From contig JAOAJY010000003.1 of assembly GCA_026413965.1 (NCBI GenBank), positions 27,727-91,726 on the forward strand: a DNA stretch of 64,000 bases. The letters are read 5' to 3'. Of this stretch, positions 1-64,000 are shown in pieces (positions within the stretch are counted from its first letter, which is position 1; each line of letters starts with the position of its first letter). The notes beneath the pieces were generated by a model. The model searched no databases. It saw only the letters and a program-made list of their open reading frames with translations, and had not been told where the DNA came from. Made by a program: the position numbers and the translations under genes. The stretch comes from Candidatus Micrarchaeota archaeon (GTDB lineage: Archaea > Micrarchaeota > Micrarchaeia > Anstonellales > Anstonellaceae).

Positions 1-240
1 CTCTTCTTTGGCTTCGTCGATTATCTTTTTTGCGGAAAGCTTGGCAGAAGTCAAACGCTCGGAGGATTCCTGCTTTGAGTACTCTATGGCTTCTCTTTTT
101 GCAGCCTTGACCGCAAGCTCGGCTTTTTCCTTGGCTTCAGCCTCTATTTTCTCAGCATTCTTCTCAGCTGAGTGCACAATCTTGCGGGCTTCAGCCTCTG
201 CGCTTTTGTGAAGCTCGCTTGCCAAATCCTCAAATCCCAT
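1..240 (-). CDS. atpE: A-type ATP synthase subunit E, N-terminal part; gene runs off the left edge
   Basis: Absent from the ORF track because no stop lies in the window. Hand translation of the minus strand from the ATG at 240 gives MGFEDLASELHKSAEAEARKIVHSAEKNAEKIEAEAKEKAELAVKAAKREAIEYSKQ..., an Ala/Glu/Lys-rich helical N-terminus typical of subunit E. It follows atpK in the archaeal H-I-K-E order. Confidence 0.7.
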   Translation of the reverse strand, partial: MGFEDLASELHKSAEAEARKIVHSAEKNAEKIEAEAKEKAELAVKAAKREAIEYSKQESSERLTSAKLSAKKIIDEAKEE

Positions 241-288
241 GCAAACTCCTCCTTGCCTTCGCGCCAAGCTCGGCTTTCGGAACTGGGC

Positions 289-549
289 TTATGCATGGGC
301 AGCCGCTGCGGCAGCTCCGAGGTCGATTTTCCCAACCAGCAGGAAAGCGACCACAAAGCCAAGAAGCACTATCAGCTCAGGGAGAGCCATGTAGACAATC
401 AGCTTGAATGCCTCTTCGGGCTTCTCCGCAAGCACGCCCATCACTGAAGAGCCGATGGAGGCTTGCGCCCAAGCAGTGGCTATGGCTCCGCCAGCCATGG
501 CAACCGCGGCAGCAATCCCTATTGCACCTGCGTTCTCAAACCATACCAT
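289..549 (-). CDS. atpK: A-type ATP synthase subunit K (proteolipid c)
   Basis: 86 aa with two hydrophobic helices. Has a Gly/Ala-rich helix 1 (GAIGIAAAVAMAGGAIATAWAQ) and a carboxylate in helix 2 (ALPELIVLLGFVVAFLL). Lies between atpI and atpE. Confidence 0.85.
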   Translation of the reverse strand: MVWFENAGAIGIAAAVAMAGGAIATAWAQASIGSSVMGVLAEKPEEAFKLIVYMALPELIVLLGFVVAFLLVGKIDLGAAAAAAHA

Positions 550-583
550 ATTTCACACCTCTTGTCTTTAGGGCAAATGCCCA

Positions 584-2470
584 TTAGCGCGAATCGCTTG
601 CCTCCTGAGAATAAACCCTCTGCGCAGAAAAGGGGGAGAAGCGGATGCCGTTCCCCTTGTAAAACTTGCCGAAGAACTCCACCACATTGAGCCTTGCCCC
701 ATGCACAAATGACTCGAACATGGCAAGCAGGCAGGAGAAAAGGTGGGCGGCAAGATAAAGCGCGGATGTTATGAGGAACAAAAGCGCGCCCATAGGAGAA
801 AGCTCAAGCCTTGGAAGCAGAAGCTCGTTTATGGCTTCTGCCAGTATGACGCCTCCCACTCCGACTGCGGCAATACGTATGTAGGACATTATGTTGGACG
901 CAAGCCCTGGGATTTCCAGCGCCGCTATTGCGCCCTCAGTTGCGACCATGGCGGCAACAGACAAGGCAAAAAGCCCTGCGGCAGGCGCCAAAAATTCCGC
1001 AAAAGCCCCGAACATGCCGCCTGCAACCAGGAAAAATCCAGATATTTCCACTCCAAGCCAGCAGAGCTTGGCGATGGCGTGCTTCTTCGAATGCCCCCAC
1101 TCGTTTATTGCCCCCAGAACAAACCCCAAAGCCAGATGGACCATACCAACCAGGATGCATATGAGCATCAGGGTAGTGATGGAGGAAACCCTGTGCAAGC
1201 CGTGGTAAAGCTCAATATGGCCAAGCCCCAAAAGCTCAAATATGTGGCTGTGGGTGAAGCCGAAATACTCGTCAAAAATCAGCCCGGCAGCAAAAGCAGG
1301 CATGGCGGAGATTCTCCATATTTTTGAAATCTGGTTAAGAAGGGTCCCTGGCTTGCTTTTCTTGACAAGAAAATGCGCAAGGAAGAAAGACACAAGAGCA
1401 TATCCTGCATCCCCAAGGATGAGGGCATAAAGGACGGGTATGGTCACAAAAAGTATAGCAGAAGGGTCAATTTCGCGGTAGTTGGTGGTTGACAAGAACT
1501 CGACAAGGAACTGGAAGGGAGAGGCTGGCTTTGGATTGGAAAGCTTTGTTGGAGGAAGGTCCGCATGCTCATCTACAGGAGCCTCTGACAGATGGATTTT
1601 CTTGCCGAATTTCTCCTTGAGCATGTGCTGAATTGAGCGCCATTTGGATTTTTCCACCCAGCCTTCCATGTAGTAAAGCGAGGCAGAGGCTCCAAACAGC
1701 GTGGATATCCTGGAGCGCTCTGATTGGATAGCCAAATCTTCCTCAAGGGCGACAAGGCGATGGTAGAAAGACTCCACGAAGCGGTTTATCTTTTTCTCGA
1801 CTGAGGACAGCCTTTCGCGGATTGCCTCCTCTTCGCCTTTCAGGAAGGAGAGCTCCTCTGAAGGCTTCCGCTGGAGCTTAGGCAGAGGCATGATGGAGCC
1901 GTATTTCTCAAGGAATTTCGCATCATCTTGCTTTGGCAGAGCGGCAAGCAAAACCTTGCCTCCTGGCAAAAAGGCCGCATTTTTCCTCCTTGAAAGCGCC
2001 TCTTGCGCCTGCTTTATCTTCTCCTCTGAAGACTTGAGAAGAAAGAATTGCAGGTGGGCTGAGGAAAGCTTTGAGAAATCAATGTCCAATCCTTCAAGCT
2101 CAGAGGCGGCTTTTTGAGAAGCCAGGCAGGCCTCCAGCTCTTTTGCCAAAGCCTCTTTCTGGCGCAAAAGCTCAAAGTAGCCATCTGACGCTGAAATTAT
2201 CTCGTCTGCCTCCAAAATTGGATTCTCTACAGTTATCTTCCTCTTTGGCTGCCTTGCGGCTCTGCCTATTGAATCAAGAATGGACTTTATTTTCAGATGC
2301 CTGCTGGATATTTCCTCAAAAGACGGCATGGGCCCTGCGCGGCTGAAATTCGGAAGCTCTGCCTCTTTTAGATGGATGGCGGAGATGTTGTGCAGGAATC
2401 TGATTACCGAAGGCGCGATTGCCTTCATGCAGACTATCCTGATTTTTGACATTTCCACTGGCTTGAGCAT
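584..2470 (-). CDS. atpI: A-type ATP synthase subunit I (a-type stator subunit)
   Basis: 628 aa. Soluble coiled-coil N-terminal half and polytopic C-terminal half. Carries the conserved Arg motif MSYIRIAAVGVGG (compare SYLRLWALSLA of V/A-type a subunits). Confidence 0.85.
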   Translation of the reverse strand: MLKPVEMSKIRIVCMKAIAPSVIRFLHNISAIHLKEAELPNFSRAGPMPSFEEISSRHLKIKSILDSIGRAARQPKRKITVENPILEADEIISASDGYFELLRQKEALAKELEACLASQKAASELEGLDIDFSKLSSAHLQFFLLKSSEEKIKQAQEALSRRKNAAFLPGGKVLLAALPKQDDAKFLEKYGSIMPLPKLQRKPSEELSFLKGEEEAIRERLSSVEKKINRFVESFYHRLVALEEDLAIQSERSRISTLFGASASLYYMEGWVEKSKWRSIQHMLKEKFGKKIHLSEAPVDEHADLPPTKLSNPKPASPFQFLVEFLSTTNYREIDPSAILFVTIPVLYALILGDAGYALVSFFLAHFLVKKSKPGTLLNQISKIWRISAMPAFAAGLIFDEYFGFTHSHIFELLGLGHIELYHGLHRVSSITTLMLICILVGMVHLALGFVLGAINEWGHSKKHAIAKLCWLGVEISGFFLVAGGMFGAFAEFLAPAAGLFALSVAAMVATEGAIAALEIPGLASNIMSYIRIAAVGVGGVILAEAINELLLPRLELSPMGALLFLITSALYLAAHLFSCLLAMFESFVHGARLNVVEFFGKFYKGNGIRFSPFSAQRVYSQEASDSR

Positions 2471-2482
2471 ATACGCCTCTTT

Positions 2483-2845
2483 TCACAAAATCTTTTGCGC
2501 AAGAAGCTCTGCGTCCTTTTGGGAAAGAGACTTTGAGCGGATTTTTTCAGCCTGCCTCTTTGCCTCGCCTATTATTTTCCCAACCTGCTCGTCAGTTTCC
2601 TGGCGAGCCTTGGCAAGAGCCTCGTTTTTTGCCTCAACAGACTTTTCTGAAGCCTTGGCTGCTATCTGGACCGCCTTTTCCCTTGCTTCTGCTTCTATCT
2701 GCGCAGCTTTCTTTTTAGCCTCTTCAATGATGGACTGGGCATTTGCCTCAGCCTGCTTGAGCGCATTTATCTGAGAAAGGAAGTCGTCTGCATGCGCATG
2801 GCGGTGCGCGTTGGCTTTGGCTGAAGCATTGCTCACTTGACACAC
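2483..2845 (-). CDS. atpH: A-type ATP synthase subunit H
   Basis: 120 aa, a single long Ala/Glu/Lys helix (INALKQAEANAQSIIEEAKKKAAQIEAEAREKAVQIAAKA). First gene of the H-I-K-E block. GTG start with GGAGAGGTG upstream; an alternative GTG lies at 2836. Confidence 0.7.
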   Translation of the reverse strand: MCQVSNASAKANAHRHAHADDFLSQINALKQAEANAQSIIEEAKKKAAQIEAEAREKAVQIAAKASEKSVEAKNEALAKARQETDEQVGKIIGEAKRQAEKIRSKSLSQKDAELLAQKIL

Positions 2846-2916
2846 CTCTCCTGAAAAGATGCAAAAGTGCCACTAATACGATACATTTGTTTTTAAATCT
2901 GCCGTTCGGCGGCTTT

Positions 2917-4866
2917 TCACTGAGGCTGGGGAGGCGGATTGGGCGGAGGAGGCGGTGGTGGGAATTTTTCGTTTATCAGCTTCAGCACATTTTCCTCATT
3001 ATAAACAAAATCCTTTCGCTGGCTTGCCTCTTGCAAAATAGCATTCTGCTGGTCTGGAGTCAGCGCGAAAAATTTGGCGGCTGCATTATTCTGGTCGGAA
3101 GAGCTGTAAGTTCCAATAAGGAATGCGTCAAGGCTGACGTAGTTTGAACGGAGATTGATATTCACGATGTCCCTTATGTATTCAATGACTTTCTTGCCGT
3201 CAATTGATGTGAAAAGCTCAATCGCAGTTTGAGGGTCATCAGCATCCCTTGCCAAACAAGTATCTGTTAGTTCCTTCAATGCTGATGTTGAGTAAGATGG
3301 CAAGGAGATGTTGGAGAAGAGTTCTAAGTCCAGGTCGTCAGAGTCCGGAACGGTTATTTTTCCGAGCCCGAGCTTAACCATTTCCATTCTAATATGGTAG
3401 TTGATTAAATAATAAAGCGGCTTTTGGTCAGCCAAATCTTTAGGGACGATTGTGGCAAATTCCTGCGTCTCTTTGTTCCATTTGCTATTGATGAAAACAG
3501 CAAGATCGTTCAAATCATCTTCGCCAAAACTAACTTTTATAAAACCAAACCTCCACCACCAATATCCCTTAAGCACCCCATCTGCTTGGCCAGAAAGCGA
3601 CCAAGATTCAATTTTGCCATTTTCATCGAATTTGGGCACTATAAATCCGCTTTTGTAGAGGAAATCGCATATTTTTTCGTTTCCAATCAGGAAAAGGTTG
3701 CCAACAAAATCCTCCCCAACCCTAAGCGGATACTTTCGGGCATGCTCCATCAATTTTTCAACAGAATACAAGCCTGATTCGTCTTTTATGCCCTGTATGC
3801 CATTTATGAAGTTTTTGAATTTGCTTTTTTGGCTCTCATCTTCCAAATTAAAACCAAAAAATCTGGCAACCGCTTCCACTTTGGAATCCCCAAGAAAATC
3901 ATCGAGATTGGCGTATTTCCCTTTCTGTTTTTGGACATCCAAAGCATCCTGGCTGGAAAGAAAGCTGCGCATGGCAGCCAGCAGCTTGGAATTGTCAATG
4001 CTTCCGCTATCGCTGTGTATGTCCTGAGACTTTGCGTACTCCATAAATTTGTCTCTAAGCCCAAGCTCATCTATTTTTGCAAGTTCATCCTTGACCTCCT
4101 GCAAGCTTGGGTCTTGGCTGTTCTTCAATCCATCCAAATATGCCCCATCCAGGACCGCTTTTGAAGGGGCGCTTGATTTTTCAACAAAAAACTCCGATGC
4201 AGTATGTGAGATGCTGCTGAGCCACATCGAGTGAAACCGCTCTCCGTTTCGGCTGCTTGTTGTGGCTTGAGCAAGAAAGCCCTGCCTGATGAACTTGTCC
4301 ACGAAATTTTTCGCTTTTTCCTCAGGAGTGCTTCCTTGCAAATCTGAAGGGCTCACCATGCCAAGATATTTTTGCCCCCTATAAGCCTGCGGAAGCAGGG
4401 CATGAAAAACCGCTTTTTGATTGGCATCCATGGACTGGTGGTTCCAATCCGCATTCAGCACCCCAAGCTCCTTCATCTTAGAGAGCGCCATATTTGCATA
4501 CCGCTCTGCAATGTCCGCATTTATCCGCAGGTCTTTGAAGCGGAACTGCGAGCCTGAGCGCTCATCCATTGAAACTAGTGCAACAAGAAGCTCAGGGGAG
4601 TTTTGGAGCAAGTATTCCAGAGTTTTGTACTGCCCAGGGCGCCTCTCCATTTGATCTAGGATGCCCAAAACAAGATCTTTGTTTTTGTCGCTAAGCAGGC
4701 TTTGGATGTAATTGAGCCCTTTTATCTCAGACTCAAGGGCTCTTTTGCGCTCCTGGCTTGGAGGGGAAGCGGAATTATGAAGCTCCTGAAGCCGGATATT
4801 GATTTGGTGATTCAATTGCTGTTCAAGCTCGCTTATTTTTTGGGCATTCGCCTGAAAAGCCAGCAT
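2917..4866 (-). CDS. Hypothetical 649-aa protein with C-terminal polyproline tail
   Basis: Long ORF with no TM segment or signal peptide. N-terminal coiled-coil-like segment (ISELEQQLNHQINIRLQEL). Ends KFPPPPPPPNPPPQPQ. No family recognised. A hand-counted sample (3421-3520) is 40 % GC versus about 52 % in flanking genes. Confidence 0.75.
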   Translation of the reverse strand: MLAFQANAQKISELEQQLNHQINIRLQELHNSASPPSQERKRALESEIKGLNYIQSLLSDKNKDLVLGILDQMERRPGQYKTLEYLLQNSPELLVALVSMDERSGSQFRFKDLRINADIAERYANMALSKMKELGVLNADWNHQSMDANQKAVFHALLPQAYRGQKYLGMVSPSDLQGSTPEEKAKNFVDKFIRQGFLAQATTSSRNGERFHSMWLSSISHTASEFFVEKSSAPSKAVLDGAYLDGLKNSQDPSLQEVKDELAKIDELGLRDKFMEYAKSQDIHSDSGSIDNSKLLAAMRSFLSSQDALDVQKQKGKYANLDDFLGDSKVEAVARFFGFNLEDESQKSKFKNFINGIQGIKDESGLYSVEKLMEHARKYPLRVGEDFVGNLFLIGNEKICDFLYKSGFIVPKFDENGKIESWSLSGQADGVLKGYWWWRFGFIKVSFGEDDLNDLAVFINSKWNKETQEFATIVPKDLADQKPLYYLINYHIRMEMVKLGLGKITVPDSDDLDLELFSNISLPSYSTSALKELTDTCLARDADDPQTAIELFTSIDGKKVIEYIRDIVNINLRSNYVSLDAFLIGTYSSSDQNNAAAKFFALTPDQQNAILQEASQRKDFVYNEENVLKLINEKFPPPPPPPNPPPQPQ

Positions 4867-4989
4867 GCGGCACTCACCTTATTGAATTCTGAAGAAAAAA
4901 TATTTTAATTAGTGGCGTACAGTGGATTTGGAATTTGCCTAAGCGCAAAAAGGCAAGCAGATTAAAAGTGTTTATTTCCCAATCCTTGC

Positions 4990-6954
4990 ATGCAGGATTT
5001 TCAGAGCAAAGAAGGAAAGAACAAGGCTTCTGGAATGGCTTATGGCGAGGCCAAAAGGATTATTGATGGTGCCGGTTTTTTGCAAAGGCCCTCTTGCCCT
5101 GATGCGGTAATCCGCGAGGCAATCAAGGCGAAAAATCCAAGGGAAGCTGCCGGAAATGTGAGATCGGCTCTTGACAAAATAGCAAGGTTTTCAGGAGAAA
5201 GAGCAAAACATGCTTTTGGCGCCCTTGAAAATGAGGATATTGCAAGGCTGTTTGTTTCAAATCCTAATGCTTTTGCCGACATCGCAAATGCGGTTGGAGA
5301 GAATGCAGAAACTGTTTTTTACGCCCTTAACACCAAGGCAATAAAAGAGATGTTTGAGAAGAATCCTAAAGAATTAGCCTGGGCATTAAGCCAGATTGCA
5401 AAAGCTGGCGGAAAGGATGCTTTTCGCTTTTTCTATCTTCTTTTTGACGAAACATACGCTAATATGCTAAAAAATAATCCTGAGGCGATGGTTGAAACGT
5501 TTTTTGAAATTGCAAAGGCAGACCAGCAAGGTTTTGACACTCTGATTATTATGGGTGCTCTTAGAAATGAAAGAATTCAGGCTTTGTTTGAGAAGAAAAG
5601 GCGCAAAACGGTAAAAGCCCTCATTGATGTTGCAATGAAAATGGGGCAGGATGCCTGGCGCGCTTTTGACGCCCTTGCGAATGAAGCAGTTCCAGAGAAA
5701 TTTTTTGAGGACTACCTGGAAGGCAAAAAATCGTTTGAATGCTTAACCTTGGCAATAAAGAGCTCAGACACATATGCAATAGAGGTTGGAAGAATGCTTG
5801 ATGATCTGCACGACAACGAGCCTGCAAGAAGGAAATATCTTGCCTCTCTTTCAAAAGAAGATGTCCTTGCTTTGCTTCTTTCCAATCCAGAGTTTTTCTA
5901 CACTTCCACCAACCACATGCTTTTTGACCGCCTCAACAAAGATTTCAAGCCAGGAGAGCTTGCGGAATACTTGAAGAATATTGGGGTTGAAGGCACAGAA
6001 TTGCACAGGAACCTGATTTTCAGGGCGATAAACTATGACAGGCTATATGGAAAGAAGAACTCAATTTTCAATGGAGAGAGCCTTATCAGCATCTTGGACA
6101 GCCTGCTTGCCCCCCTGAATTCTGGATATGACGCAAGATATTACTATTTGCTTGCTAATGCTCTTGAAAGATTTGACGAGAAAAGCAAACGCTATATAGC
6201 AAAAAAAATAGTCCGGGAACAAGCCAGGATGATTTCTTCCTCTGAAGAGAAAGACGAAAGAAAATGGGTGGCCTTGAATTTCCTTATCCGGAATATGAAC
6301 CAGCAAGAGAAAAACGTGTTTGACGCAAGCAAGTATAAAGACAGAGACGGCAAGCTGCTTGTGGTCCAAATATTTGACAAGGACGACACTGGAAAGGACC
6401 ATTGGTTCCTTTCGCAGAAATGGTTCTCCAAATACGCAAAGCCAAAAAAAGGATCAGATGGCGAGCTGATATATGAAACGGCAGATGCAAGAATTGTGCT
6501 TTTCATGGGGGAGACGGAAAAGGACAACCAGGACTTTTTGAGGAAAATTCTTGACAGAGCCGATGGATTTATTTTGGCTTTCAGGGGGCACAGCTACAGC
6601 CTCAAGCGCAATATCCCTCCTGAGATTTTTGGAAACCTGAAAAAGGATGTGCTTTTTATTCCAGGAAGCTGCGGAAGCTCAGCAGCCATTCCTGAATACA
6701 TGGACACCAATCCGAACACGGCATTTGAGTTTATTGCGAATACCTCAACTGGAAGGGGGCAGGTGACTAACGCTCTTTTGGAAATTCTGATCAGACAAGC
6801 AGCAAATGGAAAGAAGATAACCGTTGAAGAAATAATAAGGAGCAACTCGATTGCTATCCAAAAGAACGGAGGAGACCCTGAAACCCTCTGGATAGGCACT
6901 TTGGGTGAGAAGCTCATAAAGCATGTCAATTCGGCAGGCTATTTTCCGGATTAG
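4990..6954 (+). CDS. Hypothetical 654-aa protein: NP-motif helical repeats plus alpha/beta-like C-terminal domain
   Basis: Contains 4-5 copies of a roughly 35-aa helical repeat (LFVSNPNAF, MFEKNPKEL, MLKNNPEAM, LLLSNPEFF). The C-terminal part has GFILAFRGHSY and VLFIPGSCGS. No family recognised. Sample 5401-5500 is 38 % GC. Confidence 0.75.
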   Translation: MQDFQSKEGKNKASGMAYGEAKRIIDGAGFLQRPSCPDAVIREAIKAKNPREAAGNVRSALDKIARFSGERAKHAFGALENEDIARLFVSNPNAFADIANAVGENAETVFYALNTKAIKEMFEKNPKELAWALSQIAKAGGKDAFRFFYLLFDETYANMLKNNPEAMVETFFEIAKADQQGFDTLIIMGALRNERIQALFEKKRRKTVKALIDVAMKMGQDAWRAFDALANEAVPEKFFEDYLEGKKSFECLTLAIKSSDTYAIEVGRMLDDLHDNEPARRKYLASLSKEDVLALLLSNPEFFYTSTNHMLFDRLNKDFKPGELAEYLKNIGVEGTELHRNLIFRAINYDRLYGKKNSIFNGESLISILDSLLAPLNSGYDARYYYLLANALERFDEKSKRYIAKKIVREQARMISSSEEKDERKWVALNFLIRNMNQQEKNVFDASKYKDRDGKLLVVQIFDKDDTGKDHWFLSQKWFSKYAKPKKGSDGELIYETADARIVLFMGETEKDNQDFLRKILDRADGFILAFRGHSYSLKRNIPPEIFGNLKKDVLFIPGSCGSSAAIPEYMDTNPNTAFEFIANTSTGRGQVTNALLEILIRQAANGKKITVEEIIRSNSIAIQKNGGDPETLWIGTLGEKLIKHVNSAGYFPD

Positions 6955-7499
6955 AGCCCAAGCTCCCTTATTATCCTTGAAGTCTTTGCCATGCGCTCGT
7001 CTGCCCTCACGCCAACAAGATGCACTGATTTGCATGGGGAGGGAAGTGGAAACGGCTTTTGGTCGTAGCCAAATGCCACTATGTCAGGGCCCACTCTCCA
7101 AAAAGTCTCCATGATGTCTTTTGAGCCTATTATCGCCAAATCCACAGGCTTGAGGCAGGAAACCATGGCGCGCCTGTATTCTGATGGGTGGATGGGCTTC
7201 TTGCCCTTCAATTTCTCCACGCGCTCATCGGTTGCGACCACCACCACAAGCAAGTCTGCAAGCTTCTTTGCCTCCTGCAAGGTGAGGATATGCCCAATAT
7301 GAAGGACATCAAAAACTCCGCCGGTGAGGCAGACCTTGAAGCCTTCGCGATGATGCTTGGCAAGCCAATATCTTCCGCCTTCGCGCCTCTCCAAAGCCTC
7401 CTTGTCTTCTCTGCTCAGCTTGGAGTATTCCTCTTGGCTTATGCCATTTTCTTTGACAGACAGAAGGTAAAGCTCCTTTGCGTCCATAAAACCACGCAA
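6951..7499 (-). CDS. ribL: Cytidylyltransferase-family protein, archaeal FAD synthase RibL-like
   Basis: Core GGVFDVLHIGHILTLQEAKKLADLLVVVVATDERVEKLKGKKPIHPSEYRRAMVSCLKPVD matches the RibL/TagD nucleotidyltransferase pattern (HxGH). About 55 extra N-terminal residues. Confidence 0.65.
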   Translation of the reverse strand: MRGFMDAKELYLLSVKENGISQEEYSKLSREDKEALERREGGRYWLAKHHREGFKVCLTGGVFDVLHIGHILTLQEAKKLADLLVVVVATDERVEKLKGKKPIHPSEYRRAMVSCLKPVDLAIIGSKDIMETFWRVGPDIVAFGYDQKPFPLPSPCKSVHLVGVRADERMAKTSRIIRELGL

Positions 7500-7501
7500 A
7501 T

Positions 7502-8812
7502 CTAAGGATAGACGCGGTTTATCGTGCGAGGAAATGGTATGGCGTCGCGGATGTGGTCAAGGTTCAGCATCCACTTCACAAGCCTCTCTATCCCAAGGCC
7601 GAAGCCAGAGTGGGGGAATGGGCCGTATCTTCGCAGATCTATGTACCACTCGTAATCCTTGGGGTTGAGGTTGTTCTCTTTCAGCCTGCGCATAAGCTCA
7701 TCATACTCCCAAATCCTCTCTGAGCCGCCGATTATCTCTCCGTGAGCCTCAGGCGCAAGCACATCGGCGTTCAGGACCGTCCCTGGATTGCTTGGGTCCT
7801 CGCGCATGTAGAAGGCTTTGATTTCTTTCGGGAAATTGGTGACAAAAACGGGCTTCTCCTCGTCTTTTGTGAGCAAAGCCTCCTCATCTGCGCCCAAATC
7901 CTGTCCCTTTTTGATGTTTGCCCCGCTTCTTGCGGCGATTTCCACCGCTTCCTCATAAGTCATCCGCTTGAAGGGAGCACGCACGGCTTTGAGCTTTTCA
8001 GGCTGCCTGCCTATAGCCAAAAGAAGGTCAGGATGGCTGTCTGCCATTTTTTGGCAAACGTACTCCAGCATGCGCTCCTGAAGGCGCATGTTCATCTTCT
8101 GGTCGTAGAACGCCATCTCAGGCTCCAAGTGCCAGTACTCGCACAAGTGCCTCACTGTCCTTGAAGGCTCTGCCCTGAAAGAGGGGGCAAGCACATAGAC
8201 GTTTTCAAGCGCGGTGGTGAAAACCTCAGCATAAAGCTGGCTTGACTGGGTAAGGTAGGCTTTTTCCCCAAAATAGCTTATCTCAAAAAGCGTGGAGCCG
8301 CCTTCGCAGGCTGCGCCCGTGATTATGGGCGGGGCAAGCTCCCAGAATCCCTCCTTCTCAAAAAACTCCCTAAGATAAAATATTATCTTGTGCCTAGCTT
8401 TCATTATGTTGGTGAGGCGCTGGCTGCGCAGCCATAGGTGGCGCGTGTCCAAAAGGAACTCTACTGACTGGTCCTTTGCGATTGGGAAAGGCTCGCCTTG
8501 AGCCACTAGCTTCACAGATGAGGCGGAAATTTCGTACCCGCCCGGAGCCCGCGCGTCCTGCTTCACAACCCCCTCCACCAATATGGTGGATTCTATGTAT
8601 GCCTGGGAGGCTGAAATGAACGAGCTTTCCCCTACTGCATCCTTTTTGATTGCGCACTGCACTACGCCTGTGGAGTCGCGCACCACCAAAAAGCAGATGC
8701 CTCCGCTGGTGCGGCTTCTGTGCACCCATCCGCGTATCCTGACTTTGCTATTCGTGAGGGAACCTGAGAGTATGCTCCCAATCTTCGCAAAATCGGTCCC
8801 CAGCGCGTCCAT
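7502..8812 (-). CDS. asnS: Asparaginyl-tRNA synthetase
   Basis: 436 aa, class IIb. Motif 2 is FRAEPSRTVRHLCEYWHLEPEMAF. The C-terminus HSGFGLGIERLVKWMLNLDHIRDAIPFPRT resembles the AsnRS ending (IPFPRT) rather than archaeal AspRS (FPRD). Confidence 0.85.
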   Translation of the reverse strand: MDALGTDFAKIGSILSGSLTNSKVRIRGWVHRSRTSGGICFLVVRDSTGVVQCAIKKDAVGESSFISASQAYIESTILVEGVVKQDARAPGGYEISASSVKLVAQGEPFPIAKDQSVEFLLDTRHLWLRSQRLTNIMKARHKIIFYLREFFEKEGFWELAPPIITGAACEGGSTLFEISYFGEKAYLTQSSQLYAEVFTTALENVYVLAPSFRAEPSRTVRHLCEYWHLEPEMAFYDQKMNMRLQERMLEYVCQKMADSHPDLLLAIGRQPEKLKAVRAPFKRMTYEEAVEIAARSGANIKKGQDLGADEEALLTKDEEKPVFVTNFPKEIKAFYMREDPSNPGTVLNADVLAPEAHGEIIGGSERIWEYDELMRRLKENNLNPKDYEWYIDLRRYGPFPHSGFGLGIERLVKWMLNLDHIRDAIPFPRTINRVYP

Positions 8813-8851
8813 GGCATTACCTCCGAATTGATAAGGAAGAATAATATAAAA

Positions 8852-10051
8852 TCACCATCCATAGTATTTTGCCCGAGACTTGCCAAGCGCCTCCATGGCA
8901 GGCACGAACCCTTTTGCGAAAAAGCCAGGGGCGTTCAGCAGGACATTCAGCCCGACTTTGAGCTTGCCTGCCCAGCTTATTGAGGTCAAGTTTTTTGGTA
9001 TCAATTGCCCTATCTTGCTCAGCTCTTCATCCGAAAAATTGTAGAATGCCTTCTTGCCAAAGACCAGCTTTGAGTAATCCGGGAACTCCGCCCTCCACAG
9101 CCTTTCATACTCTGACAGGGCGGCTTTGTCAGTCCTCCCCCTGTGCAAAGCCTTGGCTGCTACCTCGGATGCGAACTTTGCCGAAGACATGGCAAGGCTG
9201 GTCCCGCCCTCAAACATGGGAGAAGTGAAGCCTGCGGCATCGCCAACCAGAAGCAGGCCATCTGAGTAGGTGTTGGCGACAGGCCCTGAGGCAGGAATCA
9301 TGCCCCCGAATGCCACCTTTCCCACTTTTCTTTTCTCCCTAAGCCCGTATTCGTCAATGAATTGCTCCAAATATTTTCTGGTGCCAGGCGGGTCATTTGT
9401 GACCAATCCCACATTCGCCCGGCTGCCCTTTTTTGGTATCACCCAAAGGTAGCCGTGCGGAGCCAGCCTGGGCCAAAGGAAGAAGTCTATGAAGCCATCC
9501 GATTCGATTGGGGAAAGCTCATACTGCAGCCCGACCACTGTCTGCGGAGGCTGGTTTAGGCCAAGCAGCTTTGAGGCCACGCCTGCCACTCCTGATGCGT
9601 CAATTATTATCTTCGCCTTATATTCGCCTTGGGTAGTGGAGACTTGCCACTTGCCATCATTTCTGGCAAGCCCGCTGACTCTGTGCCTGGTCTTGTAAGC
9701 CGCTCCAGCCTCTTGACCAAGCTTTGCCAAAAAGCGCTCAAACTTCTCCTTTTCCAGCGTGAAGCCTGGCTCCTCAATGTAGGAATATGAGCGGTTGGGC
9801 CATATCACCCTGATGCCTTTTGCCCTCATGGAGATTGCCTCCTCTGGAAGCTCAATCCCCAGCCTTTGGACAGCAAGCAGGGAGAGGCACTCACCGCAGT
9901 GCACCGGCTCGCCTATGCGCTCATGCTCCTCGAAAACCACAGTGCGCAAGCCTGACTTTGCGGCAGAATATGCCGCGTATGTGCCTGCAGGGCCGGCGCC
10001 AATTATTGCGATGTCAAACTCTTCCATCATTTCCCGATTTGGCTGAATCAA
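8852..10051 (-). CDS. Geranylgeranyl reductase family flavoprotein
   Basis: 399 aa. N-terminal FAD fingerprint FDIAIIGAGPAGTYAA. Later LLVGDAAGFTSPMFEGG is typical of archaeal GGR. Confidence 0.8.
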   Translation of the reverse strand: MIQPNREMMEEFDIAIIGAGPAGTYAAYSAAKSGLRTVVFEEHERIGEPVHCGECLSLLAVQRLGIELPEEAISMRAKGIRVIWPNRSYSYIEEPGFTLEKEKFERFLAKLGQEAGAAYKTRHRVSGLARNDGKWQVSTTQGEYKAKIIIDASGVAGVASKLLGLNQPPQTVVGLQYELSPIESDGFIDFFLWPRLAPHGYLWVIPKKGSRANVGLVTNDPPGTRKYLEQFIDEYGLREKRKVGKVAFGGMIPASGPVANTYSDGLLLVGDAAGFTSPMFEGGTSLAMSSAKFASEVAAKALHRGRTDKAALSEYERLWRAEFPDYSKLVFGKKAFYNFSDEELSKIGQLIPKNLTSISWAGKLKVGLNVLLNAPGFFAKGFVPAMEALGKSRAKYYGW

Positions 10052-10082
10052 ATATAAAATTAGCTATTTGAAAGCGAAGTAG

Positions 10083-10355
10083 CTAATCCTCATGGGTGTT
10101 CCAAAGCTGCCTTTTCTGGTTCAAAAGCTCCTTTGCCACCGACAAAAGCTGGGTGCTGACCCTCAAAGCCTCATCAGGGGAAAGCCTTATTGCCTGCTGG
10201 GAAACGCTATTGGCTATCCTGATGGTTATCACGCCGTCTCTTGGGAATCCGTTTATCTCCGAGGCTGGCTCAGACTCAATCCGGAGGGCGTTTCTGTGGG
10301 ACTCGCCTTTCTCGTCTTTCCACCAATGGATTATTTCCTCCTCAACTGTCGCCAT
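10083..10355 (-). CDS. Hypothetical protein (90 aa)
   Basis: Isolated ORF that fills the gap after the GGR gene. No recognisable motif. Confidence 0.45.
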   Translation of the reverse strand: MATVEEEIIHWWKDEKGESHRNALRIESEPASEINGFPRDGVITIRIANSVSQQAIRLSPDEALRVSTQLLSVAKELLNQKRQLWNTHED

Positions 10356-10450
10356 GCTGGAAAGAAAGGAAGCCTTGATTTAAAAAGGAAAGCAGAGCTG
10401 CATGCCGGTGGCCGCAAAGGATTTTAACCTCTTTAGGCAAAACGATTGCT

Positions 10451-10699
10451 ATGAGGTTGGCGCAGGATTTGAAAAGCGACGCAATGAGAAGAAAGGCGAT
10501 AAAGGAGCTGGTCTGCTTCCTGAAGTGCGGCTCTCTATACAACGCATATGCCGTAATGCGGTCCTTTTGGATAACCAAAAAAGAAATAGCTGAGGAGAAT
10601 AGCAGGGTTGGAAAACCCCTGGCTGACAAGGCGATAGAAGAATTTTATAATTATTGCGGAAAGCAGAGGCAGCGCGAATTTTCAAGGAAAAAAAGCTGA
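10451..10699 (+). CDS. Hypothetical protein (82 aa)
   Basis: ORF with the TATA-like ATTTTAAC about 25 nt upstream. Basic C-terminus. No family recognised. Confidence 0.4.
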   Translation: MRLAQDLKSDAMRRKAIKELVCFLKCGSLYNAYAVMRSFWITKKEIAEENSRVGKPLADKAIEEFYNYCGKQRQREFSRKKS

Positions 10700-10721
10700 A
10701 AAACCAAAAAAGAAAGGGGAA

Positions 10722-10835
10722 TCATTCCTCCTCTTCCTCTTCCCAATCCTCATCAAAGTCGTCTTCCTCGTCTTCTTCCTCTTCCTCCTCATCCTCATCT
10801 GCCCGAAAGATTGGGAAACGATAAAGGTCGCGCAT
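10722..10835 (-). CDS. Hyperacidic 37-aa microprotein
   Basis: Internal ATG of the 97-aa track ORF gives MRDLYRFPIFRADEDEEEEEEDEEDDFDEDWEEEEEE. On the minus strand it is preceded by GAGGTGG (SD-like) directly upstream and by TTTTTATATTTTT (TATA-like) about 30 nt upstream. Confidence 0.5.
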   Translation of the reverse strand: MRDLYRFPIFRADEDEEEEEEDEEDDFDEDWEEEEEE

Positions 10836-10864
10836 GTTCCACCTCTTTGCGTCAATAAAGATGG

Positions 10865-10878
10865 AAAAATATAAAAAG
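10865..10878. promoter_or_regulatory. Putative shared TATA element for divergent small genes
   Basis: AAAAATATAAAAAG lies between the minus-strand ATG at 10835 and the plus-strand ATG at 10945. It reads as an A/T box on both strands. Confidence 0.35.
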
Positions 10879-10944
10879 CAAAGCCTGGAGCTTTTGGGCA
10901 TCAGGGTTTTAATTCTTGTTTGAAAACACAATTTGGTGGGAGGT

Positions 10945-11187
10945 ATGGGGCTTGTTGAGACCCTAAGCGGGATTGAAAGCCTTCTTTTGCAGCTTGGGCC
11001 TATAATCTCGGTCATACTTATTGTGCTTGGAGGAATAGTCTATGGGCTTGCCCAGACGCAGCCTTCGGACCAGCGCGGAAAGTACATAACGACAGCATAC
11101 GCGATGATTGCTGGGGGCATAGTGGTTGCGGCAATAAGCGGCGCAGCCACCTTGATTGCGCAGAATTCCGCCAATCTTCTCAAGTGA
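10945..11187 (+). CDS. Small two-TM membrane protein (VirB2/TrbC-like topology, speculative)
   Basis: ATG preceded by GGTGGGAGGT. 80 aa. TM1 is GPIISVILIVLGGIVYGLA, the polar loop is QTQPSDQRGKY and TM2 is ITTAYAMIAGGIVVAAISGAATLIA. Confidence 0.6.
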   Translation: MGLVETLSGIESLLLQLGPIISVILIVLGGIVYGLAQTQPSDQRGKYITTAYAMIAGGIVVAAISGAATLIAQNSANLLK

Positions 11188-11908
11188 GTATGGTGTATTT
11201 GCTGATGTATATCTGAGTCTGCAGCACTATAAGGAAAGGCACCAGCACAAGCGAATTTGCCAAAAGCACAGCCAGGGAGCCTATCTTGTATGGGAGCAGG
11301 GAGAGGAAAAGCCAGTCCAGGAAAGAAAGAAGCGCAAATGCTATTGCAATCCAGAGGATGAAATAGGGGAATTTGGAGAACACCATGCTGAATGATTTTT
11401 GGGCTGCCCGGAAGGGGCGAAGCTCATCTATCACCAGCCCGGCAGGGGCAAAAAATAGAGGCAGCCAGACAAGAAGCGAAAGCAGAGGCGAGAGCCATGA
11501 TTGCGAGCCCAGCTCAAATGTCAGCAGCTGGATTATGAGAAGGGCTATGGTGCCAAGCAGAAAGAGGATGAAGACATTGAATGTGTGCCCGGTTATGCCT
11601 TTGACGACCTCGTTTTTTATGTTTGTGGCTGTGCGCTGGCTCTTTATGACAATTGTTATATTCACTATCGCAAACGACATGAGGTAAAGGGATGCCAACA
11701 GGCTGGCTATTATAATCCCAAGCTCAGAAGGCTTCAGATCCGGGATGCTTCCTGTGCGAAGAAAAGTTGCCCCAAGCGCAGAAAAAACCGGCGTATTGAC
11801 AACAGCGGGTATGATGAAAGCAAGAAGCGCGGGGACAGCGAAAAGCGAAATCAGCTTCACATTCTTAAGATATGCATTGATGGAATGGGAGAGGATATTG
11901 TCTGCCAT
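11180..11908 (-). CDS. Polytopic membrane protein, unknown function
   Basis: 242 aa with about six hydrophobic segments. No family recognised. Confidence 0.65.
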   Translation of the reverse strand: MADNILSHSINAYLKNVKLISLFAVPALLAFIIPAVVNTPVFSALGATFLRTGSIPDLKPSELGIIIASLLASLYLMSFAIVNITIVIKSQRTATNIKNEVVKGITGHTFNVFILFLLGTIALLIIQLLTFELGSQSWLSPLLSLLVWLPLFFAPAGLVIDELRPFRAAQKSFSMVFSKFPYFILWIAIAFALLSFLDWLFLSLLPYKIGSLAVLLANSLVLVPFLIVLQTQIYISKYTILT

Positions 11909-11961
11909 GAATGGCTTTGGCAGTCAGACTATTATAAATCTAGCGCAAGAAAGCTGATGAT

Positions 11962-12777
11962 ATGAGGCATCCTGCGGTTGCAGGCGCGTTTTATACTTCT
12001 TCCCCCTCCCAGCTCCGCTTGGAGGTGCAGCGCTATCTTCAGGAGGCGGATGCAGCCAGAAAGAGCCGGCTTGCGATAGTCTCCCCCCACGCCGGCTACA
12101 TGTACTCGGGAAAATGCGCAGCATATTCTTTCGCCTCATGCTCCAACTGGAAAGAGGAAAGCTTGACTGCGGTTGTGATAGGCCCAAACCACACAGGAAT
12201 GGGTCAGCCAATCGCAGTATCGTTTGAGGACTGGCAGACTCCTCTTGGCGCTGTGGAATGCGACACCCAGCTTGCCCAGGAGATTGTGAACCATGGGAAA
12301 ATTGCCAGGAAAGACGAGCTGGCGCACCTGCGGGAGCATTCCTGCGAGGTGCAGCTCCCGTTCCTCAAAATCTGCGCCCCTAAGGCAAAGGCGGTGTGCA
12401 TCTGCATGGGATGGCAAGACTCAATCGCCGCAGAGGACTTGGGAAGGGCTGTGTTTGGAGCCGCAAAAAAAACAGGAAAGGGCATAATTGTGGTTGCCTC
12501 ATCGGATTTCACCCACTACGAAAGCGCCGAAGAAGCCAGAAGGAAGGACATGGAAGCCATAGACATGCTGCTGAGGCTTGATTGGGAGGGCTTTGAGGAG
12601 CTTGTGGAAAGCAAAAACCTGTCAATTTGCGGGCACGGCCCTATTGCTGCTGCCATGCATTACGCAAAGCTTGCAGGGGCAAAAAAATGCGAGCTTTTGA
12701 AATACACCAACTCCGGGGAGGCAAGCGGGGATTTTGGAAGCGTGGTGGCATACGCTGCGCTTGGGATAAGCAGATAG
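11962..12777 (+). CDS. amrB: MEMO1-family / AmmeMemoRadiSam system protein B
   Basis: N-terminus MRHPAVAGAFY followed by VSPHAGYMYSG. 271 aa, typical of the family. Confidence 0.85.
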   Translation: MRHPAVAGAFYTSSPSQLRLEVQRYLQEADAARKSRLAIVSPHAGYMYSGKCAAYSFASCSNWKEESLTAVVIGPNHTGMGQPIAVSFEDWQTPLGAVECDTQLAQEIVNHGKIARKDELAHLREHSCEVQLPFLKICAPKAKAVCICMGWQDSIAAEDLGRAVFGAAKKTGKGIIVVASSDFTHYESAEEARRKDMEAIDMLLRLDWEGFEELVESKNLSICGHGPIAAAMHYAKLAGAKKCELLKYTNSGEASGDFGSVVAYAALGISR

Positions 12778-12784
12778 CCGCGCC

Positions 12785-13423
12785 TTAAAACAGAACTTCG
12801 TCCTTTCTCCACGGATATTTGGCGGAGATGATCTTGCGGTGCTGGAAAAGAAAGCCATTTTTTTGCCGCAGGACTTCCTTTGTGAAATAAAGCTCGTATT
12901 TTCCGCCCGCCTCAGAGTGGTATGAGAAGCGCAGATGCATGGTTCCCTCCTGCTTTTTGCCCAAAGACTTGACTATGAAGCCTGCCAAATCCGCTTTCCT
13001 TTCGGCTTCTGGATGGGCTTCGGACACATCCAGGTGGCGCTCATCAATCCTGATAGACTTTCCGTTCAGGGATATTGTTGCCTGGAAATCATAGATGGGA
13101 TGCTTTATGGTCTTGTAGGACAGCGCCGCGCCTCCGTTTGAGCTTTGGAGCTCCCATATGAGTATGGGGCGGACCGCAAGCTCCAGCCTTGCGGTGTCCT
13201 CCTCGCGCTTTGACTCGACGTTGAAATATGCGTAATAAAGAAGCGCAAGGGTGGCTATGCCGGTCAGCGCCTGAAGATAAATCCTGGCCGACTCGGCGTC
13301 AATGCTTCCTGCTTGGAAAAGATATATCACCCAAAGAATCAGAAGAAGAAGGGAAACCACAACAGCGTATATGTACTTTTCGGCAATCCAGCTTGGAAAG
13401 TTGCGCATGCATCTGCTTTGCAA
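12785..13423 (-). CDS. Hypothetical membrane protein
   Basis: 212 aa. Two N-terminal TM helices (YIYAVVVSLLLLILWVIYLF, ALTGIATLALLYYAYF) followed by a soluble domain. Confidence 0.6.
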   Translation of the reverse strand: MQSRCMRNFPSWIAEKYIYAVVVSLLLLILWVIYLFQAGSIDAESARIYLQALTGIATLALLYYAYFNVESKREEDTARLELAVRPILIWELQSSNGGAALSYKTIKHPIYDFQATISLNGKSIRIDERHLDVSEAHPEAERKADLAGFIVKSLGKKQEGTMHLRFSYHSEAGGKYELYFTKEVLRQKNGFLFQHRKIISAKYPWRKDEVLF

Positions 13424-13462
13424 AGTAATTTAAAAAGGGTTTTCTTATTAAGGTGGGTTTGC

Positions 13463-14494
13463 ATGGACATCCGAAGCAGGAAAAAGGACCACGTTGATGC
13501 TGCCAGAAAAAAGCCTGTGGAATATGGCTTTGGAAGCGGGCTTGAGGACGTGCGGCTGGCGCACAATTCCCTTCCAGAGCTTGACTTTGAGGATATTGTA
13601 ACCTCGTGCGGATTTTTAGGAAAGAGGCTTGATGCCCCCATCATAATTTCAGGCATGACCGGAGGATATCCTGAGGCTGAAAAAATCAACCTAAGGCTGG
13701 CTGAAGCTGCCGAAGAGGAAAAGGTGGCGTTTGGGCTTGGCTCGCAGCGAGCCATGCTGGAAAAGCCGCAGCTTTCCTCAACATACAAAGTGCGCAAAGT
13801 TGCCCCCACCATTCCGATAATTGGAAACATCGGCGCTTGCCAGCTTGCAAAATACGGGGCGAAAAAAGCCAGGGAGATGCTGGATGAGATTGGCGCGGAT
13901 GCGCTTGCAATCCACCTCAACCCGCTGCAGGAGATGGTGCAGCCTGAGGGGGACAAAAAATTCGCAGGGATAATTTTCCAGATAGAAATCTTCGCAAAGG
14001 ATTTGGGGCTGCCGGTCATTGTGAAAGAGACAGGGGCAGGAATTTCAGGCTTTGCCGCTTCCCTTCTCAAAAAAGCAGGAGCGAAAATGGTGGATGTCTC
14101 TGGGGCAGGCGGAACTTCATGGAGCAAAGTGGAGTATTTGCGAAGCAGGCAAAGGCCAACATTTGCCGATTGGGGCAACCCCACAGCCATTTGCATTGCA
14201 GAATGCTGCAGGATTCTGCCAGTGATTGCAAGCGGCGGAATAAGAAATGGGCTGGATTGCGCAAAAGCAATTGCTTTGGGGGCATCGTATGCAGGCGCTG
14301 CGCTGCCATTCATCCGCTCAAAAGACCCTGCAAAAGAAATTGCGGCCTGGAAAAGCGAGCTTCGCACCGCAATGCTTCTTTGCGGCTCAAAAGATTTGGC
14401 AGCGCTTTCAAAAGCGCGCCTTTTTGTAACAGGAAAGACAGCAGAAGAGATGAGGCTGGCTGGCATCAACCCTTCAATTTATGCAGAAAGGTGA
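13463..14494 (+). CDS. fni: Isopentenyl-diphosphate delta-isomerase, type 2 (FMN-dependent)
   Basis: Start moved to the in-frame ATG at 13463 (MDIRSRKKDHV...), because the track start at 13313 overlaps the divergent gene. Motifs ISGMTGG, VKETGAGIS, VSGAGGTSW and GGIRNG. Confidence 0.85.
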   Translation: MDIRSRKKDHVDAARKKPVEYGFGSGLEDVRLAHNSLPELDFEDIVTSCGFLGKRLDAPIIISGMTGGYPEAEKINLRLAEAAEEEKVAFGLGSQRAMLEKPQLSSTYKVRKVAPTIPIIGNIGACQLAKYGAKKAREMLDEIGADALAIHLNPLQEMVQPEGDKKFAGIIFQIEIFAKDLGLPVIVKETGAGISGFAASLLKKAGAKMVDVSGAGGTSWSKVEYLRSRQRPTFADWGNPTAICIAECCRILPVIASGGIRNGLDCAKAIALGASYAGAALPFIRSKDPAKEIAAWKSELRTAMLLCGSKDLAALSKARLFVTGKTAEEMRLAGINPSIYAER

Positions 14495-14684
14495 TGCCGC
14501 TTCTTGGCAGAGTTTCACTAGCTGACAGCGCTGTTTTAGGGCAAGTGCATGCATTCGCAGTTGTGGCAATTTTGATGAAAAATGAAAGAACACAACAGCC
14601 ACCGCAAGGTTCGTGATGATGCGGAGGCTTCTGAAAACAGCGCTGCGCGTTAGCCTCTTAACCTTTCTTCTCTTAAATTAAGGC

Positions 14685-16388
14685 ATGGCTTCTTTGGAGG
14701 AAATCATCCGAAAGCACGTGCTCAAAAATGCGCATGACTACGGGCTTGCCATACCTGCCAAAGTGGTGGGGAAGGTGATTGGGGAGTGCCCAGAGGCGAA
14801 AGCGGATATGAAGGGCACCATGAAGCTCATCAGCGAGGAGGCAAAGCGCGTCAATTCTCTTTCAAAGCAAGAGGTGGAAAAGGAGCTTTCGCAATTCACA
14901 TTTGAGGAAAAGAAGGAGGAAAAGAAAGAGATAGAGCTGCCTGGGGCAGAACAGGGAAAAGTGGTCACCCGGTTTCCCCCTGAGCCATCAGGCTATCTTC
15001 ACATAGGGCATGCCAAAGCCGCATGGCTGGATTACGCCTCTGCAAAAAGGTATGGCGGAAAGCTTCTTCTCAGGTTTGATGACACCAATCCTGAGAAAGA
15101 AAAGCAGGAGTATGTGGATGCCATAAAAAAAGACTTGCTTTGGCTGGGGATAGATTGGCATGACGAGACTTACACTTCAGACAGGATGGATGAGCTTTAT
15201 CGCTTCTGCGAGGAGATGCTCATCAAGCATGCGGCTTATGTTTGCACCTGCCCTCCTGAAAAAATAAAGAAAGGGAGAGAGGAAAAGGTGGCCTGCGATT
15301 GCGCCGCCAGGGATGCGCAGGAGAGCATGGCGCTCTTCCGAAAAATGCGCGACGGGAAAATGGAGGAAGGGGAGGCGGTGGTGCGGTTTCACGGGAACAT
15401 GAAATCAGAAAACACTGTGATGCGCGACCCGACTCTGTTCAGGATAATAAAGGCGCCACACTACCGGCAAGGGAGCAAGTATTCCTGCTGGCCTTCATAC
15501 GATTTTGCTGCGCCCATAATGGACAGCCTTGATGGCGTGACGCACGCTATGAGGACAAAGGAGTACGAGCTTAGGAATGAGCTTTATTTCGGAATACTCA
15601 AGGCATTGGAGCTGCGGGCCCCTAAGCTGATAGAGTTTTCCCGCCTGTCCATAAAGAATGCTCCGCTTTCAAAAAGGCTGATAACGCCGCTTATTGAGCA
15701 GGGCAAGGTGGAAGGATGGGACGACCCGAGGCTTCCCACAATCTCAGCTCTGAGAAGGAGGGGAATATTGCCTGAGGCGATAAAGGAATTTGTCTTGTCA
15801 TTTGGAATCTCAAAGGTGGAATCCGAGCCTGGGTGGCAGAAGCTTTACCATGAGAACAGGAAGCTGTTGGATTCCAAAGCCCAGAGAAGGTATTTTGTTA
15901 GGAATCCGGTCAAGCTTGTGGTGGAAGGCGCTCCGGCAAAGGAGGTTGAGATAAGGAACCACCCTTCAAACATGGAGCTTGGCCAAAGGAGAATCCAGGC
16001 GCAAAGGGAATTTTACATATCAGGAGATGATGCAGAAGCCCTGCAGGCAGGCGAGCTTTTCAGGCTCAAGGAGCTTTACAACGCTACGCTTTTGGGAAAA
16101 AGGCAGGATGCGCTGGTGGCAAAATACGAGGCAGAAGAGGGCATAGCCGCAAAGAAAATACAGTGGGTTCCGTATGGCAAGCAAATAAGCTGCAAGGTCA
16201 AGATACCCAAAGACTTGGTGGACGAGCAGGGGAAGTTCATTGAAAACAGCATGTTGGTCGATTCTGGCTTCTGCGAGCCTTCGTGCGCACAGCTTCCGCA
16301 AGGAAGCATTGTCCAATTCGAAAGATACGGATATGCGAGGCTGGATGAGAAAGGCGAAGGCGGCCTTGTCTTCATCTTCTCTTGCTAA
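14685..16388 (+). CDS. gltX: Glutamyl-tRNA synthetase (archaeal type)
   Basis: 567 aa. RFPPEPSGYLHIGHAKAA carries the HIGH motif, followed by LRFDDTNPE. The KMSKS-like motif is APLSKRL. Confidence 0.9.
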   Translation: MASLEEIIRKHVLKNAHDYGLAIPAKVVGKVIGECPEAKADMKGTMKLISEEAKRVNSLSKQEVEKELSQFTFEEKKEEKKEIELPGAEQGKVVTRFPPEPSGYLHIGHAKAAWLDYASAKRYGGKLLLRFDDTNPEKEKQEYVDAIKKDLLWLGIDWHDETYTSDRMDELYRFCEEMLIKHAAYVCTCPPEKIKKGREEKVACDCAARDAQESMALFRKMRDGKMEEGEAVVRFHGNMKSENTVMRDPTLFRIIKAPHYRQGSKYSCWPSYDFAAPIMDSLDGVTHAMRTKEYELRNELYFGILKALELRAPKLIEFSRLSIKNAPLSKRLITPLIEQGKVEGWDDPRLPTISALRRRGILPEAIKEFVLSFGISKVESEPGWQKLYHENRKLLDSKAQRRYFVRNPVKLVVEGAPAKEVEIRNHPSNMELGQRRIQAQREFYISGDDAEALQAGELFRLKELYNATLLGKRQDALVAKYEAEEGIAAKKIQWVPYGKQISCKVKIPKDLVDEQGKFIENSMLVDSGFCEPSCAQLPQGSIVQFERYGYARLDEKGEGGLVFIFSC

Positions 16389-16446
16389 CCTGAAAAAGAG
16401 TAAACCTGCTTAATAGCGTTTTTGCAAGAAAGTAATTGGTGATGGC

Positions 16447-16884
16447 ATGGTGAATGAGATGGACGATGCGCCTGCTTTCATTCTGCCTGATGCGGATGGC
16501 AAGGAAAAGAAGCTTAGCGACTTTTATGGCAAGTGGCTGGTGCTTTACTTTTATCCAAAAGACGACACCCCGGGCTGCACCGTGGAGGCGTGCGGCTTTA
16601 GGGACATGGCTGGCCAATACGAAAAGATTGGCGCCCAGGTTGTGGGCATATCCCCAGACCCTCCAAGCTCGCACAAGGCTTTCTCAGGCAAATACAGGCT
16701 CCCATTCACCCTGCTTTCTGACTCCGGCGGCAAAGTGGCTGCAAAATACGGAGCGTGGGCAGGCAAGATGGAGAGGACCACCTTCATAATCTCGCCTGAT
16801 GGAAAAATAATGAAGATTTTCAGGAAAGTGAAGCCTGAAGGGCATGAGAAAGAAGTGCTGGATTGGCTCAAGAAAAACGCATGA
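16447..16884 (+). CDS. bcp: Thioredoxin-dependent peroxiredoxin Bcp
   Basis: PAFILPDADGKEKKLSDFYGKWLVLYFYPKDDTPGCTVEACGFRD, the classical Bcp active-site block. Confidence 0.85.
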   Translation: MVNEMDDAPAFILPDADGKEKKLSDFYGKWLVLYFYPKDDTPGCTVEACGFRDMAGQYEKIGAQVVGISPDPPSSHKAFSGKYRLPFTLLSDSGGKVAAKYGAWAGKMERTTFIISPDGKIMKIFRKVKPEGHEKEVLDWLKKNA

Positions 16885-17352
16885 CTATCTTTGCTCTGCC
16901 ATGACCACTATGTCTGCTGTGTTCCGCAAAGCCGTGGAGAAGCCAGGCTCGCTTCCAATCACTATGGTCTCCTTGCCAAGCTCCTTGGCTTTCACAAGGA
17001 CAGGGCGGAAGTCGATATCCCGAGTCATGAGAGCGATTGAGTGGATGTGCGGGTTGTAGACTTGCACCATCGCCTCAACCGCCATAGTCACATCCACGTC
17101 CCCTGTTGTGATTATTGGCTCAAAACCCTGGTTGGTCATCGCCTCAATCAGCTTGTCTGAGGCGTACTGGTCCAGAAATATCTTGGAGACCTTGATGGTC
17201 CCATGCTTCTCCACCATCTTTTTGACTGACACCAAATCCACCCTGACATCCTTGCGTATCACGTTGGGGCCGTCAATGAGGAGAGCTATGCATTTCTCTT
17301 TCCCCTTCTTTCCCAGGATAGAGGCGAACTTCTCGAGCATCCAACCACCCAT
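16885..17352 (-). CDS. NYN/LabA-like domain protein (TIGR00288-like)
   Basis: 155 aa. IALLIDGPNV...ITTGDVDVTMAVEAM...IALMTRDIDFRPVLVKAKELGKETIVIG matches the NYN acidic-residue pattern. Confidence 0.7.
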   Translation of the reverse strand: MGGWMLEKFASILGKKGKEKCIALLIDGPNVIRKDVRVDLVSVKKMVEKHGTIKVSKIFLDQYASDKLIEAMTNQGFEPIITTGDVDVTMAVEAMVQVYNPHIHSIALMTRDIDFRPVLVKAKELGKETIVIGSEPGFSTALRNTADIVVMAEQR

Positions 17353-17353
17353 T

Positions 17354-18085
17354 CTACCTTATCTTGAAAAACTGCGCGGTGTTAAGCAAGGTCTGGGCTT
17401 TGACCTTCTCCACGCTTTCTTGCTTTATCTCAGCAATCATTTTTATGGATGCCAGGGCATCCGACGGGCTTTTGCCTAGGTATGGCGCATCTGACTCTGC
17501 GACCAGGCGCTCAAGCGGCAAAGCCCTCACTACGCGCTTCCTCTCCTTGCTTTTGACAGGAGGCACAGACACCAATGCCCTTCCTGTCCCTGCCGCAGCC
17601 TCCGCAAGGCTGTGCTTGCCGGAGTAGCAGTGGAGCATGAAAGGCAGGCTGAAATTTTGCAGTATGTCAATGCACTCCTGCTCAGCGTCCCTGGAGTGGA
17701 TGACCACCGGAAGAGAAAGCCTCTCTGCAAGCTGAAGCTGGGACACGAAGCATTCATGCTGCAAGAACCTCTCCTCTTGGCTTTTCGCCCAGTGGTAGTC
17801 CAGCCCTATCTCCCCTATTGCCACAAGCTTTCCGCTGTCAGCTATTTTTGAGGCAATCGCCTCTTCCCACTCCGCAAGATACACCTTGATTTCCTTGTGC
17901 TTCATTGCCTCCTGCGGAGAAATGCCTGCGCAAAGGTAAACATTCTGGTGCTCTTGGGCAATCCGAAGGTTGAGCAGATTGGACTGGTGCGAGTAGCCTG
18001 AGGTTATGTGCAGTATGGATGGGTCAAGAATGCCTGCGCACGAATCAAGATGGCAATGCGCATCCGCAAATGAATAGACCGCCAT
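17354..18085 (-). CDS. tatD: TatD-family metal-dependent hydrolase
   Basis: N-terminal FADAHCHLD, followed by GEIGLDYH, VVIHSR, MLHCYSG and ESDAPYL. Confidence 0.85.
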   Translation of the reverse strand: MAVYSFADAHCHLDSCAGILDPSILHITSGYSHQSNLLNLRIAQEHQNVYLCAGISPQEAMKHKEIKVYLAEWEEAIASKIADSGKLVAIGEIGLDYHWAKSQEERFLQHECFVSQLQLAERLSLPVVIHSRDAEQECIDILQNFSLPFMLHCYSGKHSLAEAAAGTGRALVSVPPVKSKERKRVVRALPLERLVAESDAPYLGKSPSDALASIKMIAEIKQESVEKVKAQTLLNTAQFFKIR

Positions 18086-18096
18086 TTATTCGCCTT

Positions 18097-18447
18097 CTAC
18101 TCCACATCCCGCAGCTTGCCTTTGAGGAACTTCCTTTTCAGGAAATGCTCATTGACCTTCAGGCTTTTGCGCATGTCCATATACTGCTGGAGAAGAAGGA
18201 CCAGCAGGATGAAAACGAATATGGACTCTGATATGGCAAAAACCTGGAAATCAATGGCTTTCGCAAGGTAAAGCAGCTCAACGGCTATGAACAGCAACGC
18301 AACCAAAAGCCCAAGCCTGAGGGATTTGGCAAAGCCTGCGCCTTTGCCTGCAAAAACAAGCCCCCAGACCTCCTTTACGATGTACAAAGCGACCGCTATG
18401 TTGACCAAGTGGACGCAGAAAAGGAACCATTCGGCAATCTGGCTCAT
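18097..18447 (-). CDS. Small membrane protein, unknown function
   Basis: 116 aa with three hydrophobic helices and a basic C-terminus. Confidence 0.55.
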   Translation of the reverse strand: MSQIAEWFLFCVHLVNIAVALYIVKEVWGLVFAGKGAGFAKSLRLGLLVALLFIAVELLYLAKAIDFQVFAISESIFVFILLVLLLQQYMDMRKSLKVNEHFLKRKFLKGKLRDVE

Positions 18448-18473
18448 GCTAAAGATTCGCTTGTCCAGCTTAT

Positions 18474-19025
18474 ATGTTTATCGGTGGAAAAAAAGGCATG
18501 AGAGTCTTCGTGGCTATCCCGGTTCCGCCAAAGGCAAGAGAGGAAGTGCGCAAGGCGTGCGCATGCCTGCAGGATGCCTTGGGCGCAAGGATGGTTGACC
18601 CCAAGAACTACCATTTCACGCTGAAATTCATAGGAGAAGCAGGGGAAGAAGAGGCGAGGAGGATTGAGGCTGCGCTTGAAAAAATAGAATTTGAGCCATT
18701 TGAGATTGTGGTTGAGAATGCAGGGGCATTCCCAAGCGCAAGAGTCCCGCGCGCCATCTGGCTGGGAGGGCATTCAGACGGAGCAGCCCAGCTTGCGCAG
18801 AAAGTGGAGGAAGCCCTATCTTTCCTGAATTTGCCCAAGGAAAAATTCAGGCTGCACCTGACGGTTGCGCGCTCAAAAGGGATTGCGGATATTGAGGAAT
18901 TCCTCAAGACTGGGCGCGTGTGCAGCTTTGAGGCAGGCTCATTTGCGCTGATGAAAAGCACTCTTGCGGCGCATGGGGCAATATATGAGACTTTAAGAGA
19001 GTTCCCAGCGCAAAGGGAGGCGTGA
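18474..19025 (+). CDS. thpR: RNA 2',3'-cyclic phosphodiesterase (2H phosphoesterase, LigT/ThpR)
   Basis: Two HxT motifs (HFTLKF and HLTVAR) about 80 aa apart. The start may instead be the ATG at 18498 (MRVFVAIPVP). Confidence 0.8.
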   Translation: MFIGGKKGMRVFVAIPVPPKAREEVRKACACLQDALGARMVDPKNYHFTLKFIGEAGEEEARRIEAALEKIEFEPFEIVVENAGAFPSARVPRAIWLGGHSDGAAQLAQKVEEALSFLNLPKEKFRLHLTVARSKGIADIEEFLKTGRVCSFEAGSFALMKSTLAAHGAIYETLREFPAQREA

Positions 19026-19029
19026 TTTC

Positions 19030-19722
19030 TTGAGCAAGATAGAGATTGTGCCTGCGATACTTGCCAAAACCAAAGAAGAGTTCTACAGCAAGCTGTCCAA
19101 AGTAGCCCCTTATGTCTCGCGCGTGCAGGTTGATGTGATGGATGGGGAATTTGTGCCAAACAAGACCGTGGGGATTGGAGATATAGGCAAAATTCCTCCC
19201 CATATATTGCCTGAATACCACCTCATGGTTGAGGACCCTGTGGCATACGCTGAGGAAATAGGCAGAAGAGGGGCAGTATATGAAATCCACCTGGAAAGCT
19301 TCACCAAAGCAGGAAGAATGGGCGGCATCGGAAAAAACCCCAAGGCGCAGGATGAGCTGATGGAGGCAATCAGGAGGATAAGGAAGATGGGCGGCAGAGT
19401 GGGGCTGGCGCTCTCTCCAGACACCCCGGCAAGCCAGGCTTTCCCTTTCCTTGGCTATGTTGAGCTTGTGCTGGTGATGACCGTCTATCCAGGATTCTCA
19501 GGGCAGAAGTATATTGCGGAAATGGAGCCCAAGATGCGCCTGCTTGCAGGCAAGGGAGCGCTTGTTGAGGTTGACGGCGGAATCGAGGTTGGGACAGCAA
19601 GAAGGGCGGCTTCCTGCGGAGCGGCTCTGCTTGGCGCAGCATCGGCAATATTCTCAAAGCCTGACGCCAAGAAAGCCATAGATGAGCTTCAGGAGGATGC
19701 GCAGAAGGGGCTGCAAAGCTAA
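19030..19722 (+). CDS. rpe: Ribulose-phosphate 3-epimerase
   Basis: IVPAILA...VQVDVMDGEFVPNKT...HLMV...PGFSGQKYI...VDGGI. TTG start. Confidence 0.85.
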   Translation: MSKIEIVPAILAKTKEEFYSKLSKVAPYVSRVQVDVMDGEFVPNKTVGIGDIGKIPPHILPEYHLMVEDPVAYAEEIGRRGAVYEIHLESFTKAGRMGGIGKNPKAQDELMEAIRRIRKMGGRVGLALSPDTPASQAFPFLGYVELVLVMTVYPGFSGQKYIAEMEPKMRLLAGKGALVEVDGGIEVGTARRAASCGAALLGAASAIFSKPDAKKAIDELQEDAQKGLQS

Positions 19723-19776
19723 GCATGCTCGGATTTTAAACTTTCATGTAGGTAATTTGCTTTGGGAGGAGTGGGC

Positions 19777-20628
19777 ATGAAGCTTTCCAGCCAAAAGGAG
19801 CTTTCGCTGATGGCAAACACCATAAGGCAGGACATAATCCGCATGCTTGTCCCAGCAGCATCAGGGCACACCGCAGGGCCGCTGGGGCTTGCGGACATCT
19901 TCTCTGTGCTTTATTTCCATGAGATGAGCTACGACCCAAAAAATCCGCATTGGCCTGACAGGGACCGGCTGGTCCTCTCCAACGGGCATTGCGCCCCTGT
20001 GCTTTACGCCTCCATGGCCCGCGCAGGCTACTTTCCGATTGAAGAGACGCTGACTTTGAGAAAGCTTGGCTCGCGATTCCAAGGCCATCCAAGCAGGCAC
20101 TGGATGCCAGAGGTTGAGAATTCCTCAGGCCCTCTTGGAGAGGGGCTTGCCATAGCCTGCGGGATTGCGCTTGCAGGAAAGATGGATGGGAAAAGATGGA
20201 GAGTATATTGCGTGACTTCGGATGGCGAGCACCAGGAAGGCTCAACCTGGGAGGCTGCCATGTTTGCCGCAAAATACAAGCTTGACAATCTGGTGGCAAT
20301 ATGCGACAGGAACTACATACAGATAGACGGCAACACCGAGGATATCATGCCTCTTGGCGACCTTGCGGAAAAATACCGCGCATTCGGATGGCATGCGATA
20401 AGCATAGATGGCCATGACATTGGCGCTATAATTTCCGCTTTTGAGCAAGCCAGGGGCACAAAAGGAAAGCCAACCATGATAATTGCCTACACCACGCCAG
20501 GCAAAGGAGTGGCTGAGTTTGAGAGGAAATACGAATGGCATGGTGTTGCGCCCAACAAAGAGCAGGCGCAAAAAGCCCTTGCGCAGCTTTCTGAGGAGCG
20601 CAAGAGGATAGAAGAGGCGAAGGAATGA
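19777..20628 (+). CDS. tktN: Transketolase, N-terminal subunit
   Basis: ATG at 19777 is preceded by GGGAGGAGTGG. Motifs GHTAGPLGLADIF, SNGHCAPVLYA, GPLGEGL and TSDGEHQEGSTWEAA. Confidence 0.9.
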   Translation: MKLSSQKELSLMANTIRQDIIRMLVPAASGHTAGPLGLADIFSVLYFHEMSYDPKNPHWPDRDRLVLSNGHCAPVLYASMARAGYFPIEETLTLRKLGSRFQGHPSRHWMPEVENSSGPLGEGLAIACGIALAGKMDGKRWRVYCVTSDGEHQEGSTWEAAMFAAKYKLDNLVAICDRNYIQIDGNTEDIMPLGDLAEKYRAFGWHAISIDGHDIGAIISAFEQARGTKGKPTMIIAYTTPGKGVAEFERKYEWHGVAPNKEQAQKALAQLSEERKRIEEAKE

Positions 20629-21620
20629 GGCTGAATCCAAAAATGCATCTGCTTGACCCGCTCTCGCCTGACTTGAAAAAGGCGGCCACTCGCGAGGGCT
20701 TTGGGGCAGCGGTTGCGGAGATTGGGGACAAGGACCCTAATGTGGTCGCATTAAGCTCGGATGTGGCAGGCTCAGTGCAGCTCCATCATTTCATCAAAAA
20801 GCACCCTGGAAGATTCTTCAATGTAGGGGTTGCTGAGCAGAACCTTGCCTCGGTAGCAGCCGGGCTTGCCTACGCAGGCAAAACCCCGTTCATCGGGGCA
20901 TTCGCGGCATTCTCGCCTGGAAGAAACTGGGAGCAGATAAGGACCACAATATGCTATGGAGAGGCGAATGTGAAGATAGGGGGCTCGCACACTGGCTTGG
21001 ATGTGGGAGAAGACGGAGCCACACACCAGATGCTTGAGGACATCGCGCTCATGAGAAGCCTGCCGGGAATGCTGGTGCTCTCGCCTTGCGACTATCTTGA
21101 GGCAAAGAAGGCAACTGAGGCTGCATGGAAAACCAAAGGGCCTGCCTACATAAGATGCACGCGAGGGAAGCTGCCCATATTCACCACTGAAGAGACGCCT
21201 TTTGAGGTTGGCAAAATCAACCTATTGGTTGAAGGCGAGGATATCGCCATAGTGGCGACGGGAGACACTGTGTTTCCCTCCATTCTGGCTGCAGCCGAGC
21301 TTGAGAAGGAAGGGATATCCGCAGCTGTGGCAAACATGCACACCCTATCCCATCCTGACGAGCAGATGCTTGCAAAGCTGGCTCAAAGGTGCGGCACAAT
21401 AGTGACTGTTGAGGACCACCAGGTAAAAGGCGGGCTGGGAGGCGCAGTGTGCGAAACGCTTGCAGAGGCAAGCCCCGCAAGGGTCAGAAGGCACGGCATG
21501 CTTATGAAATTTGGGGAATCCGGCCCAGGGGCAGAGGTGATGAGAAAATATGGGCTGGACCCAAAAGGAATCGCAAATTTGGTGAGGCAGGAGCTTGGAG
21601 CCTGGAAAAAGGAGGGATAG
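20625..21620 (+). CDS. tktC: Transketolase, C-terminal subunit
   Basis: ATGA overlap with tktN. Motifs FNVGVAEQN and [26 protein letters not shown]. Confidence 0.9.
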
Positions 21621-21621
21621 C

Positions 21622-22266
21622 ATGAAAATTTTCCTGGACAGCGCTGAGGTGGAAAAGATAAGGCGGTTTGCCGCCATTGGCATGGTGGATGGAATAACCA
21701 CCAACCCCACGCTCATTTTGAAATCCGGAAGGAAGCAAAAGGAGGTTGTAAAGGAAATATGCAAAATCGTCCCAGGCCCTGTTTCTGTGGAAGGGGTGCA
21801 GGAGACTGCTGAGGGGATGGTGGAGGACGGCGAGGAGTTCGCCTCGTGGGCAAAAAATGTGGTCGTGAAGATACCGATGACCGAGGAGGGGCTGAAGGCG
21901 GTCAGAATCCTTTCAAAGAAAAAAATCAAGACCAACGTCACTTTGGTCTTTTCCCCAAGCCAGGCGCTTCTTGTGGCAAAAGCAGGAGCCACGTTCGTAT
22001 CCCCTTTTGTGGGTAGGCTGGACGACATAGGCCAGGACGGGATGGGGCTTGTTAGGCAGATTCTGCAAATCTACAGAAACTACGGATTTGGCACCCAGGT
22101 GATTGTGGCTTCGGTGAGAAGCGAGAAGCATGTTGTGCAAGCCGCAGAGGCAGGGGCGCATATTGCCACTGTCCCGCCGCAAGTTCTTGAAAGCATGTTC
22201 CGCCACCAGCTGACTGACGCTGGGATAAAGAAATTCAAGGAAGACTGGGAAGCCTCGCAAAGATAA
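21622..22266 (+). CDS. tal: Transaldolase / fructose-6-phosphate aldolase (short type)
   Basis: Start at the ATG one base after the tktC stop. [31 protein letters not shown], active-site context VVKIPMT, and SPFVGRLDD. Confidence 0.85.
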
Positions 22267-22282
22267 CGCTTTTTTAACTCAA

Positions 22283-23665
22283 ATGGTAATTTTGCTCATG
22301 AAGTGCTCAAATCCGGACAAAGCCGAGAAGATTTTCGCATATGCCCTGAAAAGAATCAAGCCTTCTGAAAAAGAGATGCAAAGGAGCTTTGGGGAGGCTG
22401 AAAAGCTCATCGGAAAGCTGCAAAGGGTGCTTCCTGAGGCTGTGGAGGTCCGACTTGCAGGCTCGCTTGCCAAAGGCACCAACCTGAAAGGCAAGAATGA
22501 ATTTGACATATTCCTCCTTTTCCCTCGCCACTACCAAAGGCACGAGCTTACGGTGATAGGCCTGTCCCATGCAAGAAGAGCATTCGCAGGAATGAGGGTG
22601 GAATCCAGGTATGCCGAGCACCCTTACCTTCAGGTCATAAGCGGAAGCTACCTGGCGGACATTGTGCCTGCATACAAGATAGAGGATGCATCAGGCAGGG
22701 GGACAGCAGTGGACCGCTCTCCCCTGCACACGGTTTTTGTGAATTCCCGCCTCAACCAGGCGCAAAAGGACCAGGTGAGGCTGCTTAAGCAATTCATGAA
22801 GAACTTCGGCATCTACGGAGCTGAGCTTAGGGTGGAGGGATTTTCTGGATACCTCTGCGAGCTTCTTGTCGCAAAATACGGCTCGCTTCTTTCTTTGATG
22901 GAAGCCGCTTCTGGCTGGAGCCATCCAGTCATCTTTGTGGACGGGGAGGGGGATGAGAAAGAGGCAAGAGAGAAGTTCACTTCTCCTTTGGTGGTGATTG
23001 ACCCGGTTGACCCAAGCAGGAATGTGGCTGCTGTGGTTGCCCAAACTTCCCTCTCAAGATTCATATTTGAGTGCAGAAGATTCCTAAAATCGCCTTCCTC
23101 CAGATTCTTCTTTTCAAAAAAGAGGATAATGGGGGCTGGTAAAATCAGAAGAGCGATAAAGGAGAGGGGCACTGAATGCCTTGCTGCCCTTTTCCCTGCC
23201 CCAAAAGCCATACCAGACATCCTCTGGCCTCAGCTTAAGAAGACCGCGCAGGCTCTTGTGCGCCTTTTGGAGGAGAATGGCTTTGGGGTGTTTGGCTATT
23301 ACCATTGGAGCGACGGGGAGGAGTGCGCCATCCTTTTTGAGCTTTCCTGCGGCAGGCTGCCATCGGTGAAAAAAGTGGTGGGCCCCTCAATCTCATTTGC
23401 GGCTGATGTGGAGGCTTTCGTCAAAAAGCACAATAGGGCGCTCAATATTCACCTTGAGCATGACAGGATAGTGGCGGTTGAGAGGAGAAAGGAATCCAGC
23501 GCAAAGCGCCTGCTTGCCGGCGCATGCAAAAACCCCAAGGGGCTGGGCGTGCCTGCATTGATGGGAAGCCAGCTTGGGTGCGCAAAAGTCCTGCCGGCAT
23601 CCTCAATCGCATCAGGAAAGAGGCTGGAATTCCTCTCGGACTACTTCTTCGCAAAAATCGCCTGA
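22283..23665 (+). CDS. cca: CCA-adding enzyme (archaeal class I tRNA nucleotidyltransferase)
   Basis: 460 aa. LAGSLAKGTNLKGKNEFDIFLLFP is the class I nucleotidyltransferase signature, followed by AEHPY and VDRSPLHT. Confidence 0.85.
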   Translation: MVILLMKCSNPDKAEKIFAYALKRIKPSEKEMQRSFGEAEKLIGKLQRVLPEAVEVRLAGSLAKGTNLKGKNEFDIFLLFPRHYQRHELTVIGLSHARRAFAGMRVESRYAEHPYLQVISGSYLADIVPAYKIEDASGRGTAVDRSPLHTVFVNSRLNQAQKDQVRLLKQFMKNFGIYGAELRVEGFSGYLCELLVAKYGSLLSLMEAASGWSHPVIFVDGEGDEKEAREKFTSPLVVIDPVDPSRNVAAVVAQTSLSRFIFECRRFLKSPSSRFFFSKKRIMGAGKIRRAIKERGTECLAALFPAPKAIPDILWPQLKKTAQALVRLLEENGFGVFGYYHWSDGEECAILFELSCGRLPSVKKVVGPSISFAADVEAFVKKHNRALNIHLEHDRIVAVERRKESSAKRLLAGACKNPKGLGVPALMGSQLGCAKVLPASSIASGKRLEFLSDYFFAKIA

Positions 23666-23731
23666 GAATGAAAGGTTTTTATAGTTTGAAATGGAAGCTG
23701 CAAGCGAGGCGATTGCGTGCAATTTGGGAAG

Positions 23732-24559
23732 ATGGCTTTTGCTTTTGTTTTGCTGGTTTCCGCATTTGGCTTGGGGCATGCGCTTGAGATGGGAAGCTGC
23801 GCGGACGGCACTCCTTATGGAAAATGCTCCACCAAAAATCCAGGGCACTATTGCACAGGAAGCCCTCCAGCCCTCCAGCTTTACACCAACCTTTGCAAAT
23901 GCGAAGCTGTGCCAGGCTGGATAACCCAAGGCACAGGTGAGCAGGCAAACTGCGTCCAGGCAAAATGCGATGATGGGACCATGAGCGGAAGCTGCACGCC
24001 CAACAAGCCCAAGGTCTGCATAGGCGGCTCTGTTTACGCAGACAACGCAAGCAAGTGCGGATGCCCGCCCAACAAGAAGGTGAGCGCCAACGGCATATTT
24101 TGCGAAAGCATCCCCTGCAAAGATGGGGAATTTACTGTTGAGGAAGGCACCTGCTCTCCAAAAAAGGCGAAAAAATGCGTGGATGGGGCCCTTGTGGACA
24201 AGGCATCGGAATGCGGCTGCCCTGCAGGGCAGACCAGAATTGGAGAAAGCTGCGCAGTGGTGTGCTCTGATGGGACAAAGGAGGGAGAATGCTCAGCCTC
24301 CAAGCCAAAAGAGTGCCTGAATGGATATCTGGTTGACAATGCGGCAAAATGCGGCTGCCCAGAGGGAAAGGCAGCCCATGGGAAATACTGTGCTGATTCA
24401 GCAGTCAGCGGCGCAGCTGGAAGCGAGCTTCTTGGCTCAGCAGGAAGCGCAGAAGGGGCTGATGAGGAGAGCAGGGGCATAAGCCCGATTTCCTGCTGCT
24501 GCCTTCCAACCGCACTGATTGGCATAGCAGGGGCATTTGCCCTCTCCAGGCGGGGATGA
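23732..24559 (+). CDS. Secreted cysteine-rich four-repeat protein with C-terminal TM anchor
   Basis: ATG at 23732 gives the signal peptide MAFAFVLLVSAFGLGHA. Four repeats of C-x-DG-T...G-x-C-[ST]-xx-[KN]-P-x-x-C...KCGCP. About 27 Cys by hand count. Ends ISCCCLPTALIGIAGAFALSRRG. Confidence 0.8.
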   Translation: MAFAFVLLVSAFGLGHALEMGSCADGTPYGKCSTKNPGHYCTGSPPALQLYTNLCKCEAVPGWITQGTGEQANCVQAKCDDGTMSGSCTPNKPKVCIGGSVYADNASKCGCPPNKKVSANGIFCESIPCKDGEFTVEEGTCSPKKAKKCVDGALVDKASECGCPAGQTRIGESCAVVCSDGTKEGECSASKPKECLNGYLVDNAAKCGCPEGKAAHGKYCADSAVSGAAGSELLGSAGSAEGADEESRGISPISCCCLPTALIGIAGAFALSRRG

Positions 24560-24763
24560 AGGAAAGCTTGGGAAAGCGCTGCCGAAAGAGATTGGGTTCA
24601 GCAATTAGGCAGAATTTTTTGAAAAAAAGCTTGCTGCTGGGCGCTTTGGTTTTAATTATTCTCCTTTAAGAATACAAGCGCTCAACAGAGGGCATGGGCT
24701 GGGCTTCCGCAGCCCGCAGATGCGCAGCAGTCGTGCCTGCAAAAAACAATTCGGAAGCCACGT

Positions 24764-24777
24764 GGTCGTGGCGTGAC
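24764..24777 (+). repeat. Copy of the 5' end of the downstream tRNA-Trp gene
   Basis: GGTCGTGGCGTGAC versus GGTCGTGGCGTAAC at 25670-25683. Extended to ACGnGGTCGTGGCGTnAC, 16 of 18 positions match. Confidence 0.45.
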
Positions 24778-24803
24778 GTTTGGCTCTTATAGGGGGTTCA
24801 GAC

Positions 24804-25622
24804 ATGGACAAGAGATGGCTGATTGGGATCGGCATCTTGGTTCTTCTTGCCATTGCAGTTACTGCAGTTCTATTCTTTTCCGGCATGGGGAATTATCATT
24901 CTGGAATGGCTGAAGCTTACGATAGATATTATGGGACTATGAGCCGTTACTCTGCAAAATACTCTGCTTATCTGTCAACTCTTACTCCTATCTACCAAGG
25001 TTCGGCATCTAAGGAACTCCAGTTATATGTTAACTATAGATCTGTCGCTAGCTTCAATGAGTCAGAATCAACCACCGTTTATCGCACTATCAATGTGACT
25101 CAGTTTAAACCAGATTTAATTACCAGAATTTTGCTCTTCTTCAATAAGACTGAAGCTCAAGGAAAAGATCAAAACCTTAACTATGTTCTTGGCGAGAAAA
25201 TAGTGGGCCACGGCACCAACCGAGCAGTTTTTGAAGAGCAAGACTACCAAGATATACGGGAGAAAGAAAGTACACCTACTGGCACACTCGAATTAAAACA
25301 GGTTACTGTCAGGGTTTATGATGATCCGCTTTTCAAAGAGGATTATAATGTGGTAGTGAACTTTGATTTTAACCATGAGATAATGATGGCCGGCAACGAT
25401 CCATACCTTCAAGTCTCTGGAAAAACCTTTGTGCCCCTGCGCCTGTCTCGCAATTCAACGTCATTTGCCTACATAGTACCAAAAAGCGATTGGACAAACA
25501 ATATCACCCTAAGCTTTAGGGTAAGGGATTTTGATGCTGAGGAAAAGAGTGGCGGATGGCAGATCACTCAGCGCGATGAGCTGAATGTAACTTTATCTGA
25601 GTTTTTGAGCCGAGCCTCCTAA
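24804..25622 (+). CDS. Hypothetical membrane-anchored protein, atypical composition
   Basis: ATG at 24804 after AGGGGG. N-terminal TM WLIGIGILVLLAIAVTAVLFF. No family recognised. Sample 24901-25000 is 42 % GC versus 52 % for 24301-24400. Confidence 0.7.
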   Translation: MDKRWLIGIGILVLLAIAVTAVLFFSGMGNYHSGMAEAYDRYYGTMSRYSAKYSAYLSTLTPIYQGSASKELQLYVNYRSVASFNESESTTVYRTINVTQFKPDLITRILLFFNKTEAQGKDQNLNYVLGEKIVGHGTNRAVFEEQDYQDIREKESTPTGTLELKQVTVRVYDDPLFKEDYNVVVNFDFNHEIMMAGNDPYLQVSGKTFVPLRLSRNSTSFAYIVPKSDWTNNITLSFRVRDFDAEEKSGGWQITQRDELNVTLSEFLSRAS

Positions 25623-25667
25623 AACCTATTTAAACAAATGCCGGCCATAACACGGTTCGTAATGAAC

Positions 25668-25775
25668 GGGGTCGTGGCGTAACCTGGTAGCGCGGCAGGC
25701 TCCAGATCTCACCTGCGCATGCGCGCAGGCAACAGAATACACCTGCATGTTAGGGTTCAAATCCCTACGATCCCA
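25668..25775 (+). tRNA. tRNA-Trp(CCA) with a 35-nt canonical 37/38 intron
   Basis: Hand fold: acceptor GGGGTCG/CGATCCC; D arm GCGT-AACCTGGTA-GCGC; anticodon arm GCAGG-CTCCAG[intron 25706-25740]A-CCTGC; T arm TAGGG-TTCAAAT-CCCTA; discriminator A. The intron contains the hairpin CCTGCGC/GCGCAGG. Confidence 0.85.
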
Positions 25776-25793
25776 ATTGCCTTTAGGGATGGC

Positions 25794-26318
25794 ATGAGCA
25801 AAATATCCTGCTCAATCAAGAATTCATGCAGGCACTGCACTGCCCGATGCTGCAGGGGTCTGGCAGTAGTGCTTACAATACCTGAGGCAAAAAGGATGGC
25901 TGCCCAGCTTGGGCTTGCTCCCCAAGAATTCCTTGAATTCACAAGCAGCATAGACTCAAAAAGCACGCCGCACTACCCGCTGCTTGTGCTCTCAAAAGGC
26001 AAGCTGCATGAATATTTCATAATATTGAAAAGAAGGCGGAAAAAGGACTGCATCTTCCTCATGGGGGATTTCAGATGCTCTGCTTATCCCCATCGGCCAG
26101 CCGTCTGCAGGCTTTATCCGTTTGAGCTGGACGGGAAAAAAGTGAAGAAGAATGCCTTGTGCCCTGTGGAGTTTGAGAAGGAAGAGGGGACAGAGGAGGC
26201 AGCAGAGCTTTTGAAGAAGGACTTGGAGGAGCACGGAAAGCTGGCGCGAAAGTGGCAGCGCAAGCATGGAAACAGGCCTCCAGACATGGCAAGATTTTGG
26301 GAGTATTTCGGAGTCTGA
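25794..26318 (+). CDS. YkgJ-family (UPF0153) cysteine-cluster protein
   Basis: Start moved to the ATG at 25794, because the track start overlaps the tRNA. CRHCTARCCRG matches the CxxCxxxCC motif of the family, and a later CSAYPHRPAVCRLYPF is present. Confidence 0.7.
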   Translation: MSKISCSIKNSCRHCTARCCRGLAVVLTIPEAKRMAAQLGLAPQEFLEFTSSIDSKSTPHYPLLVLSKGKLHEYFIILKRRRKKDCIFLMGDFRCSAYPHRPAVCRLYPFELDGKKVKKNALCPVEFEKEEGTEEAAELLKKDLEEHGKLARKWQRKHGNRPPDMARFWEYFGV

Positions 26319-26322
26319 TGGC

Positions 26323-27081
26323 TCATGTCCTGCCTGCTGGAGCCTCGGCGTCCCTGCGCACTTGCCCCTCTTTCATCGCCAAGATTCCAAAGATGTCCCA
26401 TGGCTTTTCTTTCCTGGATTCTCTTTCAAATCCGCCCTTTATTGTCATAAGCGAAGGGATTGCCAGGAGCTTGATGCTTTTGGCTATCCCAATCTGGCGC
26501 ACAGAATCAAAGGAGGCTTTTGCGAGATTTTTCGCCAATTTCAGCACTCCTGCAATATTCAGCCTTTTGACCAAGCCTTCCATCCTGTCTTTGACCATGT
26601 CTGAGAGGGTGTCAAGAAGCATCATTGCGACGGTTATGCTTCTCCAAAATTCCTGCTTGGCTTCCCCATTCACGCTTCTGATGAGGAGCTTGGAGACTTC
26701 CTCCCCCAGCCTCATGCGGACCTCCACAAGCTCGGATAGGTTGGAGGCGCGCACCTCTGACTCAAGGAGAGGCTTGAGCCTTTTGAATTCCTCTTCAGGC
26801 AAGCCCTTTGGGCGCTCTTTTGCCTTGCCATAAATCTCAGTTGCCCGGTCTGCCCTGGCTATTGAAAGCCAAAGCTCCATGGCTCCATCCCTGTCAGCCA
26901 GCCTATCTCCGCCCACCGCAAGGCTTATGCTCTCCACGCAAAGAAGGCAGTAGAGGTATTTGTAGTCCTTGTATGAAATAAACCGCAGGCTTTTCCTTTC
27001 CGCAAACTCCAAGATTGCCTTGTCTTTTGGGTCTTGCGATAGGGCAAGTTTGGGCATGCTGCTTGCCTTCAAAATTGCCAT
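26323..27081 (-). CDS. Hypothetical all-helical protein (252 aa)
   Basis: Long ORF with no TM segment and no motif recognised. Confidence 0.6.
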   Translation of the reverse strand: MAILKASSMPKLALSQDPKDKAILEFAERKSLRFISYKDYKYLYCLLCVESISLAVGGDRLADRDGAMELWLSIARADRATEIYGKAKERPKGLPEEEFKRLKPLLESEVRASNLSELVEVRMRLGEEVSKLLIRSVNGEAKQEFWRSITVAMMLLDTLSDMVKDRMEGLVKRLNIAGVLKLAKNLAKASFDSVRQIGIAKSIKLLAIPSLMTIKGGFERESRKEKPWDIFGILAMKEGQVRRDAEAPAGRT

Positions 27082-27129
27082 AAAGGTCAGGTTTATTGAT
27101 ATAATAAGTGGTTATAAATGTATCTATTT

Positions 27130-27738
27130 CTACTCCATCCTGACCAACAGGGTGGTCCTGTAGAGCCTTCTGCCGTCTTTTTGCCCCGCAAGCTTCTCGG
27201 TCCTCAAAAACCCAAGCCCAAAGCTGTTGAGGGAGGCGATGGCTTCGGCTCGGCTTCCGCAGTAGATGTCTATCCCCTCTTTAAGCTCCTCTATTTTCGG
27301 GATGAAGCTTCTGGCGGCTATCCTTTTCTGAAGCAGCGGCAGCAATTTCCTGACTTTTTGCTGCTCCCCTCTCAGCTGTATTATGGCCTCAAAATACTGC
27401 GTGCTTGCCTTGGCGCACTCCAAGCAAGTGTTTTGCCTCACTGAAACTTCAATCTGACGAGTTATCCTTCCATAAGCGCTGTCATATTCCACTGAGGCAA
27501 AGCCTGAAGAGAACTTGGGCCGAGCATTCTTCAGCTTGATTGCCCTGGCCACCTCCTCTTCCAAGCTGGCGTCTTTGCGGAAGCCTTTTTTGCCTGTGGT
27601 CCTGCCGCATTTTTTGCAAACCCAAACTTCTGCTTTTGGAAGCGGAGGCATCCGCAATTCCGCGCATTTTGCGCAAAGCTCTCCGTAAAACTGAGCCTGG
27701 GATTCGCTTTTTCCGCATATTGGGCAGAACCTTGCCAT
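27130..27738 (-). CDS. NMD3-family protein (ribosomal large-subunit associated)
   Basis: N-terminal CPICG...CAKC...CKKCG zinc knuckles, followed by CLECAKASTQYFEAIIQLRG. The C..C......YEAIIQLR pattern is characteristic of NMD3. Confidence 0.65.
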   Translation of the reverse strand: MARFCPICGKSESQAQFYGELCAKCAELRMPPLPKAEVWVCKKCGRTTGKKGFRKDASLEEEVARAIKLKNARPKFSSGFASVEYDSAYGRITRQIEVSVRQNTCLECAKASTQYFEAIIQLRGEQQKVRKLLPLLQKRIAARSFIPKIEELKEGIDIYCGSRAEAIASLNSFGLGFLRTEKLAGQKDGRRLYRTTLLVRME

Positions 27739-27755
27739 GCAAATCCACTGCCAGC

Positions 27756-27773
27756 ATATCTATATATATTAAT
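27756..27773. promoter_or_regulatory. Putative bidirectional TATA region
   Basis: ATATCTATATATATTAAT lies between the divergent starts at 27738 (minus) and 27792 (plus). Each start is about 20-35 nt away. Confidence 0.35.
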
Positions 27774-27791
27774 CTATGCGAAATAGGAAGC

Positions 27792-28007
27792 ATGGAGGAA
27801 GAAGACGGCCAGAATGCGGCAAATTCCGAGTTGCGCTTCATAACGCTGGAGCTGATGAAGCTTGCCCAAAAGTCAGGCAAAAGCTTTGAGGAAGTGGCGC
27901 TGGAGTATCTGCGCAACACATGCCTCTTGCAGGAGCTGATTGCAAACGGGCAAGAGAGCAGAGAAACCAAGATTGGACATACAGCAGCTGCCTCCAAGCG
28001 CAAGTGA
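27792..28007 (+). CDS. Small hypothetical protein (71 aa)
   Basis: Internal ATG of the track ORF 27540-28007 gives MEEEDGQNAANSELRFITLELMKLAQKSGKSFEEVALEYLRN.... The upstream part of that ORF is antisense to the NMD3-like gene. Confidence 0.5.
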   Translation: MEEEDGQNAANSELRFITLELMKLAQKSGKSFEEVALEYLRNTCLLQELIANGQESRETKIGHTAAASKRK

Positions 28008-28017
28008 AGGTTGTCCT

Positions 28018-29820
28018 ATGGGCAGCTCGCAGGTTAAGAAAGACGCCTTGGAGCTATCCAAATATTTCCTCTCCCTTCCGCATCCTGCAAAAACCCTAGC
28101 CGCGATTTTGGCATTGTCCTTTCTTTTCGGCATAGTGCTTGGGGCTTTCCGCAAACCCAGCCAAAGCTCATTTGAGGCGCTTGCCGCAGGCATTGACGGC
28201 CTTTTCCTTCTGGCTTTCCCTGCCATACTCTCAAGCGTCAGCCTTTTCCTTGTGCGCAGAAAGGCTCTTTTGCGCCGCTCTTTGTTCCTTGGGCTTCTTT
28301 CAACAATAGCCTATGGGGCATTCTACCTTCTTTCAGCCTCTCTTTCCGGCTTTTGGCCTGGCGCGGCGAACCTCGTCTATGTCGGCTTTGCGCTGGCGTT
28401 TGTCCTTTGGTATTTCGTGCTTCTCCTTGCCTTTGGCTTCAGAAAAAGCGCGCTTTTCCTTGCGGCAATCCAGGCAATGTTTTTCGCGATATTCTTCATG
28501 GCCGGATGGGAGTACAGCTCTTCCCAGCAGCTGCAGGACATAGTCCTCCGCATCTACCTTGCCTCATTCATCTTCCTTGCCGCCCTCTACGCCCTCTTCT
28601 ATTTCATCTCAGCGCCCATGAAAAAGAACCTTGGCATCTCCAGCCTGGATGCGCTTTCCATGTTTGCCTCTCAGTGGCTTTACAGGCAAAAGGATTTGGA
28701 AGAGGTGTTTGAGGAGTTTGGCGAGGAAGTTGAGACTATGGTGTGGGTGGGCGAATTCGCAGGCAGGAAAAACCATGCAATATTCGTCGTCCCATACATA
28801 CACTTCGGGCCTTTCGGCAACCTTGGAGGAAGCGAGTTCACCTGGATGATTGCCGAAAGGCTCTCCAAAATCTGGAGAAGGGAAAAGGCTCCTGCCCCTG
28901 AGGTCTTTGTCTTCCACGGCACAGTCACCCATGACTTCAACCCGGTTTCCTCAAGCGAGATTGACGCTGTGCTTTCGGCATGCACAAAAGCTCTGCGCAA
29001 GCTTCGGCTCTCCAACGCCAAAATGGCGCACTATTATTGCCGGGTTGGGACCGTGCGCGCGCAGGCTTACCACATAAACAGCTCAGCCTTTGTCTCATTC
29101 TCAAGGGCGCCCCGCACGACCGAGGATGTGAATCTTGGGCTGGGGCTGGCAATCATGGAGTCTGCCAGAAGAAAGTGCAAAAGCGTGGCGGTTGTGGATG
29201 AGCACAACGCAGAGACAGGGGACATAACCTCTGTTGAGGTTGGAAGCCCTATTGGCTTTGAGATGCTTGAGGCGGCTGGGAGGCTTTTTGAGAGTAGGAA
29301 AAAGCAGGAGAAGTTCCTTTTTGGCGTCTCCTCAGGAAGCCTGCAGCTGGATGCGCTTGGCAAGAACGGAATGAAGCTTGCGCTCTTCAAGCAGGCAGGC
29401 AGGCTTCGCGCCATCTTGCTTATTGATTCAAACGGCGTGGTTCCTGAGTTCCGGCAAGAGCTTGTGGGGCTTTTTGCCTCCCTTGGAAGGGAGATTGGGC
29501 TTGAATGCGCAGGGGAGGTAATGACAACTGACACGCACCAGATAAACACTGTGAAAGGAGTGCTCAACCCGATTGGAAGCGAAAGGAGAGGAGACATCAT
29601 GATGCTGGTCCGAAGGCTCTTCCACCAGGCGATGCAGAGGATGGAGGAAGTCCGATTTGACTCATCTGAGGAGAGATTCCGCATAAAGGTTTTTGGGGCA
29701 GGGCAGTCGGCAGAAATAGCATCCACCATAAACGGCGTGGTGGCGATGCTGAGGCTGGCTTTGCCAGTCATCCTTCTTGCAAGCGCGGCGGTGCTGCTTT
29801 GGGCTTTGGGGAAAATCTGA
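28018..29820 (+). CDS. Large polytopic membrane protein with soluble C-terminal domain (possibly DUF2070-type)
   Basis: ATG at 28018 lies just after the stop of the small ORF. About eight N-terminal TM helices are followed by a roughly 330-aa soluble domain and a final TM. The DUF2070 assignment is from memory of its architecture only. Confidence 0.65.
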   Translation: MGSSQVKKDALELSKYFLSLPHPAKTLAAILALSFLFGIVLGAFRKPSQSSFEALAAGIDGLFLLAFPAILSSVSLFLVRRKALLRRSLFLGLLSTIAYGAFYLLSASLSGFWPGAANLVYVGFALAFVLWYFVLLLAFGFRKSALFLAAIQAMFFAIFFMAGWEYSSSQQLQDIVLRIYLASFIFLAALYALFYFISAPMKKNLGISSLDALSMFASQWLYRQKDLEEVFEEFGEEVETMVWVGEFAGRKNHAIFVVPYIHFGPFGNLGGSEFTWMIAERLSKIWRREKAPAPEVFVFHGTVTHDFNPVSSSEIDAVLSACTKALRKLRLSNAKMAHYYCRVGTVRAQAYHINSSAFVSFSRAPRTTEDVNLGLGLAIMESARRKCKSVAVVDEHNAETGDITSVEVGSPIGFEMLEAAGRLFESRKKQEKFLFGVSSGSLQLDALGKNGMKLALFKQAGRLRAILLIDSNGVVPEFRQELVGLFASLGREIGLECAGEVMTTDTHQINTVKGVLNPIGSERRGDIMMLVRRLFHQAMQRMEEVRFDSSEERFRIKVFGAGQSAEIASTINGVVAMLRLALPVILLASAAVLLWALGKI

Positions 29821-29821
29821 T

Positions 29822-31228
29822 TCAGCCAACCTCGCTTCCGCCGCTTTCTTTCTTCATTCCATAGTCTGCAAGGCTTGCCTTGAACCACGAGCCGTATTTC
29901 TCGCGGGCTTGCTCCTCAATTGGCCGGGAGTTGGCAATGGCGAATCGGACCTCATCCTTGCCTATCATCTCTTTGCCCTCGGTTATCGCCAAATCCCCTG
30001 CCATCTTTATGGCGCCTGAAAGCAGGCGCAGGCGCAAAGTCAAGCCAGAAACGCCTTCTATCTCCTTGGCTTTCCTTCTTGCGAAATCCAGCATCTCCTC
30101 AATTGCGCCGCCATCCATATGCGGTATCCTGCCGTCGCGCACAATCTCCTGCGCAAAAAATTGGACCATCTTCATCCTGTTGGCTTCGTTGTCTTCCATG
30201 TGCGTGTTCATGAGTATTTCATACCCGTTTCCGATTATTCTGCTGCGCAACGGAGGCAGTATGTGGGACAAATCGTTTATGTTTGCCGCAGCCACCAAGA
30301 TGAAATCAGCAGGCACTCCATCCACCCTCACAGAGGAGCCGGTGGAGGTCTGGTTCCTCCCTGAAATTGGGTATTTTTTCTCCTGCATGGCTGTGAGAAG
30401 ATACCTCTGCAGCCTGCCAAGGGAAGAAAGCTCGTCTATGAACAGCACTCCCTCATGGGCTTCATGCACAGCCCCTGGGACCACGCGCGTGTAAGGCAGG
30501 GAGCCTATGGCAGGATGGGAGCCGTATGGGTCGTGCCGCACATCCCCCAAAAGCTCGGTCTCGGATGCGCCCGTGGCTTGGACAAAATTTGGCCTTGAGA
30601 GAGGCAGCAAAACTTTGAACTGCGCCTTCTGCTGCATTTCTGCCATCTTGGCAAGCTCTTTTTGGGTAAGCAGGGCTATTTTGTCCCCTCTCCTTTCAAA
30701 CACGATAAGCTCTTCTCTCCCGTCGCGGAAGCGGGTGGTGTGCACGCGCTCTTCCCTGTCAGGCACCCCCACGCCTACAAGCAGGTCCTCGAAAGGTCCG
30801 CGCACCTTGCGGTATTTGTCAGCCCCGCAAAAAAAGCAAGTGGAAGCATCCGGGCTTGAAATCTTGGCGCATCTTCTGCACCTGAAGCCAAGCTTCTCGG
30901 CGACAAATGCCGGCACCATGTTGGGATCCAGAAGCTCAGCCACAGGCTTCTTTTCTATCCTCCTGGAAGTTGAGGTGTTTATCTGTATGAGAGGGCGCTC
31001 TGGCTTCTCTGGATTGTGGAGGACAAGGACTTCTTGCTTTGGCTTGGGCAGCGTGGAGGCTATTGCCTGCGCAAGCATGGACTTTCCAGTCCCTGGCGGC
31101 CCAACCAGAAGGAGATTGCGCCGCTGCTTGCCAACCAGCCTCCCTATCTTCACAGCTTCGTCTTGCCCAATGACTTGCAGCATGGGGTCTGAGGGTATCC
31201 TCACCTCTGCTGTTGATGAAATGTCCAT
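29822..31228 (-). CDS. LonB-like AAA+ ATPase lacking a protease domain
   Basis: VIGQDEAVKIGRLVGKQRRNLLLVGPPGTGKSMLAQAIA (Walker A, LonB-like N-terminus). Walker B is GVLFIDEL. A CRRCAKISSPDASTCFFCG zinc-ribbon insert is present. 468 aa, with no Ser-Lys protease domain. Confidence 0.7.
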   Translation of the reverse strand: MDISSTAEVRIPSDPMLQVIGQDEAVKIGRLVGKQRRNLLLVGPPGTGKSMLAQAIASTLPKPKQEVLVLHNPEKPERPLIQINTSTSRRIEKKPVAELLDPNMVPAFVAEKLGFRCRRCAKISSPDASTCFFCGADKYRKVRGPFEDLLVGVGVPDREERVHTTRFRDGREELIVFERRGDKIALLTQKELAKMAEMQQKAQFKVLLPLSRPNFVQATGASETELLGDVRHDPYGSHPAIGSLPYTRVVPGAVHEAHEGVLFIDELSSLGRLQRYLLTAMQEKKYPISGRNQTSTGSSVRVDGVPADFILVAAANINDLSHILPPLRSRIIGNGYEILMNTHMEDNEANRMKMVQFFAQEIVRDGRIPHMDGGAIEEMLDFARRKAKEIEGVSGLTLRLRLLSGAIKMAGDLAITEGKEMIGKDEVRFAIANSRPIEEQAREKYGSWFKASLADYGMKKESGGSEVG

Positions 31229-31295
31229 GTTATCCGCTCTCTATTTTTTCACGAGCATATATAAGGCTATTTTCAGAATCTTGGTTGGTGGTTGG

Positions 31296-31586
31296 ATGGT
31301 GAGCCTGAAAAAATACGTGTTGTGCAAATGCGGAGCCTCAAACTCGTTTGAATTCTTATCACAGATGCCGATTGAGGACATATCCGTTTCTGCAAGGTGC
31401 GCCTCGTGCGGAGCAAGCATCCACATCAGCATATCTTCCCTGCTTTCCAGCCCGGCTTCCTCTCCTGCCTCTGCGCAGGGGACAAGCATAGGGCAAGCAG
31501 ACAGCCGCCAAAAATCGCTTATGGATTCTGCTGAGCAGGAAACAAAAGAAAATGTGGAGCAAGCCCTGAGGGACTTGTTCCGCTAA
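31296..31586 (+). CDS. Small zinc-ribbon protein (96 aa)
   Basis: Internal ATG of the track ORF 30507-31586; the rest of that ORF is antisense to the AAA+ gene. CKCG...CASCG is followed by a Ser-rich tail. Confidence 0.45.
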   Translation: MVSLKKYVLCKCGASNSFEFLSQMPIEDISVSARCASCGASIHISISSLLSSPASSPASAQGTSIGQADSRQKSLMDSAEQETKENVEQALRDLFR

Positions 31587-31592
31587 GCCTTT

Positions 31593-32849
31593 TCAGTGGT
31601 GATGGCTGCTTTCCCCTTTCTTCTTGATTATGTTTCTGATTATGCTTGTTGCCGCTACTGCCGCAGCTGCCATCGCCATTGCGACTAACGGGTTGGCAGC
31701 CACAAGGTTGACCAGCCATCCGGCGACAGCAACAAAGTCATTCCAAGCATTCGAGGCGGTTTGCGACACCACTGTGGCAATGTTGTTCCCATGGCCAATC
31801 CAGCTGTTTAGCGGTTCGGCGACAAGCCGGTATATTGCGTAGCCTGGAATCAGCCATTTTGCGGTCTCCCAGGCTGCTGAAAGGAAATCTTTTGCCGCGA
31901 CTTTCTCTCCTGACCTGAATTTCTGGAACACGTTCTTTATTGCGTCTTTGGCTTTCCAGAGCGCAAAGCCGGGTATGAATATGTACGGATGCGCCACGAC
32001 AAGCCCAGCAGTAAGCTCATTCACCCTGAACAATGTATTGCTTATTGCTATCTTGGCTGCATCCAGTATTCCCATTCCCCAAATCCCAACTTCCTCTGCA
32101 AACCTGAAGATGAGGTGGTATGCCAGATAGGCTTTTGCAAGAGGCCATGCCATTATCTTCGCAACTTTTGCTATCTTTGAGCCAGCCTTCAATTCTTGAT
32201 TCTTTATCACCGGCACAGCATCATCATAGAATTTCCAGCCCAGATATGCTGCCAGAATTGGAATGGACAGGTTGCTTGCTGCCCCCATGACATCTGTAAC
32301 TCCCCCCCAGAAGCTTTTGGCAGTCTCAGCCAACGCGCTTCCGAAGCTTTGCCCTTGCGCCATTTTGCTTATCACAGGAACCGCAGTCACTGCTGCCAAG
32401 CCGGTTGCGCCTGCGGCAATTGCAGATTTGACCGCCACCTCTCTTCCTTCCTTGCCAAATATTTTGCCTGCAAGCTCCTTTGTTTTCTGCCACATTCCAG
32501 CCTTCTCAGCATGCACAGCCGCTGCCTCTTCCACGGAAGATTTTGAGGATTCTTTGGCGTTTGCCATTCCAGAAATTTCCTCGGCTGCGATTTCTTTCTT
32601 TTTTGATTTGGCTGAAGCCTTCTTGGCTTTCTCCTCGTCAAGGTGCTTTTCAAAAAACTCCTTGCTTGCCTTCTTGCTTTTCTTTTCGTCTTTGGCTGAT
32701 TTGCCTGCTGCCTCGGCTATGCCTTTCGCCGATTTTTTCTTTGAGCTTTTCCCCTCTTCAAGGTGCTTTTCAAAAAACTCCTTGCTTGCATTCTTGCTTT
32801 TACTTGAAGAATCTTCCTTATGGGATTTGCTATAGGATTGTTTTTTCAT
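31593..32849 (-). CDS. Membrane protein with Lys-rich repeated N-terminus
   Basis: 418 aa. The N-terminus repeats SK[NK]ASKEFFEKHL[ED]E. The C-terminal two-thirds is hydrophobic. Ends GESSHHH. Confidence 0.7.
   Translation of the reverse strand: MKKQSYSKSHKEDSSSKSKNASKEFFEKHLEEGKSSKKKSAKGIAEAAGKSAKDEKKSKKASKEFFEKHLDEEKAKKASAKSKKKEIAAEEISGMANAKESSKSSVEEAAAVHAEKAGMWQKTKELAGKIFGKEGREVAVKSAIAAGATGLAAVTAVPVISKMAQGQSFGSALAETAKSFWGGVTDVMGAASNLSIPILAAYLGWKFYDDAVPVIKNQELKAGSKIAKVAKIMAWPLAKAYLAYHLIFRFAEEVGIWGMGILDAAKIAISNTLFRVNELTAGLVVAHPYIFIPGFALWKAKDAIKNVFQKFRSGEKVAAKDFLSAAWETAKWLIPGYAIYRLVAEPLNSWIGHGNNIATVVSQTASNAWNDFVAVAGWLVNLVAANPLVAMAMAAAAVAATSIIRNIIKKKGESSHHH
32634..32801. repeat. Intragenic direct repeat (two roughly 46-nt copies, 120-nt period)
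   Basis: TCAAGGTGCTTTTCAAAAAACTCCTTGCTTGC[C/A]TTCTTGCTTTT occurs at about 32636-32681 and again at 32756-32801. Confidence 0.8.
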
Positions 32850-32924
32850 ATAAGCATCACCCCTGCATTAATTATGGATGTTATCCTTTTTAAATGTTCA
32901 TGTTTATTTACCAAAAACAACAAT

Positions 32925-33710
32925 CTATATGCCAAGAGCCTTTCCCACTCCTGCTGCGCTTTCAAGAACAATCTGGGGCTTGTCTGAGGCAGGCGCAGCC
33001 TCAACATCCTCCTTTTTTGAAATCCCAGTTAGAACCAGCACCGACGTCATGCCAACCGAATTTGCCATGCGGATGTCTATATCCAGCCTGTCGCCCACAA
33101 ATGCTGATTGGGAGGGCAGGATGGAATGCATCCCCAAGAGCTTCTCTATCAGGTATTTGGAAGGCTTTCCTGCCACAAAGTCAGGCTGCCTGCCTGAAGC
33201 AAAAATCAGCGGGGCTGCAATTGCCCCGCTTCCAGGCGCCACCCCGCTTTTTTTTGGCCAGGTGGGGTCAGCGTTGGCAAGTATGAATGCCGCGCCTGCA
33301 AGAAGATGGGAAAGCGCGCGCTCGTATTTCTCATAGCTTATCTGCCTGTCAAGCCCGCACACCACCGCATCTGCTTCTCCCTCCTCAGCCAAGACTGCTT
33401 TTCCTTCAAGGGCAAGCTCGTCTTTGAGCCCCTGCTCTCCTATCACAAAAACCCGTTTCCCTTCCCCATATTTCTCCCTCAAATAATGCGCTGCCCCAAA
33501 CGAGGAAGTCATTATCTCCTCCTTCCTGGCGCTTATCCCGAACTTCTCAAGGTGCCTCACGTAGTCCGCGCGGCTCTTGGTGGCGTTGTTGGTGAGGAAA
33601 AGCACCTTGACTTTCTTTTGCAGCCTCGCAATTTCCTCAGCGACGCCGGGTATGGCGTAATTTGCCTTATAGACCACCCCGTCCAAGTCAAAAACTATGC
33701 CAGAAACCAT
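32925..33710 (-). CDS. HAD-IIA family phosphatase (NagD/PNPase-like)
   Basis: IVFDLDGVVY (motif I), LTNNATKS, and GDRLDIDI (motif IV). 261 aa. Confidence 0.8.
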   Translation of the reverse strand: MVSGIVFDLDGVVYKANYAIPGVAEEIARLQKKVKVLFLTNNATKSRADYVRHLEKFGISARKEEIMTSSFGAAHYLREKYGEGKRVFVIGEQGLKDELALEGKAVLAEEGEADAVVCGLDRQISYEKYERALSHLLAGAAFILANADPTWPKKSGVAPGSGAIAAPLIFASGRQPDFVAGKPSKYLIEKLLGMHSILPSQSAFVGDRLDIDIRMANSVGMTSVLVLTGISKKEDVEAAPASDKPQIVLESAAGVGKALGI

Positions 33711-33767
33711 GCCTTGCGTTAGCTTGCGAAAAATAATAAAACAGCAGCCGCCAAACGAAGCGGAATT

Positions 33768-33781
33768 GAATATTTAAACAT
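33768..33781 (+). promoter_or_regulatory. Putative TATA box for the tRNA-Tyr/Asp unit
   Basis: GAATATTTAAACAT ends about 29 nt upstream of tRNA-Tyr position 1 (33810). Confidence 0.4.
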
Positions 33782-33809
33782 TTTGCAGGTTAATCTGTTC
33801 GGCAGAAAA

Positions 33810-33962
33810 CCCGCCATAGCTCAACCTGGTAGAGCGCCTGGCTGTAGAAAAACAGGTCGGCAGTCAGCAATTGGGCTGGCAGTCATCAGGATGTTGTGTG
33901 TTCAAAGCCGGGCAGGTGGAAAATTTAAATTTCCTCTGGCTGAACAAATCACACTGGCGGGA
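33810..33962 (+). tRNA. tRNA-Tyr(GUA) with two introns (37/38 and T-loop)
   Basis: Hand fold: acceptor CCCGCCA/TGGCGGG (C1-G72); D arm GCTC-AACCTGGTA-GAGC; anticodon arm CCTGG-CTGTAG[33848-33884]A-TCAGG; T stem GTGTG/CACAC enclosing 49 nt (33901-33949) instead of 7; discriminator A. Confidence 0.8.
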
Positions 33963-33974
33963 CTCTGCCCTCGC

Positions 33975-34132
33975 GCCTCGATGGTGTAGTGGTCAGCATT
34001 CGAGATTGTCGGCATGCCTTTGCTTGCCCATGCGGCAGGAAGGCAGAGCAAAAATCTCGCGACCCGGGTTCGAAAGCTTTCGGCTGGCGCCAAAAATTTG
34101 CCTGCCAAAAGCCGCAAATCCCGGTCGGGGCG
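33975..34132 (+). tRNA. tRNA-Asp(GUC) with two introns (37/38 and T-loop)
   Basis: Hand fold: acceptor GCCTCGA/TCGGGGC (one U-G pair); D arm GTGT-AGTGGTCA-GCAT; anticodon arm CGAGA-TTGTCG[34012-34053]A-TCTCG; variable CGAC; T stem CCGGG/CCCGG enclosing 51 nt (34069-34119); discriminator G. Confidence 0.8.
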
Positions 34133-34163
34133 CTTTCTGTCTTTTGGGAGCGGCGCGAAAGGA

Positions 34164-34691
34164 TTATGAAAGCGATTTCCAAAACAGGATTAGGGTGAAG
34201 AATTTCGCAAGAAATACGGCAAGCCAGAGCTTTAGAGGCTCAATCGTGGTCATCCCCATGAGCGCAAGCCCAAGCTCATCAGGCAGCGGGAGCCCGAAAA
34301 CAAAAAAGCCGACGATCGGATAGGCTGCCTTTGCGCGACTGAACTTTCTGTCTATGCTCTCCAATATGCCCCTCGCGTTTTTCTCAAGGCTTTTTCGCAC
34401 CGCAAGAAAAAGAAGCAGGTTGGCGGTTGCGGCTGAAAGGGCAGCAAGAAAAGCAGAGGCAAATGGGCTGTTGAGCTTCATTAGCTCAAGTATAACCACC
34501 ATGGAAAGAGGGGTTGTTATGCCCAGGGTGTAAAAAACGCCTGCCAAAAGCGCCCCATAATCGCCGAACTCGAAAAGGCGAAGCGAAATGTCCCTGTCAA
34601 CACCTGCCAGCACCAGCATGAAGGTGAGGAGTATGAAAGAGATTGCTATCTTGAGCCTCATGTCAAGGTTGAGAATGCCTGCGAAAAGCAT
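34164..34691 (-). CDS. Polytopic membrane protein, unknown function
   Basis: 175 aa with four or five hydrophobic helices. Confidence 0.6.
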   Translation of the reverse strand: MLFAGILNLDMRLKIAISFILLTFMLVLAGVDRDISLRLFEFGDYGALLAGVFYTLGITTPLSMVVILELMKLNSPFASAFLAALSAATANLLLFLAVRKSLEKNARGILESIDRKFSRAKAAYPIVGFFVFGLPLPDELGLALMGMTTIEPLKLWLAVFLAKFFTLILFWKSLS

Positions 34692-34797
34692 GGTCCCACG
34701 CTGCTTGCTTTAATCAAAGCAAATAAAAATCAAGTGGAGAAACAGCTGAAATGTTTAAATTGCCTTTGAAAAAGAAAAACCAGTTGAGGCTGATTTT

Positions 34798-36153
34798 GTG
34801 AAATTTGCTCAAAAGCAACCCTTAAAGCCAACCCAGAATGGGAATGGAAACCGAATGAGAGTTTTTCCGCCCGAGCCGGAGATAGAGAATTTCAGGAAAG
34901 ACATGCAGGAATGCATGCATGAAATGGCTGTTGCGCACAAGCAAACAAAGGGCATGGTGGCGGTTTTCGGCTCCTCGAGATGCAAGCCAACCGACAAGAA
35001 CTACCAGATTGCGCAGGAGACCTGCTTTGAGCTTGGAAAAGCAGGATACGGGATAATAACAGGAGGCGGACCAGGAATCATGGAGGCTGCAAACAAAGGG
35101 GCTATTGAGGCAAAAGCCCCATCAGTTGGCGTGCAGCCGAAATTCTTAAGCGAAAAAGAGCAGGCGATGGAGATTGAAGGGAAAACTCAGTATTATGTAT
35201 ACTCCATGCACTCGCGGAAGGTGTCAATATCAGCCAACAGCTCTGCCATGCTTTATTTTCCTGGCGGATTGGGGACGATGGATGAGCTTTTTGAAAACCT
35301 CACTCTTTCGCAGATTGGCAAGATGAAAGGAGTGCAGCACATACTTGTAGGAAGCATTGACTATTGGAAATCCCTATTGAAATGGCTGGAAGAGCAGCCA
35401 TTGAGAAGGAAATACCTGAGCCATTCGGATTTTGGCTTGATTAAGCTTGCCGAAAGCCCAAAGCAGGTGGCGGAGCTTGTCAAGCAAAGCCAGGCAAAAA
35501 AGGTTCTCCACAGCGCGCAGCAGCTTGCGGAATGGTTCGCAGAAGACCTGAAAAAATGTAGCCAGCAGCTTGGGATGGTCTTTCACCCATCTGTGAGCAT
35601 ATTTGGCTCGTCAAAAATAAAAAGCGCAGACAGAATTTATGGCGCTGCCAAAAATCTTGTCAGCAAGCTTGCCCAGATGGGATTTGCCATTTACAGCGGA
35701 GGAGGAAGCGGCATAATGGAAGCGGCCGCAAAAGGAGCCTTGGAAGCAGGAAAGAAAGCTTATGGCTTGATACCTTTCTTTTTCTTTGAAAGAGAAAAGC
35801 CAAATCCGCATGAGTGCAACCATATCCAGCTCAACATGATGGCTTCCAGAAAGCTTGTCCTTGGCTCAAGCGATGCCCTTATTTTCTACCCTGGAGGATA
35901 TGGAACATTGGACGAGATGTTTGAGTTCGCAGTGAGGCAGCAGATAGGGGATATGAGGCAGGTGCCTATAGTCGCTTTTGAAAGCCGGTTTTGGGGAGGG
36001 CTTTACAGCTGGCTGGAGAGGTATCCTGTGGAGATGAGCCTCATGCCCAAAGAAAGCCTGGATCTCATAAAAATTGTCAATAGCCCAAAGAAGGCTGTCG
36101 AAATCATCTTAAGCTGGGAGGAATCTGGCGGCGAGCAGAGTAGAAAGGAATAA
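34798..36153 (+). CDS. Tandem LOG/TIGR00730-family protein (two Rossmann LOG domains fused)
   Basis: Domain 1 has VAVFGSSR...GIITGGGPGIMEAANKGA...PGGLGTMDELFE. Domain 2 has VSIFGSSK...AIYSGGGSGIMEAAAKGA...PGGYGTLDEMFE. GTG start; an alternative ATG lies at 34855. Confidence 0.8.
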   Translation: MKFAQKQPLKPTQNGNGNRMRVFPPEPEIENFRKDMQECMHEMAVAHKQTKGMVAVFGSSRCKPTDKNYQIAQETCFELGKAGYGIITGGGPGIMEAANKGAIEAKAPSVGVQPKFLSEKEQAMEIEGKTQYYVYSMHSRKVSISANSSAMLYFPGGLGTMDELFENLTLSQIGKMKGVQHILVGSIDYWKSLLKWLEEQPLRRKYLSHSDFGLIKLAESPKQVAELVKQSQAKKVLHSAQQLAEWFAEDLKKCSQQLGMVFHPSVSIFGSSKIKSADRIYGAAKNLVSKLAQMGFAIYSGGGSGIMEAAAKGALEAGKKAYGLIPFFFFEREKPNPHECNHIQLNMMASRKLVLGSSDALIFYPGGYGTLDEMFEFAVRQQIGDMRQVPIVAFESRFWGGLYSWLERYPVEMSLMPKESLDLIKIVNSPKKAVEIILSWEESGGEQSRKE

Positions 36154-36187
36154 AAGATTATGCCATGCCCTCTTTTGAGGTGATAGC

Positions 36188-37645
36188 TTGAGGGCTGGGC
36201 TTGCTTTTGCAGCTTTGCTTTGTTTTGCAGGCTTTGGATTCGCAGGATTGCTTGAAGACTTCATGGCAAAAAGCTTTGAGCCTGGCATGGAGGTTGAGGC
36301 AAAGCAAATTGCTTCTGGCAGCCATTACATAATAATTCTGGATGGGAAAGAGGCCTATTTGTTTGACAATTCGGAGGGCAAGCCTGTTTATGACCGCAAA
36401 AGAATCATAGGCATCCTTGAGGAAGGCGAGAAAAAGGCTGCAGGCTATGAGGACAAGAAAAAATTGGCCATGAGCCTGCCTGCCGCAATCAATGCCGCCA
36501 AAAACAAGACTGAAGCCCAATGCATGCTTTTGACTGGCACAGACATGCACGAATGCAAAGACAAGCAGACCTGCGTGCTTGCCTGCATGTCCAACCCAAA
36601 CTGCGCAACGCCGCTTTATTCTGATGGATTCTGGGAGGCTTTGCTTGACTGGAGCAGCGCAAGGAAAAGATATGCGGAGCTTTTGGCAAAGTACCAAGAG
36701 GGGCTTGAGGATGCATTGGGGAAGCCTGAGGCGATTGATGAGAAGACGGCGATAGTTTCAGAGCTTCAAAAAATTGCCCAAAACATTTCCCAAAACCCGC
36801 TTTTTTTGAACAGGACGGATGAGGGATGCAGCGGCGCAAAAGTGGCAAGAAGGTGCTATGAGTACTGCCCAAAAATAGACTATTCTGCTTCAAGGCTGCA
36901 GGAAGGGAAAAAGAGCTTGGAGGCAATCAAGGAAATTTTGCTTTCTGCCCAAAAGCAGGCAGAAAGGGCAGATGCCATCCTCAGCCAGAGCGCCAAGCAT
37001 GACGAATACCTAGCAAGGCGCATGAAAGATTTTGCTGAGCTTAGGGTGAAGCTGGCAAACAGTGTAAGAAAAGCCAATATGACATCAAAAGAGCTTGCTT
37101 TGAAGGTGAAAGATGAGGAAGTGGCTCCTGCTTTGAAGGACCTTGAAAATTACACAGCCAAAGTCATTGAAGCTGGGGATTCTGGGAGATACCGCCAGGC
37201 TTTCAGGATGGCTGAGGAGCAGCAGAGAAAATATGACGAGCTTAGCCGAAAGATGCAAGCCGGCTTGGAGAAGCACCAGCAGGCAATTGAGAGGATAGAT
37301 AAGGCGTCTGAAAAAATCAAAAAGAGCAGCTGGCTGCTTGGGAATGAAACTTCCTCTGAGCAGCTGGCAAAGCTTGAAGCCATGAGGCAAGAGCTTCTTT
37401 CTGCCCCTGCAACCTTGCAGAAGATAGCCGAGCTTGATGCGAAAGCAGCGCAGATAGAAAATGAAGTGAACTTGGCCATTTCCCAGAAGGCAACTGAGAT
37501 AGCTTCAGGAAACGAGTCCCTGCCGCCAGAGGCATTGAAAGAAGTTGCCTCAAGGCAGTTGGCAAAAGGCGGCGGGCTTCCCTGCCTTCCTGCAATCGCG
37601 CTGGCCGCAGTGGCCCTTGTGGCTTTTGCTTCAAGAAAGGATTAG
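36188..37645 (+). CDS. Secreted coiled-coil protein with C-terminal TM anchor
   Basis: TTG start after GAGGTGA gives the signal peptide MRAGLAFAALLCFAGFGFAG. A Cys-containing N-domain is followed by a long coiled coil. Ends GGGLPCLPAIALAAVALVAFASRKD. Confidence 0.7.
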   Translation: MRAGLAFAALLCFAGFGFAGLLEDFMAKSFEPGMEVEAKQIASGSHYIIILDGKEAYLFDNSEGKPVYDRKRIIGILEEGEKKAAGYEDKKKLAMSLPAAINAAKNKTEAQCMLLTGTDMHECKDKQTCVLACMSNPNCATPLYSDGFWEALLDWSSARKRYAELLAKYQEGLEDALGKPEAIDEKTAIVSELQKIAQNISQNPLFLNRTDEGCSGAKVARRCYEYCPKIDYSASRLQEGKKSLEAIKEILLSAQKQAERADAILSQSAKHDEYLARRMKDFAELRVKLANSVRKANMTSKELALKVKDEEVAPALKDLENYTAKVIEAGDSGRYRQAFRMAEEQQRKYDELSRKMQAGLEKHQQAIERIDKASEKIKKSSWLLGNETSSEQLAKLEAMRQELLSAPATLQKIAELDAKAAQIENEVNLAISQKATEIASGNESLPPEALKEVASRQLAKGGGLPCLPAIALAAVALVAFASRKD

Positions 37646-37699
37646 CTGAAGGCAAGCGTTTAAATAAAGTTGCCCCAATACGAATTGGAGGTAATTTTG

Positions 37700-37957
37700 A
37701 TGAAGGGAAGGCTCGCCAGCTACCGCAGAGGAGTGCACACAGAATACACTAACCAGTACATAGTGCAGGTTGATGGGGTCAAAGACAGAAGCAGCGCGAA
37801 TGGGATAATCGGGAAAAGGGTTGTTTGGAAAACGCCCACCGGCAAGGAGATAGTGGGGAAGGTTTCAAAAGCCCACGGAAATTCCGGGGCAGTGCTGGTC
37901 AGGTTTGAGAAAGGGCTTCCAGGGCAGGCTATAGGGACTGAGGTGGAGATAGCCTAA
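37700..37957 (+). CDS. rpl35ae: Ribosomal protein L35Ae
   Basis: ATG at 37700 after GGAGGT. MKGRLASYRRGVHTEYTNQYIVQVDGV...GKRVVWKTPTGKEIVGKVSKAHGNSGAVLVRFEKGLPGQAIG. Confidence 0.85.
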   Translation: MKGRLASYRRGVHTEYTNQYIVQVDGVKDRSSANGIIGKRVVWKTPTGKEIVGKVSKAHGNSGAVLVRFEKGLPGQAIGTEVEIA

Positions 37958-37972
37958 GCTTGGGCGAAAAGA

Positions 37973-38368
37973 ATGGAATACCGCTTCATTGAGCATACTG
38001 CTGACTTGATGTTTGAGGCTTATGGAAAGGATTACCCTGAGGCTTTGGAGAATGCCGCCAAGGCTCTGTTTTCGGTGATTGGAAGCGCAAAAGCCTCTGA
38101 GAAGGCGGAAATCACGGTCTCTGCGCACAGCCTTGAGGAGCTCACTGTGCAAATCCTTGCGGACCTGCTTGCCTATTCAGACATACATGAGATGGTTTTC
38201 TCAAAGTTCAAAGTGGCAGAGTTTGACGAGAAAGAAAACAGGGCCACAATTTTTGCTTGGGGAGAAAAAAGAAGGCCCAAAGACTCAGTCAAGGCTGTGA
38301 CTTATCACGAGCTTCTTGTGAAAAAAGACTCCAAGGGCTGGGTGATAAGGGTGCTTTTGGACGTCTAG
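37973..38368 (+). CDS. Archease
   Basis: MEYRFIEHTADLMFEAYG...VKAVTYHELLV. 131 aa, matching the archease pattern. Confidence 0.85.
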   Translation: MEYRFIEHTADLMFEAYGKDYPEALENAAKALFSVIGSAKASEKAEITVSAHSLEELTVQILADLLAYSDIHEMVFSKFKVAEFDEKENRATIFAWGEKRRPKDSVKAVTYHELLVKKDSKGWVIRVLLDV

Positions 38369-38745
38369 CGCTTGTTTTTGCCTTTCCCGTCATCCTCAAA
38401 AGGCAGCTTGACATAATAGACTCCCTCCTCGTCTTTGAGGACCACGGGATTTTTTGACAGGCTGTTGACATCCACGCAAAAGATGCCTTCCGAGACTATC
38501 TTTATGTTCTCAACATCCTCGCTTGAAAAAACTGCCCTGGCAAAATACGACTCCGGAGGCTTCCCCTTGAAGCTTATTTCGTAGGAAGAGCCTGGCTGGC
38601 CTTGGCTTTCTTCCTCCTGCCCGCCTATTTGCGAAGCTGCCTTTTCCTTATTGAAGACAAATACTTTTGAGCCGCATGGGCAGCCTTCGTGTATCTCTTG
38701 GATGCTTTTGGCTTGCTTTCCGCAGCGGACGCATGTGTGCACCAT
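38365..38745 (-). CDS. Zinc-ribbon protein (archaeal, GTPase-associated type)
   Basis: MVHTCVRCGKQAKSIQEIHEGCPCGSKVFVF. Immediately downstream of, and co-oriented with, the small GTPase. Confidence 0.6.
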   Translation of the reverse strand: MVHTCVRCGKQAKSIQEIHEGCPCGSKVFVFNKEKAASQIGGQEEESQGQPGSSYEISFKGKPPESYFARAVFSSEDVENIKIVSEGIFCVDVNSLSKNPVVLKDEEGVYYVKLPFEDDGKGKNKR

Positions 38746-38752
38746 CCCACCT

Positions 38753-39379
38753 TCAGGAGAGCTTTTTGGCTATTTCCTTATACAGGCTTTCTATGTTCTC
38801 GCCGGTCATGGCAGAAACCTGCACAAAATCATATCCTGGGAATGCCTCTTTGACCCTTCGGATGTTCGCAGTGGGAAGGTCTATTTTGTTTGCGACAAGG
38901 ATTATGGGTATTTGCCTGGCTTCTATATTCCCAAGGATTGTTATGTTGACTTGGGTATATGGGTCTTCTGTGGCATCCACCATGAAAAGGGCAGCGTCAA
39001 TCTTGTCCAAATTCCGGACTGCCTCCACCACTCCGCGAGTTGCCTCGCGTGCGCGCTTTTGCGCCTCCTCTTTTGACAGCCCATACTCCAGGAAATCGCG
39101 GTAATCAACCTTGACTGCGATTCCAGGCATGTCAAGGAGGCTCATGGTTAGCTTGCAGCCATGCAGATTCAAAACAAGGTTTTCCTTTTTCTGCACATTC
39201 CTGGTCTCATGCGGCACTGGGCTGACTGCGCCCATCGGCTCCCCCACCAAATCAACGCATATCCTGTTTGCAAGCGTAGTTTTGCCGACGTTTGGGCTTC
39301 CGTAAATGCCTATGCGGACCTCCTTTCTTTTTGAGAATATGCCCTTAAGCCAGCTTATTATCTTTTTGAGCATACGCAT
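38753..39379 (-). CDS. Small GTP-binding protein (Era/EngB-like)
   Basis: G1 is GSPNVGKTT, G3 is DMPG and G4 is NKID. 208 aa. Confidence 0.8.
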   Translation of the reverse strand: MRMLKKIISWLKGIFSKRKEVRIGIYGSPNVGKTTLANRICVDLVGEPMGAVSPVPHETRNVQKKENLVLNLHGCKLTMSLLDMPGIAVKVDYRDFLEYGLSKEEAQKRAREATRGVVEAVRNLDKIDAALFMVDATEDPYTQVNITILGNIEARQIPIILVANKIDLPTANIRRVKEAFPGYDFVQVSAMTGENIESLYKEIAKKLS

Positions 39380-39397
39380 GCGATTGCCTCTTAAAAA

Positions 39398-40573
39398 TTA
39401 TAAAGCAGATTGCATGCCTGGCTTGATTTCTCCTCTTGCAAACATCCCGACCACTTTTGGCAGCCCGACATGCTCTCTCTGCAGTATCTTGGAGGCGACC
39501 TCCTCAGCGGACTTGCAGTCCGATATATCCACTTTCTCCTGGTAAATTATCGGGCCGCCATCAAGCGTCTCATCCACAAAATGTATGGTGTAGCCTGAAA
39601 CTTTTTCGCCTGCCTCAAAAGCGTCCCTTTGGGCATGCGCTCCAGGATATTTTGGAAGAAGGGATGGGTGGATGTTTATGATTTTGCCCCTGTAGGCAGA
39701 AAGCAGCTCTCGGCTTTTTATTATCTTCATATACCCTGCAAGGACCACAAGGTCGGGCTTGAGGGAATCCAGAGTGGCTTTTATCTTATCATCCAGCTCC
39801 TCCCGCGAGGAATAGCTGATGGCAAAATAGGGTATGCCTGCATCCTGCGCCCTCTTTATTGCCATGGCCGCAGGGTTGTCGGTTATCAGCCCCACTATCT
39901 CCACTCCCGCAAGCTCGCCTCTTGCTTTTGCGTCAATTATTGACTGGAAATCCGAGCCCCTGCCTGAAGCCAAGACTGCCACGCGGAACGGCATGCTCTC
40001 CTTTTTTTCGCCAGAGCAAAAAATGGTTTCGCTTTCTGTGACAATCAAGTCAACAGCAATATCGTGCGGCTCGTTTGGGATTTGCCGAACTATCTGCATC
40101 TGGTAAGCCAACCCGACTTTGACCGCCTTCATCTTGGAGAGCAAGGAATCGTAGTAGCCCATCCCATATCCTATCCTGTGCCCTCTCCTGTCAAAGGATA
40201 TTCCAGGCACGACGGCCAAATCCACTTGGGAGGGCATTATGCGCCTGTCAGCAGCCCGCGGAGGCTCAAGAATGCCAAATGCCCCTTCAGAAAGCTCCTC
40301 AATTGATTTCAGCTCGTATATCTCAAGCTCCTTTTTTTCCTTTATGGTGACTGGAAGCCCCACTTTTTTCCCAAGCGACAAGGCGCTTTGTATTATTCCG
40401 TCGGTGTGGACCTCGCTTCCTTTTGAGGCATAAAGAAGGACGCATTTTGCTGAGATGAATTCAGGAAGGCGCAGGAACCTGTCCATTATCGCAATGCAGT
40501 GCACGTGCCCACCGCTGGAATGGTGGCGCTCCCTCAAAGAAAGCATCTGGTTGCGCAGTTTCTCCTTCATCAA
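39398..40573 (-). CDS. purN: Fusion protein: 5-formyltetrahydrofolate cyclo-ligase + phosphoribosylglycinamide formyltransferase
   Basis: The N-terminal half has the MTHFS motifs (LRNQMLSLRER, GILEP, VPGISFDRRGHRIGYGMGYYD). The C-terminal half has the PurN motifs (VAVLASGRGSDFQ, INIHPSLLPKYPG, HFVDETLDGGPII). Confidence 0.8.
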   Translation of the reverse strand: MMKEKLRNQMLSLRERHHSSGGHVHCIAIMDRFLRLPEFISAKCVLLYASKGSEVHTDGIIQSALSLGKKVGLPVTIKEKKELEIYELKSIEELSEGAFGILEPPRAADRRIMPSQVDLAVVPGISFDRRGHRIGYGMGYYDSLLSKMKAVKVGLAYQMQIVRQIPNEPHDIAVDLIVTESETIFCSGEKKESMPFRVAVLASGRGSDFQSIIDAKARGELAGVEIVGLITDNPAAMAIKRAQDAGIPYFAISYSSREELDDKIKATLDSLKPDLVVLAGYMKIIKSRELLSAYRGKIINIHPSLLPKYPGAHAQRDAFEAGEKVSGYTIHFVDETLDGGPIIYQEKVDISDCKSAEEVASKILQREHVGLPKVVGMFARGEIKPGMQSAL

Positions 40574-40580
40574 ATCACCA

Positions 40581-41858
40581 TCATTGCGACAGCCTTATCT
40601 TCTCTTTCCCAAAAAGCTCGCCCAAAAGATATATGGAGCCTGCCACAACCACCAAGCCCTGCTTTCCTGCGATTTTTTTGGCTTGGGAGAATGCAAGCCG
40701 AGCTTGGCGAATCATCCTTATTGAAGAGAAGTGCGGCTGGGCTTTGGAAAAAAGGGATGGCAGGCTCGCGGAGCGGGCAACCGAGACTTCGCATAAGACA
40801 AGGCTGGAGAAATGCGGGGAGAGAATCCGCAAGGCTTCCCCATAGTCCTTGTCAGACATTGCGGAAAAAAGAAGCACTTTTTTTCCAAAAGGCAGCTTTT
40901 GCACCTCTTTCGCAAGCGCAGAGGCAGCCTCTGGATTGTGCGCGCAGTCTGCAATCACAAAGGGATTTTTGGAGACTTCCTGAAGCCTGAACTTAGGGCG
41001 GCATTTCGACAAGCCTTCCTCTATTGCCCTCTTTGGCGCGCCCAACAAGGCGGCAGCGGCAAGCGCAGCGCACGCGTTGCTTATCTGGAAATCCCCAGGC
41101 GCGGAAAGAGAAATCCTGTAGGCCTTGCCTCTGAATGATGCGGAAAATGAGCTTTGCAGGCCTTTTTTGGAAAGGCTGAGCAATTCGACTTCTTGGTCAG
41201 CAAACAAAGGGAGCGCGCCAATCTTTGCGCATTCTTTGCGAACCGCCTCTTTTGCCTCATCTGAGAGAAACCCGCACACCAGGGGCTTGCCTTTCCTTGC
41301 CACTCCGCATTTTTCATGCGCAATAGAGCCGATGGTCTTGCCCAAAATATCAGTGTGCTCAAGGGAAATTGAGGTTAGAGCCGAAAGGCAAGGCTCGCAG
41401 GCATTTGTGGCATCCAGCCTGCCTCCAAGCCCAACCTCCAAAACAGCATAGTCCACCTTCCTGCTTTTGAAAATCAGGAAAGCCATGGCTGTCACCACCT
41501 CGAAGAAAGTGGCATGGATGCCGTTTTTCCTGCACGCCTCCTCAACTTTGGCGTAGGCGAAAGCGATTTCCCTTTTTGAGGCGTTTTTCCCATTTATCCT
41601 GAACCTTTCTTGGAACTGCTGGATTTGCGGGGAGAAGTAAGTCCCCACTCTCAGCCCGCTTGAAGAGAGGCATGAGCCTATAAATTCCGTGGTTGAGCCT
41701 TTCCCATTGCTCCCTGCCACAAGGACACATCGGTAGCTTTTTTGAGGGTCTCCAAGAGCTGAAAGCAATGCTGAGATTCTCTCAAGCCCAAGCCTCATCC
41801 CGAATTTCTCAAGCGAATAGATTCGCCTGATGGCTTTTGCGTAAGGAATAGTCCCCAA
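40581..41858 (-). CDS. folC: Folylpolyglutamate synthase / dihydrofolate synthase
   Basis: 425 aa. VLVAGSNGKGST P-loop with a Mur-ligase-like layout. Confidence 0.8.
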   Translation of the reverse strand: MGTIPYAKAIRRIYSLEKFGMRLGLERISALLSALGDPQKSYRCVLVAGSNGKGSTTEFIGSCLSSSGLRVGTYFSPQIQQFQERFRINGKNASKREIAFAYAKVEEACRKNGIHATFFEVVTAMAFLIFKSRKVDYAVLEVGLGGRLDATNACEPCLSALTSISLEHTDILGKTIGSIAHEKCGVARKGKPLVCGFLSDEAKEAVRKECAKIGALPLFADQEVELLSLSKKGLQSSFSASFRGKAYRISLSAPGDFQISNACAALAAAALLGAPKRAIEEGLSKCRPKFRLQEVSKNPFVIADCAHNPEAASALAKEVQKLPFGKKVLLFSAMSDKDYGEALRILSPHFSSLVLCEVSVARSASLPSLFSKAQPHFSSIRMIRQARLAFSQAKKIAGKQGLVVVAGSIYLLGELFGKEKIRLSQ

Positions 41859-41862
41859 GCCC

Positions 41863-42714
41863 TCACCTGCGGCGCATTAGGTAGCACTTTATGGTGTTTT
41901 GGATGAGCATGGCGCGAGTCATGGGCCCCACTCCCCCCGGGACAGGAGTTATGAGCGAAGCCTTTTTTGACACAGGCCCAAAATCCACATCTCCCACCAG
42001 CTTTTCGCCCTCGCGGTTTATGCCTATGTCCACCACCACAGCGCCCTTCTTGACCATGTCTGCTGTGAGAGTTTTTGGCTTGCCCACTGCAACGCAAATT
42101 ATGTCAGCTCTTTTTGTGTGGGAAGGCAGATCGCGTGTCTTGCTGTGGCAAATAGTCACGGTGCAGCTCTCATTGAGGAGAAGGAAAGCAAGCGGCTTTC
42201 CCACTATCCTGCTTCTTCCCACCACCACTGCGTGCTTTCCTGCAAGAGAAATGCCGCTTTCCTTAAGGAGGCGGACAACGCCGGCAGGGGTGCAGGGGAG
42301 CAGCTGCCCGATGCCAAGCGCAGCCTGCCCGAAATTTTGAGGATGGAACCCGTCCACGTCTTTTTCTGGGGAGATTGCGCCCAAAATCTCCTCTTCGTCA
42401 ATTGAGGCTGGAAGGGGAAGCTGGACCAATATTGCGTCAACTGAGCCATCTTCGTTCAGCTTTTTCAGCTCGCCCAATATTCTATCTTTTGAGGATGAGG
42501 CAGGGAGCCTTGCGACCCTTGACAAGATGCCCACTTTCGCGCAGTCCTCAATCTTCTTGTTCGTGTAAAGCACTGAGGCAGGATTGTCGCCCACCAATAG
42601 TATGGCAAGGCATGGCTTGGGGGAAAAACCTTCAACCTGCCGCTTTGCCTCCGCAAGAATCTTTCCTGCAATCCTGCTCCCGTCTATTATTTCGCACCCC
42701 ATCGCATCATCCAA
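41863..42714 (-). CDS. folD: Bifunctional methylene-THF dehydrogenase / methenyl-THF cyclohydrolase
   Basis: [38 protein letters not shown] and [11 protein letters not shown]. Confidence 0.9.
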
Positions 42715-43957
42715 GCTCCGGATAGAGAGGAAACTGCGAAGCCAGCTGCCGCACCTCCTCTTTTATTTTCTCTTTGAGCCGCAAGTCTGTTGGATTTGCG
42801 CAGATTGCCTTTATCATTTTGCCTATATGCCTCATTTCCGACTTGCCCATGCCCCTTGTGGTCAAGGCAGGAGTCCCCAGCCTTATGCCAGAAGTCACGA
42901 ATGGAGACTGGGTGTCATAGGGTATGGTGTTTTTGTTCACCGTTATGCCGACCTCATCAAGCGCAAGCTGCGCCTCCTTTCCTGTGATTTTCATGCCTGA
43001 CAAATCCACAAGGACAAGATGGGTGTCTGTGCCTCCTGAGACCAGCGCCATGCCCTCTGAAAGAAGCGAGTCTGCCAAAGCCTTTGCGTTCTCCACGACC
43101 TTTTTGGCGTATTCTGAAAACTCAGGCTGCAGCGCTTCTTTGAAGCAGACTGCTTTTGCCGCAATCACATGGTCAAATGGTCCCCCCTGCATCCCAGGAA
43201 AGACAGACTTGTCAATCATCTGCTGGTATTCCTGCTTGCACAAGATTATCGCTCCGCGCGGCCCCCTCAGCGTCTTGTGGGTGGTGGAGGTCACAACATC
43301 AGCATGTGGGAATGGCTGCGGATGGGCTCCGCCTGCAATCAGCCCGGCTATGTGCGCCATGTCCACCATAAGATATGAATCAGAAGCCTCCGCTATCTCG
43401 GCAAAGCGCTTGAAATCCACCTGGCGGGGATAGGCGGTGAAGCCTGCCACGATAAGCTGGGGCTTTTCCTCTTTCGCCTGCTTCTCAATCGCGTCATAAT
43501 CGATAAGGTGGGTTTTTGGATGGACGTTGTAGGGGACCACTTTGAAAAGCCGTCCTGAAAAATTCACCGGGCTTCCGTGCGTCAGATGCCCTCCGTGGGA
43601 GAGGTTCAGCCCCATTATTTTGTCGCCTGGCTGAAGAAGGGCGAAGTAAGCCGCCATGTTTGCCTGCGAGCCTGAATGGGGCTGCACATTGGCATGCTCA
43701 GCGTGGAAAAGCTTCTTTGCCCTCTCAATCGCAAGCTCCTCGCAGCCGTCAATGAACTGGTTGCCCCCATAGTAGCGCTTCCCAGGATATCCTTCCGAGT
43801 ATTTGTTGGTGAGCACGCTCCCTTGCGCCTCCATCACAGCGAGGGAGGCGAAATTTTCAGATGGGATGAGCTCCAGCCCTTGCCTTTGCCGCTCAAGCTC
43901 CTTTCTGGCAAGCGCGTAAATTTCCGGGTCTGTGGCCTCAAGATATCCCACATCCAC
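42707..43957 (-). CDS. glyA: Serine hydroxymethyltransferase
   Basis: [22 protein letters not shown] and the PLP-lysine context [15 protein letters not shown]. Confidence 0.95.
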
Positions 43958-43960
43958 ACC

Positions 43961-45283
43961 TCATTCGGCTCCCACTGCCCTCTCCACTATCTCCACTGCC
44001 TCGCCTATGTAATTTTTTGGCTGGAAGAGAGAGGCGAGCTCCTCTTTGGAAATCAGGCGGGCAACCTCTGGCTTGGAAAGCAGGACATCAAAAAGCTTGC
44101 TTTTGTCCCGGAAAGCCTCCATGCTGCAGTTGCGTATCAGCTCATGGGCCTCCTGCCTCCCCATCCCTTTCTCAGTGAGGGCAATCATCACCCTTTCAGC
44201 CATTATCGCGCCGCTTGTGAGCTCCAGGTTGCGCTCTATGTTCTCAGGGAAAAACTGCAGGCCTGCGAGTATTTTGTTCATCTCCAAAAGCATATAGTCA
44301 GTCACAATGAAAGATTCCGCGAAGATGAACCTCTCGTTTGCGGAGTTGGTCAGGTCCCGCTCATGCTCAAGCGGGATGTTCTCCAACGCCACCTGAAGGT
44401 TGGAGCGGACAATTCGCGCAAGCGAGCAAACCCTTTCGCACTTGTGCGGATTTCTTTTCTGGGGCATGGTGGAGGAGCCGACCTGCTTTGAGGCGAACGG
44501 CTCTGCCACCTCCATTATCTCAGTCCTCTGCAGGTTGCGTATCTCCTTGGCTATTTTCTCAAGCGTGCAGGCTATCAGCGCAAGCGCAAAGAGGACTTGG
44601 GCATGCCTGTCCCGCTGGACCACTTGGTTGGTGACTTTGTCAGGCTTCAAGCCCAGGCTTTCCATGACTATTGACTGGATTTCGTAGCCTTTTCCCTGAA
44701 AAGTCGCCATTGTTCCTGCTGCGCCTGACATTTTCCCGACAGATATCGCCTCCTCAGCGGAATCCAGCCTCTCAAGGTGCCTCTCCACCTCGGCGAACCA
44801 CAGCGCAAACTTCATGCCATAAGTCGTGGGAACAGCATGCTGCCCGTGCGTGCGGGCAACGCAAACCAATGATTTCCTTTGCAGAGCATGCTGCTTGAGG
44901 ATGGCTTTCGCCGCAAGCAGCCTTTTTCTTATGATCTGTATGGCGCGCTTGAGGGTGAGGGCAGCGGCGGTGTCCTCTATGTCATAGGAGGTTGCCCCCA
45001 AGTGCACATATCCTCCATGCTTTCTGCATTTTTCAGAAAGCGCTCGGACCATCGCCATAAGGTCATGGTGGATTTCGGCTTCTATCTCCTCAACCCTGGC
45101 AAGCTCCACCTTGCCTGCCGCCTGCTCAATCTCCTTGGCGGCTTCAATAGGGATATTCCCAAGCTTTGCGTGGGCATACGCCAGGGCAACTTCCACTTCC
45201 AGCCACGACTTGAGCTTTGCCTGCTCATCAAAAAGCGCATTCATCTCGGTTTTGTAACGAGACTCAAGAGGCGAGACTGCCAT
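43961..45283 (-). CDS. purB: Adenylosuccinate lyase
   Basis: 440 aa. SPLESRY and HLGATSYDI are present, and the fumarate-lyase signature is GSSTMPQKRNP. Confidence 0.9.
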   Translation of the reverse strand: MAVSPLESRYKTEMNALFDEQAKLKSWLEVEVALAYAHAKLGNIPIEAAKEIEQAAGKVELARVEEIEAEIHHDLMAMVRALSEKCRKHGGYVHLGATSYDIEDTAAALTLKRAIQIIRKRLLAAKAILKQHALQRKSLVCVARTHGQHAVPTTYGMKFALWFAEVERHLERLDSAEEAISVGKMSGAAGTMATFQGKGYEIQSIVMESLGLKPDKVTNQVVQRDRHAQVLFALALIACTLEKIAKEIRNLQRTEIMEVAEPFASKQVGSSTMPQKRNPHKCERVCSLARIVRSNLQVALENIPLEHERDLTNSANERFIFAESFIVTDYMLLEMNKILAGLQFFPENIERNLELTSGAIMAERVMIALTEKGMGRQEAHELIRNCSMEAFRDKSKLFDVLLSKPEVARLISKEELASLFQPKNYIGEAVEIVERAVGAE

Positions 45284-45398
45284 GCCAACACCCTTTGCGG
45301 GAAGACTTTATAGGCTAAGGCTTTCTGACCTTTTGGCCTCCCGCAGCCTTCATTGGGCAGGAGAGGTTTAAAATAGTGGCTGGTTTGCCGCAAAAAAG

Positions 45399-45501
45399 TG
45401 CGGATGCCGGGATTTCCACTTTCCCGAAACATGCGCCTTGATTTGAACCCGGACCTTTGACTTGGAAGGCCAAGATACTAGCCAGGTTATACTACATCCG
45501 C
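45399..45501 (-). tRNA. tRNA-Gly(UCC) with a 29-nt T-loop intron
   Basis: Reverse-complement fold: acceptor GCGGATG/CATCCGC; D arm GTAT-AACCTGGCTA-GTAT; anticodon arm TTGGC-CTTCCAA-GTCAA; T stem CCGGG/CCCGG enclosing 36 nt (45412-45447) instead of 7; discriminator A. An oligo-T run follows the 3' end. Confidence 0.75.
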
Positions 45502-45595
45502 ACAGATAAATAAGATGGCAGAAGGCTTTTTATTTGTACAAGCTCGGCGATGGATTATAATGTTTGCTTGCAAATTCATGGGCATGGCTTGGAAA

Positions 45596-46009
45596 ATGGA
45601 TGAGATTGACCGCAAGATAATAGAGCTTCTGCGCGAAAATTCCGCCCAAGCCAACGCAAAGATAGGGAAAAAGGTTGGGCTTTCAGAGCCTGCCACAAGA
45701 AGAAGGATAGGGAACCTTGTCAAGCACGGAATCATACAGCGCTTCACCATAGATGTCAATGAAAGCGGCGGGGTGCAGGCGCTCGTGTTCATCTCCACCT
45801 CATCCCACACCCCATCAGAAAAAGTCGCAAGGCAGCTTGCGAAGGAGGCAGGCGTCGGATTCATTTGGGAAACTTCTGGGGACATGGACATTGCCATAAC
45901 TTTGTCTGCGCCGGACATGGGAACGCTGAACCAAAGGCTGGACAAAATAAGGCTGATTGAGGCCATCAAAAAAACCAAGACCTTTCTTGTGATGAAAAAA
46001 TGGCGCTAG
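45596..46009 (+). CDS. lrp: Lrp/AsnC-family transcriptional regulator
   Basis: MDEIDRKIIELLRENSAQANAKIGKKVGLSEPATRRRIGNLVKHGIIQRF (HTH) plus a C-terminal RAM-like domain. The start could be an upstream ATG at 45578 or 45584. The track start at 45515 abuts the tRNA. Confidence 0.8.
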   Translation: MDEIDRKIIELLRENSAQANAKIGKKVGLSEPATRRRIGNLVKHGIIQRFTIDVNESGGVQALVFISTSSHTPSEKVARQLAKEAGVGFIWETSGDMDIAITLSAPDMGTLNQRLDKIRLIEAIKKTKTFLVMKKWR

Positions 46010-46243
46010 TCAAATGGAGTGCGAATCCGGCTGCCGTTCCTTGATTGGATTTTCAGCCAAGACTTTTTCTTTGACCATCCGCCTTATTTGGTAATCCACT
46101 GCGCCAGCAGACCAGCCTTTCTTCAAGCCTATGCGCTCCGCTATTTGAGAGTCTGCAGCCCTGCCTTGCAGGAAACTCCTTGCCCTGGCTATGAACTCCA
46201 AATCCTCCCTTGTGAATTTTCCGCTTGTTGCCTGAGCAGGCAT
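46010..46243 (-). CDS. Small putative HTH protein (77 aa)
   Basis: Internal ATG (MPAQATSGKFTREDLEFIARARSFLQG...IAERIGLKKGWSAGAVDYQIRRM). The longer track ORF overlaps the upstream M20 gene. Confidence 0.45.
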   Translation of the reverse strand: MPAQATSGKFTREDLEFIARARSFLQGRAADSQIAERIGLKKGWSAGAVDYQIRRMVKEKVLAENPIKERQPDSHSI

Positions 46244-46247
46244 CAGC

Positions 46248-47396
46248 TCACCTCCCAAGAATCTCTTGCAGAATCTTTGGCATCTTGCCAAACATGAGCA
46301 GGTAGTCTTTTTTTGAGACCCACTCCCCAAAGCTGTGCGCCCCTCCTCCCTTTATGCCCACTGTCACCACCGGGACTCCGCTAAGCGAGATTATGTTCTC
46401 ATCAGCGACTGTCAGGCCAAAAGACAGCCGATAGCTTCCTGCGTGCTTTTCATAGGCTGAAAGGAAGCGGATGACCTCTGGGCTGCGCCTGTCGGTCTTG
46501 TAGGCAGGAAGATAGGGCGTTTTTCTTTCCGGTATTTCTACTTCCCATCTGCACCGAGGAGGGAAAGGCAGGCTGGAAAGCCTGCTTTTTAGGTAGGCAA
46601 GAAAGGATTCTGAGGAGAATGGAGGGGCAAAGTGCGCATCCGCCTCAAAAGCCGCCTCTGTAGGGACAGAAAGAGAGGAGGACTCTGAATGGAAGGAGCG
46701 TATGAAAACCCTGCATTCCCCTGCGGGCAAGCGAGGCATTTTGATTTTTTGGATTGCCGCAGCAAGCCTGAATGCGAGGCTGATTGCGCTCTCGCCTCCT
46801 CCTGAAGCCCCATGCGCGCCTATGCCGAAAACCCTGAAGCGATAGACGCACCGCCCTCTCCTGCCCAAAATTATTGGAGGGCGGGAAAGCCTGCTTTTTT
46901 GGGCGCTGTCAGGTATCTCATGAGATATTGCCAGAGAGCAGCCGCGGAATTCGCCGGAACGGTGGGCTGCCCATGTCCCCTCAGATATGTTCTCCTCATC
47001 AGAAGTCAGGACTACCCGTATTCCCCTTTTGGATACTTTGCAGGCTCTTGCGCACTCAAGCAGAACCGCAAGCCCTGCCTTCATGTCCCATGCGCCAAGT
47101 CCGTATATCCTGCCGCCTTTGATTAGCATGCGGAAAGGGTCTTTGCCTGCATAATTGTAAGGCGGAACGGTGTCAAGATGGGCTGAGAGGAGGACTGAGC
47201 CTGCCCTTGGGCCCTTTTGCGCAATAACATTGAATCGCCCTTTGGAGTATTCCTGAAGCTTTACCTCAAAGCCGCAATCGGAAAGATAGCCGGCGCAGAA
47301 CTTTGCGAGGGAGGCTTCGTTGGGGAATACTGAGTTGATGGAAACCAGCTTCCTCAAAATCCAAATCGGGCGGCTTTTATCCACAGCAATCACCAA
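46248..47396 (-). CDS. M20-family metallohydrolase (ArgE/DapE/CPG2-like)
   Basis: LLSAHLDTVPP, GAWDMKAG and TSDEENISEG. 382 aa. Confidence 0.75.
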   Translation of the reverse strand: MVIAVDKSRPIWILRKLVSINSVFPNEASLAKFCAGYLSDCGFEVKLQEYSKGRFNVIAQKGPRAGSVLLSAHLDTVPPYNYAGKDPFRMLIKGGRIYGLGAWDMKAGLAVLLECARACKVSKRGIRVVLTSDEENISEGTWAAHRSGEFRGCSLAISHEIPDSAQKSRLSRPPIILGRRGRCVYRFRVFGIGAHGASGGGESAISLAFRLAAAIQKIKMPRLPAGECRVFIRSFHSESSSLSVPTEAAFEADAHFAPPFSSESFLAYLKSRLSSLPFPPRCRWEVEIPERKTPYLPAYKTDRRSPEVIRFLSAYEKHAGSYRLSFGLTVADENIISLSGVPVVTVGIKGGGAHSFGEWVSKKDYLLMFGKMPKILQEILGR

Positions 47397-48460
47397 ATTG
47401 CGCGCCTTAAGGTTGGCTGGGCAGCCTCCTGGCGAATTGGAGGCTTGCGCAAAAGAGGAAGGCTGTCTCCTGAGAATGCCCGGTTTCTTATCCTGTTTTC
47501 CTCAATCAGCCTGATGGTCTCTGGCTGGCGCAAAAACAAAGCCAGCCCCCTCATGACCACGTTGTTTTTGGTCCTGTAATTCCTCACCCTCAGCTCCTGC
47601 TCTGTGTCGGACTTGAGAATAGGGGTGCCTGAGGAAAAGAGTATGGTTGGCCCATGGTCAATCTGCTCATCCACCACATGAAGGGTCGCGCCTGTGGTTG
47701 AGCGGAAGATGTTTCTTTGGCTTTGCAGCAGGACTTCGCCCTCCTTGAACTCGGCAGGAATGCCCATCCTCTGGAAGATGTTCTTTATGCTGGAGTCATA
47801 TCCGTTTCTTCTGATGGATATTTTTTCGCGGTTTTCCCAAAGCTGCTTTCTTGCCTCATGCCTGTCCTGGCGCAAGCCCGAGAAGAATTTGGCTCTTGCC
47901 AAAGCATCTCTGGTGGGGAAAATGCCCGGCACCTCGCTTGCTATGCCTGGGTGGATGTTTAATATAAGGCCCCGGTAGCCTATGGATGGGTCAAGCATTA
48001 TTGAGTTGAAAAGGACAGCATAGGAGTCTGAGAGGATGATGTCTATGCTGTTTTGCCGCATGAAGGAAAGCATCCTTTCCTCGTATTCCATCTTTGCCTT
48101 CTGCTTTTGGGGATTCATGATCCGCCCACTTGGGCTGTCCACATGCGCAGGAAGAGACCTCCAAAAAGAGGAGCCTTCCACATGGAAAACTATATTGTGC
48201 CTTCTGCAGAATTCTCTGAGGAAAACAAACGCCTCGTTTTCTTTCTCAAGCCTCCTTTTTTGGTATTCTTTGCCGTCATCATCGACAAAAACAGCCGCTA
48301 TTTGCAGGCTGGAATGAAGCGGGTGGGAATTTGCCAGGCTGTGGAGGAACTCCAAAGTGGGCACAATCCTTGCATCACGCCCCACCCCTTCGCTGTGAAG
48401 CTCGCGGGGAGAGGTCACATATGCCAGCCTGATTTTTTTGCTTGCTTCCATGCCATGCAT
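47390..48460 (-). CDS. Divergent formyltransferase-domain protein
   Basis: LILNIHPG and LHVVDEQIDHGP match the N/H/D catalytic pattern of PurN/Fmt/PurU. A roughly 70-aa insert separates them, and there is a roughly 150-aa N-terminal extension. Confidence 0.6.
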   Translation of the reverse strand: MHGMEASKKIRLAYVTSPRELHSEGVGRDARIVPTLEFLHSLANSHPLHSSLQIAAVFVDDDGKEYQKRRLEKENEAFVFLREFCRRHNIVFHVEGSSFWRSLPAHVDSPSGRIMNPQKQKAKMEYEERMLSFMRQNSIDIILSDSYAVLFNSIMLDPSIGYRGLILNIHPGIASEVPGIFPTRDALARAKFFSGLRQDRHEARKQLWENREKISIRRNGYDSSIKNIFQRMGIPAEFKEGEVLLQSQRNIFRSTTGATLHVVDEQIDHGPTILFSSGTPILKSDTEQELRVRNYRTKNNVVMRGLALFLRQPETIRLIEENRIRNRAFSGDSLPLLRKPPIRQEAAQPTLRRAIW

Positions 48461-48479
48461 TCTGGAGGCATGGGTTTAA

Positions 48480-48570
48480 AAACAAATCGTTAATTTTTGG
48501 CTAAATAAATTATATAAAAAATAAAAAAAGACGAAAAACGTTATTTATTCAAAAATATTGGCGAAATCAG
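48480..48570. promoter_or_regulatory. AT-rich divergent promoter region
   Basis: TAAATAAATTATATAAAAAATAAAAAAAGACGAAAAACGTTATTTATTCAAAAATATT lies between the divergent starts at 48460 and 48632. This is the most A/T-rich stretch in the window. Confidence 0.4.
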
Positions 48571-48631
48571 AAAACAGCCTTGCGCGGCAAACTGATTAAT
48601 ATCTTAGCGCAGCAGAGTTGGTGGTTTTTGC

Positions 48632-49861
48632 ATGGCAGAAAATATTGGCAGAAAAGCGGTTGAGCTGCATAGGAAAAGCAGAGGGAAGCTGCAAGTTTGC
48701 CCCAAAGTGGATTGCAAAAGCAGCAGGGGGCTTTCCCTGGCATACACGCCCGGAGTTGCAGAGGTTTGCAGGGAGATAAAAAAAGACCCAAAGCAGGCAT
48801 ATGAGCTGACAATGAAATGGAACAGCGTGGCTGTGGTTTCGGACGGAAGCAGGGTGCTTGGGCTTGGGAATGTCGGCCCGCTGGCTGCCTTGCCTGTGAT
48901 GGAAGGAAAGGCCGCTCTTTTCAAATCCTATGCAAATATTGACGCCTTCCCCATATGCCTCTCTTGCCAAAAAGAGGAGGAGATTGCCTTTGCGGTGGAG
49001 GCAATTTCCCCATCATTTGGAGGCATAAACTTGGAGGATATAGAGTCCCCCAAGTGCTTTGAGGTTGAGCGCAGGCTTATGCAGAAGCTGGACATCCCTG
49101 TTTTCCACGACGACCAGCACGGCACGGCGGTGGTTGTGCTTGCGGGCTTGATGAACGCCTTGAAGCTTGTTGGGAAGAGCAAGAAGCAGGCGCGGGTGGT
49201 GGTGTTGGGCGCAGGGGCAGCAGGCTCGGCGATAGCCAAGCTGCTGAGCAAAGACGGATTTGGGGAAATCCTTGTCTGCGACAGCAGGGGAATAATCAGC
49301 CAAAGGGAAGATTTGCCTGGCCACAAGCTTGAGCTTGCGAAGCTGAACAGGAAGAATGAAAGCGGCACGCTTGCGGATGCGCTGAAGGGGGCTGATGTTT
49401 TGGTGGGGGCCTCTGCCCCAAACATATTGGGGGAAAGGGAAATCAAAAGCATGGCAGGCTCGCCTATAGTGTTTGCCCTCTCCAACCCTGACCCAGAGAT
49501 ATCTCCTCAAAAAGCCAAAAGGGCAAATGTCGCAGTCTTTGGCACTGCTCGCGCGGATTTGCCAAACCAGATAAACAATGTGCTTGGATTTCCGGGCATA
49601 TTCAGGGGAGCGCTGATGGCAAGAAGCAGAAGGATAAGCGAGGGGATGATGCTTGCCGCATCGCGCGCAATTGCAGGCGTGCTTGGGGAGGATGAGATTT
49701 CAAAGGAGAGGGTGGTGCCGCTGGCTTTTGATGCGAGGGTGGTGCCGGCTGTGGCATTGTCGGTGGCGCAAGCATCCATGCAAGAAGGCTACGCAAGGCA
49801 AAAGCTCAGCGAAAAGGAGCTGAAAGCTGAGCTTGAGCGCTTAGGTCTGCTGAATTTATAA
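48632..49861 (+). CDS. NAD(P)-dependent malic enzyme
   Basis: SLAYTPGVA, AVVSDGSRVLGLGNVGPLAALPVMEGKAALFK, FHDDQHGTAVV and GAGAAGSAI. Confidence 0.9.
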   Translation: MAENIGRKAVELHRKSRGKLQVCPKVDCKSSRGLSLAYTPGVAEVCREIKKDPKQAYELTMKWNSVAVVSDGSRVLGLGNVGPLAALPVMEGKAALFKSYANIDAFPICLSCQKEEEIAFAVEAISPSFGGINLEDIESPKCFEVERRLMQKLDIPVFHDDQHGTAVVVLAGLMNALKLVGKSKKQARVVVLGAGAAGSAIAKLLSKDGFGEILVCDSRGIISQREDLPGHKLELAKLNRKNESGTLADALKGADVLVGASAPNILGEREIKSMAGSPIVFALSNPDPEISPQKAKRANVAVFGTARADLPNQINNVLGFPGIFRGALMARSRRISEGMMLAASRAIAGVLGEDEISKERVVPLAFDARVVPAVALSVAQASMQEGYARQKLSEKELKAELERLGLLNL

Positions 49862-49880
49862 TTGCTGGCTGGAAAAACTC

Positions 49881-51824
49881 ATGGGTGAGAGAATGCGCCT
49901 GGGGATTTTTGCCTTGCTGGCTTTGGTTTTTTCCGGAAGCATTTGGGCTGGCTTCACATTTTTGTATGAGCTGAACGGAAGCAGCCAGGAGAATCCGTCT
50001 GACGAGAGCCTGCTTTTCGCCACCCCAAGCGGAGTTTTCCATTCTGGCGGAAAGCTTTATGTCTCAGATTCAGGAAAAGGGGCTTTGTATGTCTTCAACG
50101 GGACAAAGCGCGTCAATGTTATGGTTTCCTTGGGGGGATCGGCGCTGACAGGGCCTCTGAGAATGGGGCAAGACCCGCAGGATGCCCAGCAAACTATATA
50201 CATAGCGGATGGCAACTCTGGCAGGATAAAGACTTATGCAGGCAGCGGCTCTGAGATTGATGTGTGGAACCCAAGCTCCAACATGGAGCGCCCAAGCGGG
50301 ATTGCCTTTGACAGCCAAAACGCATACATCGCAGACATGGTGGGCGGAAGAGTGTATGCCTACTCAAAAAGCACCAAGGCATTCTCAAAAATAGCGGTTG
50401 AAAGGGGAGAGTCTGACGGCCTGCTTTCCTCTCCTGCGGATATAGAGAAATACGGAGACTTGTTTTTCGTGTCAGATTCAGGCAAAGGGCTGGTGTTTGT
50501 GTATGACTCCAACTTCACCTACAAATATGCCATAGGGAGAGGGAAAGGGGGAGTGGTTCTCAAATCCCCAAGAGGCATCCATGCCCATGACGGGATGCTT
50601 TTTGTGGCTGACGCCACAGGCAACAGGATTGTGGTTTACACGCTCACCGGCTATCCGATTGACTCTTTGGGCTCTGCGAACCTTTCTTATCCGGAAGACG
50701 TATTTGTCTCAGGAAGCACTGCATATGTGGCAGACAGCTTCAACCGGAAGGTGAGAATATACAACTTCAGCAAGCCTGAAGGGAACCAAGAGACCTTGGG
50801 CTTGATAAAAGCCGCCAACCAGTCGGTGCAGGAGCTTTACGAGCTGCGCAAAATAGCCCAAAAGCTTGGCTTGGCTGAGGCAGGCTCCTCTCACGAAGGG
50901 AAGCTTGAGGAGGCTCTTGAGGAATACAGAAACTACCAATTCACTGCTGCCTCAAAAATAGCTGAGAGGGCAAAGGAGGAGGCCGAGAATGAAAAGAAAG
51001 AGATTCGCCAGTCCGCAAGCGTCCGCATAAAGCAGCTGGTCAAGCAGGCAAAGGATTACCTTGCGCCTGCCAGGAAAAAGGCTGAAAATGAGCCTTCCCT
51101 TGCTGCTCTCCTTTCGGATTTTGACAGGAAAAGCGCTGATGCCGAAGCAAAGCTTTCTGCTGGAAATTACATGCAATCTGCAGAGCTTGCGCTGTCCCTT
51201 TCGCCCATGGCAGAAAGCATAAGGAAAAAAGCGGAGGAGCTTGAAAGCAGTCAGGCGTCTGCCTTGCGCAACCAGACGCAAGCTTCATTGCTGATGGAGC
51301 TTGAGGGCATGAGCGCAAGAATATCTGCCTTGCAGGCGAAAGCCGAAAAATACCGCCAGGACATCAACCTCACAAATGCGCAAAGGCTTGTCCGGCTCGC
51401 CAACTCCTCAATTCTGGCAGGGGATAGCGAGGCTGCAGGCTCCTCTTTGAGGCTTGCGGAAGTGGATGTGCGGGTCAATGAGGGGATGCTGGAGAAGAGG
51501 GTTTTGGAGATTGAGTCCGCGCTTGCCAACTTGACTGCTTTTGAGACTATGCTGAATGCATCCGCAGCAAAGCCTGTGCTTTTGCCGCCTGACTTCAAGC
51601 AGGAAAGGGAGCTGATTGCGCAGGCAAGAGAAAGCGTCTATGGCAACCCGCAAATGGCAGTGCAGATGGGCAAAAAGGCAGCGGAGGATGCTGAGGGGAA
51701 AGCAAAAGATGCGCAAAGGATCTCGGTTGCCGCTGCGGCTTTGCTGGTGATGTTTGGCATGATAGCTGCGCTTTTCATTGCTTTTTTCCTCCATATTCGC
51801 GGAAAGAGGAGAGGTAGGCTTTAG
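49881..51824 (+). CDS. Surface protein: NHL-repeat beta-propeller + coiled coil + C-terminal TM
   Basis: Signal peptide MRLGIFALLALVFSGSIWA. Six NHL-like blades (LYVSDSGKGALYVF, IYIADGNSGRIKTY, AYIADMVGGRVYAY, FFVSDSGKGLVFVY, LFVADATGNRIVVY, AYVADSFNRKVRIY). Then about 300 aa of coiled coil, then the TM VAAAALLVMFGMIAALFIAFFL followed by RGKRRGRL. Confidence 0.8.
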   Translation: MGERMRLGIFALLALVFSGSIWAGFTFLYELNGSSQENPSDESLLFATPSGVFHSGGKLYVSDSGKGALYVFNGTKRVNVMVSLGGSALTGPLRMGQDPQDAQQTIYIADGNSGRIKTYAGSGSEIDVWNPSSNMERPSGIAFDSQNAYIADMVGGRVYAYSKSTKAFSKIAVERGESDGLLSSPADIEKYGDLFFVSDSGKGLVFVYDSNFTYKYAIGRGKGGVVLKSPRGIHAHDGMLFVADATGNRIVVYTLTGYPIDSLGSANLSYPEDVFVSGSTAYVADSFNRKVRIYNFSKPEGNQETLGLIKAANQSVQELYELRKIAQKLGLAEAGSSHEGKLEEALEEYRNYQFTAASKIAERAKEEAENEKKEIRQSASVRIKQLVKQAKDYLAPARKKAENEPSLAALLSDFDRKSADAEAKLSAGNYMQSAELALSLSPMAESIRKKAEELESSQASALRNQTQASLLMELEGMSARISALQAKAEKYRQDINLTNAQRLVRLANSSILAGDSEAAGSSLRLAEVDVRVNEGMLEKRVLEIESALANLTAFETMLNASAAKPVLLPPDFKQERELIAQARESVYGNPQMAVQMGKKAAEDAEGKAKDAQRISVAAAALLVMFGMIAALFIAFFLHIRGKRRGRL

Positions 51825-52478
51825 ATGGTTCTTCCTGAAGGCATCCTCAAAAAAAGCAAAAGCGCTTTGGCAGTTTTGTCAGCCCTGTTTGGAATTGCAG
51901 GCATATTAATCTGCGCAGCTTCCCTTTTTGCGCTGCTTTCCGCAACTGCTGCCTTGGAGAAGATTTTGGCTGGGCAGCTTGATGCTGCCATAGCATCCGC
52001 CTCTGATTTGGAGAAATCCATCATCCAGGCATCGGAGGGGGCAGGGCATGGCGCTGATGCGGCTTACAGCCTGTCAAGCTCGCTTTCGCAATACTCCAGC
52101 TCCAGCAAAAGCCTGGCTGATTCGCTTTTGGCAATAAGCTCCATCCCAATAATAGGCTCGGATGGCAAAATATCCTCTGCAGCCTCATCGGCAAAGAAAG
52201 CAGCAGAATCATTCTCCAACTCCTCCTATTCCCTCAATTCGACTGCCCAATCCCTCTCCGAGCTTTCGGCTTCCTTGCGGAAAATCGGGGAGGATGTGCG
52301 CAAGGAGAGGAAGCTTCTGCTGGATGCAAAAGAGAAAGCCAAGGGCATTTTCTTTTGGCTTTATGCAGCAGAGATTTTGGCGGCATCAGGGCTTTGCCTG
52401 CTCTTCTCATCAGTCTGCTTTGTTTCATTCTCGGTGCTTTTGCACTACCGCAAAGATGAGGGAAAAGGCGGGCAATAG
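51825..52478 (+). CDS. Membrane protein with TM helices at both ends
   Basis: The ATG directly abuts the stop of the NHL gene. 217 aa with a Ser/Ala-rich helical middle. Confidence 0.6.
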   Translation: MVLPEGILKKSKSALAVLSALFGIAGILICAASLFALLSATAALEKILAGQLDAAIASASDLEKSIIQASEGAGHGADAAYSLSSSLSQYSSSSKSLADSLLAISSIPIIGSDGKISSAASSAKKAAESFSNSSYSLNSTAQSLSELSASLRKIGEDVRKERKLLLDAKEKAKGIFFWLYAAEILAASGLCLLFSSVCFVSFSVLLHYRKDEGKGGQ

Positions 52479-53249
52479 CTACTCGTTCAGGATGCCAAGG
52501 ATGCGCTTGTGTTGCCTTCCATTTGAGACAAGGAAAGATTTGGTGGAAAGGCTCCACTTCTGCCCCAGCAAATCCGTGGCTTTCGCCCCTGCCTGCTGGG
52601 CTATGAAAATCCCTGCCGCAAAATCATAAGGCTTGAGCTTGAAATCCATCTCTGCGTCAACCGTCCCGTCAGCAACATAGCACATCTCATGCACCGCTGT
52701 CCCAAGGAACCTGGTGTGCTGGCTCATCCGCTCAATCCTCAAAAGCCCGCGCAAAATCCCCATGTCCTCAGCAAGATGGATGCGGCTGTCGCAAAGCAGG
52801 AAAAAATCCTCCAATTTTTTGGTTTTTGAGACGGATATTGGCTTTCCGTTGAGAGTGGATTGCTTTCCTTTCTCTGCGTAATAAAGCCTTCTTTGGTTGG
52901 GTAGATACACCCCTCCTGCTTGCGGCTTGCCGCCTGAATAATGGGCGATTGAGATTCCGTAAAGCGGGATGCCTTGGATGAAATTGTGCGTGCCGTCAAT
53001 CGGATCCACCACAAAAAGCGAGTCTGCCACCAAATCTTCCGGATGGTAGGACTCCTCTGACAAAATAAGAGAGCCCGGGTATTCTTTCTTTATCCTGCCT
53101 GCGATGAATTGCTCGGATGCGAAATCAGCGGAGGTTGCCCGGTCGTTCCTTCCTTTCACGGTTATCTTAAGCCCGGATTTTCTCGCCTCCTCTATCCTGC
53201 GAGCAGCCCCTATGAGGCAGGACTTTATGAAAATCTCCATGTCAGACAT
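52479..53249 (-). CDS. suhB: Inositol monophosphatase family protein (archaeal IMPase/FBPase type)
   Basis: LSEES, VVDPIDGTHNF and YDFAAGIFIAQQAG. Confidence 0.85.
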   Translation of the reverse strand: MSDMEIFIKSCLIGAARRIEEARKSGLKITVKGRNDRATSADFASEQFIAGRIKKEYPGSLILSEESYHPEDLVADSLFVVDPIDGTHNFIQGIPLYGISIAHYSGGKPQAGGVYLPNQRRLYYAEKGKQSTLNGKPISVSKTKKLEDFFLLCDSRIHLAEDMGILRGLLRIERMSQHTRFLGTAVHEMCYVADGTVDAEMDFKLKPYDFAAGIFIAQQAGAKATDLLGQKWSLSTKSFLVSNGRQHKRILGILNE

Positions 53250-53293
53250 GCGAAAAAAATCGGAAGAAAAAATAAAAAGAGCGTATGGTCTGC

Positions 53294-54154
53294 TCAGTTG
53301 AAGGCTTTCATGACCTCGTCAAAGTTGGAGTATGGGAGCGCGCCTGCGAACACTATCCCAAATCCTGCTCCCTCAACCTCAACCACTGAAGCATCCACCC
53401 CAAGCCCAGAAAGCTTGGAGGCTATGGTTGAGAGCCTGGACTGGAGAGCCTCGCTTCTGTCTTTGGTGGAATAAGCCAAAAAGCCAGGGGTTCCCCTTAT
53501 TCCTATGCTTTCACCCTCATCCATCTGGCTTTGGACAGCTGACGCCATCTTTCCGCTGTCAAGGCAGCTGTTGAATTTTGCTGTGTCAAGCCCAATCGCA
53601 GCTGCCTTTGCCTTCAAGTCTGGCACGGACAGCTTGTTTTGCTCTGCGAACATGGCATCGTGCATCTCAAAGAACTTCCCCTGCTCTCCAGCGCACTCCG
53701 CAGCCTCGGCTGCCTTTTGGGCGTTCGGATGGAATGGAAGTGGGAAGTGCCTGAAAACGTATTTTGCTTCAGGATAGGACTTCTTAAGCTGAGCAAGTGT
53801 GGGATTGACCCTGTTGCAGAAGGGGCACTCAAAATCAGAGTATTCCACCAGCACCACTTTAGCATCAGCTTTGCCTTTGAAATAGGAATTGCTGTAATCC
53901 AGCCCTGAAACCTTTGGAGAGCCTTGCTTTGGCTCCGGCTGAGGCTGCGCCTGGGGCGAAGGCTGCGCCTGGCTTCCTCCGCTTGGGGCTGATGGAGCAG
54001 TTAGCTTCACCTTCCCTATTGCCTCCTGTATCCCAGAAGAGCCGATGTAAATGGTGGCTGAAACAAGAAGGGCTGCAAGTATGATTGCGATGCCAATTAC
54101 ATATTCCCCTTGCTCTAAGCCACGAACCGCTTTGTCTGCCTTTTCAGTCATCAT
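53294..54154 (-). CDS. Membrane-anchored DsbA/thioredoxin-like thiol:disulfide oxidoreductase
   Basis: N-terminal TM, a Pro/Gln-rich linker (QAQPSPQAQPQPEPKQ), then EYSDFECPFCNRV (CPFC active site), FRHFPL and GTPGF. Confidence 0.8.
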   Translation of the reverse strand: MMTEKADKAVRGLEQGEYVIGIAIILAALLVSATIYIGSSGIQEAIGKVKLTAPSAPSGGSQAQPSPQAQPQPEPKQGSPKVSGLDYSNSYFKGKADAKVVLVEYSDFECPFCNRVNPTLAQLKKSYPEAKYVFRHFPLPFHPNAQKAAEAAECAGEQGKFFEMHDAMFAEQNKLSVPDLKAKAAAIGLDTAKFNSCLDSGKMASAVQSQMDEGESIGIRGTPGFLAYSTKDRSEALQSRLSTIASKLSGLGVDASVVEVEGAGFGIVFAGALPYSNFDEVMKAFN

Positions 54155-54270
54155 TCCACCTCCTAACTTTGCAGTTTTTGGACCAATATTTTTAAACCAA
54201 CCTGCTTGCCTTTGGCGCTGATGCCAAAGAGGAAAGCAAGGCTTTTATTTGATTTTGCAGATGAGCAATC

Positions 54271-56256
54271 ATGCTGGCTCTTTCTGCTTTTGAACTCACC
54301 CCTGCGAAGGCAGGCGCCAGAGAGTGGCTTATTGCCAACGGGCTGGGAGGATACTCCTCATCCACAGCCATAGGGATGAACACCAGGAAATACCATGGCC
54401 TTTTGGTTGCCTCATTGCCGCAAGGGAGGATGGTTATGCTTTCCAAGCTGGAGGAGCATGCGGTTGTTGCAGGAGAGCAGCTCCCTCTTTCCACCAACCA
54501 ATACCCAGGAAAAGTCTATCCTGAAGGCTACAGGAGGCAGATTGGGTTCAGCTTCGCAGAATTCCCAGAATTCCATTATTCAGTTGAAGGCATGAGGCTG
54601 GCAAAGTCGGTGAGGATGGTCTATGGCAAGAACACTTCGCTTATATCATACAGGATGGAAGGCTCAGGAGAGATTGGGCTTTCAATAAGGCCTCTTCTGG
54701 CCATGAGGAAAATACACCAAGACCCCTCTGCCCAAGACAAAAGCATGGAATTCCGCTCAGACAGGTTTGGCTTTTGGACAGCAAACCCCCAAATGAGAAT
54801 GAGTTGCTCCAATGGCAGCTTCGTTCCCTCTCCTGACAATTACAGGAACATGCTTTATCCTGCAGAGCAGGAGAGAGGATACCCCCACTGCGAAACGTTG
54901 TTTTCTCCAGGCGTTTTTTCCTGCAGGCTGCAGCAGGGCGAAGAGCTGCACCTGTCCGCCTCAGTTGAGGGGATTGCGCCATCCGAAGCGCTTGAGCTTT
55001 TGGATAGGCAGCAGATGCGCAGGATGCACCTGATTCGTGGCTACGAGGAGAGCAGCGGCATAGCCGCCACTGATTTTTCCCAAGCTTTGCTGAAAGCCGC
55101 CGACTCATTCATCGCAAGCAGGAAAGGGAGAAGGCTTATTGTCGCAGGCTATCCTTGGTTTTTTGAATGGGGCAGGGACACTATGGTTTCGCTTCCTGGG
55201 CTGCTTGTGTACACAGGCAGGCACGCTCTTGCGCGCGAAATCCTTTTCGGCTACAGCGGAAAAATAGAGGACGGCTTAATCCCGAACTTCATCACAGAGG
55301 AAGGGGAGATGAGCTACACCTCATCTGACGCTTCGCTTTGGTACCTTAATGCCATAAGGCATTATGCGGAATGGACAGGGGACTACAGCTTTGTCCAGCG
55401 CAGGCTTTGGAAGCCGATGAAGCAAATAATATCAGGATACATACAAGGCAACAGCCTTGCCAGGATGGATGGGGATTGCCTTCTGCGGGTGCTTTCTGCC
55501 TCATCAACCTGGATGGATGCGCAGATTGGAGGAAGCCCGGTGACCCCAAGGAAAGGCAAGCCTGTTGAGATAAACGCGCTTTGGTACTCCAACCTGAATT
55601 TCATGCAGGAGCTTGCTGAAAAGTTTGAGGACAAAAGAATGCTGTCAATTGTTTCGCCTATAATAGAGGCATGCGCCGAATCATTCCAGAAGTTCCTGTC
55701 TTTGCATGAAGCCCAGCTTTTTGACGTGATTGAGCCAAATGACGCGACTCTTAGGCCCAACCAGATATTTGCGGTCGCGCTTCCGCACTCGCCCCTCAAC
55801 AGCCTCCAGAAGAAGCTTGTTTTCAACCTGGTGCGCTCCAAGCTATACACGCCCCTTGGGCTCCGAACCCTTCCCCATGAGGACAGCAGATGCCATGAGG
55901 CTTACAGGGGGAACCAGCAGCAGAGGGACGAGGCATACCATCAGGGCATGATTTGGCCATGGCTGCTTGGCGCGTTTTACGACGCCCAGCTTGAGGTGTA
56001 TCCTTCAACGCAAAAGCAAATCCTCAATTCCCTGCGGCCTTTGTGGGAGAGCATGAAAAGCGGGGAGGGCTGCGCAGGCACCCTCCCAGAAATGTACGAG
56101 CCTGCCACAGGAAAGCCGGCAGGGGCAATCTCGCAGGCTTGGAGCATCGCGGAAATAATCAGGATTTATACAAAAGCCAAAGCCCAAAGAATGAGCCAGA
56201 CTGCATGGCAAGCCGCATCCGCAAAGGAGGCCTCAAAGCAGCTTGAGGTTCCCTAA
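54271..56256 (+). CDS. Glycogen debranching enzyme (archaeal type, amylo-alpha-1,6-glucosidase family)
   Basis: N-terminal REWLIANGLGGYSSSTAIGMNTRKYHGLL, then GYPWFFEWGRDTM, and a C-terminal (alpha/alpha)6-like region containing AYHQGMIWPW. Confidence 0.8.
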   Translation: MLALSAFELTPAKAGAREWLIANGLGGYSSSTAIGMNTRKYHGLLVASLPQGRMVMLSKLEEHAVVAGEQLPLSTNQYPGKVYPEGYRRQIGFSFAEFPEFHYSVEGMRLAKSVRMVYGKNTSLISYRMEGSGEIGLSIRPLLAMRKIHQDPSAQDKSMEFRSDRFGFWTANPQMRMSCSNGSFVPSPDNYRNMLYPAEQERGYPHCETLFSPGVFSCRLQQGEELHLSASVEGIAPSEALELLDRQQMRRMHLIRGYEESSGIAATDFSQALLKAADSFIASRKGRRLIVAGYPWFFEWGRDTMVSLPGLLVYTGRHALAREILFGYSGKIEDGLIPNFITEEGEMSYTSSDASLWYLNAIRHYAEWTGDYSFVQRRLWKPMKQIISGYIQGNSLARMDGDCLLRVLSASSTWMDAQIGGSPVTPRKGKPVEINALWYSNLNFMQELAEKFEDKRMLSIVSPIIEACAESFQKFLSLHEAQLFDVIEPNDATLRPNQIFAVALPHSPLNSLQKKLVFNLVRSKLYTPLGLRTLPHEDSRCHEAYRGNQQQRDEAYHQGMIWPWLLGAFYDAQLEVYPSTQKQILNSLRPLWESMKSGEGCAGTLPEMYEPATGKPAGAISQAWSIAEIIRIYTKAKAQRMSQTAWQAASAKEASKQLEVP

Positions 56257-56583
56257 GTGCTTGTCAATCTTTTTCTCATCAGCAGGGCCTGCGCCAAAGC
56301 AGGTTATGCTCCCAGGCTCAAGCTGCGTCAGCCCTGCGTCGCTGACAAGCGCGCATGGCACTTCTTTCCTCATGGCATCATACAAAGCCAGAAGCTCCTC
56401 TTGGCTTTTGACTTTTAGCACCACTTTTTTTTGCCCTTCTTGCAGCCACTTGGCGCAAAGCTCAGGATTGCGCTTCAGCGACTGAAGGTACGCCAAAATG
56501 GAGGCGTGGGCAGCCTGCGCTGCCGCTTTCCCTTTCCCCATCCTCAAGTCTGCTCGCATGACAATTGCCTGCTTGGCTGCCAT
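56233..56583 (-). CDS. pth2: Peptidyl-tRNA hydrolase, archaeal Pth2
   Basis: Start at the internal ATG (MAAKQAIVMRADLRMGKGKAAAQAAHAS...). Later DAGLTQLEPGSITCFGAGP. 116 aa. Confidence 0.85.
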   Translation of the reverse strand: MAAKQAIVMRADLRMGKGKAAAQAAHASILAYLQSLKRNPELCAKWLQEGQKKVVLKVKSQEELLALYDAMRKEVPCALVSDAGLTQLEPGSITCFGAGPADEKKIDKHLGNLKLL

Positions 56584-56610
56584 GGAGAATAAAAACAATT
56601 TTGTTTTAAT

Positions 56611-57666
56611 ATGCTTATGCTTGATTGGCTGAAAAGCTTCGCTGAAAAAATAGAGCAAAGCGAGTCTGCAAAAATCAGGGCTGCAAAAAAGCTAAGGCAA
56701 GAGGGCTCCGCAGGCAGGCTTCATGGGGCTCTTGAGGAAAAGCTGGTCTACCCGGTGAGCCAGCAGGAGATAAGCGGCAAGATTGCGGCTGTTGACGGCG
56801 GAATTGCCGGAGAGGAGCTTCACGGGTTTGACCTTCTTTTGATGCGCAGCGTGGGAGTGGTATTTGAATACGGCAAATCCCGCATAATTTCCCATTCATA
56901 TTTTCCTTCTTCCCGCCCGCCGATTGAATATGACATGAGAAGCGGGCTGGACAGCCACGAGGTTATTTGGCACAAATCCCTCTTCAGGCTCAAAGGCGAG
57001 CTGGGCTGCGCAGCCTCGCTTATAGAAAAGCATTCCCCAGCCGCTCTTCTTCTTGACGGCTCAATAGCCCCGCTGCTTTCAGACAAGCCCTCAGAGGAAT
57101 CGGAGATGCGGCAGCTTTACCAGGAAGTTTTGCATTCTTACACCAGGCTTTACCAGACCGCATGGTCGCGCCAATGCCTGCTTTTGGGCATAATAAAGGA
57201 CAGCAGAAGCAAAAGGTTCATGGAGCTTTTGAGCAAAAGCCTGGATGGAGAGGAAGGGCTGCGCCACACCACAGACACCTCTTTCCTTTTCTTTCTGCTT
57301 GAGGCTGGGGAGAGGACATGCGCATTCACCTATTCCTCTTCCCCCTCAAGCCACCAGATACTCAAAGATTTGGGTGGGTGGTCAGAGAAGATACTTTCCT
57401 TTTACCTTAAGCCTGTTGAGGAAGACCGGCCTTTGCGGGTTGAGTTTCTTGCTGGGCAAAAGGCATTTGGAGAGGTGGCAAGCCTGGTGCATTCCCTTTC
57501 ATGCATGCACAAGGCTTACGCTTATCCTGCAGCGCTGATAGAGGCAGACCTCAGAGCTGCGCTGCGGGAGGAGGAGGCGGATGGGGCTTATGCCAAGCTT
57601 TTCTTCCGGCTTGGGAAAAGAGCCTCGCTTTACAGGCTCAGAAGGAACAGCCGCCCCTTCAGGTGA
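56611..57666 (+). CDS. NurA-domain nuclease (putative)
   Basis: 351 aa. IAAVDGGIAGEE and ALLLDGSIAPLL fit the NurA acidic-motif layout (D-G-[GS]). Confidence 0.5.
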   Translation: MLMLDWLKSFAEKIEQSESAKIRAAKKLRQEGSAGRLHGALEEKLVYPVSQQEISGKIAAVDGGIAGEELHGFDLLLMRSVGVVFEYGKSRIISHSYFPSSRPPIEYDMRSGLDSHEVIWHKSLFRLKGELGCAASLIEKHSPAALLLDGSIAPLLSDKPSEESEMRQLYQEVLHSYTRLYQTAWSRQCLLLGIIKDSRSKRFMELLSKSLDGEEGLRHTTDTSFLFFLLEAGERTCAFTYSSSPSSHQILKDLGGWSEKILSFYLKPVEEDRPLRVEFLAGQKAFGEVASLVHSLSCMHKAYAYPAALIEADLRAALREEEADGAYAKLFFRLGKRASLYRLRRNSRPFR

Positions 57667-57706
57667 TTGATAACAAATAAAAACAGCGCCTGCAAGAAGG
57701 GAAAGC

Positions 57707-57901
57707 ATGGACTGGATAGGAAGACCTGTGGAAGAAGGCAAGGTGTATGAGGTAGTTGTTGAAGCCAAGGGCGCGCGCGGGGACGGAATTGCCCATGTGG
57801 AAGGCTTTGTGGTGTTTGTCCCCAACGCAATTGTGGGCGAAAAAATCAAGGTGAAAATAACTTCTGTCAAAAGGACTTTTGCAGTAGGGGAGAAGGTTTG
57901 A
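57707..57901 (+). CDS. TRAM-domain protein
   Basis: 64 aa. GKVYEVVVEAKGARGDGIAHVEGFVVFVPNAIVGEKIKVKITSVKRTFAVGE. Confidence 0.8.
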   Translation: MDWIGRPVEEGKVYEVVVEAKGARGDGIAHVEGFVVFVPNAIVGEKIKVKITSVKRTFAVGEKV

Positions 57902-57911
57902 GGAAAGGCAA

Positions 57912-59663
57912 ATGTGCGGCATAATCGGATACATTGGCTACAGGAAAGCTTCTGAGGTCATTTTGGAGGGCTTGCGCAAGCTGGAATACCGAGGGTATGA
58001 CTCAGCAGGCATTGCGACTCTGAGCGGCAAGATACAGCTGATAAAGGATGCAGGCAGGCTGGATGAGATTCACCGGAGAAGGAATTTCCTTCAGCTTGAA
58101 GGCACAATAGGCATAGGGCACACCAGGTGGGCAACGCATGGAGGGGTGAGCCAAAAGAATGCGCATCCGCATTCTGATTCTCATGGGAAGATTTTCCTTG
58201 TGCACAACGGCGTGATTGAGAACTTTGAGGAGCTTAGGGCAAGCCTTTCCAAGAAAGGGCACAGGTTTTCCTCTGAGACTGACACTGAGGCGATAGCCCA
58301 TCTTGTAGAGGAGGAGCTGAAGAAAGAGAAGGACTTTGGGAAAGCCTTCTCAAATGCCATTTCCATGCTCAAAGGCACATGGTCTGTGGTCTGCATAAGC
58401 GAGGGAGAGGAGGCAATACACGCATCAAGGAATGGTCCGCCGCTGGTGATAGGGATAGGGGAAGGAGAGATGTTTTGCGCCTCGGATGTGCCTGCCTTGC
58501 TTGCATACACAAAAAAAGTGGTTTTCCTGGAGGACGGCGACCGGGCAGTCATAAAAAAAGGCGGCTTTGAGATTTTCAGCGGCTCAAAAAGAGTTCGAAG
58601 GAAAATCCACAGCATAAATTGGAGCGCGCAGATGGCAGAGAAAGGAGGATACCCCCACTTCATGCTCAAGGAGATAAGCGAGCAGCCTGCCAAAATACGC
58701 GAGGCTCTGTCCGCAGATGTGGATGAGGCAGCAGCCATCCTTGGCGGGCAGGAGCATTTCACTGTGGTTGCCTGCGGAAGCTCCTATTATGCAGGCCTGG
58801 TGTTCAAAAGCATAGCGCAAAGCATCTTGGGGGTGCCATGCGAGGTCATCCTTGGCTCTGAATTCCAATACGCCCGGACCGGCAAGGAAAAGGTGGTCAT
58901 AGCCATAAGCCAGTCTGGAGAGACTGCGGACACCCTTTCTGCAGCCAGGCTTGCCAAATCAAGCGGAGCCAAAGTGGTGGCGATAACCAATGTGCTGGGA
59001 AGCTCGCTTTACCGTGAGGCAGATGCCTCTGTGATGATAGGCGCAGGCCCTGAGCTTTCGGTGGTGGCAACCAAGTCATTCACATGCCAGGTGGCAGTGC
59101 TGGCAAAAATCGCGCTGGCTTTGGGCAAAAGAGAAAAAGAGCTTGAAAGGCTGCAGGGGGTTTCGGAGAAGATTGAGAAGGTGCTTGAAAGCCAATCCAA
59201 GATAAAAAAGCTTGCGGACAGGCTCAGCCGGTTCAAAGATTTCTTCTACATAGGCAGAGGCATGGCATTCCCTTCAGCCCTTGAGGGAGCTCTTAAGCTC
59301 AAGGAGATAACTTATCTGCATGCCGAGGCTTATGCAGCAGGCGAGCTGAAGCATGGGCCGCTTTCGCTTCTGGACAAAAATGTGGTGGTCGTCGCGCTTG
59401 CGCCAGCAGACAGCTCTTTCCCAAAAACAATGTCCAATGTGCAGGAGTGCCTAGCCAGGAATGCCAACCTGGTGGTTTTGTCAGACAGCAAGCAGGCTCT
59501 TGGGAAAGCCAAGCTCAGCCTGGCTGTACCAAAGGCAGAAGGCGCAGAGATACCCTTGGTTTATTCTGTGCCCTTGCAGCTTCTTGCTTACTATCTTGCT
59601 GTCAAGCTCAAACGCGACCCGGACAAGCCGCGCAACCTTGCAAAATCAGTCACTGTGGAGTAG
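57912..59663 (+). CDS. glmS: Glutamine--fructose-6-phosphate aminotransferase
   Basis: MCGIIGYIG is followed by two SIS domains, and the protein ends KSVTVE. Confidence 0.95.
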   Translation: MCGIIGYIGYRKASEVILEGLRKLEYRGYDSAGIATLSGKIQLIKDAGRLDEIHRRRNFLQLEGTIGIGHTRWATHGGVSQKNAHPHSDSHGKIFLVHNGVIENFEELRASLSKKGHRFSSETDTEAIAHLVEEELKKEKDFGKAFSNAISMLKGTWSVVCISEGEEAIHASRNGPPLVIGIGEGEMFCASDVPALLAYTKKVVFLEDGDRAVIKKGGFEIFSGSKRVRRKIHSINWSAQMAEKGGYPHFMLKEISEQPAKIREALSADVDEAAAILGGQEHFTVVACGSSYYAGLVFKSIAQSILGVPCEVILGSEFQYARTGKEKVVIAISQSGETADTLSAARLAKSSGAKVVAITNVLGSSLYREADASVMIGAGPELSVVATKSFTCQVAVLAKIALALGKREKELERLQGVSEKIEKVLESQSKIKKLADRLSRFKDFFYIGRGMAFPSALEGALKLKEITYLHAEAYAAGELKHGPLSLLDKNVVVVALAPADSSFPKTMSNVQECLARNANLVVLSDSKQALGKAKLSLAVPKAEGAEIPLVYSVPLQLLAYYLAVKLKRDPDKPRNLAKSVTVE

Positions 59664-59664
59664 G

Positions 59665-60171
59665 TCATCTCCAAACAAACACGCGCATCCTGGCAGGCCG
59701 CATCTTGCCAGAAGAATCTTGGATGGACACCCCTCTGTGCGCCACTGCAACCTCCCTTCCGGAATCATATGTGCAGTTCCCCATGCGCTTTATTGGGAGG
59801 TTGTCCTCTGTGTATTCCAAAAGGATGCAATACTCTGCCGGAGCCCTCATTATTTTGCCTGAGCCAGCATAATTGTTGGCTATCCAATAATCCAGCTTGT
59901 CCAGCTTTGACCGGTTGATCTGGTTTGAGAATCCGGAAGCTATCCCAAACTGCTTCACATCATTCAAGGAAGAGGCGGACTGCCATCCAGAAGGAACTCC
60001 CGGAGAAAGCAAAGACTCTGCCATCCGCATGGCGCCTGGATGGAGAGGCAGCATTCGCGATTCTGCTGCTTGCTGCGCTCCATACCAGTAGCCCATAAGG
60101 GAAGCCATTGCGACTGCCATTATGACTGTGGCAACCACAGCGTCAAATGAAAAATACTGGCCTTTCAGCAT
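59665..60171 (-). CDS. Type IV prepilin-like protein (class III signal peptide)
   Basis: N-terminus MLKGQYFSFDAVVATVIMAVAMASLMGYWY. Fifth gene of an overlapping operon. Confidence 0.6.
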   Translation of the reverse strand: MLKGQYFSFDAVVATVIMAVAMASLMGYWYGAQQAAESRMLPLHPGAMRMAESLLSPGVPSGWQSASSLNDVKQFGIASGFSNQINRSKLDKLDYWIANNYAGSGKIMRAPAEYCILLEYTEDNLPIKRMGNCTYDSGREVAVAHRGVSIQDSSGKMRPARMRVFVWR

Positions 60172-60683
60172 GATGCTGCCCTCCCGAAAGTGATGTTCCC
60201 TGCCTGGTTTGAGATATTAAGGCAGGAAACTGTGCTGTTTATCTCTATGAAATCCCCGCTATAGCCTATTCCTGAGCCTAAGGAAGATATCCCGAAAGAT
60301 GCTGTTATGGCTGGGGCTGAGACTGAGGATTTTCCGCTGTTCCAATTCACATAGACAAACCCTGTCTCATTCTGCGCCTGCTGCCCGTATGCGCGGCTCA
60401 CCATAAACTGGTAGTTTTTCCCAAGCAAATCCGGAGGGATCCGAACGGTGTGCCAAAAACCGTCCCCTGCCACAAATGCCACGTTTATTTGGTCGGAAAG
60501 CTGGTATGCGATTTGCTGAGCATAAGCATTCTCGGCTTTGGCAATCTCTTGGGATTGCAGATAGAAAAAAATCGCTATTGAAAGCAGAAGCATCAGCAAA
60601 AACAGCACAGAATAGGATATGACCTCCACTGCAGCCTGCCCTATGCTGCATCTGGAAGCTGCTGGAATGGAAGCATCACCCAT
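60165..60683 (-). CDS. Type IV prepilin-like protein (class III signal peptide)
   Basis: N-terminus ...SRCSIGQAAVEVISYSVLFLLMLLLSIAIFFYL. Overlaps each neighbour by 7-8 nt. Confidence 0.6.
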   Translation of the reverse strand: MGDASIPAASRCSIGQAAVEVISYSVLFLLMLLLSIAIFFYLQSQEIAKAENAYAQQIAYQLSDQINVAFVAGDGFWHTVRIPPDLLGKNYQFMVSRAYGQQAQNETGFVYVNWNSGKSSVSAPAITASFGISSLGSGIGYSGDFIEINSTVSCLNISNQAGNITFGRAASC

Positions 60684-61116
60684 ATCTCACCACGACCGCG
60701 CCAAGCGAATGATTGTAGAACAAGTCTATCCTTTGCGGGCCGGCGTTCCTCCTTCCAGAGAGATTGCCGGTTATGTTGGCAAATGCCGGGCTTGCCACAT
60801 CTGTCCTTCTTCCGCCCACATCCATCGTCAAGACCACCAATCCTCCTTCCACAGCCCCATCCGCCACTCCGCTTGGGTAATTGACTGTGATTGACTTTTT
60901 GGAGCCAGGACCCTGAAGATACACTTCTCCTGCCTCATCAGATATTATCCTTGCGGCTATTCTTGCCTGCTCAAGCGAGGATTTGCCAGCCTCTTCTCCT
61001 GACATGGAAAGGAAAAGCAAAGCCAAAGGGATGATGAAAAGCAGCACGAATGCCACAAAGACCAGCATCTCCACAGCCGCCTGCCCTGAAACATGTGATC
61101 TTTCCATCTGCACCAC
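60676..61116 (-). CDS. Type IV prepilin-like protein (class III signal peptide)
   Basis: N-terminus MVQMERSHVSGQAAVEMLVFVAFVLLFIIPLALLFL, a GQAAVE motif resembling that of TadE/archaeal pilins. Confidence 0.65.
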   Translation of the reverse strand: MVQMERSHVSGQAAVEMLVFVAFVLLFIIPLALLFLSMSGEEAGKSSLEQARIAARIISDEAGEVYLQGPGSKKSITVNYPSGVADGAVEGGLVVLTMDVGGRRTDVASPAFANITGNLSGRRNAGPQRIDLFYNHSLGAVVVRYG

Positions 61117-62784
61117 TCAGCTGCACGGAGCCATCCTGGGGAACCTGCTGTCCACATTGCAGGCAGTCAGGTTCAGCCCATACCTTGCGACATCCTCGTT
61201 CCTAAGCCTGAAAAATCCTACCCCTATTTGGTTGGGGTCATTTGAGCTGCACATGTCTTTGCTTTTGCACCCCATCATGCCTTTTATCCTCGGGGTTAAT
61301 GCTTCCGTCTGGGGAGGATAGGTGGAGTAGAAAACCCAGTCCAGCTTGGTGAGCCTCTGGTGCTGGCCGCCATTTGAGGCGTCATCTGAGCCTCCTGCCC
61401 ATCTGCCGACCAAAAATGACTCTATGCCGTAATCGCTTCGCAGCGAGCCTGCATCGCTTGACACCCCTGCCTGAGCAAGCATGCGCTGGAAGAAAGAAGG
61501 CGCAAGGGGAGATTCCACGTAAAATCCGCATATGGAAGCATCCCTTATTGCGCTCATGTCCCAGATATGATGGTGGTCTGCGTCATCAAGAGCCTCTTCT
61601 GGAGTCTCCTTTGGATTGTCAATAAGGATATACCTTTGGCTTCTGAGCCCTTGGCGCGCAACTTGGGGAATGCGGGAAAGCCAGGCTGAGCCGTCGGTTG
61701 CCATATACGGGGAAGAGGTTTTGTTGCGCACTTCAGGCGCCTTTGCGCACCCAGGCTGGCTGGAGAAATAGCGAGTGACGCAGTTGAGGCATTTGGTCTC
61801 GCTTCGGGCTGTGAACTGGCATCCTGTGTCCGGGTCGGTGTAGTTGTAATACTCATATTCTGGAAGATTGGTGATGACCACTGCTCCGAAAAGCGGAGCA
61901 TATGAGCTTATGTTTTCGTCCCAATTCTTCACCAGTATCATCTGGGATAGGGGCTGTTCCAAATCATCTGGCGAGCTGGGATAGTCGGTCATCACTGCGC
62001 CATAGAACCACCCGAATCCGCGGGTCCCGTTGAAGGCATTTTTCGGAGCCAAATCAGAGGGGAAGCGGTAAAGAGGATTCCTGAAAATCTGCTTGGAGGC
62101 TGCAAGCCCGGAGGGCACCCCTCTTCTTGCCATGTCGTTCCTGTGTACGAACGGGTCGGGCATTCCGACAATTGAGAAGCTTGAATTGGCCTTCAGCTTT
62201 TTGCTCTGCCTAAGGGTGTTCTCAAAATCAGATATGTTCAAGTCCATCTCAAAAGAAACCCCTACGGTCCAGGCATCTTTTTGGGAAATTTTCATGTTGT
62301 AAGGCTCAGAGAAAGACACTGAAAAGCCTGTTGCCGCCGCGGCTGAGCGCATTTTTTGCTTCCATGACTCTATTGTGTATGCCTCAAACTCCTCTTGCGA
62401 GTAATTGAGGGGAGGAGCCAGCGCGGTGGTGCCGTTTCTCATAAGCGAAAGGATGGCTTTCTCCACCTCGCCTGTCTGCGGATTTTTTGGGTCTGACGAT
62501 TGGGAAGATGCCAAGCCCGCTCCTGCTTGGGAGGAGTAATTGGCTAGCTTGAACGTGGCATAAAAGGCAGAGGCGTTCGCGAAATCCGAAATGGACTTGT
62601 CGGATATGGAGGAGAGCGCCAGCCTGGTGGCCTCTCCCTTGAAGCGCTGGGCTTGCCTTTGGTCAGACTGCTCCAAAGCCCGAACCCAAATCTGCACTGT
62701 GAAAAGCATGAAAGACAAAATCACAAGCGCCATCACTGTGAAGAAAAACCCTTTGGAAAATCTCTGCGCCATCGCATCACGCAT
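61117..62784 (-). CDS. Large prepilin-like protein (555 aa), possible adhesin or minor pilin
   Basis: N-terminus MRDAMAQRFSKGFFFTVMALVILSFMLFTVQIWV, followed by a roughly 520-aa soluble domain with several Cys. Confidence 0.6.
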   Translation of the reverse strand: MRDAMAQRFSKGFFFTVMALVILSFMLFTVQIWVRALEQSDQRQAQRFKGEATRLALSSISDKSISDFANASAFYATFKLANYSSQAGAGLASSQSSDPKNPQTGEVEKAILSLMRNGTTALAPPLNYSQEEFEAYTIESWKQKMRSAAAATGFSVSFSEPYNMKISQKDAWTVGVSFEMDLNISDFENTLRQSKKLKANSSFSIVGMPDPFVHRNDMARRGVPSGLAASKQIFRNPLYRFPSDLAPKNAFNGTRGFGWFYGAVMTDYPSSPDDLEQPLSQMILVKNWDENISSYAPLFGAVVITNLPEYEYYNYTDPDTGCQFTARSETKCLNCVTRYFSSQPGCAKAPEVRNKTSSPYMATDGSAWLSRIPQVARQGLRSQRYILIDNPKETPEEALDDADHHHIWDMSAIRDASICGFYVESPLAPSFFQRMLAQAGVSSDAGSLRSDYGIESFLVGRWAGGSDDASNGGQHQRLTKLDWVFYSTYPPQTEALTPRIKGMMGCKSKDMCSSNDPNQIGVGFFRLRNEDVARYGLNLTACNVDSRFPRMAPCS

Positions 62785-63400
62785 ATACCACCAAGCGTAT
62801 CAGCTGGATGGTGTTCTTTCCTTGCTGGAAATTTGAGGTTGGCGAATCGCAAGGCGTTGTGTTGCAAGGATATGCCGGCCCTGCGGGAGTGTAGCCGAAG
62901 CAGCTTATGTAGCAGAATGGAGAGGCTCCAGGATTCGGAGGCACATCATAAAGGGAGGCAAAAACTGTGGCGGATGCCTGGACTTTGGAGAAGGATTTTC
63001 CGTACCTGTCTGAAAGCGGGTCCCTGCCAGAGTCATACGCGGTGAAGACAGGATTTGCCGGGTCGTTGAAGTTGTAGAACTGCAGCTTGTAGGCATAGCC
63101 TTGCGGTATTATGCCGCGATGCGAAGAATTGCCGCCTGCGACTTTGAACATTATCTGGCGCAAGGCAGAAGGGTTGTTCCTGTTGGCTACTGCGCTTTCA
63201 AGATAAGTTGGGCCGCCTTGCGATTCTGATGTTGTGGCCATGACCTGCAGAGTGTCATGCGCAAGCTGGCGGGCTTGCTCAAGATAGGGGAAGTATGGCT
63301 TGGGCGTTCCAAGGCTGAACATAAGGACGCTTATGGAAAGCATGATGAGGGTGAATGCCACGAAAGCGTCAAGGGAAAATATGAAGCCAAGCAGGCGCAT
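62777..63400 (-). CDS. Type IV prepilin-like protein (class III signal peptide)
   Basis: Start moved to the ATG at 63400 (MRLLGFIFSLDAFVAFTLIMLSISVLMF). The track start at 63466 abuts the tRNA. Confidence 0.6.
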   Translation of the reverse strand: MRLLGFIFSLDAFVAFTLIMLSISVLMFSLGTPKPYFPYLEQARQLAHDTLQVMATTSESQGGPTYLESAVANRNNPSALRQIMFKVAGGNSSHRGIIPQGYAYKLQFYNFNDPANPVFTAYDSGRDPLSDRYGKSFSKVQASATVFASLYDVPPNPGASPFCYISCFGYTPAGPAYPCNTTPCDSPTSNFQQGKNTIQLIRLVVYA

Positions 63401-63468
63401 GCAGTTAGATTGGCTCAAAGGATATAAAATGGTTGAGGAGCCGTCGCTTGCCGGCAGAAAAGGCAAAA

Positions 63469-63557
63469 TGCGACCGCCGGGATTTCCATCATGCGATTTT
63501 GAACCCGGCCCGCGAGATTGGCAATCTCGAATCCTAACCAGGCTAGACTACGGTCGC
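63469..63557 (-). tRNA. tRNA-Gly(GCC) with a 15-nt T-loop insert
   Basis: Reverse-complement fold: acceptor GCGACCG/CGGTCGC; D arm GTCT-AGCCTGGTTA-GGAT; anticodon arm CGAGA-TTGCCAA-TCTCG; T stem CCGGG/CCCGG enclosing 22 nt (63482-63503); discriminator A. Confidence 0.75.
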
Positions 63558-63591
63558 AGCCTACAACAAATAATGAAATGAGTTTAAAAGA

Positions 63592-63667
<76 letters not shown>

Positions 63668-63723
63668 TTGCTTTAGGCTTTATGCAGCCTTGCTTTAATA
63701 AAATTTTCCAGCTGAAAGCCACC

Positions 63724-64000
63724 ATGAAGCATTTGCATGCTGCTGGGCTGGAGCTTAGCCCTGATTTTGCGGCCAGGCTGGGCAAAAAAGCCTCTGAGGC
63801 TGACTTCTCAACCTACAGCAGAAAGCAAGGAGACGAAGTGCTGTGCGTGTATCATCCGGCAAAATACCCTGGCAAAATACAGCCGCTTTTGTATTGCCTT
63901 TCGCTTTGCGATGTGGCATACATTCGGCCAGAAGCGATTGGCAAGACTGCTGGCGAAATGCTTGTCGCAGCCGCGCATTTTCCAGCAAAGCTTATTGTGG
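63724..64000 (+). CDS. Hypothetical protein, N-terminal part; runs off the right edge
   Basis: Absent from the ORF track because no stop lies in the window. Hand translation gives MKHLHAAGLELSPDFAARLGKKASEADFSTYSRKQGDEVLCVYHPAKYPGKIQPLLYCLSLCDVAYIRPEAIGKTAGEMLVAAAHFPAKLIV... with no in-frame stop. Confidence 0.45.
   Translation, partial: MKHLHAAGLELSPDFAARLGKKASEADFSTYSRKQGDEVLCVYHPAKYPGKIQPLLYCLSLCDVAYIRPEAIGKTAGEMLVAAAHFPAKLIV

Follow-up and report, generated by a model that had tools for sequence, protein, structure and literature searches.

The two adjacent genes at positions 33810-34132 of the 64-kb stretch of DNA analyzed here (the window) are, with high confidence, functional and probably cotranscribed tRNA-Tyr(GUA) and tRNA-Asp(GUC) genes, each carrying one bulge-helix-bulge (BHB) intron at the canonical position 37/38 and another in the T-loop at position 59/60. 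The sequence and comparisons with related genomes directly reveal the gene structure, in which intron boundaries are placed to within 1 to 2 nt, as well as pairings of the BHB type, conservation, and covariation. This twice-interrupted layout is real and already known from ARMAN-2, and it does not reveal a system of a new type. An initial sequence-only reading of the locus had proposed that each gene contains two protein-spliced introns of the archaeal type, and the junctions of the orthologues, the BHB-type motifs, and the ARMAN-2 precedent (PMC3239211) all agree with that proposal.

Layout and in silico splicing of the gene pair

Direct reading of the region reproduced every coordinate, length, and stem that the sequence-only reading had assigned to the two genes (Table 1). 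The acceptor stem of the Tyr gene, CCCGCCA/TGGCGGG, provides the C1-G72 pair, a tRNA-Tyr identity element of the archaeal/eukaryal type. Its presence had been pointed out from the outset; it is accompanied by the GUA anticodon and is invariant in all nine orthologues. The T stem GTGTG/CACAC (33896-33900 / 33950-33954) encloses 49 nt, 42 of which are extra. In the Asp gene, the acceptor stem is GCCTCGA/TCGGGGC, and the T stem CCGGG/CCCGG encloses 51 nt, with 44 extra. Neither gene encodes the 3' CCA.

The TATA-like box upstream of tRNA-Tyr is a putative single archaeal promoter, from which a dicistronic Tyr-Asp precursor would be transcribed. No second TATA-like box was found within the 12-nt spacer between the two genes. 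The longer Tyr-Asp spacers of five related loci (L001, L003, L008, L009, and L011) hold TATTTATATT- or TTTTATATT-type boxes. Two open reading frames that cover the locus, 33871-34323 (+) and 33949-34182 (-), were judged to be spurious, as they overlie conserved tRNA exons. The small open reading frames that a gene caller placed near the same tRNA genes in L001 belonged to no family.

Table 1. Positions of the tRNA-Tyr and tRNA-Asp gene pair and of other features in the window
Feature	Position	Strand	Description
LigT-like 2H phosphoesterase	18474-19025		
CCA-adding enzyme	22283-23665		
tRNA-Trp(CCA)	25668-25775		37/38 intron; detected by Rfam at gathering threshold
HAD-IIA hydrolase gene	32925-33710	-	100 nt upstream of tRNA-Tyr, pointing away
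TATA-like box	33770-33778	+	ATATTTAAA, A/T-rich, ~36 nt upstream of mature Tyr 5' end; read from sequence, putative promoter
tRNA-Tyr(GUA)	33810-33962	+	Two introns, three exons
Tyr exon 1	33810-33847	+	Positions 1-37: acceptor 5' strand, D arm, anticodon stem 5' strand, anticodon GTA
Tyr intron 1	33848-33884	+	37 nt; canonical 37/38, between G37 and A38
Tyr exon 2	33885-33906	+	Positions 38-59: anticodon stem 3' strand, variable loop, T stem 5' strand, T-loop 54-59
Tyr intron 2	33907-33948	+	42 nt; T-loop, written 59/60 (58/59 also possible)
Tyr exon 3	33949-33962	+	U60, T stem 3' strand, acceptor 3' strand, discriminator A73
Tyr-Asp spacer	33963-33974	+	12 nt, CTCTGCCCTCGC
tRNA-Asp(GUC)	33975-34132	+	Two introns, three exons
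Asp exon 1	33975-34011	+	Positions 1-37
Asp intron 1	34012-34053	+	42 nt; 37/38, after G37
Asp exon 2	34054-34074	+	Positions 38-59
Asp intron 2	34075-34118	+	44 nt; T-loop 59/60
Asp exon 3	34119-34132	+	U60, T stem 3' strand, acceptor 3' strand, discriminator G73
T-rich tract	34133-34147	+	CTTTCTGTCTTTTGG; putative archaeal oligo-T terminator
Archease	37973-38368		RtcB cofactor; 4 kb downstream of the tRNA pair
tRNA-Gly(UCC)	45501-45399	-	29-nt T-loop intron; custom scan and direct reading
tRNA-Gly(GCC)	63557-63469	-	15-nt T-loop intron; custom scan and direct reading
tRNA-Gly(CCC)	63593-63667		Detected by default ARAGORN and Rfam

When the whole window was scanned with ARAGORN at default settings, nothing was reported at the locus, and tRNA-Gly(CCC) was the sole call. 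The raw region 33810-34132 also yielded no tRNA with the intron options (-i), and the relaxed -ps80 setting returned only a mis-framed call, which was rejected. An Rfam scan of the window at the gathering threshold had no match at the locus and reported tRNA-Gly(CCC) and the intron-containing tRNA-Trp elsewhere; at a permissive E-value, the locus gave one mis-framed partial tRNA match of 13.9 bits. Once both segments had been removed from each gene, ARAGORN called a tRNA-Tyr(GTA) of 74 nt and a tRNA-Asp(GTC) of 72 nt. Both are complete cloverleaves that keep U8, G18G19, U33, and the T-loop TTCRAAT. The initial claim that a cloverleaf is obtained only after two segments are taken out therefore held for both genes. 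The check with ARAGORN intron options that had been suggested alongside it left the raw region uncalled.

As a control for chance, the same two-deletion geometry was applied at 17,734 (Tyr) and 17,726 (Asp) other combinations of window position and strand, and ARAGORN called none of these approximately 35,000 constructs. Searched against Rfam at a permissive threshold, the introns matched no family other than tRNA, and on the related loci described below only tRNA was matched.

Motifs at the splice sites

In the canonical geometry that was tested, a 4-bp helix (H) is flanked by two bulges of 3 nt each, which separate it from the outer helix (h) on one side and the inner helix (h') on the other; cleavage follows the second nucleotide of each bulge. 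A motif of the BHB type, strict or relaxed, was present at the junctions of all four introns. The sequence-only reading had suggested looking for such motifs at both sites; the Asp 59/60 motif is near-strict, and the others are relaxed or bear enlarged loops.

At Asp 59/60, the near-strict hBHBh' motif (3-4-3) uses the T stem as h, with the 3' bulge AA↓U60 and the 5' bulge A58 A59↓A (arrows mark splice sites). Its H, UUCG/CGCA, has three of four positions paired and one U-C mismatch, and its h', GCUUU/AAAGC (5 bp), is extended by GGCUGGC/GCCUGCC. Both 37/38 introns have the anticodon stem as h, a 3-nt 3' bulge (UC↓A in Tyr and AA↓A in Asp), and a canonical 4-bp H, namely, CUGU/GCAG (C32-U35) in Tyr and UUGU/GCAA in Asp. 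The Tyr 37/38 h' is formed by the hairpin CAGC-AAUUGG-GCUG directly 5' of H, and an enlarged loop of ~19 nt contains the 5' splice site (hBH, or bulge-helix-loop, type). In Asp, the 5' bulge is enlarged to ~5 nt (CG↓GCA) ahead of the h' UGCCUU/AAGGCA.

The Tyr 59/60 motif is a relaxed BHB, with the T stem as h, a 5-nt 3' bulge (CAAA↓U), H formed by UUCA/UGAA, and a 2-nt 5' bulge (AA↓). The h' GCCGGG/UCUGGC (6 bp) leads to a further hairpin. A strict 3-4-3 BHB for this intron was rejected, since only one of the four H pairs forms; a strict cut 2 nt after H at both sites would not leave a 7-nt T-loop. In minimum free energy folds of both precursors, the acceptor and T stems were kept and the T-loop intron was an enclosed hairpin, which in Tyr is centered on GGAAA/UUUCC, in line with the self-pairing of the extra T-loop nucleotides noted earlier.

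Because of runs of A, the register of splicing in the T-loop is ambiguous by sequence alone. The junctions of the orthologues restrict it to 58/59 or 59/60 for Tyr, and BHB geometry favors 59/60. Register 57/58 was rejected because it would place a G at the conserved A58 in L001. The junction TTCAA-N...GAACA(A/G)-A↓T is kept in seven of nine Tyr genes, the exceptions being L012 (GGGAAAAAA↓T) and L089 (GAACATA↓T), and an H-forming GAA followed by a 5-nt bulge before the T stem recurs in all nine.

A mini-substrate alignment of the Tyr 37/38 intron from eight genomes was 100% paired. Its h' (C-R-R-C / G-Y-Y-G) contained compensatory G-C to A-U exchanges at two pairs. Owing to the constraint on the loop nucleotides, the H pairs are invariant and contribute no evidence of covariation. 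By these measures, the Tyr and Asp genes have the testable defining features of BHB introns.

The gene pair in related genomes

Eight relatives (genomes or contigs) carry both tRNA genes: L001, L003, L005, L008, L009, L011, L012, and L089. Seven were reached by synteny via contigs encoding homologues of the HAD-IIA hydrolase and L089 by a metagenome DNA pattern. The double-intron layout of tRNA-Tyr was found in all nine genomes, every one of which splices in silico to a valid tRNA-Tyr, and none of the eight relatives has an intron-less Tyr orthologue. Exon identity was 92 to 100% in seven of the eight orthologues (L089 having been matched by pattern), and exon 3 is identical in all nine genomes. 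The introns diverge freely, with lengths of 25 to 122 nt at 37/38 and 42 to 147 nt in the T-loop; a core of the 37/38 intron is conserved in eight genomes. Across distinct sequences, the spliced Tyr cloverleaf remained 100% paired. At three pairs, both partners had changed, and two of these pairs (27-43 and 28-42) belong to the anticodon stem and span the intron. These compensatory stem changes across the intron indicate selection on the spliced RNA.

One could suppose that the two loci are decaying tRNA pseudogenes with insertions and that intact genes elsewhere supply the functional tRNAs for Tyr and Asp, given that standard tRNA finders call neither gene and that, with 64 kb of the genome inspected, other copies are possible. 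Decay is difficult to reconcile with exons that keep every cloverleaf pair and conserved nucleotide, with inserts located exactly at the sites of BHB-type motifs, or with a doubly interrupted Tyr gene that occurs in nine of nine genomes with near-invariant exons, compensatory stems, and diverging introns. Moreover, DPANN genomes are small and usually hold single copies of tRNA genes. We regard this explanation as very unlikely.

The spliced Asp sequence of the window is 92 to 99% identical to seven orthologues, including the uninterrupted genes of L003, L005, and L009, which have no intron at either site. The Asp genes of L001 and L011 also lack both introns but have a second copy of the 3' end downstream. 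That of L008 has a 51-nt intron at 37/38, none in the T-loop, and likewise a second 3'-end copy downstream. L012 and L089 have T-loop introns of 41 and 40 nt, respectively, and none at 37/38. The 37/38 intron is thus absent from seven of eight orthologues, and the one in L008, which carries the mobile module described below, differs from that of the window, to which it has weak similarity (z 2.6, p about 0.02). The T-loop intron of the window is homologous to those of L012 and L089 (alignment z 10.5 and 11.6, respectively); in the remaining five orthologues, no insert interrupts the site, and a normal 7-nt loop is found. Since genes with and without an intron have identical exon sequence around each junction, the Asp inserts of the window are true introns. 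Taken with the Tyr comparison, the inserts in the window are discrete, heritable introns at exact positions and not products of decay. A metagenome pattern scan for Asp T-loop introns returned one contig, too few for covariation statistics.

The doubly interrupted tRNA-Tyr gene is ancient and fixed in the clade, with tRNA-Asp present in differing intron states depending on the genome. From this pattern, a Tyr pair fixed in nine of nine genomes and Asp introns variably present, the introns of the two genes were acquired at different times.

In L001, L008, and L011, the second copy of the Asp 3' end lies 81 to 90 nt downstream and is followed by an oligo-T run. In L008, the C4-G69 pair of tRNA-Asp is restored by the second copy only. 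The Asp genes of these three relatives may thus contain a further intron near the 3' end or a scar left by integration. In L089, it is the 3' end of the Tyr gene that is duplicated.

A second alternative is that the T-loop inserts are not substrates of the splicing endonuclease EndA but either stay in the RNA as an expanded T arm or are taken out by some other mechanism. Retention would leave a T-loop of 49 to 51 nt, which is incompatible with the conserved T-loop/D-loop fold. It is true that the T-loop motif of Tyr does not follow the 3-4-3 BHB rule and that no endonuclease was detected in the 64-kb window. However, Asp orthologues have a normal 7-nt loop at the same place, the inserts are far below the size of group I or II introns, with no Rfam match there, and 59/60 hBH introns are proven EndA substrates within the same phylum (PMC3239211). 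This alternative appears even less probable than that of pseudogenes. Least credible of all is that the inserts arose as assembly artefacts or as mobile-element scars (att-site remnants). Integration into tRNA genes is common, and duplicated 3' ends do occur among the relatives (Asp in L001, L008, and L011; Tyr in L089), but the window has no duplicated exon fragments, and its inserts, 37 to 44 nt in length, have the shape of hairpins. Moreover, MAGs and metagenome contigs that were assembled independently have inserts at these same sites, and three assemblies share a homologous Asp T-loop insert.

Host, processing, and shared intron positions

The product of the HAD-IIA hydrolase gene matches an NCBI protein named 'MAG: Candidatus Micrarchaeota archaeon' with 100% identity, and wherever an organism is named for one of its close relatives, it is from Micrarchaeota or Micrarchaeia. 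The host is therefore an ultrasmall DPANN archaeon belonging to the phylum of ARMAN-2, so that, among the lineages initially named as candidates, ARMAN/DPANN is the one that applies. The window also encodes an archaeal-type GluRS, V-ATPase subunit I, a LonB-like ATPase, AspRS, and PTH2, in addition to the RNA-processing proteins listed in Table 1.

Pfam scans of the 64-kb window (57 open reading frames, 10 of them rescanned at E 0.01) detected no EndA (PF01974), and a phmmer search with M. jannaschii EndA against all six-frame open reading frames of the window had no match. With the ARMAN-2 catalytic unit, taken from the alignment of PDB 4fz2, as the query, close homologues were found in metagenomes; one is named Ca. 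Micrarchaeia, and none is linked to this MAG. On two contigs, the EndA gene is ~1170 nt long and, although broken by assembly frameshifts, encodes an N-terminal EndA domain followed by the catalytic domain. This size and order correspond to the three-unit epsilon layout and show that this enzyme type is not confined to ARMAN-2.

By analogy with established archaeal tRNA processing, we propose that transcription from a single promoter near 33770 would yield the Tyr-Asp precursor, and RNase P and RNase Z would process its ends. The outer helix of each motif would be provided by the anticodon stem or the T stem of the precursor, and loop nucleotides 32-35 or 54-57 would pair with the 3' end of the intron in a short helix, leaving the splice sites exposed in bulges or loops. 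A broad-specificity EndA, which in the enzyme known from this phylum is of the three-unit epsilon2 type, would then cut both sites of each intron. The EndA types that accept noncanonical or relaxed motifs are epsilon2 with its ASL loop, (alpha-beta)2 with its CSL loop, and loop-bearing alpha4. RtcB with Archease would join the exons, and the CCA-adding enzyme encoded in the window would add the 3' CCA.

The closest known system is that of ARMAN-2 (Candidatus Micrarchaeum acidiphilum), in which pre-tRNA-Cys(GCA) has a 13-nt hBH intron at 59/60 and the T-loop of pre-tRNA-Pro(GGG) is interrupted twice, at 53/54 and at 59/60 (Fujishima et al. 2011, PMC3239211). In vitro, its epsilon2 EndA cleaves the 59/60 hBH substrate as well as a strict 37/38 one (PMC3239211). 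The breadth of the epsilon2 enzyme was later tied to a specific loop, and undetected disrupted tRNA genes were considered likely in new DPANN genomes (PMC5829648; PMC12397907). Reviews list 59/60 among the known noncanonical sites and ARMAN-1 and ARMAN-2 among the lineages with multi-intron tRNAs (PMC4090602; PMC4033280). The genes described here share with ARMAN-2 the phylum, the T-loop site 59/60, and the T stem as outer helix. In both, the motifs are of the strict hBHBh' or the relaxed hBH/BHL kind, a gene may contain several introns, and a large share of the tRNA genes is disrupted (56% in ARMAN-2 and five of six in this window). The genes of the window differ in tRNA species and intron sequences, in the combination of 37/38 and 59/60 in two adjacent and probably cotranscribed genes, in the length of the T-loop introns (42 to 44 nt versus 13 nt), and in the 5-nt 3' bulge of the Tyr motif.

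Thermoproteales and other Crenarchaeota, which have an (alpha-beta)2 EndA, contain multi-intron tRNAs and exhibit intron transposition between tRNA genes (Sugahara 2008, Fujishima 2010, reviewed in PMC4033280 and PMC4090602). As in these lineages, BHB introns with relaxed motifs occur here at canonical and noncanonical sites including 59/60 (up to three per gene in Crenarchaeota), intron presence varies among related genomes, and relatives of this MAG share an intron module across sites and tRNAs. In contrast, the host belongs to DPANN rather than TACK, the endonuclease architecture known from its phylum is different, and the four Tyr and Asp introns of the window are mutually unrelated. The canonical 37/38 hBHBh' motif, an account of which goes back to Marck and Grosjean in 2003, is reportedly cut by an alpha4 or alpha'2 EndA. 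Both genes of the window conform to it in their exact anticodon stem, 3-nt 3' bulge, and 4-bp helix between 32-35 and the intron, but not in their 5' sites, which lie in enlarged loops of ~19 nt (Tyr) and ~5 nt (Asp) that a strict-specificity enzyme might refuse. These 37/38 motifs with large 5' loops and the T-loop motif with the 5-nt bulge offer natural substrates for measuring the motif tolerance of EndA.

The occurrence of the same two insertion positions in adjacent genes had initially been considered unusual. This view was not supported by the other tRNA genes of the window. Both tRNA-Gly(UCC) and tRNA-Gly(GCC), which standard tools missed or mis-framed, have a T-loop intron in which the bulge is the canonical AA↓U60 and UUCA/UGGA forms a 4-bp H. 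This geometry supports 59/60 as the splice position, which is therefore a genome-wide site. Overall, five of the six tRNA genes in the window are disrupted; four have an intron at 59/60, and three have one at 37/38. Comparison of the four Tyr and Asp introns revealed no sequence relationship among them, and comparison with other loci revealed no paralogy except that of the Asp T-loop intron with those of L012 and L089 and that of the Tyr 37/38 core. Given that introns at both positions are frequent in the window and unrelated in sequence, the pair shared by Tyr and Asp reflects two genome-wide preferred sites and requires no special event.

ARAGORN and Rfam together missed four of the six tRNA genes of the window (Tyr, Asp, Gly-UCC, and Gly-GCC). 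Counts of "missing tRNAs" based on MAGs are therefore inflated for Micrarchaeota and other DPANN, and intron-aware searches are needed before dependence on a host is inferred from missing tRNAs. The results extend the picture obtained from ARMAN-2 to a broader set of uncultured Micrarchaeia.

It is conceivable, though in our estimate doubtful, that 37/38 and 59/60 have been long-lived landing pads for mobile intron RNA or DNA in this clade of Micrarchaeia, where the double-intron layout of tRNA-Tyr is fixed in nine of nine genomes while the contents of the introns turn over. If the Asp introns of the window had arrived in the same way, intron transposition would be active in DPANN, possibly linked to viruses or plasmids, and would represent a second, independent case beside that of the Thermoproteales.

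Several relatives share an intron module, GAACCCTTTT-(variable hairpin)-AAAAGCGTTCACGGAAAA, located no more than about 3 nt from the intron's 5' end. It is absent from the window and is therefore only context for the Tyr and Asp genes described above. The module was found in the Tyr T-loop introns of L001 and L011, the Tyr 37/38 introns of L005 and L008, the Asp 37/38 intron of L008, and the 37/38 intron of tRNA-Ile(GAU) in L014. Its spread across tRNAs resembles, by analogy, the intron transposition of Thermoproteales. Among viral matches to the 17-mer, 11 lie in unrelated sequence and are without the upstream half; the other three, on IMG/VR contigs L094, L095, and L097, have the module in uninterrupted form, roughly (G)AACCCTTTA-AAAAGCGTTCACGGAAAA.

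Additional interrupted tRNA genes

Besides tRNA-Tyr and tRNA-Asp, two tRNA-Gly genes of the window contain introns within the T loop. In tRNA-Gly(UCC), the bulge is canonical (AA|U60) and the H helix comprises 4 bp (UUCA/UGGA); the intron of tRNA-Gly(GCC) is of the relaxed hBH/BHL type, as in ARMAN-2 tRNA-Cys. Neither gene was called by ARAGORN. Rfam returned a single, mis-framed match for the UCC gene (28.7 bits, 45428-45501) and none for the GCC gene, which forms a tandem pair, 36 nt apart, with tRNA-Gly(CCC). The intron of tRNA-Trp(CCA) holds the palindromic hairpin CCUGCGC-AU-GCGCAGG, a copy of both anticodon-stem strands; its strict H helix fails to form (two of four pairs).

Coordinates of features in the window and on related or viral contigs
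Feature	Sequence	Position	Strand	Intron
tRNA-Gly(UCC)	window	45399-45501	-	29 nt, 59/60 (T loop), 45413-45441
tRNA-Gly(GCC)	window	63469-63557	-	15 nt, T loop, 63483-63497
tRNA-Gly(CCC)	window	63594-63667	-	uninterrupted
tRNA-Trp(CCA)	window	25668-25775	+	35 nt, 37/38 or 38/39, 25706-25740
AspRS	window	7502-8812		
GluRS	window	14685-16388		
LigT-like 2H phosphoesterase	window	18474-19025		
CCA-adding enzyme	window	22283-23665		
Archease (RtcB cofactor)	window	37973-38368		
PTH2	window	56233-56658		
485-aa ORF	window	36188-37645		
Long ORF	window	2917-4866	-	
Long ORF	window	4990-6954	+	
Long ORF	window	31593-32849	-	
Long ORF	window	61117-62784	-	
Module copy	L001	~3250-3330	-	
Module copy	L005	~3800-3905	-	
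Module copy	L008	~397-518	+	
Module copy	L008	~700-750	+	
Module copy	L011	~1030-1100	+	
Module copy	L014	~800-930	-	
Uninterrupted module form	L094	~2363	-	
Uninterrupted module form	L095	~3724	-	
Uninterrupted module form	L097	~918	+	
Duplicated Asp 3' end	L001	3042-3146	-	
Duplicated Asp 3' end	L008	772-865	+	
Duplicated Asp 3' end	L011	1312-1414	+	
Duplicated Tyr 3' end	L089	2890-2997	-	
EndA	L087	2446-3615	+	
EndA	L088	2379-3555	+	

A mobile-looking intron module and duplicated 3' ends

Introns of related genomes carry a conserved module, GAACCCTTTT-(variable hairpin)-AAAAGCGTTCACGGAAAA, at their 5' end or close to it, in different tRNAs and at more than one position: 59/60 and 37/38 in Tyr, and 37/38 in both Asp and Ile(GAU). 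The window lacks the module. The copy in L014, a distant genome whose HAD-IIA hydrolase is 44% identical to that of the window, is nearly identical to those in L001 and L011. This spread across tRNAs and genomes looks like intron transposition. An uninterrupted form, roughly (G)AACCCTTTA-AAAAGCGTTCACGGAAAA, occurs outside any recognisable tRNA on three IMG/VR contigs classed as viral, and its A/T core is similar to an archaeal TATA box. The remaining 11 viral 17-mer matches were without the upstream half and lay in unrelated sequence.

In three relatives, the 3' strands of the T stem and the acceptor stem, which make up the Asp 3' end, are present twice, with the extra copy located 81 to 90 nt downstream and followed by an oligo-T run. 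The C4-G69 pair of the L008 tRNA-Asp is restored only by the second copy. L089 shows the same kind of duplication in Tyr instead of Asp; none was found in the window. Two readings could account for the duplicated ends: an additional intron whose first part is a pseudo-exon, and an att-type scar left by an integrated element.

Transcription of the tandem pair and processing genes

The Tyr-Asp spacer comprises 12 nt in the window (33963-33974) and 16 nt in the related L012, and no TATA-like box was found in either, which implies that both pairs would be transcribed as a dicistronic precursor. Spacers of most relatives span 32 to 137 nt. A TATTTATATT- or TTTTATATT-type box lies immediately 3' of Tyr in L001, L003, L008, and L011, and a TATA-like box farther in from Tyr in L009; these boxes suggest a separate, putative Asp promoter in all five.

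Six tRNA-related protein genes lie within the 64-kb window, with neither EndA nor RtcB among them. Pfam gave no match for the 485-aa ORF adjoining Archease. The four tabulated long ORFs (418 to 654 aa) also lack a Pfam match, and the three of them that were scanned against NCBIfam gave none there either. Two metagenome contigs, L087 and L088, carry EndA genes close to that of ARMAN-2, each called as two ORFs: an N-terminal domain gene and, after a gap of 270 to 300 nt, the catalytic domain. When three frames were read, the L087 gene proved to be a single three-unit gene of ~390 aa broken by frameshifts, which are probably assembly errors, and the L088 layout is the same. Automated annotation would assign the wrong EndA type to such split genes.

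Follow-up and report, generated by a model that had tools for sequence, protein, structure and literature searches.

Introduction

The closest described counterparts of the locus reported here are found in ARMAN-2 (Candidatus Micrarchaeum acidiphilum). The precursor of its tRNA-Cys(GCA) contains a 13-nt intron at position 59/60, framed by a relaxed splice motif of the hBH/BHL form (Fujishima 2011, PMC3239211), and this precursor is cleaved in vitro by the recombinant epsilon2 splicing endonuclease EndA (PMC3239211; PMC12397907). The ARMAN-2 pre-tRNA-Pro has two introns, at 53/54 and 59/60 (Fujishima et al., PMC3239211). The roles of the catalytic triad Y236/H251/K282 of the enzyme, and of lysine K161 in its specificity loop, were described by Hirata et al. 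2012 (PMC3488258); cleavage activity was tied to the specificity-loop lysine in that study and in a 2025 structure paper (PMC12397907).

We report on a tRNA-Gly(UCC) gene with an insert of 29 nt in its T loop, in a tiny DPANN archaeon of the Micrarchaeota. It shares with ARMAN-2 pre-tRNA-Cys the phylum, the 59/60 position, the class of relaxed motif and the epsilon2 type of enzyme. It differs in that the tRNA is Gly-UCC, that the host belongs to an Anstonellaceae-like genus, and that the predicted intron is 29 nt long and unrelated in sequence. A second comparison is offered by the introns of Thermoproteales and other Crenarchaeota, which likewise occupy sites outside 37/38, including the T loop, have relaxed BHB motifs and disrupt many tRNA genes; some introns of different genes have sequence in common, as is seen here for Asp, Val, Leu-UAA and Arg. 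In contrast, Crenarchaeota belong to another phylum and possess an (alpha-beta)2 EndA instead of the epsilon2 enzyme, whereas here the 59/60 site dominates (about 20 genes) and the Gly(UCC) intron has no detectable sister copy.

Results

A tRNA-Gly(UCC) gene interrupted in its T loop

The window, that is the whole 64-kb stretch of DNA that was analysed, corresponds to positions 27727-91726 of contig C22 in assembly G000, a MAG of 770 kb in 28 contigs, with about 50% G+C and about 87% complete. The closest relatives of the neighbouring purB gene, with 72-81% amino-acid identity, are found in MAGs labelled Candidatus Micrarchaeota or Anstonellaceae. The gene and its parts are the following.

45399..45501, minus strand: tRNA-Gly(UCC) gene; precursor of 103 nt, mature tRNA of 74 nt without CCA
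45442..45501, minus strand: 5' exon, tRNA positions 1-59, comprising the acceptor 5' strand, D arm, anticodon arm, variable region, T stem 5' strand CCGGG (45452-45448) and nt 54-59 TTCAAA
45413..45441, minus strand: 29-nt intron, very probably, at 59/60, TCAAGGCGCATGTTTCGGGAAAGTGGAAA; its removal restores the T loop TTCAAAT
45399..45412, minus strand: 3' exon, with U60, T stem 3' strand CCCGG (45411-45407), CATCCGC and discriminator A, read from the sequence

The full minus-strand layout is GCGGATG-TA-GTAT-AACCTGGCTA-GTAT-C-TTGGC-CTTCCAA-GTCAA-AGGT-CCGGG-(36 nt)-CCCGG-CATCCGC-A. Its acceptor stem is GCGGATG/CATCCGC, followed by discriminator A, and its D stem is GTAT/GTAT (pairs G-U, U-A, A-U and U-G). 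The anticodon stem TTGGC/GTCAA carries the loop CTTCCAA, with anticodon UCC at 45466-45464, and the variable region is AGGT. The T stem CCGGG/CCCGG encloses 36 nt, TTCAAATCAAGGCGCATGTTTCGGGAAAGTGGAAAT, instead of the normal 7-nt loop, hence an insert of 29 nt. Both halves of the gene adjoin on one strand, with one promoter and one terminator; an oligo-T stop, CTTTTTTG, lies directly 3' of the discriminator.

The gene was reported neither by ARAGORN on the raw window nor by Rfam at the gathering threshold. With a permissive threshold, the Rfam tRNA model scored 28.7 bits, versus a cut-off of 29 bits, and misaligned the 3' half. The coordinates and the 29-nt insert had been proposed by a first-pass annotation of this DNA, and both hold: the 36-nt loop is read directly, and upon in silico removal of the 29 nt ARAGORN calls a tRNA-Gly(tcc) with the T loop TTCAAAT. 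In the whole assembly, this gene has the sole uninterrupted UCC anticodon arm that lies beside a T arm.

A relaxed splice motif in the T arm

Folding of the T arm alone (minimum free energy of -9.8 kcal/mol) gave the T stem, a UUCA/UGGA helix and a 3-nt bulge on the 3' side, and this local structure was unchanged in a constrained fold where the cloverleaf was enforced. When all 103 nt of the precursor were folded, the minimum-free-energy structure was no cloverleaf, and the T-arm-alone and cloverleaf-constrained folds were therefore used as a guide. The predicted elements are:

45444..45447, minus strand: 5' strand UUCA (nt 54-57) of a central 4-bp helix stacked on the T stem, in the minimum-free-energy fold of the T arm
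45415..45418, minus strand: 3' strand UGGA (intron nt 24-27) of the central helix, in the T-arm fold
45441..45443, minus strand: 5' splice-site region A58 A59 / U (intron nt 1), in an internal loop and not in a strict 3-nt bulge
45412..45414, minus strand: 3-nt bulge A A / U60 with the 3' splice site, in the T-arm fold

A BHB-like structure, which the first-pass annotation had called for, can therefore be formed in the T-arm fold, in the relaxed hBH/BHL form: the structure has the outer helix, the 4-bp helix and a 3' bulge of 3 nt, together with a degenerate 5' bulge and inner helix. Past the 5' splice site, the inner side pairs weakly, with U-G and C-G, then A-U, G-U, G-U and C-G. A strict hBHBh' motif was considered and rejected, as just one C-G pair is possible after a 3-nt 5' bulge.

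The modelled hBH geometry would fix the intron at 59/60, within the interval of about 58-60 that had been put forward as a shared insertion site. Owing to the repeated A's, the mature sequence would be identical for cuts at 57/58, 58/59, 59/60 or 60/61, so that the exact site rests on geometry and precedent. The arrangement has the local geometry of the canonical archaeal 37/38 intron with its hBHBh' motif. A stem of 5 bp is followed by a 4-bp helix, made by the first four loop nucleotides and the 3' part of the intron, and by a 3-nt bulge that ends in the final loop residue; each bulge would be cut behind its second nucleotide. In the T arm, 59/60 corresponds exactly to 37/38 in the anticodon arm. 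The Gly(UCC) intron differs in sitting in the T arm and in having a degenerate 5' bulge and inner helix h'.

The same register in T-loop introns across the genome

T-loop inserts were counted by in silico insert removal followed by ARAGORN, and by a scan that took acceptor stem and T arm as anchors. About 20 of the roughly 44 tRNA genes of this genome have an insert at the same T-loop site, 13-87 nt long, and many of them also have an anticodon-loop intron. Four further tRNA genes of the window, three of them interrupted in the T loop, are listed here.

33810-33962, plus strand: tRNA-Tyr(GUA), with an anticodon-loop intron and a 42-nt T-loop intron at 59/60
33975-34132, plus strand: tRNA-Asp(GUC), with an anticodon-loop intron and a 44-nt T-loop intron at 59/60 (34072-34115)
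63469-63557, minus strand: tRNA-Gly(GCC), 15-nt intron at 59/60
63594-63667, minus strand: tRNA-Gly(CCC), no intron; 37 nt upstream of Gly(GCC), T arm identical

The Tyr, Asp and Gly(GCC) inserts were said to have the same boundaries as that of Gly(UCC), and they do: TTCRAA precedes and T follows the insert in all of them.

For 18 T-loop inserts, pairing of nt 54-57 with the intron was scored for bulges of 0-8 nt. It peaks at a bulge of exactly 3 nt, with 49 of 72 pairs formed and 6 perfect helices; none of the eight other registers exceeds 36 pairs or 2 perfect helices. A G lies opposite C56 in 15 of these inserts (binomial p ~1e-6), and most of the introns end in AA / T. In Tyr, a 5-nt bulge gives the UUCA helix its best pairing. 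Since the 3-nt peak is found over all 18 inserts, the hBH register belongs to the whole class of introns in this genome and is not a chance fold of one sequence. Because nucleotides 54-57 are invariant, no compensatory changes can be expected in the central helix, and the conserved complementary end of the intron is the sole signal to look for.

Two further tRNA genes are interrupted elsewhere. The genes for tRNA-Val(UAC) and tRNA-Val(GAC), at C5:8329-8434 and C21:25344-25447 (both plus strand), have D-loop inserts of about 31-33 nt (GTCGAAT / ... / ATGGTCAAGAC). Both were missed by ARAGORN, and each has next to its 3' end a copy of the hairpin module described below.

Invariant exons and unrelated introns among orthologues

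A 33-nt core of the 5' half has exactly one occurrence, with no more than one mismatch, in G000 and in each of 21 among the 22 other genomes of the genus, some of them rated 97-100% complete; a pattern search did not find this core in the other six genera of the family. A first orthologue pattern, applied to purB-linked loci, was too strict, gave nothing useful and was superseded. The genus-wide pattern search, combined with direct reading of the loci (L084-L105), provided 21 informative genes, one of them truncated by the end of its locus.

Fifteen of the 21 orthologues have a T-loop intron at the same nucleotide and six have none. These introns are 29-225 nt long, the 29 nt of G000 being the shortest. 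Exons are nearly invariant across the 21 species; intron bodies are unrelated and cannot be aligned. The single occurrence of the 5' half in each genome and the conserved exons on either side of a hypervariable insert show that the interrupted gene is no product of chance. The ends of the introns are an exception: 13 of the 14 that were resolved end in TG..-AA before U60 (TGAA in eight, TGAC in three, TGCC in one and TGGA in one, that of G000), the remaining one having GGAG. This preserves the pairs C56-G and A57-U as well as the AA / U bulge. No significant homology was detected between the 29-nt intron body and 13 orthologous introns; when the 3' end was included, one weak match appeared, to the intron of G024 (p = 0.008, uncorrected).

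An anticodon-loop intron is present in 15 of the 21 orthologues. Six genes have the T-loop intron only, six the anticodon-loop intron only and nine have both. None is intron-free, for about 1.7 expected by chance, a difference that is not significant.

These data bear on the possibility that this copy is a pseudogene, broken by an insertion or by what an integrated element left behind, and that the functional tRNA-Gly(UCC) is encoded in the unassembled ~13% of the genome. In favor of it, completeness of the assembly is estimated at 87%, and tRNA sites of the genus do receive insertions of small repeat modules. Nevertheless, we consider a pseudogene very unlikely. The 5' half occurs exactly once in every genome of the genus that has it, the 97-100% complete ones included, and an insert at the same nucleotide in 15 of 21 orthologues, between near-invariant exons, is the opposite of decay. 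The oligo-T stop has been kept right behind the discriminator, and the roughly 20 tRNA genes with the same feature in this genome cannot all be dead. Every genome in which tRNA-Gly(UCC) was found has one copy of the gene, which must therefore produce a functional tRNA. An insert that is hypervariable and sometimes absent, between invariant exons, argues for an intron, and against both a pseudogene and an expanded loop of the mature molecule.

Splicing enzymes and proposed pathway

The genome encodes an EndA of 394 aa, in which Pfam recognizes the N-terminal and catalytic domains and whose residues 4-394 align with the ARMAN-2 epsilon2 enzyme (PDB 4FZ2, E = 3.4e-130). The equivalents of Y236, H251 and K282 are conserved, as is the specificity-loop lysine K161 (in the context GSYK here, versus GTYK in ARMAN-2). 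RtcB is encoded by a 479-aa open frame (PF01139 match of 590 bits, C26:19770-21071). Besides the full epsilon2 enzyme, a second, short EndA-like protein may be encoded at C11:130301-130543 (minus strand) by an ORF of about 171 aa. Its Pfam match, to PF01974, is of 26-27 bits, at the cut-off, and it weakly matches the N-terminal repeat of A. fulgidus EndA (E = 7e-6).

We consider it very likely that the 29 nt are a protein-spliced intron of the archaeal BHB type, at T-loop position 59/60 of the single-copy tRNA-Gly(UCC). The T stem of the precursor would extend into a 4-bp helix between U54-U55-C56-A57 and the UGGA close to the intron 3' end. On the 3' side, A-A-U60 would form a bulge of 3 nt, and on the 5' side A58-A59-U would lie in a looser internal loop, which is a relaxed hBH (bulge-helix-loop). 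The epsilon2-type EndA of this genome would cut after A59 and before U60, and RtcB would then join the exons into a normal T loop, UUCAAAU, with the predicted junction ...GGGTTCAAA + TCCCGG.... We infer cleavage, ligation and the exact cut sites in the Gly(UCC) precursor.

That the 29 nt are never spliced out, and that the mature tRNA keeps them in an enlarged T loop, is hardly credible in a genome that encodes an enzyme cutting exactly such substrates (PMC3239211). The 5' site, where just the relaxed motif is present, speaks in favor of such retention; the orthologous inserts, however, range from 0 to 225 nt, are unrelated and are unfit for a part of the mature molecule, and pairing with nt 54-57, which leaves a bulge of 3 nt, constrains the end of the intron. 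Moreover, general tRNA biology requires a T loop of 7 nt, which is needed for the elbow between T loop and D loop and for recognition by the ribosome and EF-1alpha.

Removal of the insert without EndA and RtcB, by a self-splicing group I-like intron, another ribozyme or split-tRNA processing, is no more credible: group I introns do occur in some archaea, Micrarchaeota-related lineages among them, but 29 nt is far below the size of any self-splicing intron (the ribozyme core of group I and II introns has at least about 200 nt), a search of the region against Rfam with E up to 10 matched no family except tRNA, and the halves are adjacent, on one strand, with one promoter and one terminator. A group I or II intron was rejected as a candidate on the 29-nt length and the Rfam match to tRNA only.

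Relationships between the T-loop introns

Transposition of introns between tRNA genes is an idea that reportedly goes back to Sugahara in 2008 and Fujishima in 2010. The first-pass annotation had read the Gly(UCC) insert in this way, on the grounds of an identical T arm and, more generally, of similar local sequence. Asp and the three Gly genes do have one and the same T arm, CCGGG-TTCRAAT-CCCGG. Gly(CCC), however, has this arm and no intron. Introns at 59/60 are also found in T arms with other stems, for example GTGAG, GGGAG, GAGAG and GGGGG. With T stems so different, the common feature is the universal TTCRA loop.

Further copies of the 29-nt insert were searched for with blastn-short in the genome and in the fetched loci of its relatives, and none was found. 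The Gly(UCC) insert had no significant similarity to those of Asp or Gly(GCC); in common with the Gly(GCC) intron it has just CGCATG and the constrained TGGAAA. Its best match is to Tyr, over 12 of 14 positions, with p ~0.01 before correction for the 153 pairs of an all-against-all comparison of 18 T-loop introns. A sister copy, by which 'transposed' introns are recognized, was thus lacking for the Gly(UCC) intron, and spread between genes is not supported in its case.

Other T-loop introns resemble each other at their ends. Those of Asp, Val (C11), Leu-UAA (C11), Arg (C2) and Ala-GGC (C21) have in common a 5' end AGCTTTCGGCTG and a 3' end CAAAAGCCGSAAA, with matches of 11/12 to 13/15. The 14-nt intron of the Val gene on C11 matches the Asp 3' end at 12 of 13 positions, the 5' ends of Leu-UAA and Asp agree at 11 of 12, and the Arg gene on C2 matches Asp at 13 of 15. 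These common ends hint at a common origin of that subset, which is plausible for some of the T-loop introns of this genome.

A hairpin module at tRNA processing cuts

Inspection of the interrupted tRNA genes also revealed a hairpin module of about 70 nt, consisting of CCCTAGGGGG, a variable loop of 14-26 nt and CCCCCTRAGGG-YTCACCCCC, often present as 1.5-2 tandem units. In G000 it is found right behind the discriminator of five tRNA genes, and it also fills the 37/38 intron of tRNA-Arg(UCU). The loci are:

C5:8435-8545, plus strand: hairpin module, G000
C21:11900-12011, minus strand: hairpin module, G000
C21:17570-17680, minus strand: hairpin module, G000
C21:25448-25560, plus strand: hairpin module, G000
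C24:21430-21574, minus strand: hairpin module, G000
C23:10610-10790, plus strand: hairpin module, G000
L085, L087, L092, L093, L103 and L112-L161: hairpin module, relatives

The 64-kb window has no copy of the module, and the 29-nt intron of G000 is without it. In several congeners, the module sits inside the same Gly(UCC) T-loop intron. Of 42 genomes in the family, 13 were found to have it by a pattern search, and an Rfam search with the module matched no family. In the two most complete carriers, G024 and G029, 18 of 19 module loci start 0-7 nt after a tRNA processing cut, eight of them at 59/60 and ten at a tRNA 3' end. Module loops are similar within a genome and different between genomes.

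The weak match of the 29-nt intron to that of G024 (ATGTTTSGGG(AAA)GTGGAAA, p ~0.008 uncorrected) lies at the module-proximal end of the latter. It is conceivable, though rather unlikely, that 59/60, 37/38 and the tRNA 3' end are landing places of a small element specific for tRNA processing sites, the 29-nt intron being perhaps a stump left after loss of the module. If so, the module may move by cutting and joining at the RNA level (EndA/RtcB), or the tRNA-processing enzymes may set it free as a small, defined RNA, perhaps a circular one.

Discussion

The anatomy of the interrupted gene, a foldable splice motif, its genome-wide register, the conservation among orthologues and the presence of genes for both enzymes are directly established for the Gly(UCC) intron. 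Since an ARMAN-2 intron at 59/60 was already cleaved in vitro in 2011, it belongs to a known kind: it is a further case of the 59/60 type described in Micrarchaeota, and ordinary for this lineage. Knowledge of the mechanism is unchanged; what is gained is one more lineage and a comparative series for a known phenomenon. The sole part that could lead to something new is the occurrence of the hairpin module at processing cuts.

There is a practical side. Standard tRNA finders overlook tRNA-Gly(UCC) and about twenty other tRNA genes of this genome, which is nearly half of the set. Because genes with a 59/60 intron are missed, annotations of Micrarchaeota MAGs report false gaps in the tRNA set unless such introns are modelled.

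For the biology of the genus, the series supplies a genome-wide signature of the relaxed hBH register, together with a single tRNA in which gain, loss and turnover of introns at one nucleotide position can be followed across 21 congeneric species.

Follow-up and report, generated by a model that had tools for sequence, protein, structure and literature searches.

The locus consists of five open reading frames (ORFs), here called g1 to g5, which occupy positions 59665-63400 on the minus strand of the window (the whole 64-kb stretch of DNA analysed, which derives from a Candidatus Micrarchaeota archaeon) and each start with an N-terminal class III (prepilin-type) signal. Read from the 5′ end, g1 (62777-63400, minus strand; 207 aa from an ATG), g2 (61117-62784, minus strand; 555 aa), g3 (60676-61116, minus strand; 146 aa from a GTG, or 143 aa from an alternative ATG at 61107), g4 (60165-60683, minus strand; 172 aa) and g5 (59665-60171, minus strand; 168 aa) form an operon in which g1/g2 and g3/g4 overlap by 8 nt (ATGCGTGA and ATGGGTGA, respectively), g4/g5 overlap by 7 nt (ATGCTGA), and g2 directly abuts g3 (TGA/GTG, 0 nt). 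A longer TTG start of g1 at 63466, only 3 nt past a tRNA, is unlikely. A TATA-like box that can be read ~25 nt before the g1 start codon (TTTTATAT, 63422..63429, minus strand) suggests that the operon has a promoter of its own and gives rise to a nearly leaderless transcript; in 15 of 29 orthologous loci, a regular expression retrieved an A/T-rich box of this kind 20-36 nt upstream of g1, and approximately nine further loci carry TTTAATAT-type boxes that the expression missed and that were recognised by eye. Two tRNA-Gly genes lie upstream of the operon, one (CCC) at 63593-63667 and the other (GCC) at 63469-63557, the latter containing a 15-nt insert in its T-loop and being recognised only once this had been removed; at the opposite end, glmS is convergent with g5 and ends at 59663, 1 nt from the g5 stop. 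The positions of the five ORFs, the 7-8 nt overlaps at three junctions with the fourth abutting, the quoted N-termini and the tRNA-Gly and glmS flanks had all been described in a first-pass annotation of the window, with which this reading of the locus agrees.

The order g1-g2-g3-g4-g5 is kept in 125 of 125 related loci (68 complete, the remainder truncated by contig ends), three of which carry an additional g3-like copy, and each of the five families has dozens to hundreds of homologs. Both features indicate that the genes are real; the idea of chance or mis-called reading frames, in whose favour only the lack of database names can be adduced, is already refuted by this conservation and, considering also the conserved columns that run along the full length of the families and the confident structure models obtained for g2 and g5, has practically no chance of being correct. 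To judge from these loci, conservation of the five genes extends throughout the phylum Micrarchaeota. Within the set, the paralogy of g3 and g4 spans their full length (146 columns; hhalign probability 98.4%, E 4.6e-15) and g1 shares homology with g5 in its N-terminal 63 columns (probability 93%), relationships that are typical of pilin sets.

Across 148 orthologs scored over the five families (26-33 per family), the position preceding the predicted cleavage site (−1) is G or A in all but a single g3 sequence, position −2 is K or R in 70-100% of the orthologs depending on the family, and the −1 residue is directly followed by a stretch of ~20 hydrophobic residues in all five families, so that the short charged leader expected of type IV pilin-like proteins (G/A at −1, then ~20 hydrophobic residues) is present in all five families. 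This conservation lends support to the prepilin-style N-termini that the first-pass annotation had proposed for the five products. Q at +1 and E at +5 are found in 26 of 26 g3 and 28 of 28 g4 orthologs, and D at +6 is invariant in those of g1 and g5; in g2, neither +5 nor +6 is acidic. Among the proteins of the window itself, only g2 and g5 carry K at −2; g1, g3 and g4 have L, S and I there, respectively, and a basic residue at −4, −6 and −5 instead. The operon products also have 1.77 N-x-S/T sequons per 100 aa, compared with a density of 0.24 for 19 housekeeping proteins encoded in the window (Fisher p 9e-10), and g1 and g2 contain conserved Cys residues; sequon density and conserved Cys are hallmarks of extracellular proteins, the location that is predicted for this set. 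A gene for a membrane-anchored DsbA-like protein is also located within the window.

The g1 signal, MRLLG/FIFSLDAF (the slash marking the predicted cleavage site), includes D+6 and belongs to an F-x-F-S-x-D-A motif that is nearly invariant in an alignment of 26 orthologs, 5 of which weakly match Pfam DUF7262; the C-terminal region of g1 contains an xVRLxVY strand motif. The signals of g3 (..HVSG/QAAVEML) and g4 (..CSIG/QAAVEVISY) both place E at +5. An invariant Pro characterises the helix of g3 (31 orthologs aligned), and Pfam DUF7266 is matched by 8 of the 30 aligned members of the g4 family (best E 1.9e-4). g5 starts with MLKG/QYFSFDAVVA, with D at +6; a search of 1.84 billion representatives with its family profile retrieves 2105 at E<=1e-3, several database homologs bear a precomputed PF23958 label, and 10 of 26 family members match DUF7287 (E<0.1; best E 1.8e-5). 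The window's own g5 does not match DUF7287 at E<=1 (the gathering threshold being 27 bits), has DUF7285 as its sole Pfam match (17.2 bits), and is a remote relative of DUF7287 that does not score as a member; all five proteins of the window fall below every Pfam gathering score.

The largest product, g2 (signal ...FSKG/FFFTVMAL), has 66 homologs, all the named ones of which belong to Micrarchaeota or Anstonellaceae, and is without sequence match in the PDB or Pfam. Its AlphaFold2 (AF2) model (pLDDT 84.9, pTM 0.78) consists of a 49-residue N-terminal helix (residues 11-59) followed by a large Cys-rich globular head, in which many polar residues are invariant in the family alignment. The g5 model (pLDDT 91.2) combines a kinked helix (residues 4-40 and 43-54) with a 4-stranded antiparallel sheet (residues 113-167), a topology that is pilin-like. 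Both modelled proteins thus consist of an extended N-terminal helix that carries a globular head, as expected of type IV pilin-like proteins; an AlphaFold check, above all of the 555-aa protein, had been called for by the first-pass annotation. Foldseek searches with the g2 model gave no fold match in the PDB or BFVD (best PDB E 0.011, no pilin), those with g5 gave no PDB fold match and no pilin among the results (best E 0.013), and profile searches of PDB sequences returned nothing. Neither head therefore resembles that of a solved pilin, archaellin or pseudopilin in these searches, which weakens the case for pilins without excluding it, because the heads of pilins vary greatly.

No gene for a pilus ATPase, a platform protein or a prepilin peptidase was detected in the 64-kb window, in agreement with the first-pass annotation: a Pfam scan of 30 of its ORFs (the 20 largest and 10 of intermediate size, including two multi-TM ones) gave no pilus-machinery match; a genuine T2SSE, two T2SSF and one KaiC-like protein, used as tblastn queries, had no match in the window; and a GxGD motif is absent from both multi-TM ORFs without family match. 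Moreover, a search of the 125 Micrarchaeota loci (1.4 Mb), run with a positive control, detected no T2SSE, T2SSF or KaiC-like match within 10 kb of the operon. The genes of pilin sets commonly lie apart from those for the ATPase and TadC (PMC4858521), type IV pili are carried by Anstonellales (PMC8561730), and Micrarchaeota genomes contain pilus ATPases, TadC and one FlaK-like peptidase, the latter reported in Micrarchaeon Mia14 (PMC5498576).

Homologs of the set are found beside such machinery in another archaeal lineage. In an uncultured groundwater archaeon (loci L127-L130), relatives of all five families surround genes for T2SSE, two T2SSF and a KaiC-like protein, with clear homologs of g5 (E 3.6e-31), g2 (E 2.4e-22), g3 (E 1.7e-18) and g4 (E 4.9e-16) and a protein that matches g1 at its N-terminus only (E 5e-5). 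This locus resembles the archaeal TFF 'system 1' (PMC4858521, bioRxiv 10.64898/2026.04.22.720090). It differs from the Micrarchaeota operon in that the homologs flank the machinery, g3 and g4 are transcribed divergently, the protein with the g1-type N-terminus is a 1136-aa VWA protein, and a separate 151-aa pilin is encoded. The g2 homolog, moreover, has only 310 aa and aligns to profile positions 6-211 and 413-500, so that the central ~200 aa of g2 (profile positions 212-412) correspond to an insertion that it lacks.

[quoted passage not shown] Like the Micrarchaeota set, this cassette is an uninterrupted run of five overlapping genes, whose small-to-medium products have N-terminal hydrophobic helices and include paralog pairs; unlike that set, which in none of the 125 loci is found in such a position, it immediately follows the genes for the ATPase and the platform, and the DUF7287 gene comes first whereas g5 comes last. 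By profile comparison, only g5 shows solid homology to a haloarchaeal family, aligning with DUF7287 over 155 columns (hhalign probability 89.5%, E 2e-6); homology is weak for g4, which matches DUF7266 with a probability of 35% (E 4e-4) and, in its N-terminal part only, DUF7287 (49%). All other family pairs remained below 10% hhalign probability, g2 has no detectable haloarchaeal counterpart and no significant similarity to the largest member, DUF7261 (~320 aa), and one-to-one homology with the cassette that directly follows pilB-pilC was not found. The operon is, as far as these comparisons indicate, a remote, stand-alone relative of the motor-adjacent pilin cassettes of other archaea.

These relatives bear on two other readings of the locus. 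The five proteins might build a complete short filament or pseudopilus of their own, with g3 or g4 as the repeating subunit and g2 as the cap, instead of being minor components of a pilus composed of another major pilin. Such an arrangement, with which the lack of a separate major-pilin gene in the window or beside the operon in Micrarchaeota would agree, could draw on small paralogs with a classic Q+1/E+5 motif, one of which (g3) has an invariant helix Pro and is present in an additional copy in the three loci mentioned above. We nonetheless consider it unlikely, as translational coupling implies near-equal amounts of the products, unlike what a major subunit requires, an additional short pilin is encoded alongside the homologous set in both the groundwater archaeon (L127) and the haloarchaeal loci, and other stand-alone pilins are listed for published Micrarchaeota genomes (PMC5498576 supplement).

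The proteins might alternatively be anchored in the membrane and never polymerise, either as uncleaved anchors or as a cleaved, bindosome-like envelope complex with a binding function or an enzymatic one residing in the g2 head; the Sulfolobus bindosome is a non-filament use of class III signal proteins (bioRxiv 10.64898/2026.04.22.720090). The missing ATPase linkage in Micrarchaeota, the lack of K/R at −2 in three of the five window proteins, and a confidently modelled g2 head that is rich in invariant polar residues and matches no known pilin or adhesin would fit this possibility. Invariant residues at −1, +1 and +5/+6 around the start of the hydrophobic stretch are, however, hard to explain for a plain anchor, and homologs sit in loci with ATPase and platform genes, which makes a non-polymerising role quite improbable in our view.

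In bacteria, priming complexes are formed by GspH-I-J-K in type II secretion and by FimU-PilV-W-X-E with PilY1 in type IVa pili: four to five pilin-like proteins encoded in one operon are needed to start the filament, and the largest of them, which lacks the acidic +5 residue, caps the tip. The Micrarchaeota operon likewise encodes a group of pilin-like proteins whose largest member, g2, has no acidic +5, but its signals are of the archaeal type; no Pfam or NCBIfam match to bacterial pilin or pseudopilin families was obtained save a stray TadE hit at E 0.035, nor did Foldseek match the g2 and g5 models to bacterial pilin or pseudopilin folds. The likeness to GspHIJK or FimU-PilVWX is one of functional analogy only: the operon may act in a similar way but does not belong to these sets. 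A further parallel is provided by the Epd minor pilins of Methanococcus maripaludis (EpdA, EpdB and EpdC), which also have archaeal class III signals with a Q-x-S-x-E-type N-terminus and form a jointly encoded set of accessory pilins that are essential, a likeness drawn from their description and not from sequence; unlike the stand-alone operon, the 11-gene Epd cluster includes an ATPase, platform proteins and a dedicated peptidase (PMC4858521).

Taken together, these observations suggest that the five type IV pilin-like proteins probably serve a type IV pilus-like filament of this Micrarchaeon as its minor-pilin module, for priming or at the tip. Of the two possibilities raised by the first-pass annotation, a minor-pilin or adhesin complex with its motor encoded elsewhere is favoured by the signals, the lollipop-shaped models of g2 and g5, the T2SSE/T2SSF-linked homologs, the haloarchaeal relatives and the pilus genes of published Micrarchaeota genomes, and an undescribed surface assembly need not be invoked; the operon most likely specifies an accessory or tip complex of a pilus and does not represent a novel type of machine. 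The five products would act jointly in a defined complex of roughly equimolar composition, a stoichiometry with which the fixed order in 125 loci and the tight coupling are in keeping. As suggested by the overlaps and the TATA-like box, a single promoter just 5′ of g1 would drive a translationally coupled, nearly leaderless transcript, and each product would be inserted into the membrane, where a FlaK/PibD-type prepilin peptidase encoded elsewhere would, given the conserved sites, cut after the −1 G/A and expose F (g1, g2) or Q (g3, g4, g5) as the new N-terminus. By analogy, the hydrophobic N-terminal helices would then bundle, with E+5 or D+6 of g1, g3, g4 and g5 pairing with the N-terminus of a neighbouring subunit. 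As the largest subunit and the one without an acidic +5/+6, g2 would, on the analogy of GspK, be placed at the very end, and a PilB/ArlI-type ATPase and a PilC/TadC platform encoded elsewhere would extend a major pilin beneath the complex. The presumably glycosylated, disulfide-rich g2 head displayed at the tip could bind surfaces or the host cell that Micrarchaeota depend on.

Micrarchaeota belong to the DPANN group of ultrasmall archaea, and cultivated ones are attached to host archaea. The cassette could be imagined not as an accessory of ordinary adhesion pili but as a dedicated host-contact device of Micrarchaeota and their relatives, a short pseudopilus, independent of a motor or sharing one, whose 555-aa g2 cap, with its new-fold, disulfide-rich domain, recognises or breaches the host envelope; although we give this only a small chance, it would account for the retention of the set, in an unchanging order and unlinked to an ATPase, across a phylum of reduced genomes. 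As a minor-pilin module, the set is a concrete and testable candidate for the tip or adhesin part of Micrarchaeota pili, being conserved throughout the phylum, prone to glycosylation and predicted to be extracellular, with a large, confidently modelled head that matches no solved fold. The analysis also directly gives Pfam DUF7287 a first functional context, among pilus-associated pilin-like proteins, extends this context by synteny to DUF7288, DUF7261, DUF7266 and DUF7289, and shows that this type of cassette reaches beyond Halobacteria into DPANN archaea.

The minus-strand genes g1-g5, whose names also serve for their ortholog families, form an operon that belongs, as a remote and stand-alone member, to the archaeal pilin-like cassettes accompanying type IV filament machineries. 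All five open reading frames of the first-pass annotation are present where it placed them, with g1 at 62777-63400 and starting at the same ATG, g2 (555 aa) at 61117-62784, g3 at 60676-61116, g4 at 60165-60683 and g5 at 59665-60171. The translational coupling that it described is equally evident, since start and stop codons overlap at three junctions, ATGCGTGA (8 nt), ATGGGTGA (8 nt) and ATGCTGA (7 nt), and abut at the junction following the first of these, where TGA is directly followed by GTG. The G+C content of the genes (0.49-0.53) is in line with that of the window. As also noted at first pass, the operon is flanked by tRNA-Gly genes and glmS: tRNA-Gly(CCC) (63593-63667) and tRNA-Gly(GCC) (63469-63557, minus strand) lie upstream of g1, and glmS is convergent with g5 and ends 1 nt from its stop codon. 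A longer g1 starting at TTG 63466 is implausible because the 3′ end of tRNA-Gly(GCC) lies only 3 nt ahead of it. A TATA-like box (TTTTATAT, 63429-63422) is found ~25 nt upstream of the g1 ATG at 63400, and similar A/T boxes occur at equal distance from g1 in most orthologous loci; this suggests that the operon begins with g1, is driven by a promoter of its own and yields an almost leaderless mRNA.

The tRNA-Gly(GCC) gene, located 35 nt downstream of tRNA-Gly(CCC), carries a 15-nt insert within its T-loop, a non-canonical intron position (GGGTTCAAA[ATCGCATGATGGAAA]TCCCGG). The intact gene is missed by both ARAGORN and an Rfam gathering search, and ARAGORN calls it as tRNA-Gly(gcc) once the insert is taken out. 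A 108-nt tRNA match at 25668-25775 (plus strand; Rfam, 51 bits), for which there is no ARAGORN call, is presumably another intron-containing tRNA.

The N-termini of the five proteins were assessed by anchoring each family on its motif and tabulating positions −5 to +12, counted from the predicted prepilin cleavage site, in 26-33 orthologs per family. Of 148 scored sequences, all but one g3 ortholog have G or A at −1. K or R occupies −2 in 70% of g1, 85% of g2 and g3, 86% of g4 and 100% of g5 orthologs; in the window's own proteins this residue is L in g1, S in g3 and I in g4, which carry their basic residue at −4, −6 and −5, respectively. The +1 residue of g1 and g2 is F; that of the other three families is Q. 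E is invariable at +5 in g3 and g4, giving the archaeal Q-x-S-x-E-x-x-x-L type of motif, and D is invariable at +6 in g1 and g5; g2 orthologs lack an acidic residue at both positions. In all five families a hydrophobic stretch of ~20 residues follows the site. The conserved residues precede the hydrophobic segment or lie at its beginning, which is the pattern of prepilin-peptidase substrates rather than Sec signal peptides or plain anchors, and the prepilin-type N-termini proposed at first pass are best read as predicted class III signals, at which the proteins would be cleaved. A strict FlaFind-like scan, the kind of check put forward at first pass, flagged g2 at the true site, picked up g1 solely at a spurious DAFV site and missed g3-g5. 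We preferred the ortholog statistics because the thresholds of the scan are too strict for g3-g5. The scan also scored an unrelated ORF at 11180-11665.

Profile comparison indicates that g3 and g4 are paralogs over their full length (hhalign probability 98.4%, E 4.6e-15, 146 columns), and that g1 and g5 have their first ~63 columns in common (hhalign 93%) as well as a similar hydrophobic strand at their C-termini; between g2 and g1 the similarity is limited to the signal and helix. The AlphaFold2 model of g5 (pLDDT 91.2, from a 27-sequence alignment) consists of an N-terminal helix (4-40 and 43-54), two short helices and a four-stranded antiparallel sheet (113-167), a predicted order of elements that is the classic pilin "lollipop". 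In the model of g2 (pLDDT 84.9, pTM 0.78), a 49-residue N-terminal helix is followed by a large alpha/beta head. Foldseek returned no solved-structure match for either model (best E ~0.01, TM ~0.1-0.25) and no match for g2 among viral structures (BFVD), and PDB sequence-profile searches with g2 and g5 were empty. The density of N-x-S/T sequons is 1.77 per 100 residues in g1-g5 versus 0.24 in 19 housekeeping proteins of the window (Fisher p 9e-10), and g1 and g2 contain conserved cysteines. A membrane-anchored DsbA/thioredoxin-like protein encoded at 53294-54154 (minus strand; Thioredoxin_4, E 6e-25) would fit extracytoplasmic disulfide formation in the Cys-rich g1 and g2.

At the sequence level, g2 is 100% identical to hypothetical protein N3F07_02420 of a Candidatus Micrarchaeota archaeon MAG, and all of its 66 homologs that bear a name are from Micrarchaeota or Anstonellaceae. 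A one-genome-per-species scan yielded 42 loci, of which 41 are titled Micrarchaeota, Micrarchaeia, Anstonellaceae or "archaeon" and the odd one, a short contig, is binned as Planctomycetota; searching metagenomes with the g5 family (alignment A4) added 80 further loci. When HMMs made from the family alignments were run on all 125 loci, 68 showed the complete g1-g2-g3-g4-g5 order and all others the same order cut at a contig end, with one additional g3-like gene in three. The g5 profile matches 2105 cluster representatives (E<=1e-3) among 1.84 billion proteins, and, as these include Iainarchaeum, the family extends well past Micrarchaeota. Some g3 and g4 orthologs repeat a [KR]GQAAxE motif once or twice in an N-terminal extension before the real signal (L011 11631-12218, L017 12190-12768, L020 4253-4720 and 4692-5258, L117 2311-2799); the extra copies could be mis-called starts, duplication remnants or decoy sites.

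The fixed gene order and translational coupling argue that the g1-g5 products form a stoichiometric complex, rather than a bulk filament subunit. Bacterial GspHIJK and FimU-PilVWX are the comparison systems for a complex capped by its largest subunit; by analogy, g2, the largest protein and the one with no acidic residue at +5 or +6, would cap the complex, with g1, g3, g4 and g5 connecting it to the filament. Such an assembly might polymerise into the filament at its tip and have an adhesive role. The operon is a good lead on DPANN host attachment, although it will not surprise pilus specialists.

The first-pass annotation had reported no ATPase, platform protein or prepilin peptidase in the window, and this stands. 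Pfam scans of 30 window ORFs contain no PilB/ArlI-type ATPase (T2SSE), PilC/TadC-type platform protein (T2SSF) or A24 peptidase, and the multi-TM ORFs at 11180-11908 and 34164-34691 were rejected as prepilin peptidases, having neither a Pfam match nor a GxGD motif. The same three families are absent from the Pfam-annotated neighbours in loci L001-L003. Moreover, tblastn of a Pfam-verified T2SSE, two T2SSF and one KaiC-like protein, taken from pilus-machinery loci L127/L130 of a groundwater archaeon, gave zero matches at E<=1e-3 in the window and the 125 loci (1.40 Mb). Because the T2SSE query recovered haloarchaeal ATPases (E 1e-50 to 1e-58) and bacterial CpaF from a plasmid collection, this negative is meaningful; a Walker-motif regex (G..G[SAC]GK[ST]T plus GE[IVLM]R) was set aside in favor of tblastn, as it missed a genuine T2SSE. 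Two rival readings, an independent short pseudopilus of the five proteins alone and a surface complex that does not polymerise, together hold about a quarter of the probability. Published work bears on the favored reading, a cassette working with a filament machinery: archaeal pilin sets are often encoded away from the ATPase/TadC module and the modules are exchangeable (Makarova et al., PMC4858521), two pilus systems and a single FlaK-like peptidase are present in the Micrarchaeon Mia14 (PMC5498576 and supplement), and type IV pili are reported in Anstonellales, the closest named relatives of the window (PMC8561730). No published description of the operon was found, a preprint on archaeal type IV filaments saying only that DPANN "system 1" loci hold many uncharacterised pilins (bioRxiv 10.64898/2026.04.22.720090). 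Systems of this kind are already known; what is new is a phylum-wide Micrarchaeota family, its consistent separation from motor genes and an enlarged g2 head with no solved-structure match.

Several other genes were also considered. A LonB-related AAA+ ATPase without protease domain directly follows g5 in at least 38 related loci (including L001, 13466-16739; 75-80% identity across loci). It was rejected as a dedicated motor, being of housekeeping type and, in the window (27940-31228), 30 kb away; together with a DUF2070 membrane protein that adjoins it in both L001 and the window, it looks like clade-level synteny rather than a dedicated partner. In 16 more divergent Micrarchaeota loci (L002, at 8135-9370; L003, L023, L025-L028, L030, L031, L038, L045, L095, L108, L113, L120 and L121), g1 is immediately preceded on its own strand by the genes for SppA, a membrane-anchored signal peptide peptidase (TIGR00706, 203 bits), and for a Cys-rich protein of ~110 aa, resulting in a seven-gene arrangement. 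SppA might be functionally tied to this set of signal-peptide proteins. The whole window has no match to either gene. Two divergent ORFs of ~650 aa (2917-4866, minus strand; 4990-6954, plus strand) have no Pfam match and cytoplasmic-looking N-termini with no signal or hydrophobic segment.

Homologs of the operon do accompany pilus genes in the groundwater archaeon locus L127, which encodes P0319, a distant g5-family member. One strand carries, in order, a 179-aa protein, T2SSE, two T2SSF, a KaiC-like ATPase, the g5 homolog, a 1136-aa VWA protein, a 310-aa protein and a 151-aa pilin, with two small genes divergently transcribed upstream. HMMs assign the 160-aa gene after the KaiC-like one to the g5 family (E 3.6e-31), the 310-aa protein to g2 (E 2.4e-22), the divergent genes at 4335-4781 and 3933-4328 to g3 (E 1.7e-18) and g4 (E 4.9e-16), respectively, and the N-terminus only of the VWA protein to the g1 type (E 5e-5). 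The alignment of the g2 homolog covers positions 6-211 and 413-500 of the profile, which identifies the ~200 residues in the middle of the Micrarchaeota g2 as an insertion.

A Pfam scan of every member of each family alignment gave weak but recurring matches, to DUF7287 in 10 of 26 g5 sequences (best E 1.8e-5), DUF7266 in 8/30 of g4, DUF7262 in 5/26 of g1 and DUF7289 in a single one of the 31 g3 members; no mention of DUF7262 or DUF7285-7289 was found in the literature. Downstream of the ATPase and platform genes of two plasmids, Haloferax mediterranei pHM500 and one from Halobaculum, come five "hypothetical" genes that overlap and score strongly, in order, for DUF7287, DUF7288, DUF7261, DUF7266 and DUF7289. 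Profile-profile comparison relates g5 to haloarchaeal DUF7287 (89.5%, E 2e-6, 155 columns) and, weakly, g4 to DUF7266 at 35%, the remaining Micrarchaeota/haloarchaeal pairs being not significant. The pilB1 operon of H. volcanii, sought at ~550 kb of pHV4, is chromosomal. Since the DUF cassettes (L132, 14109-17341; L133, 13911-17288) lie directly downstream of pilB-pilC, their consecutive members can be annotated as a pilus-associated pilin-like cassette, and five Pfam families labelled "unknown function" gain a pilus-associated context from two haloarchaeal plasmids.
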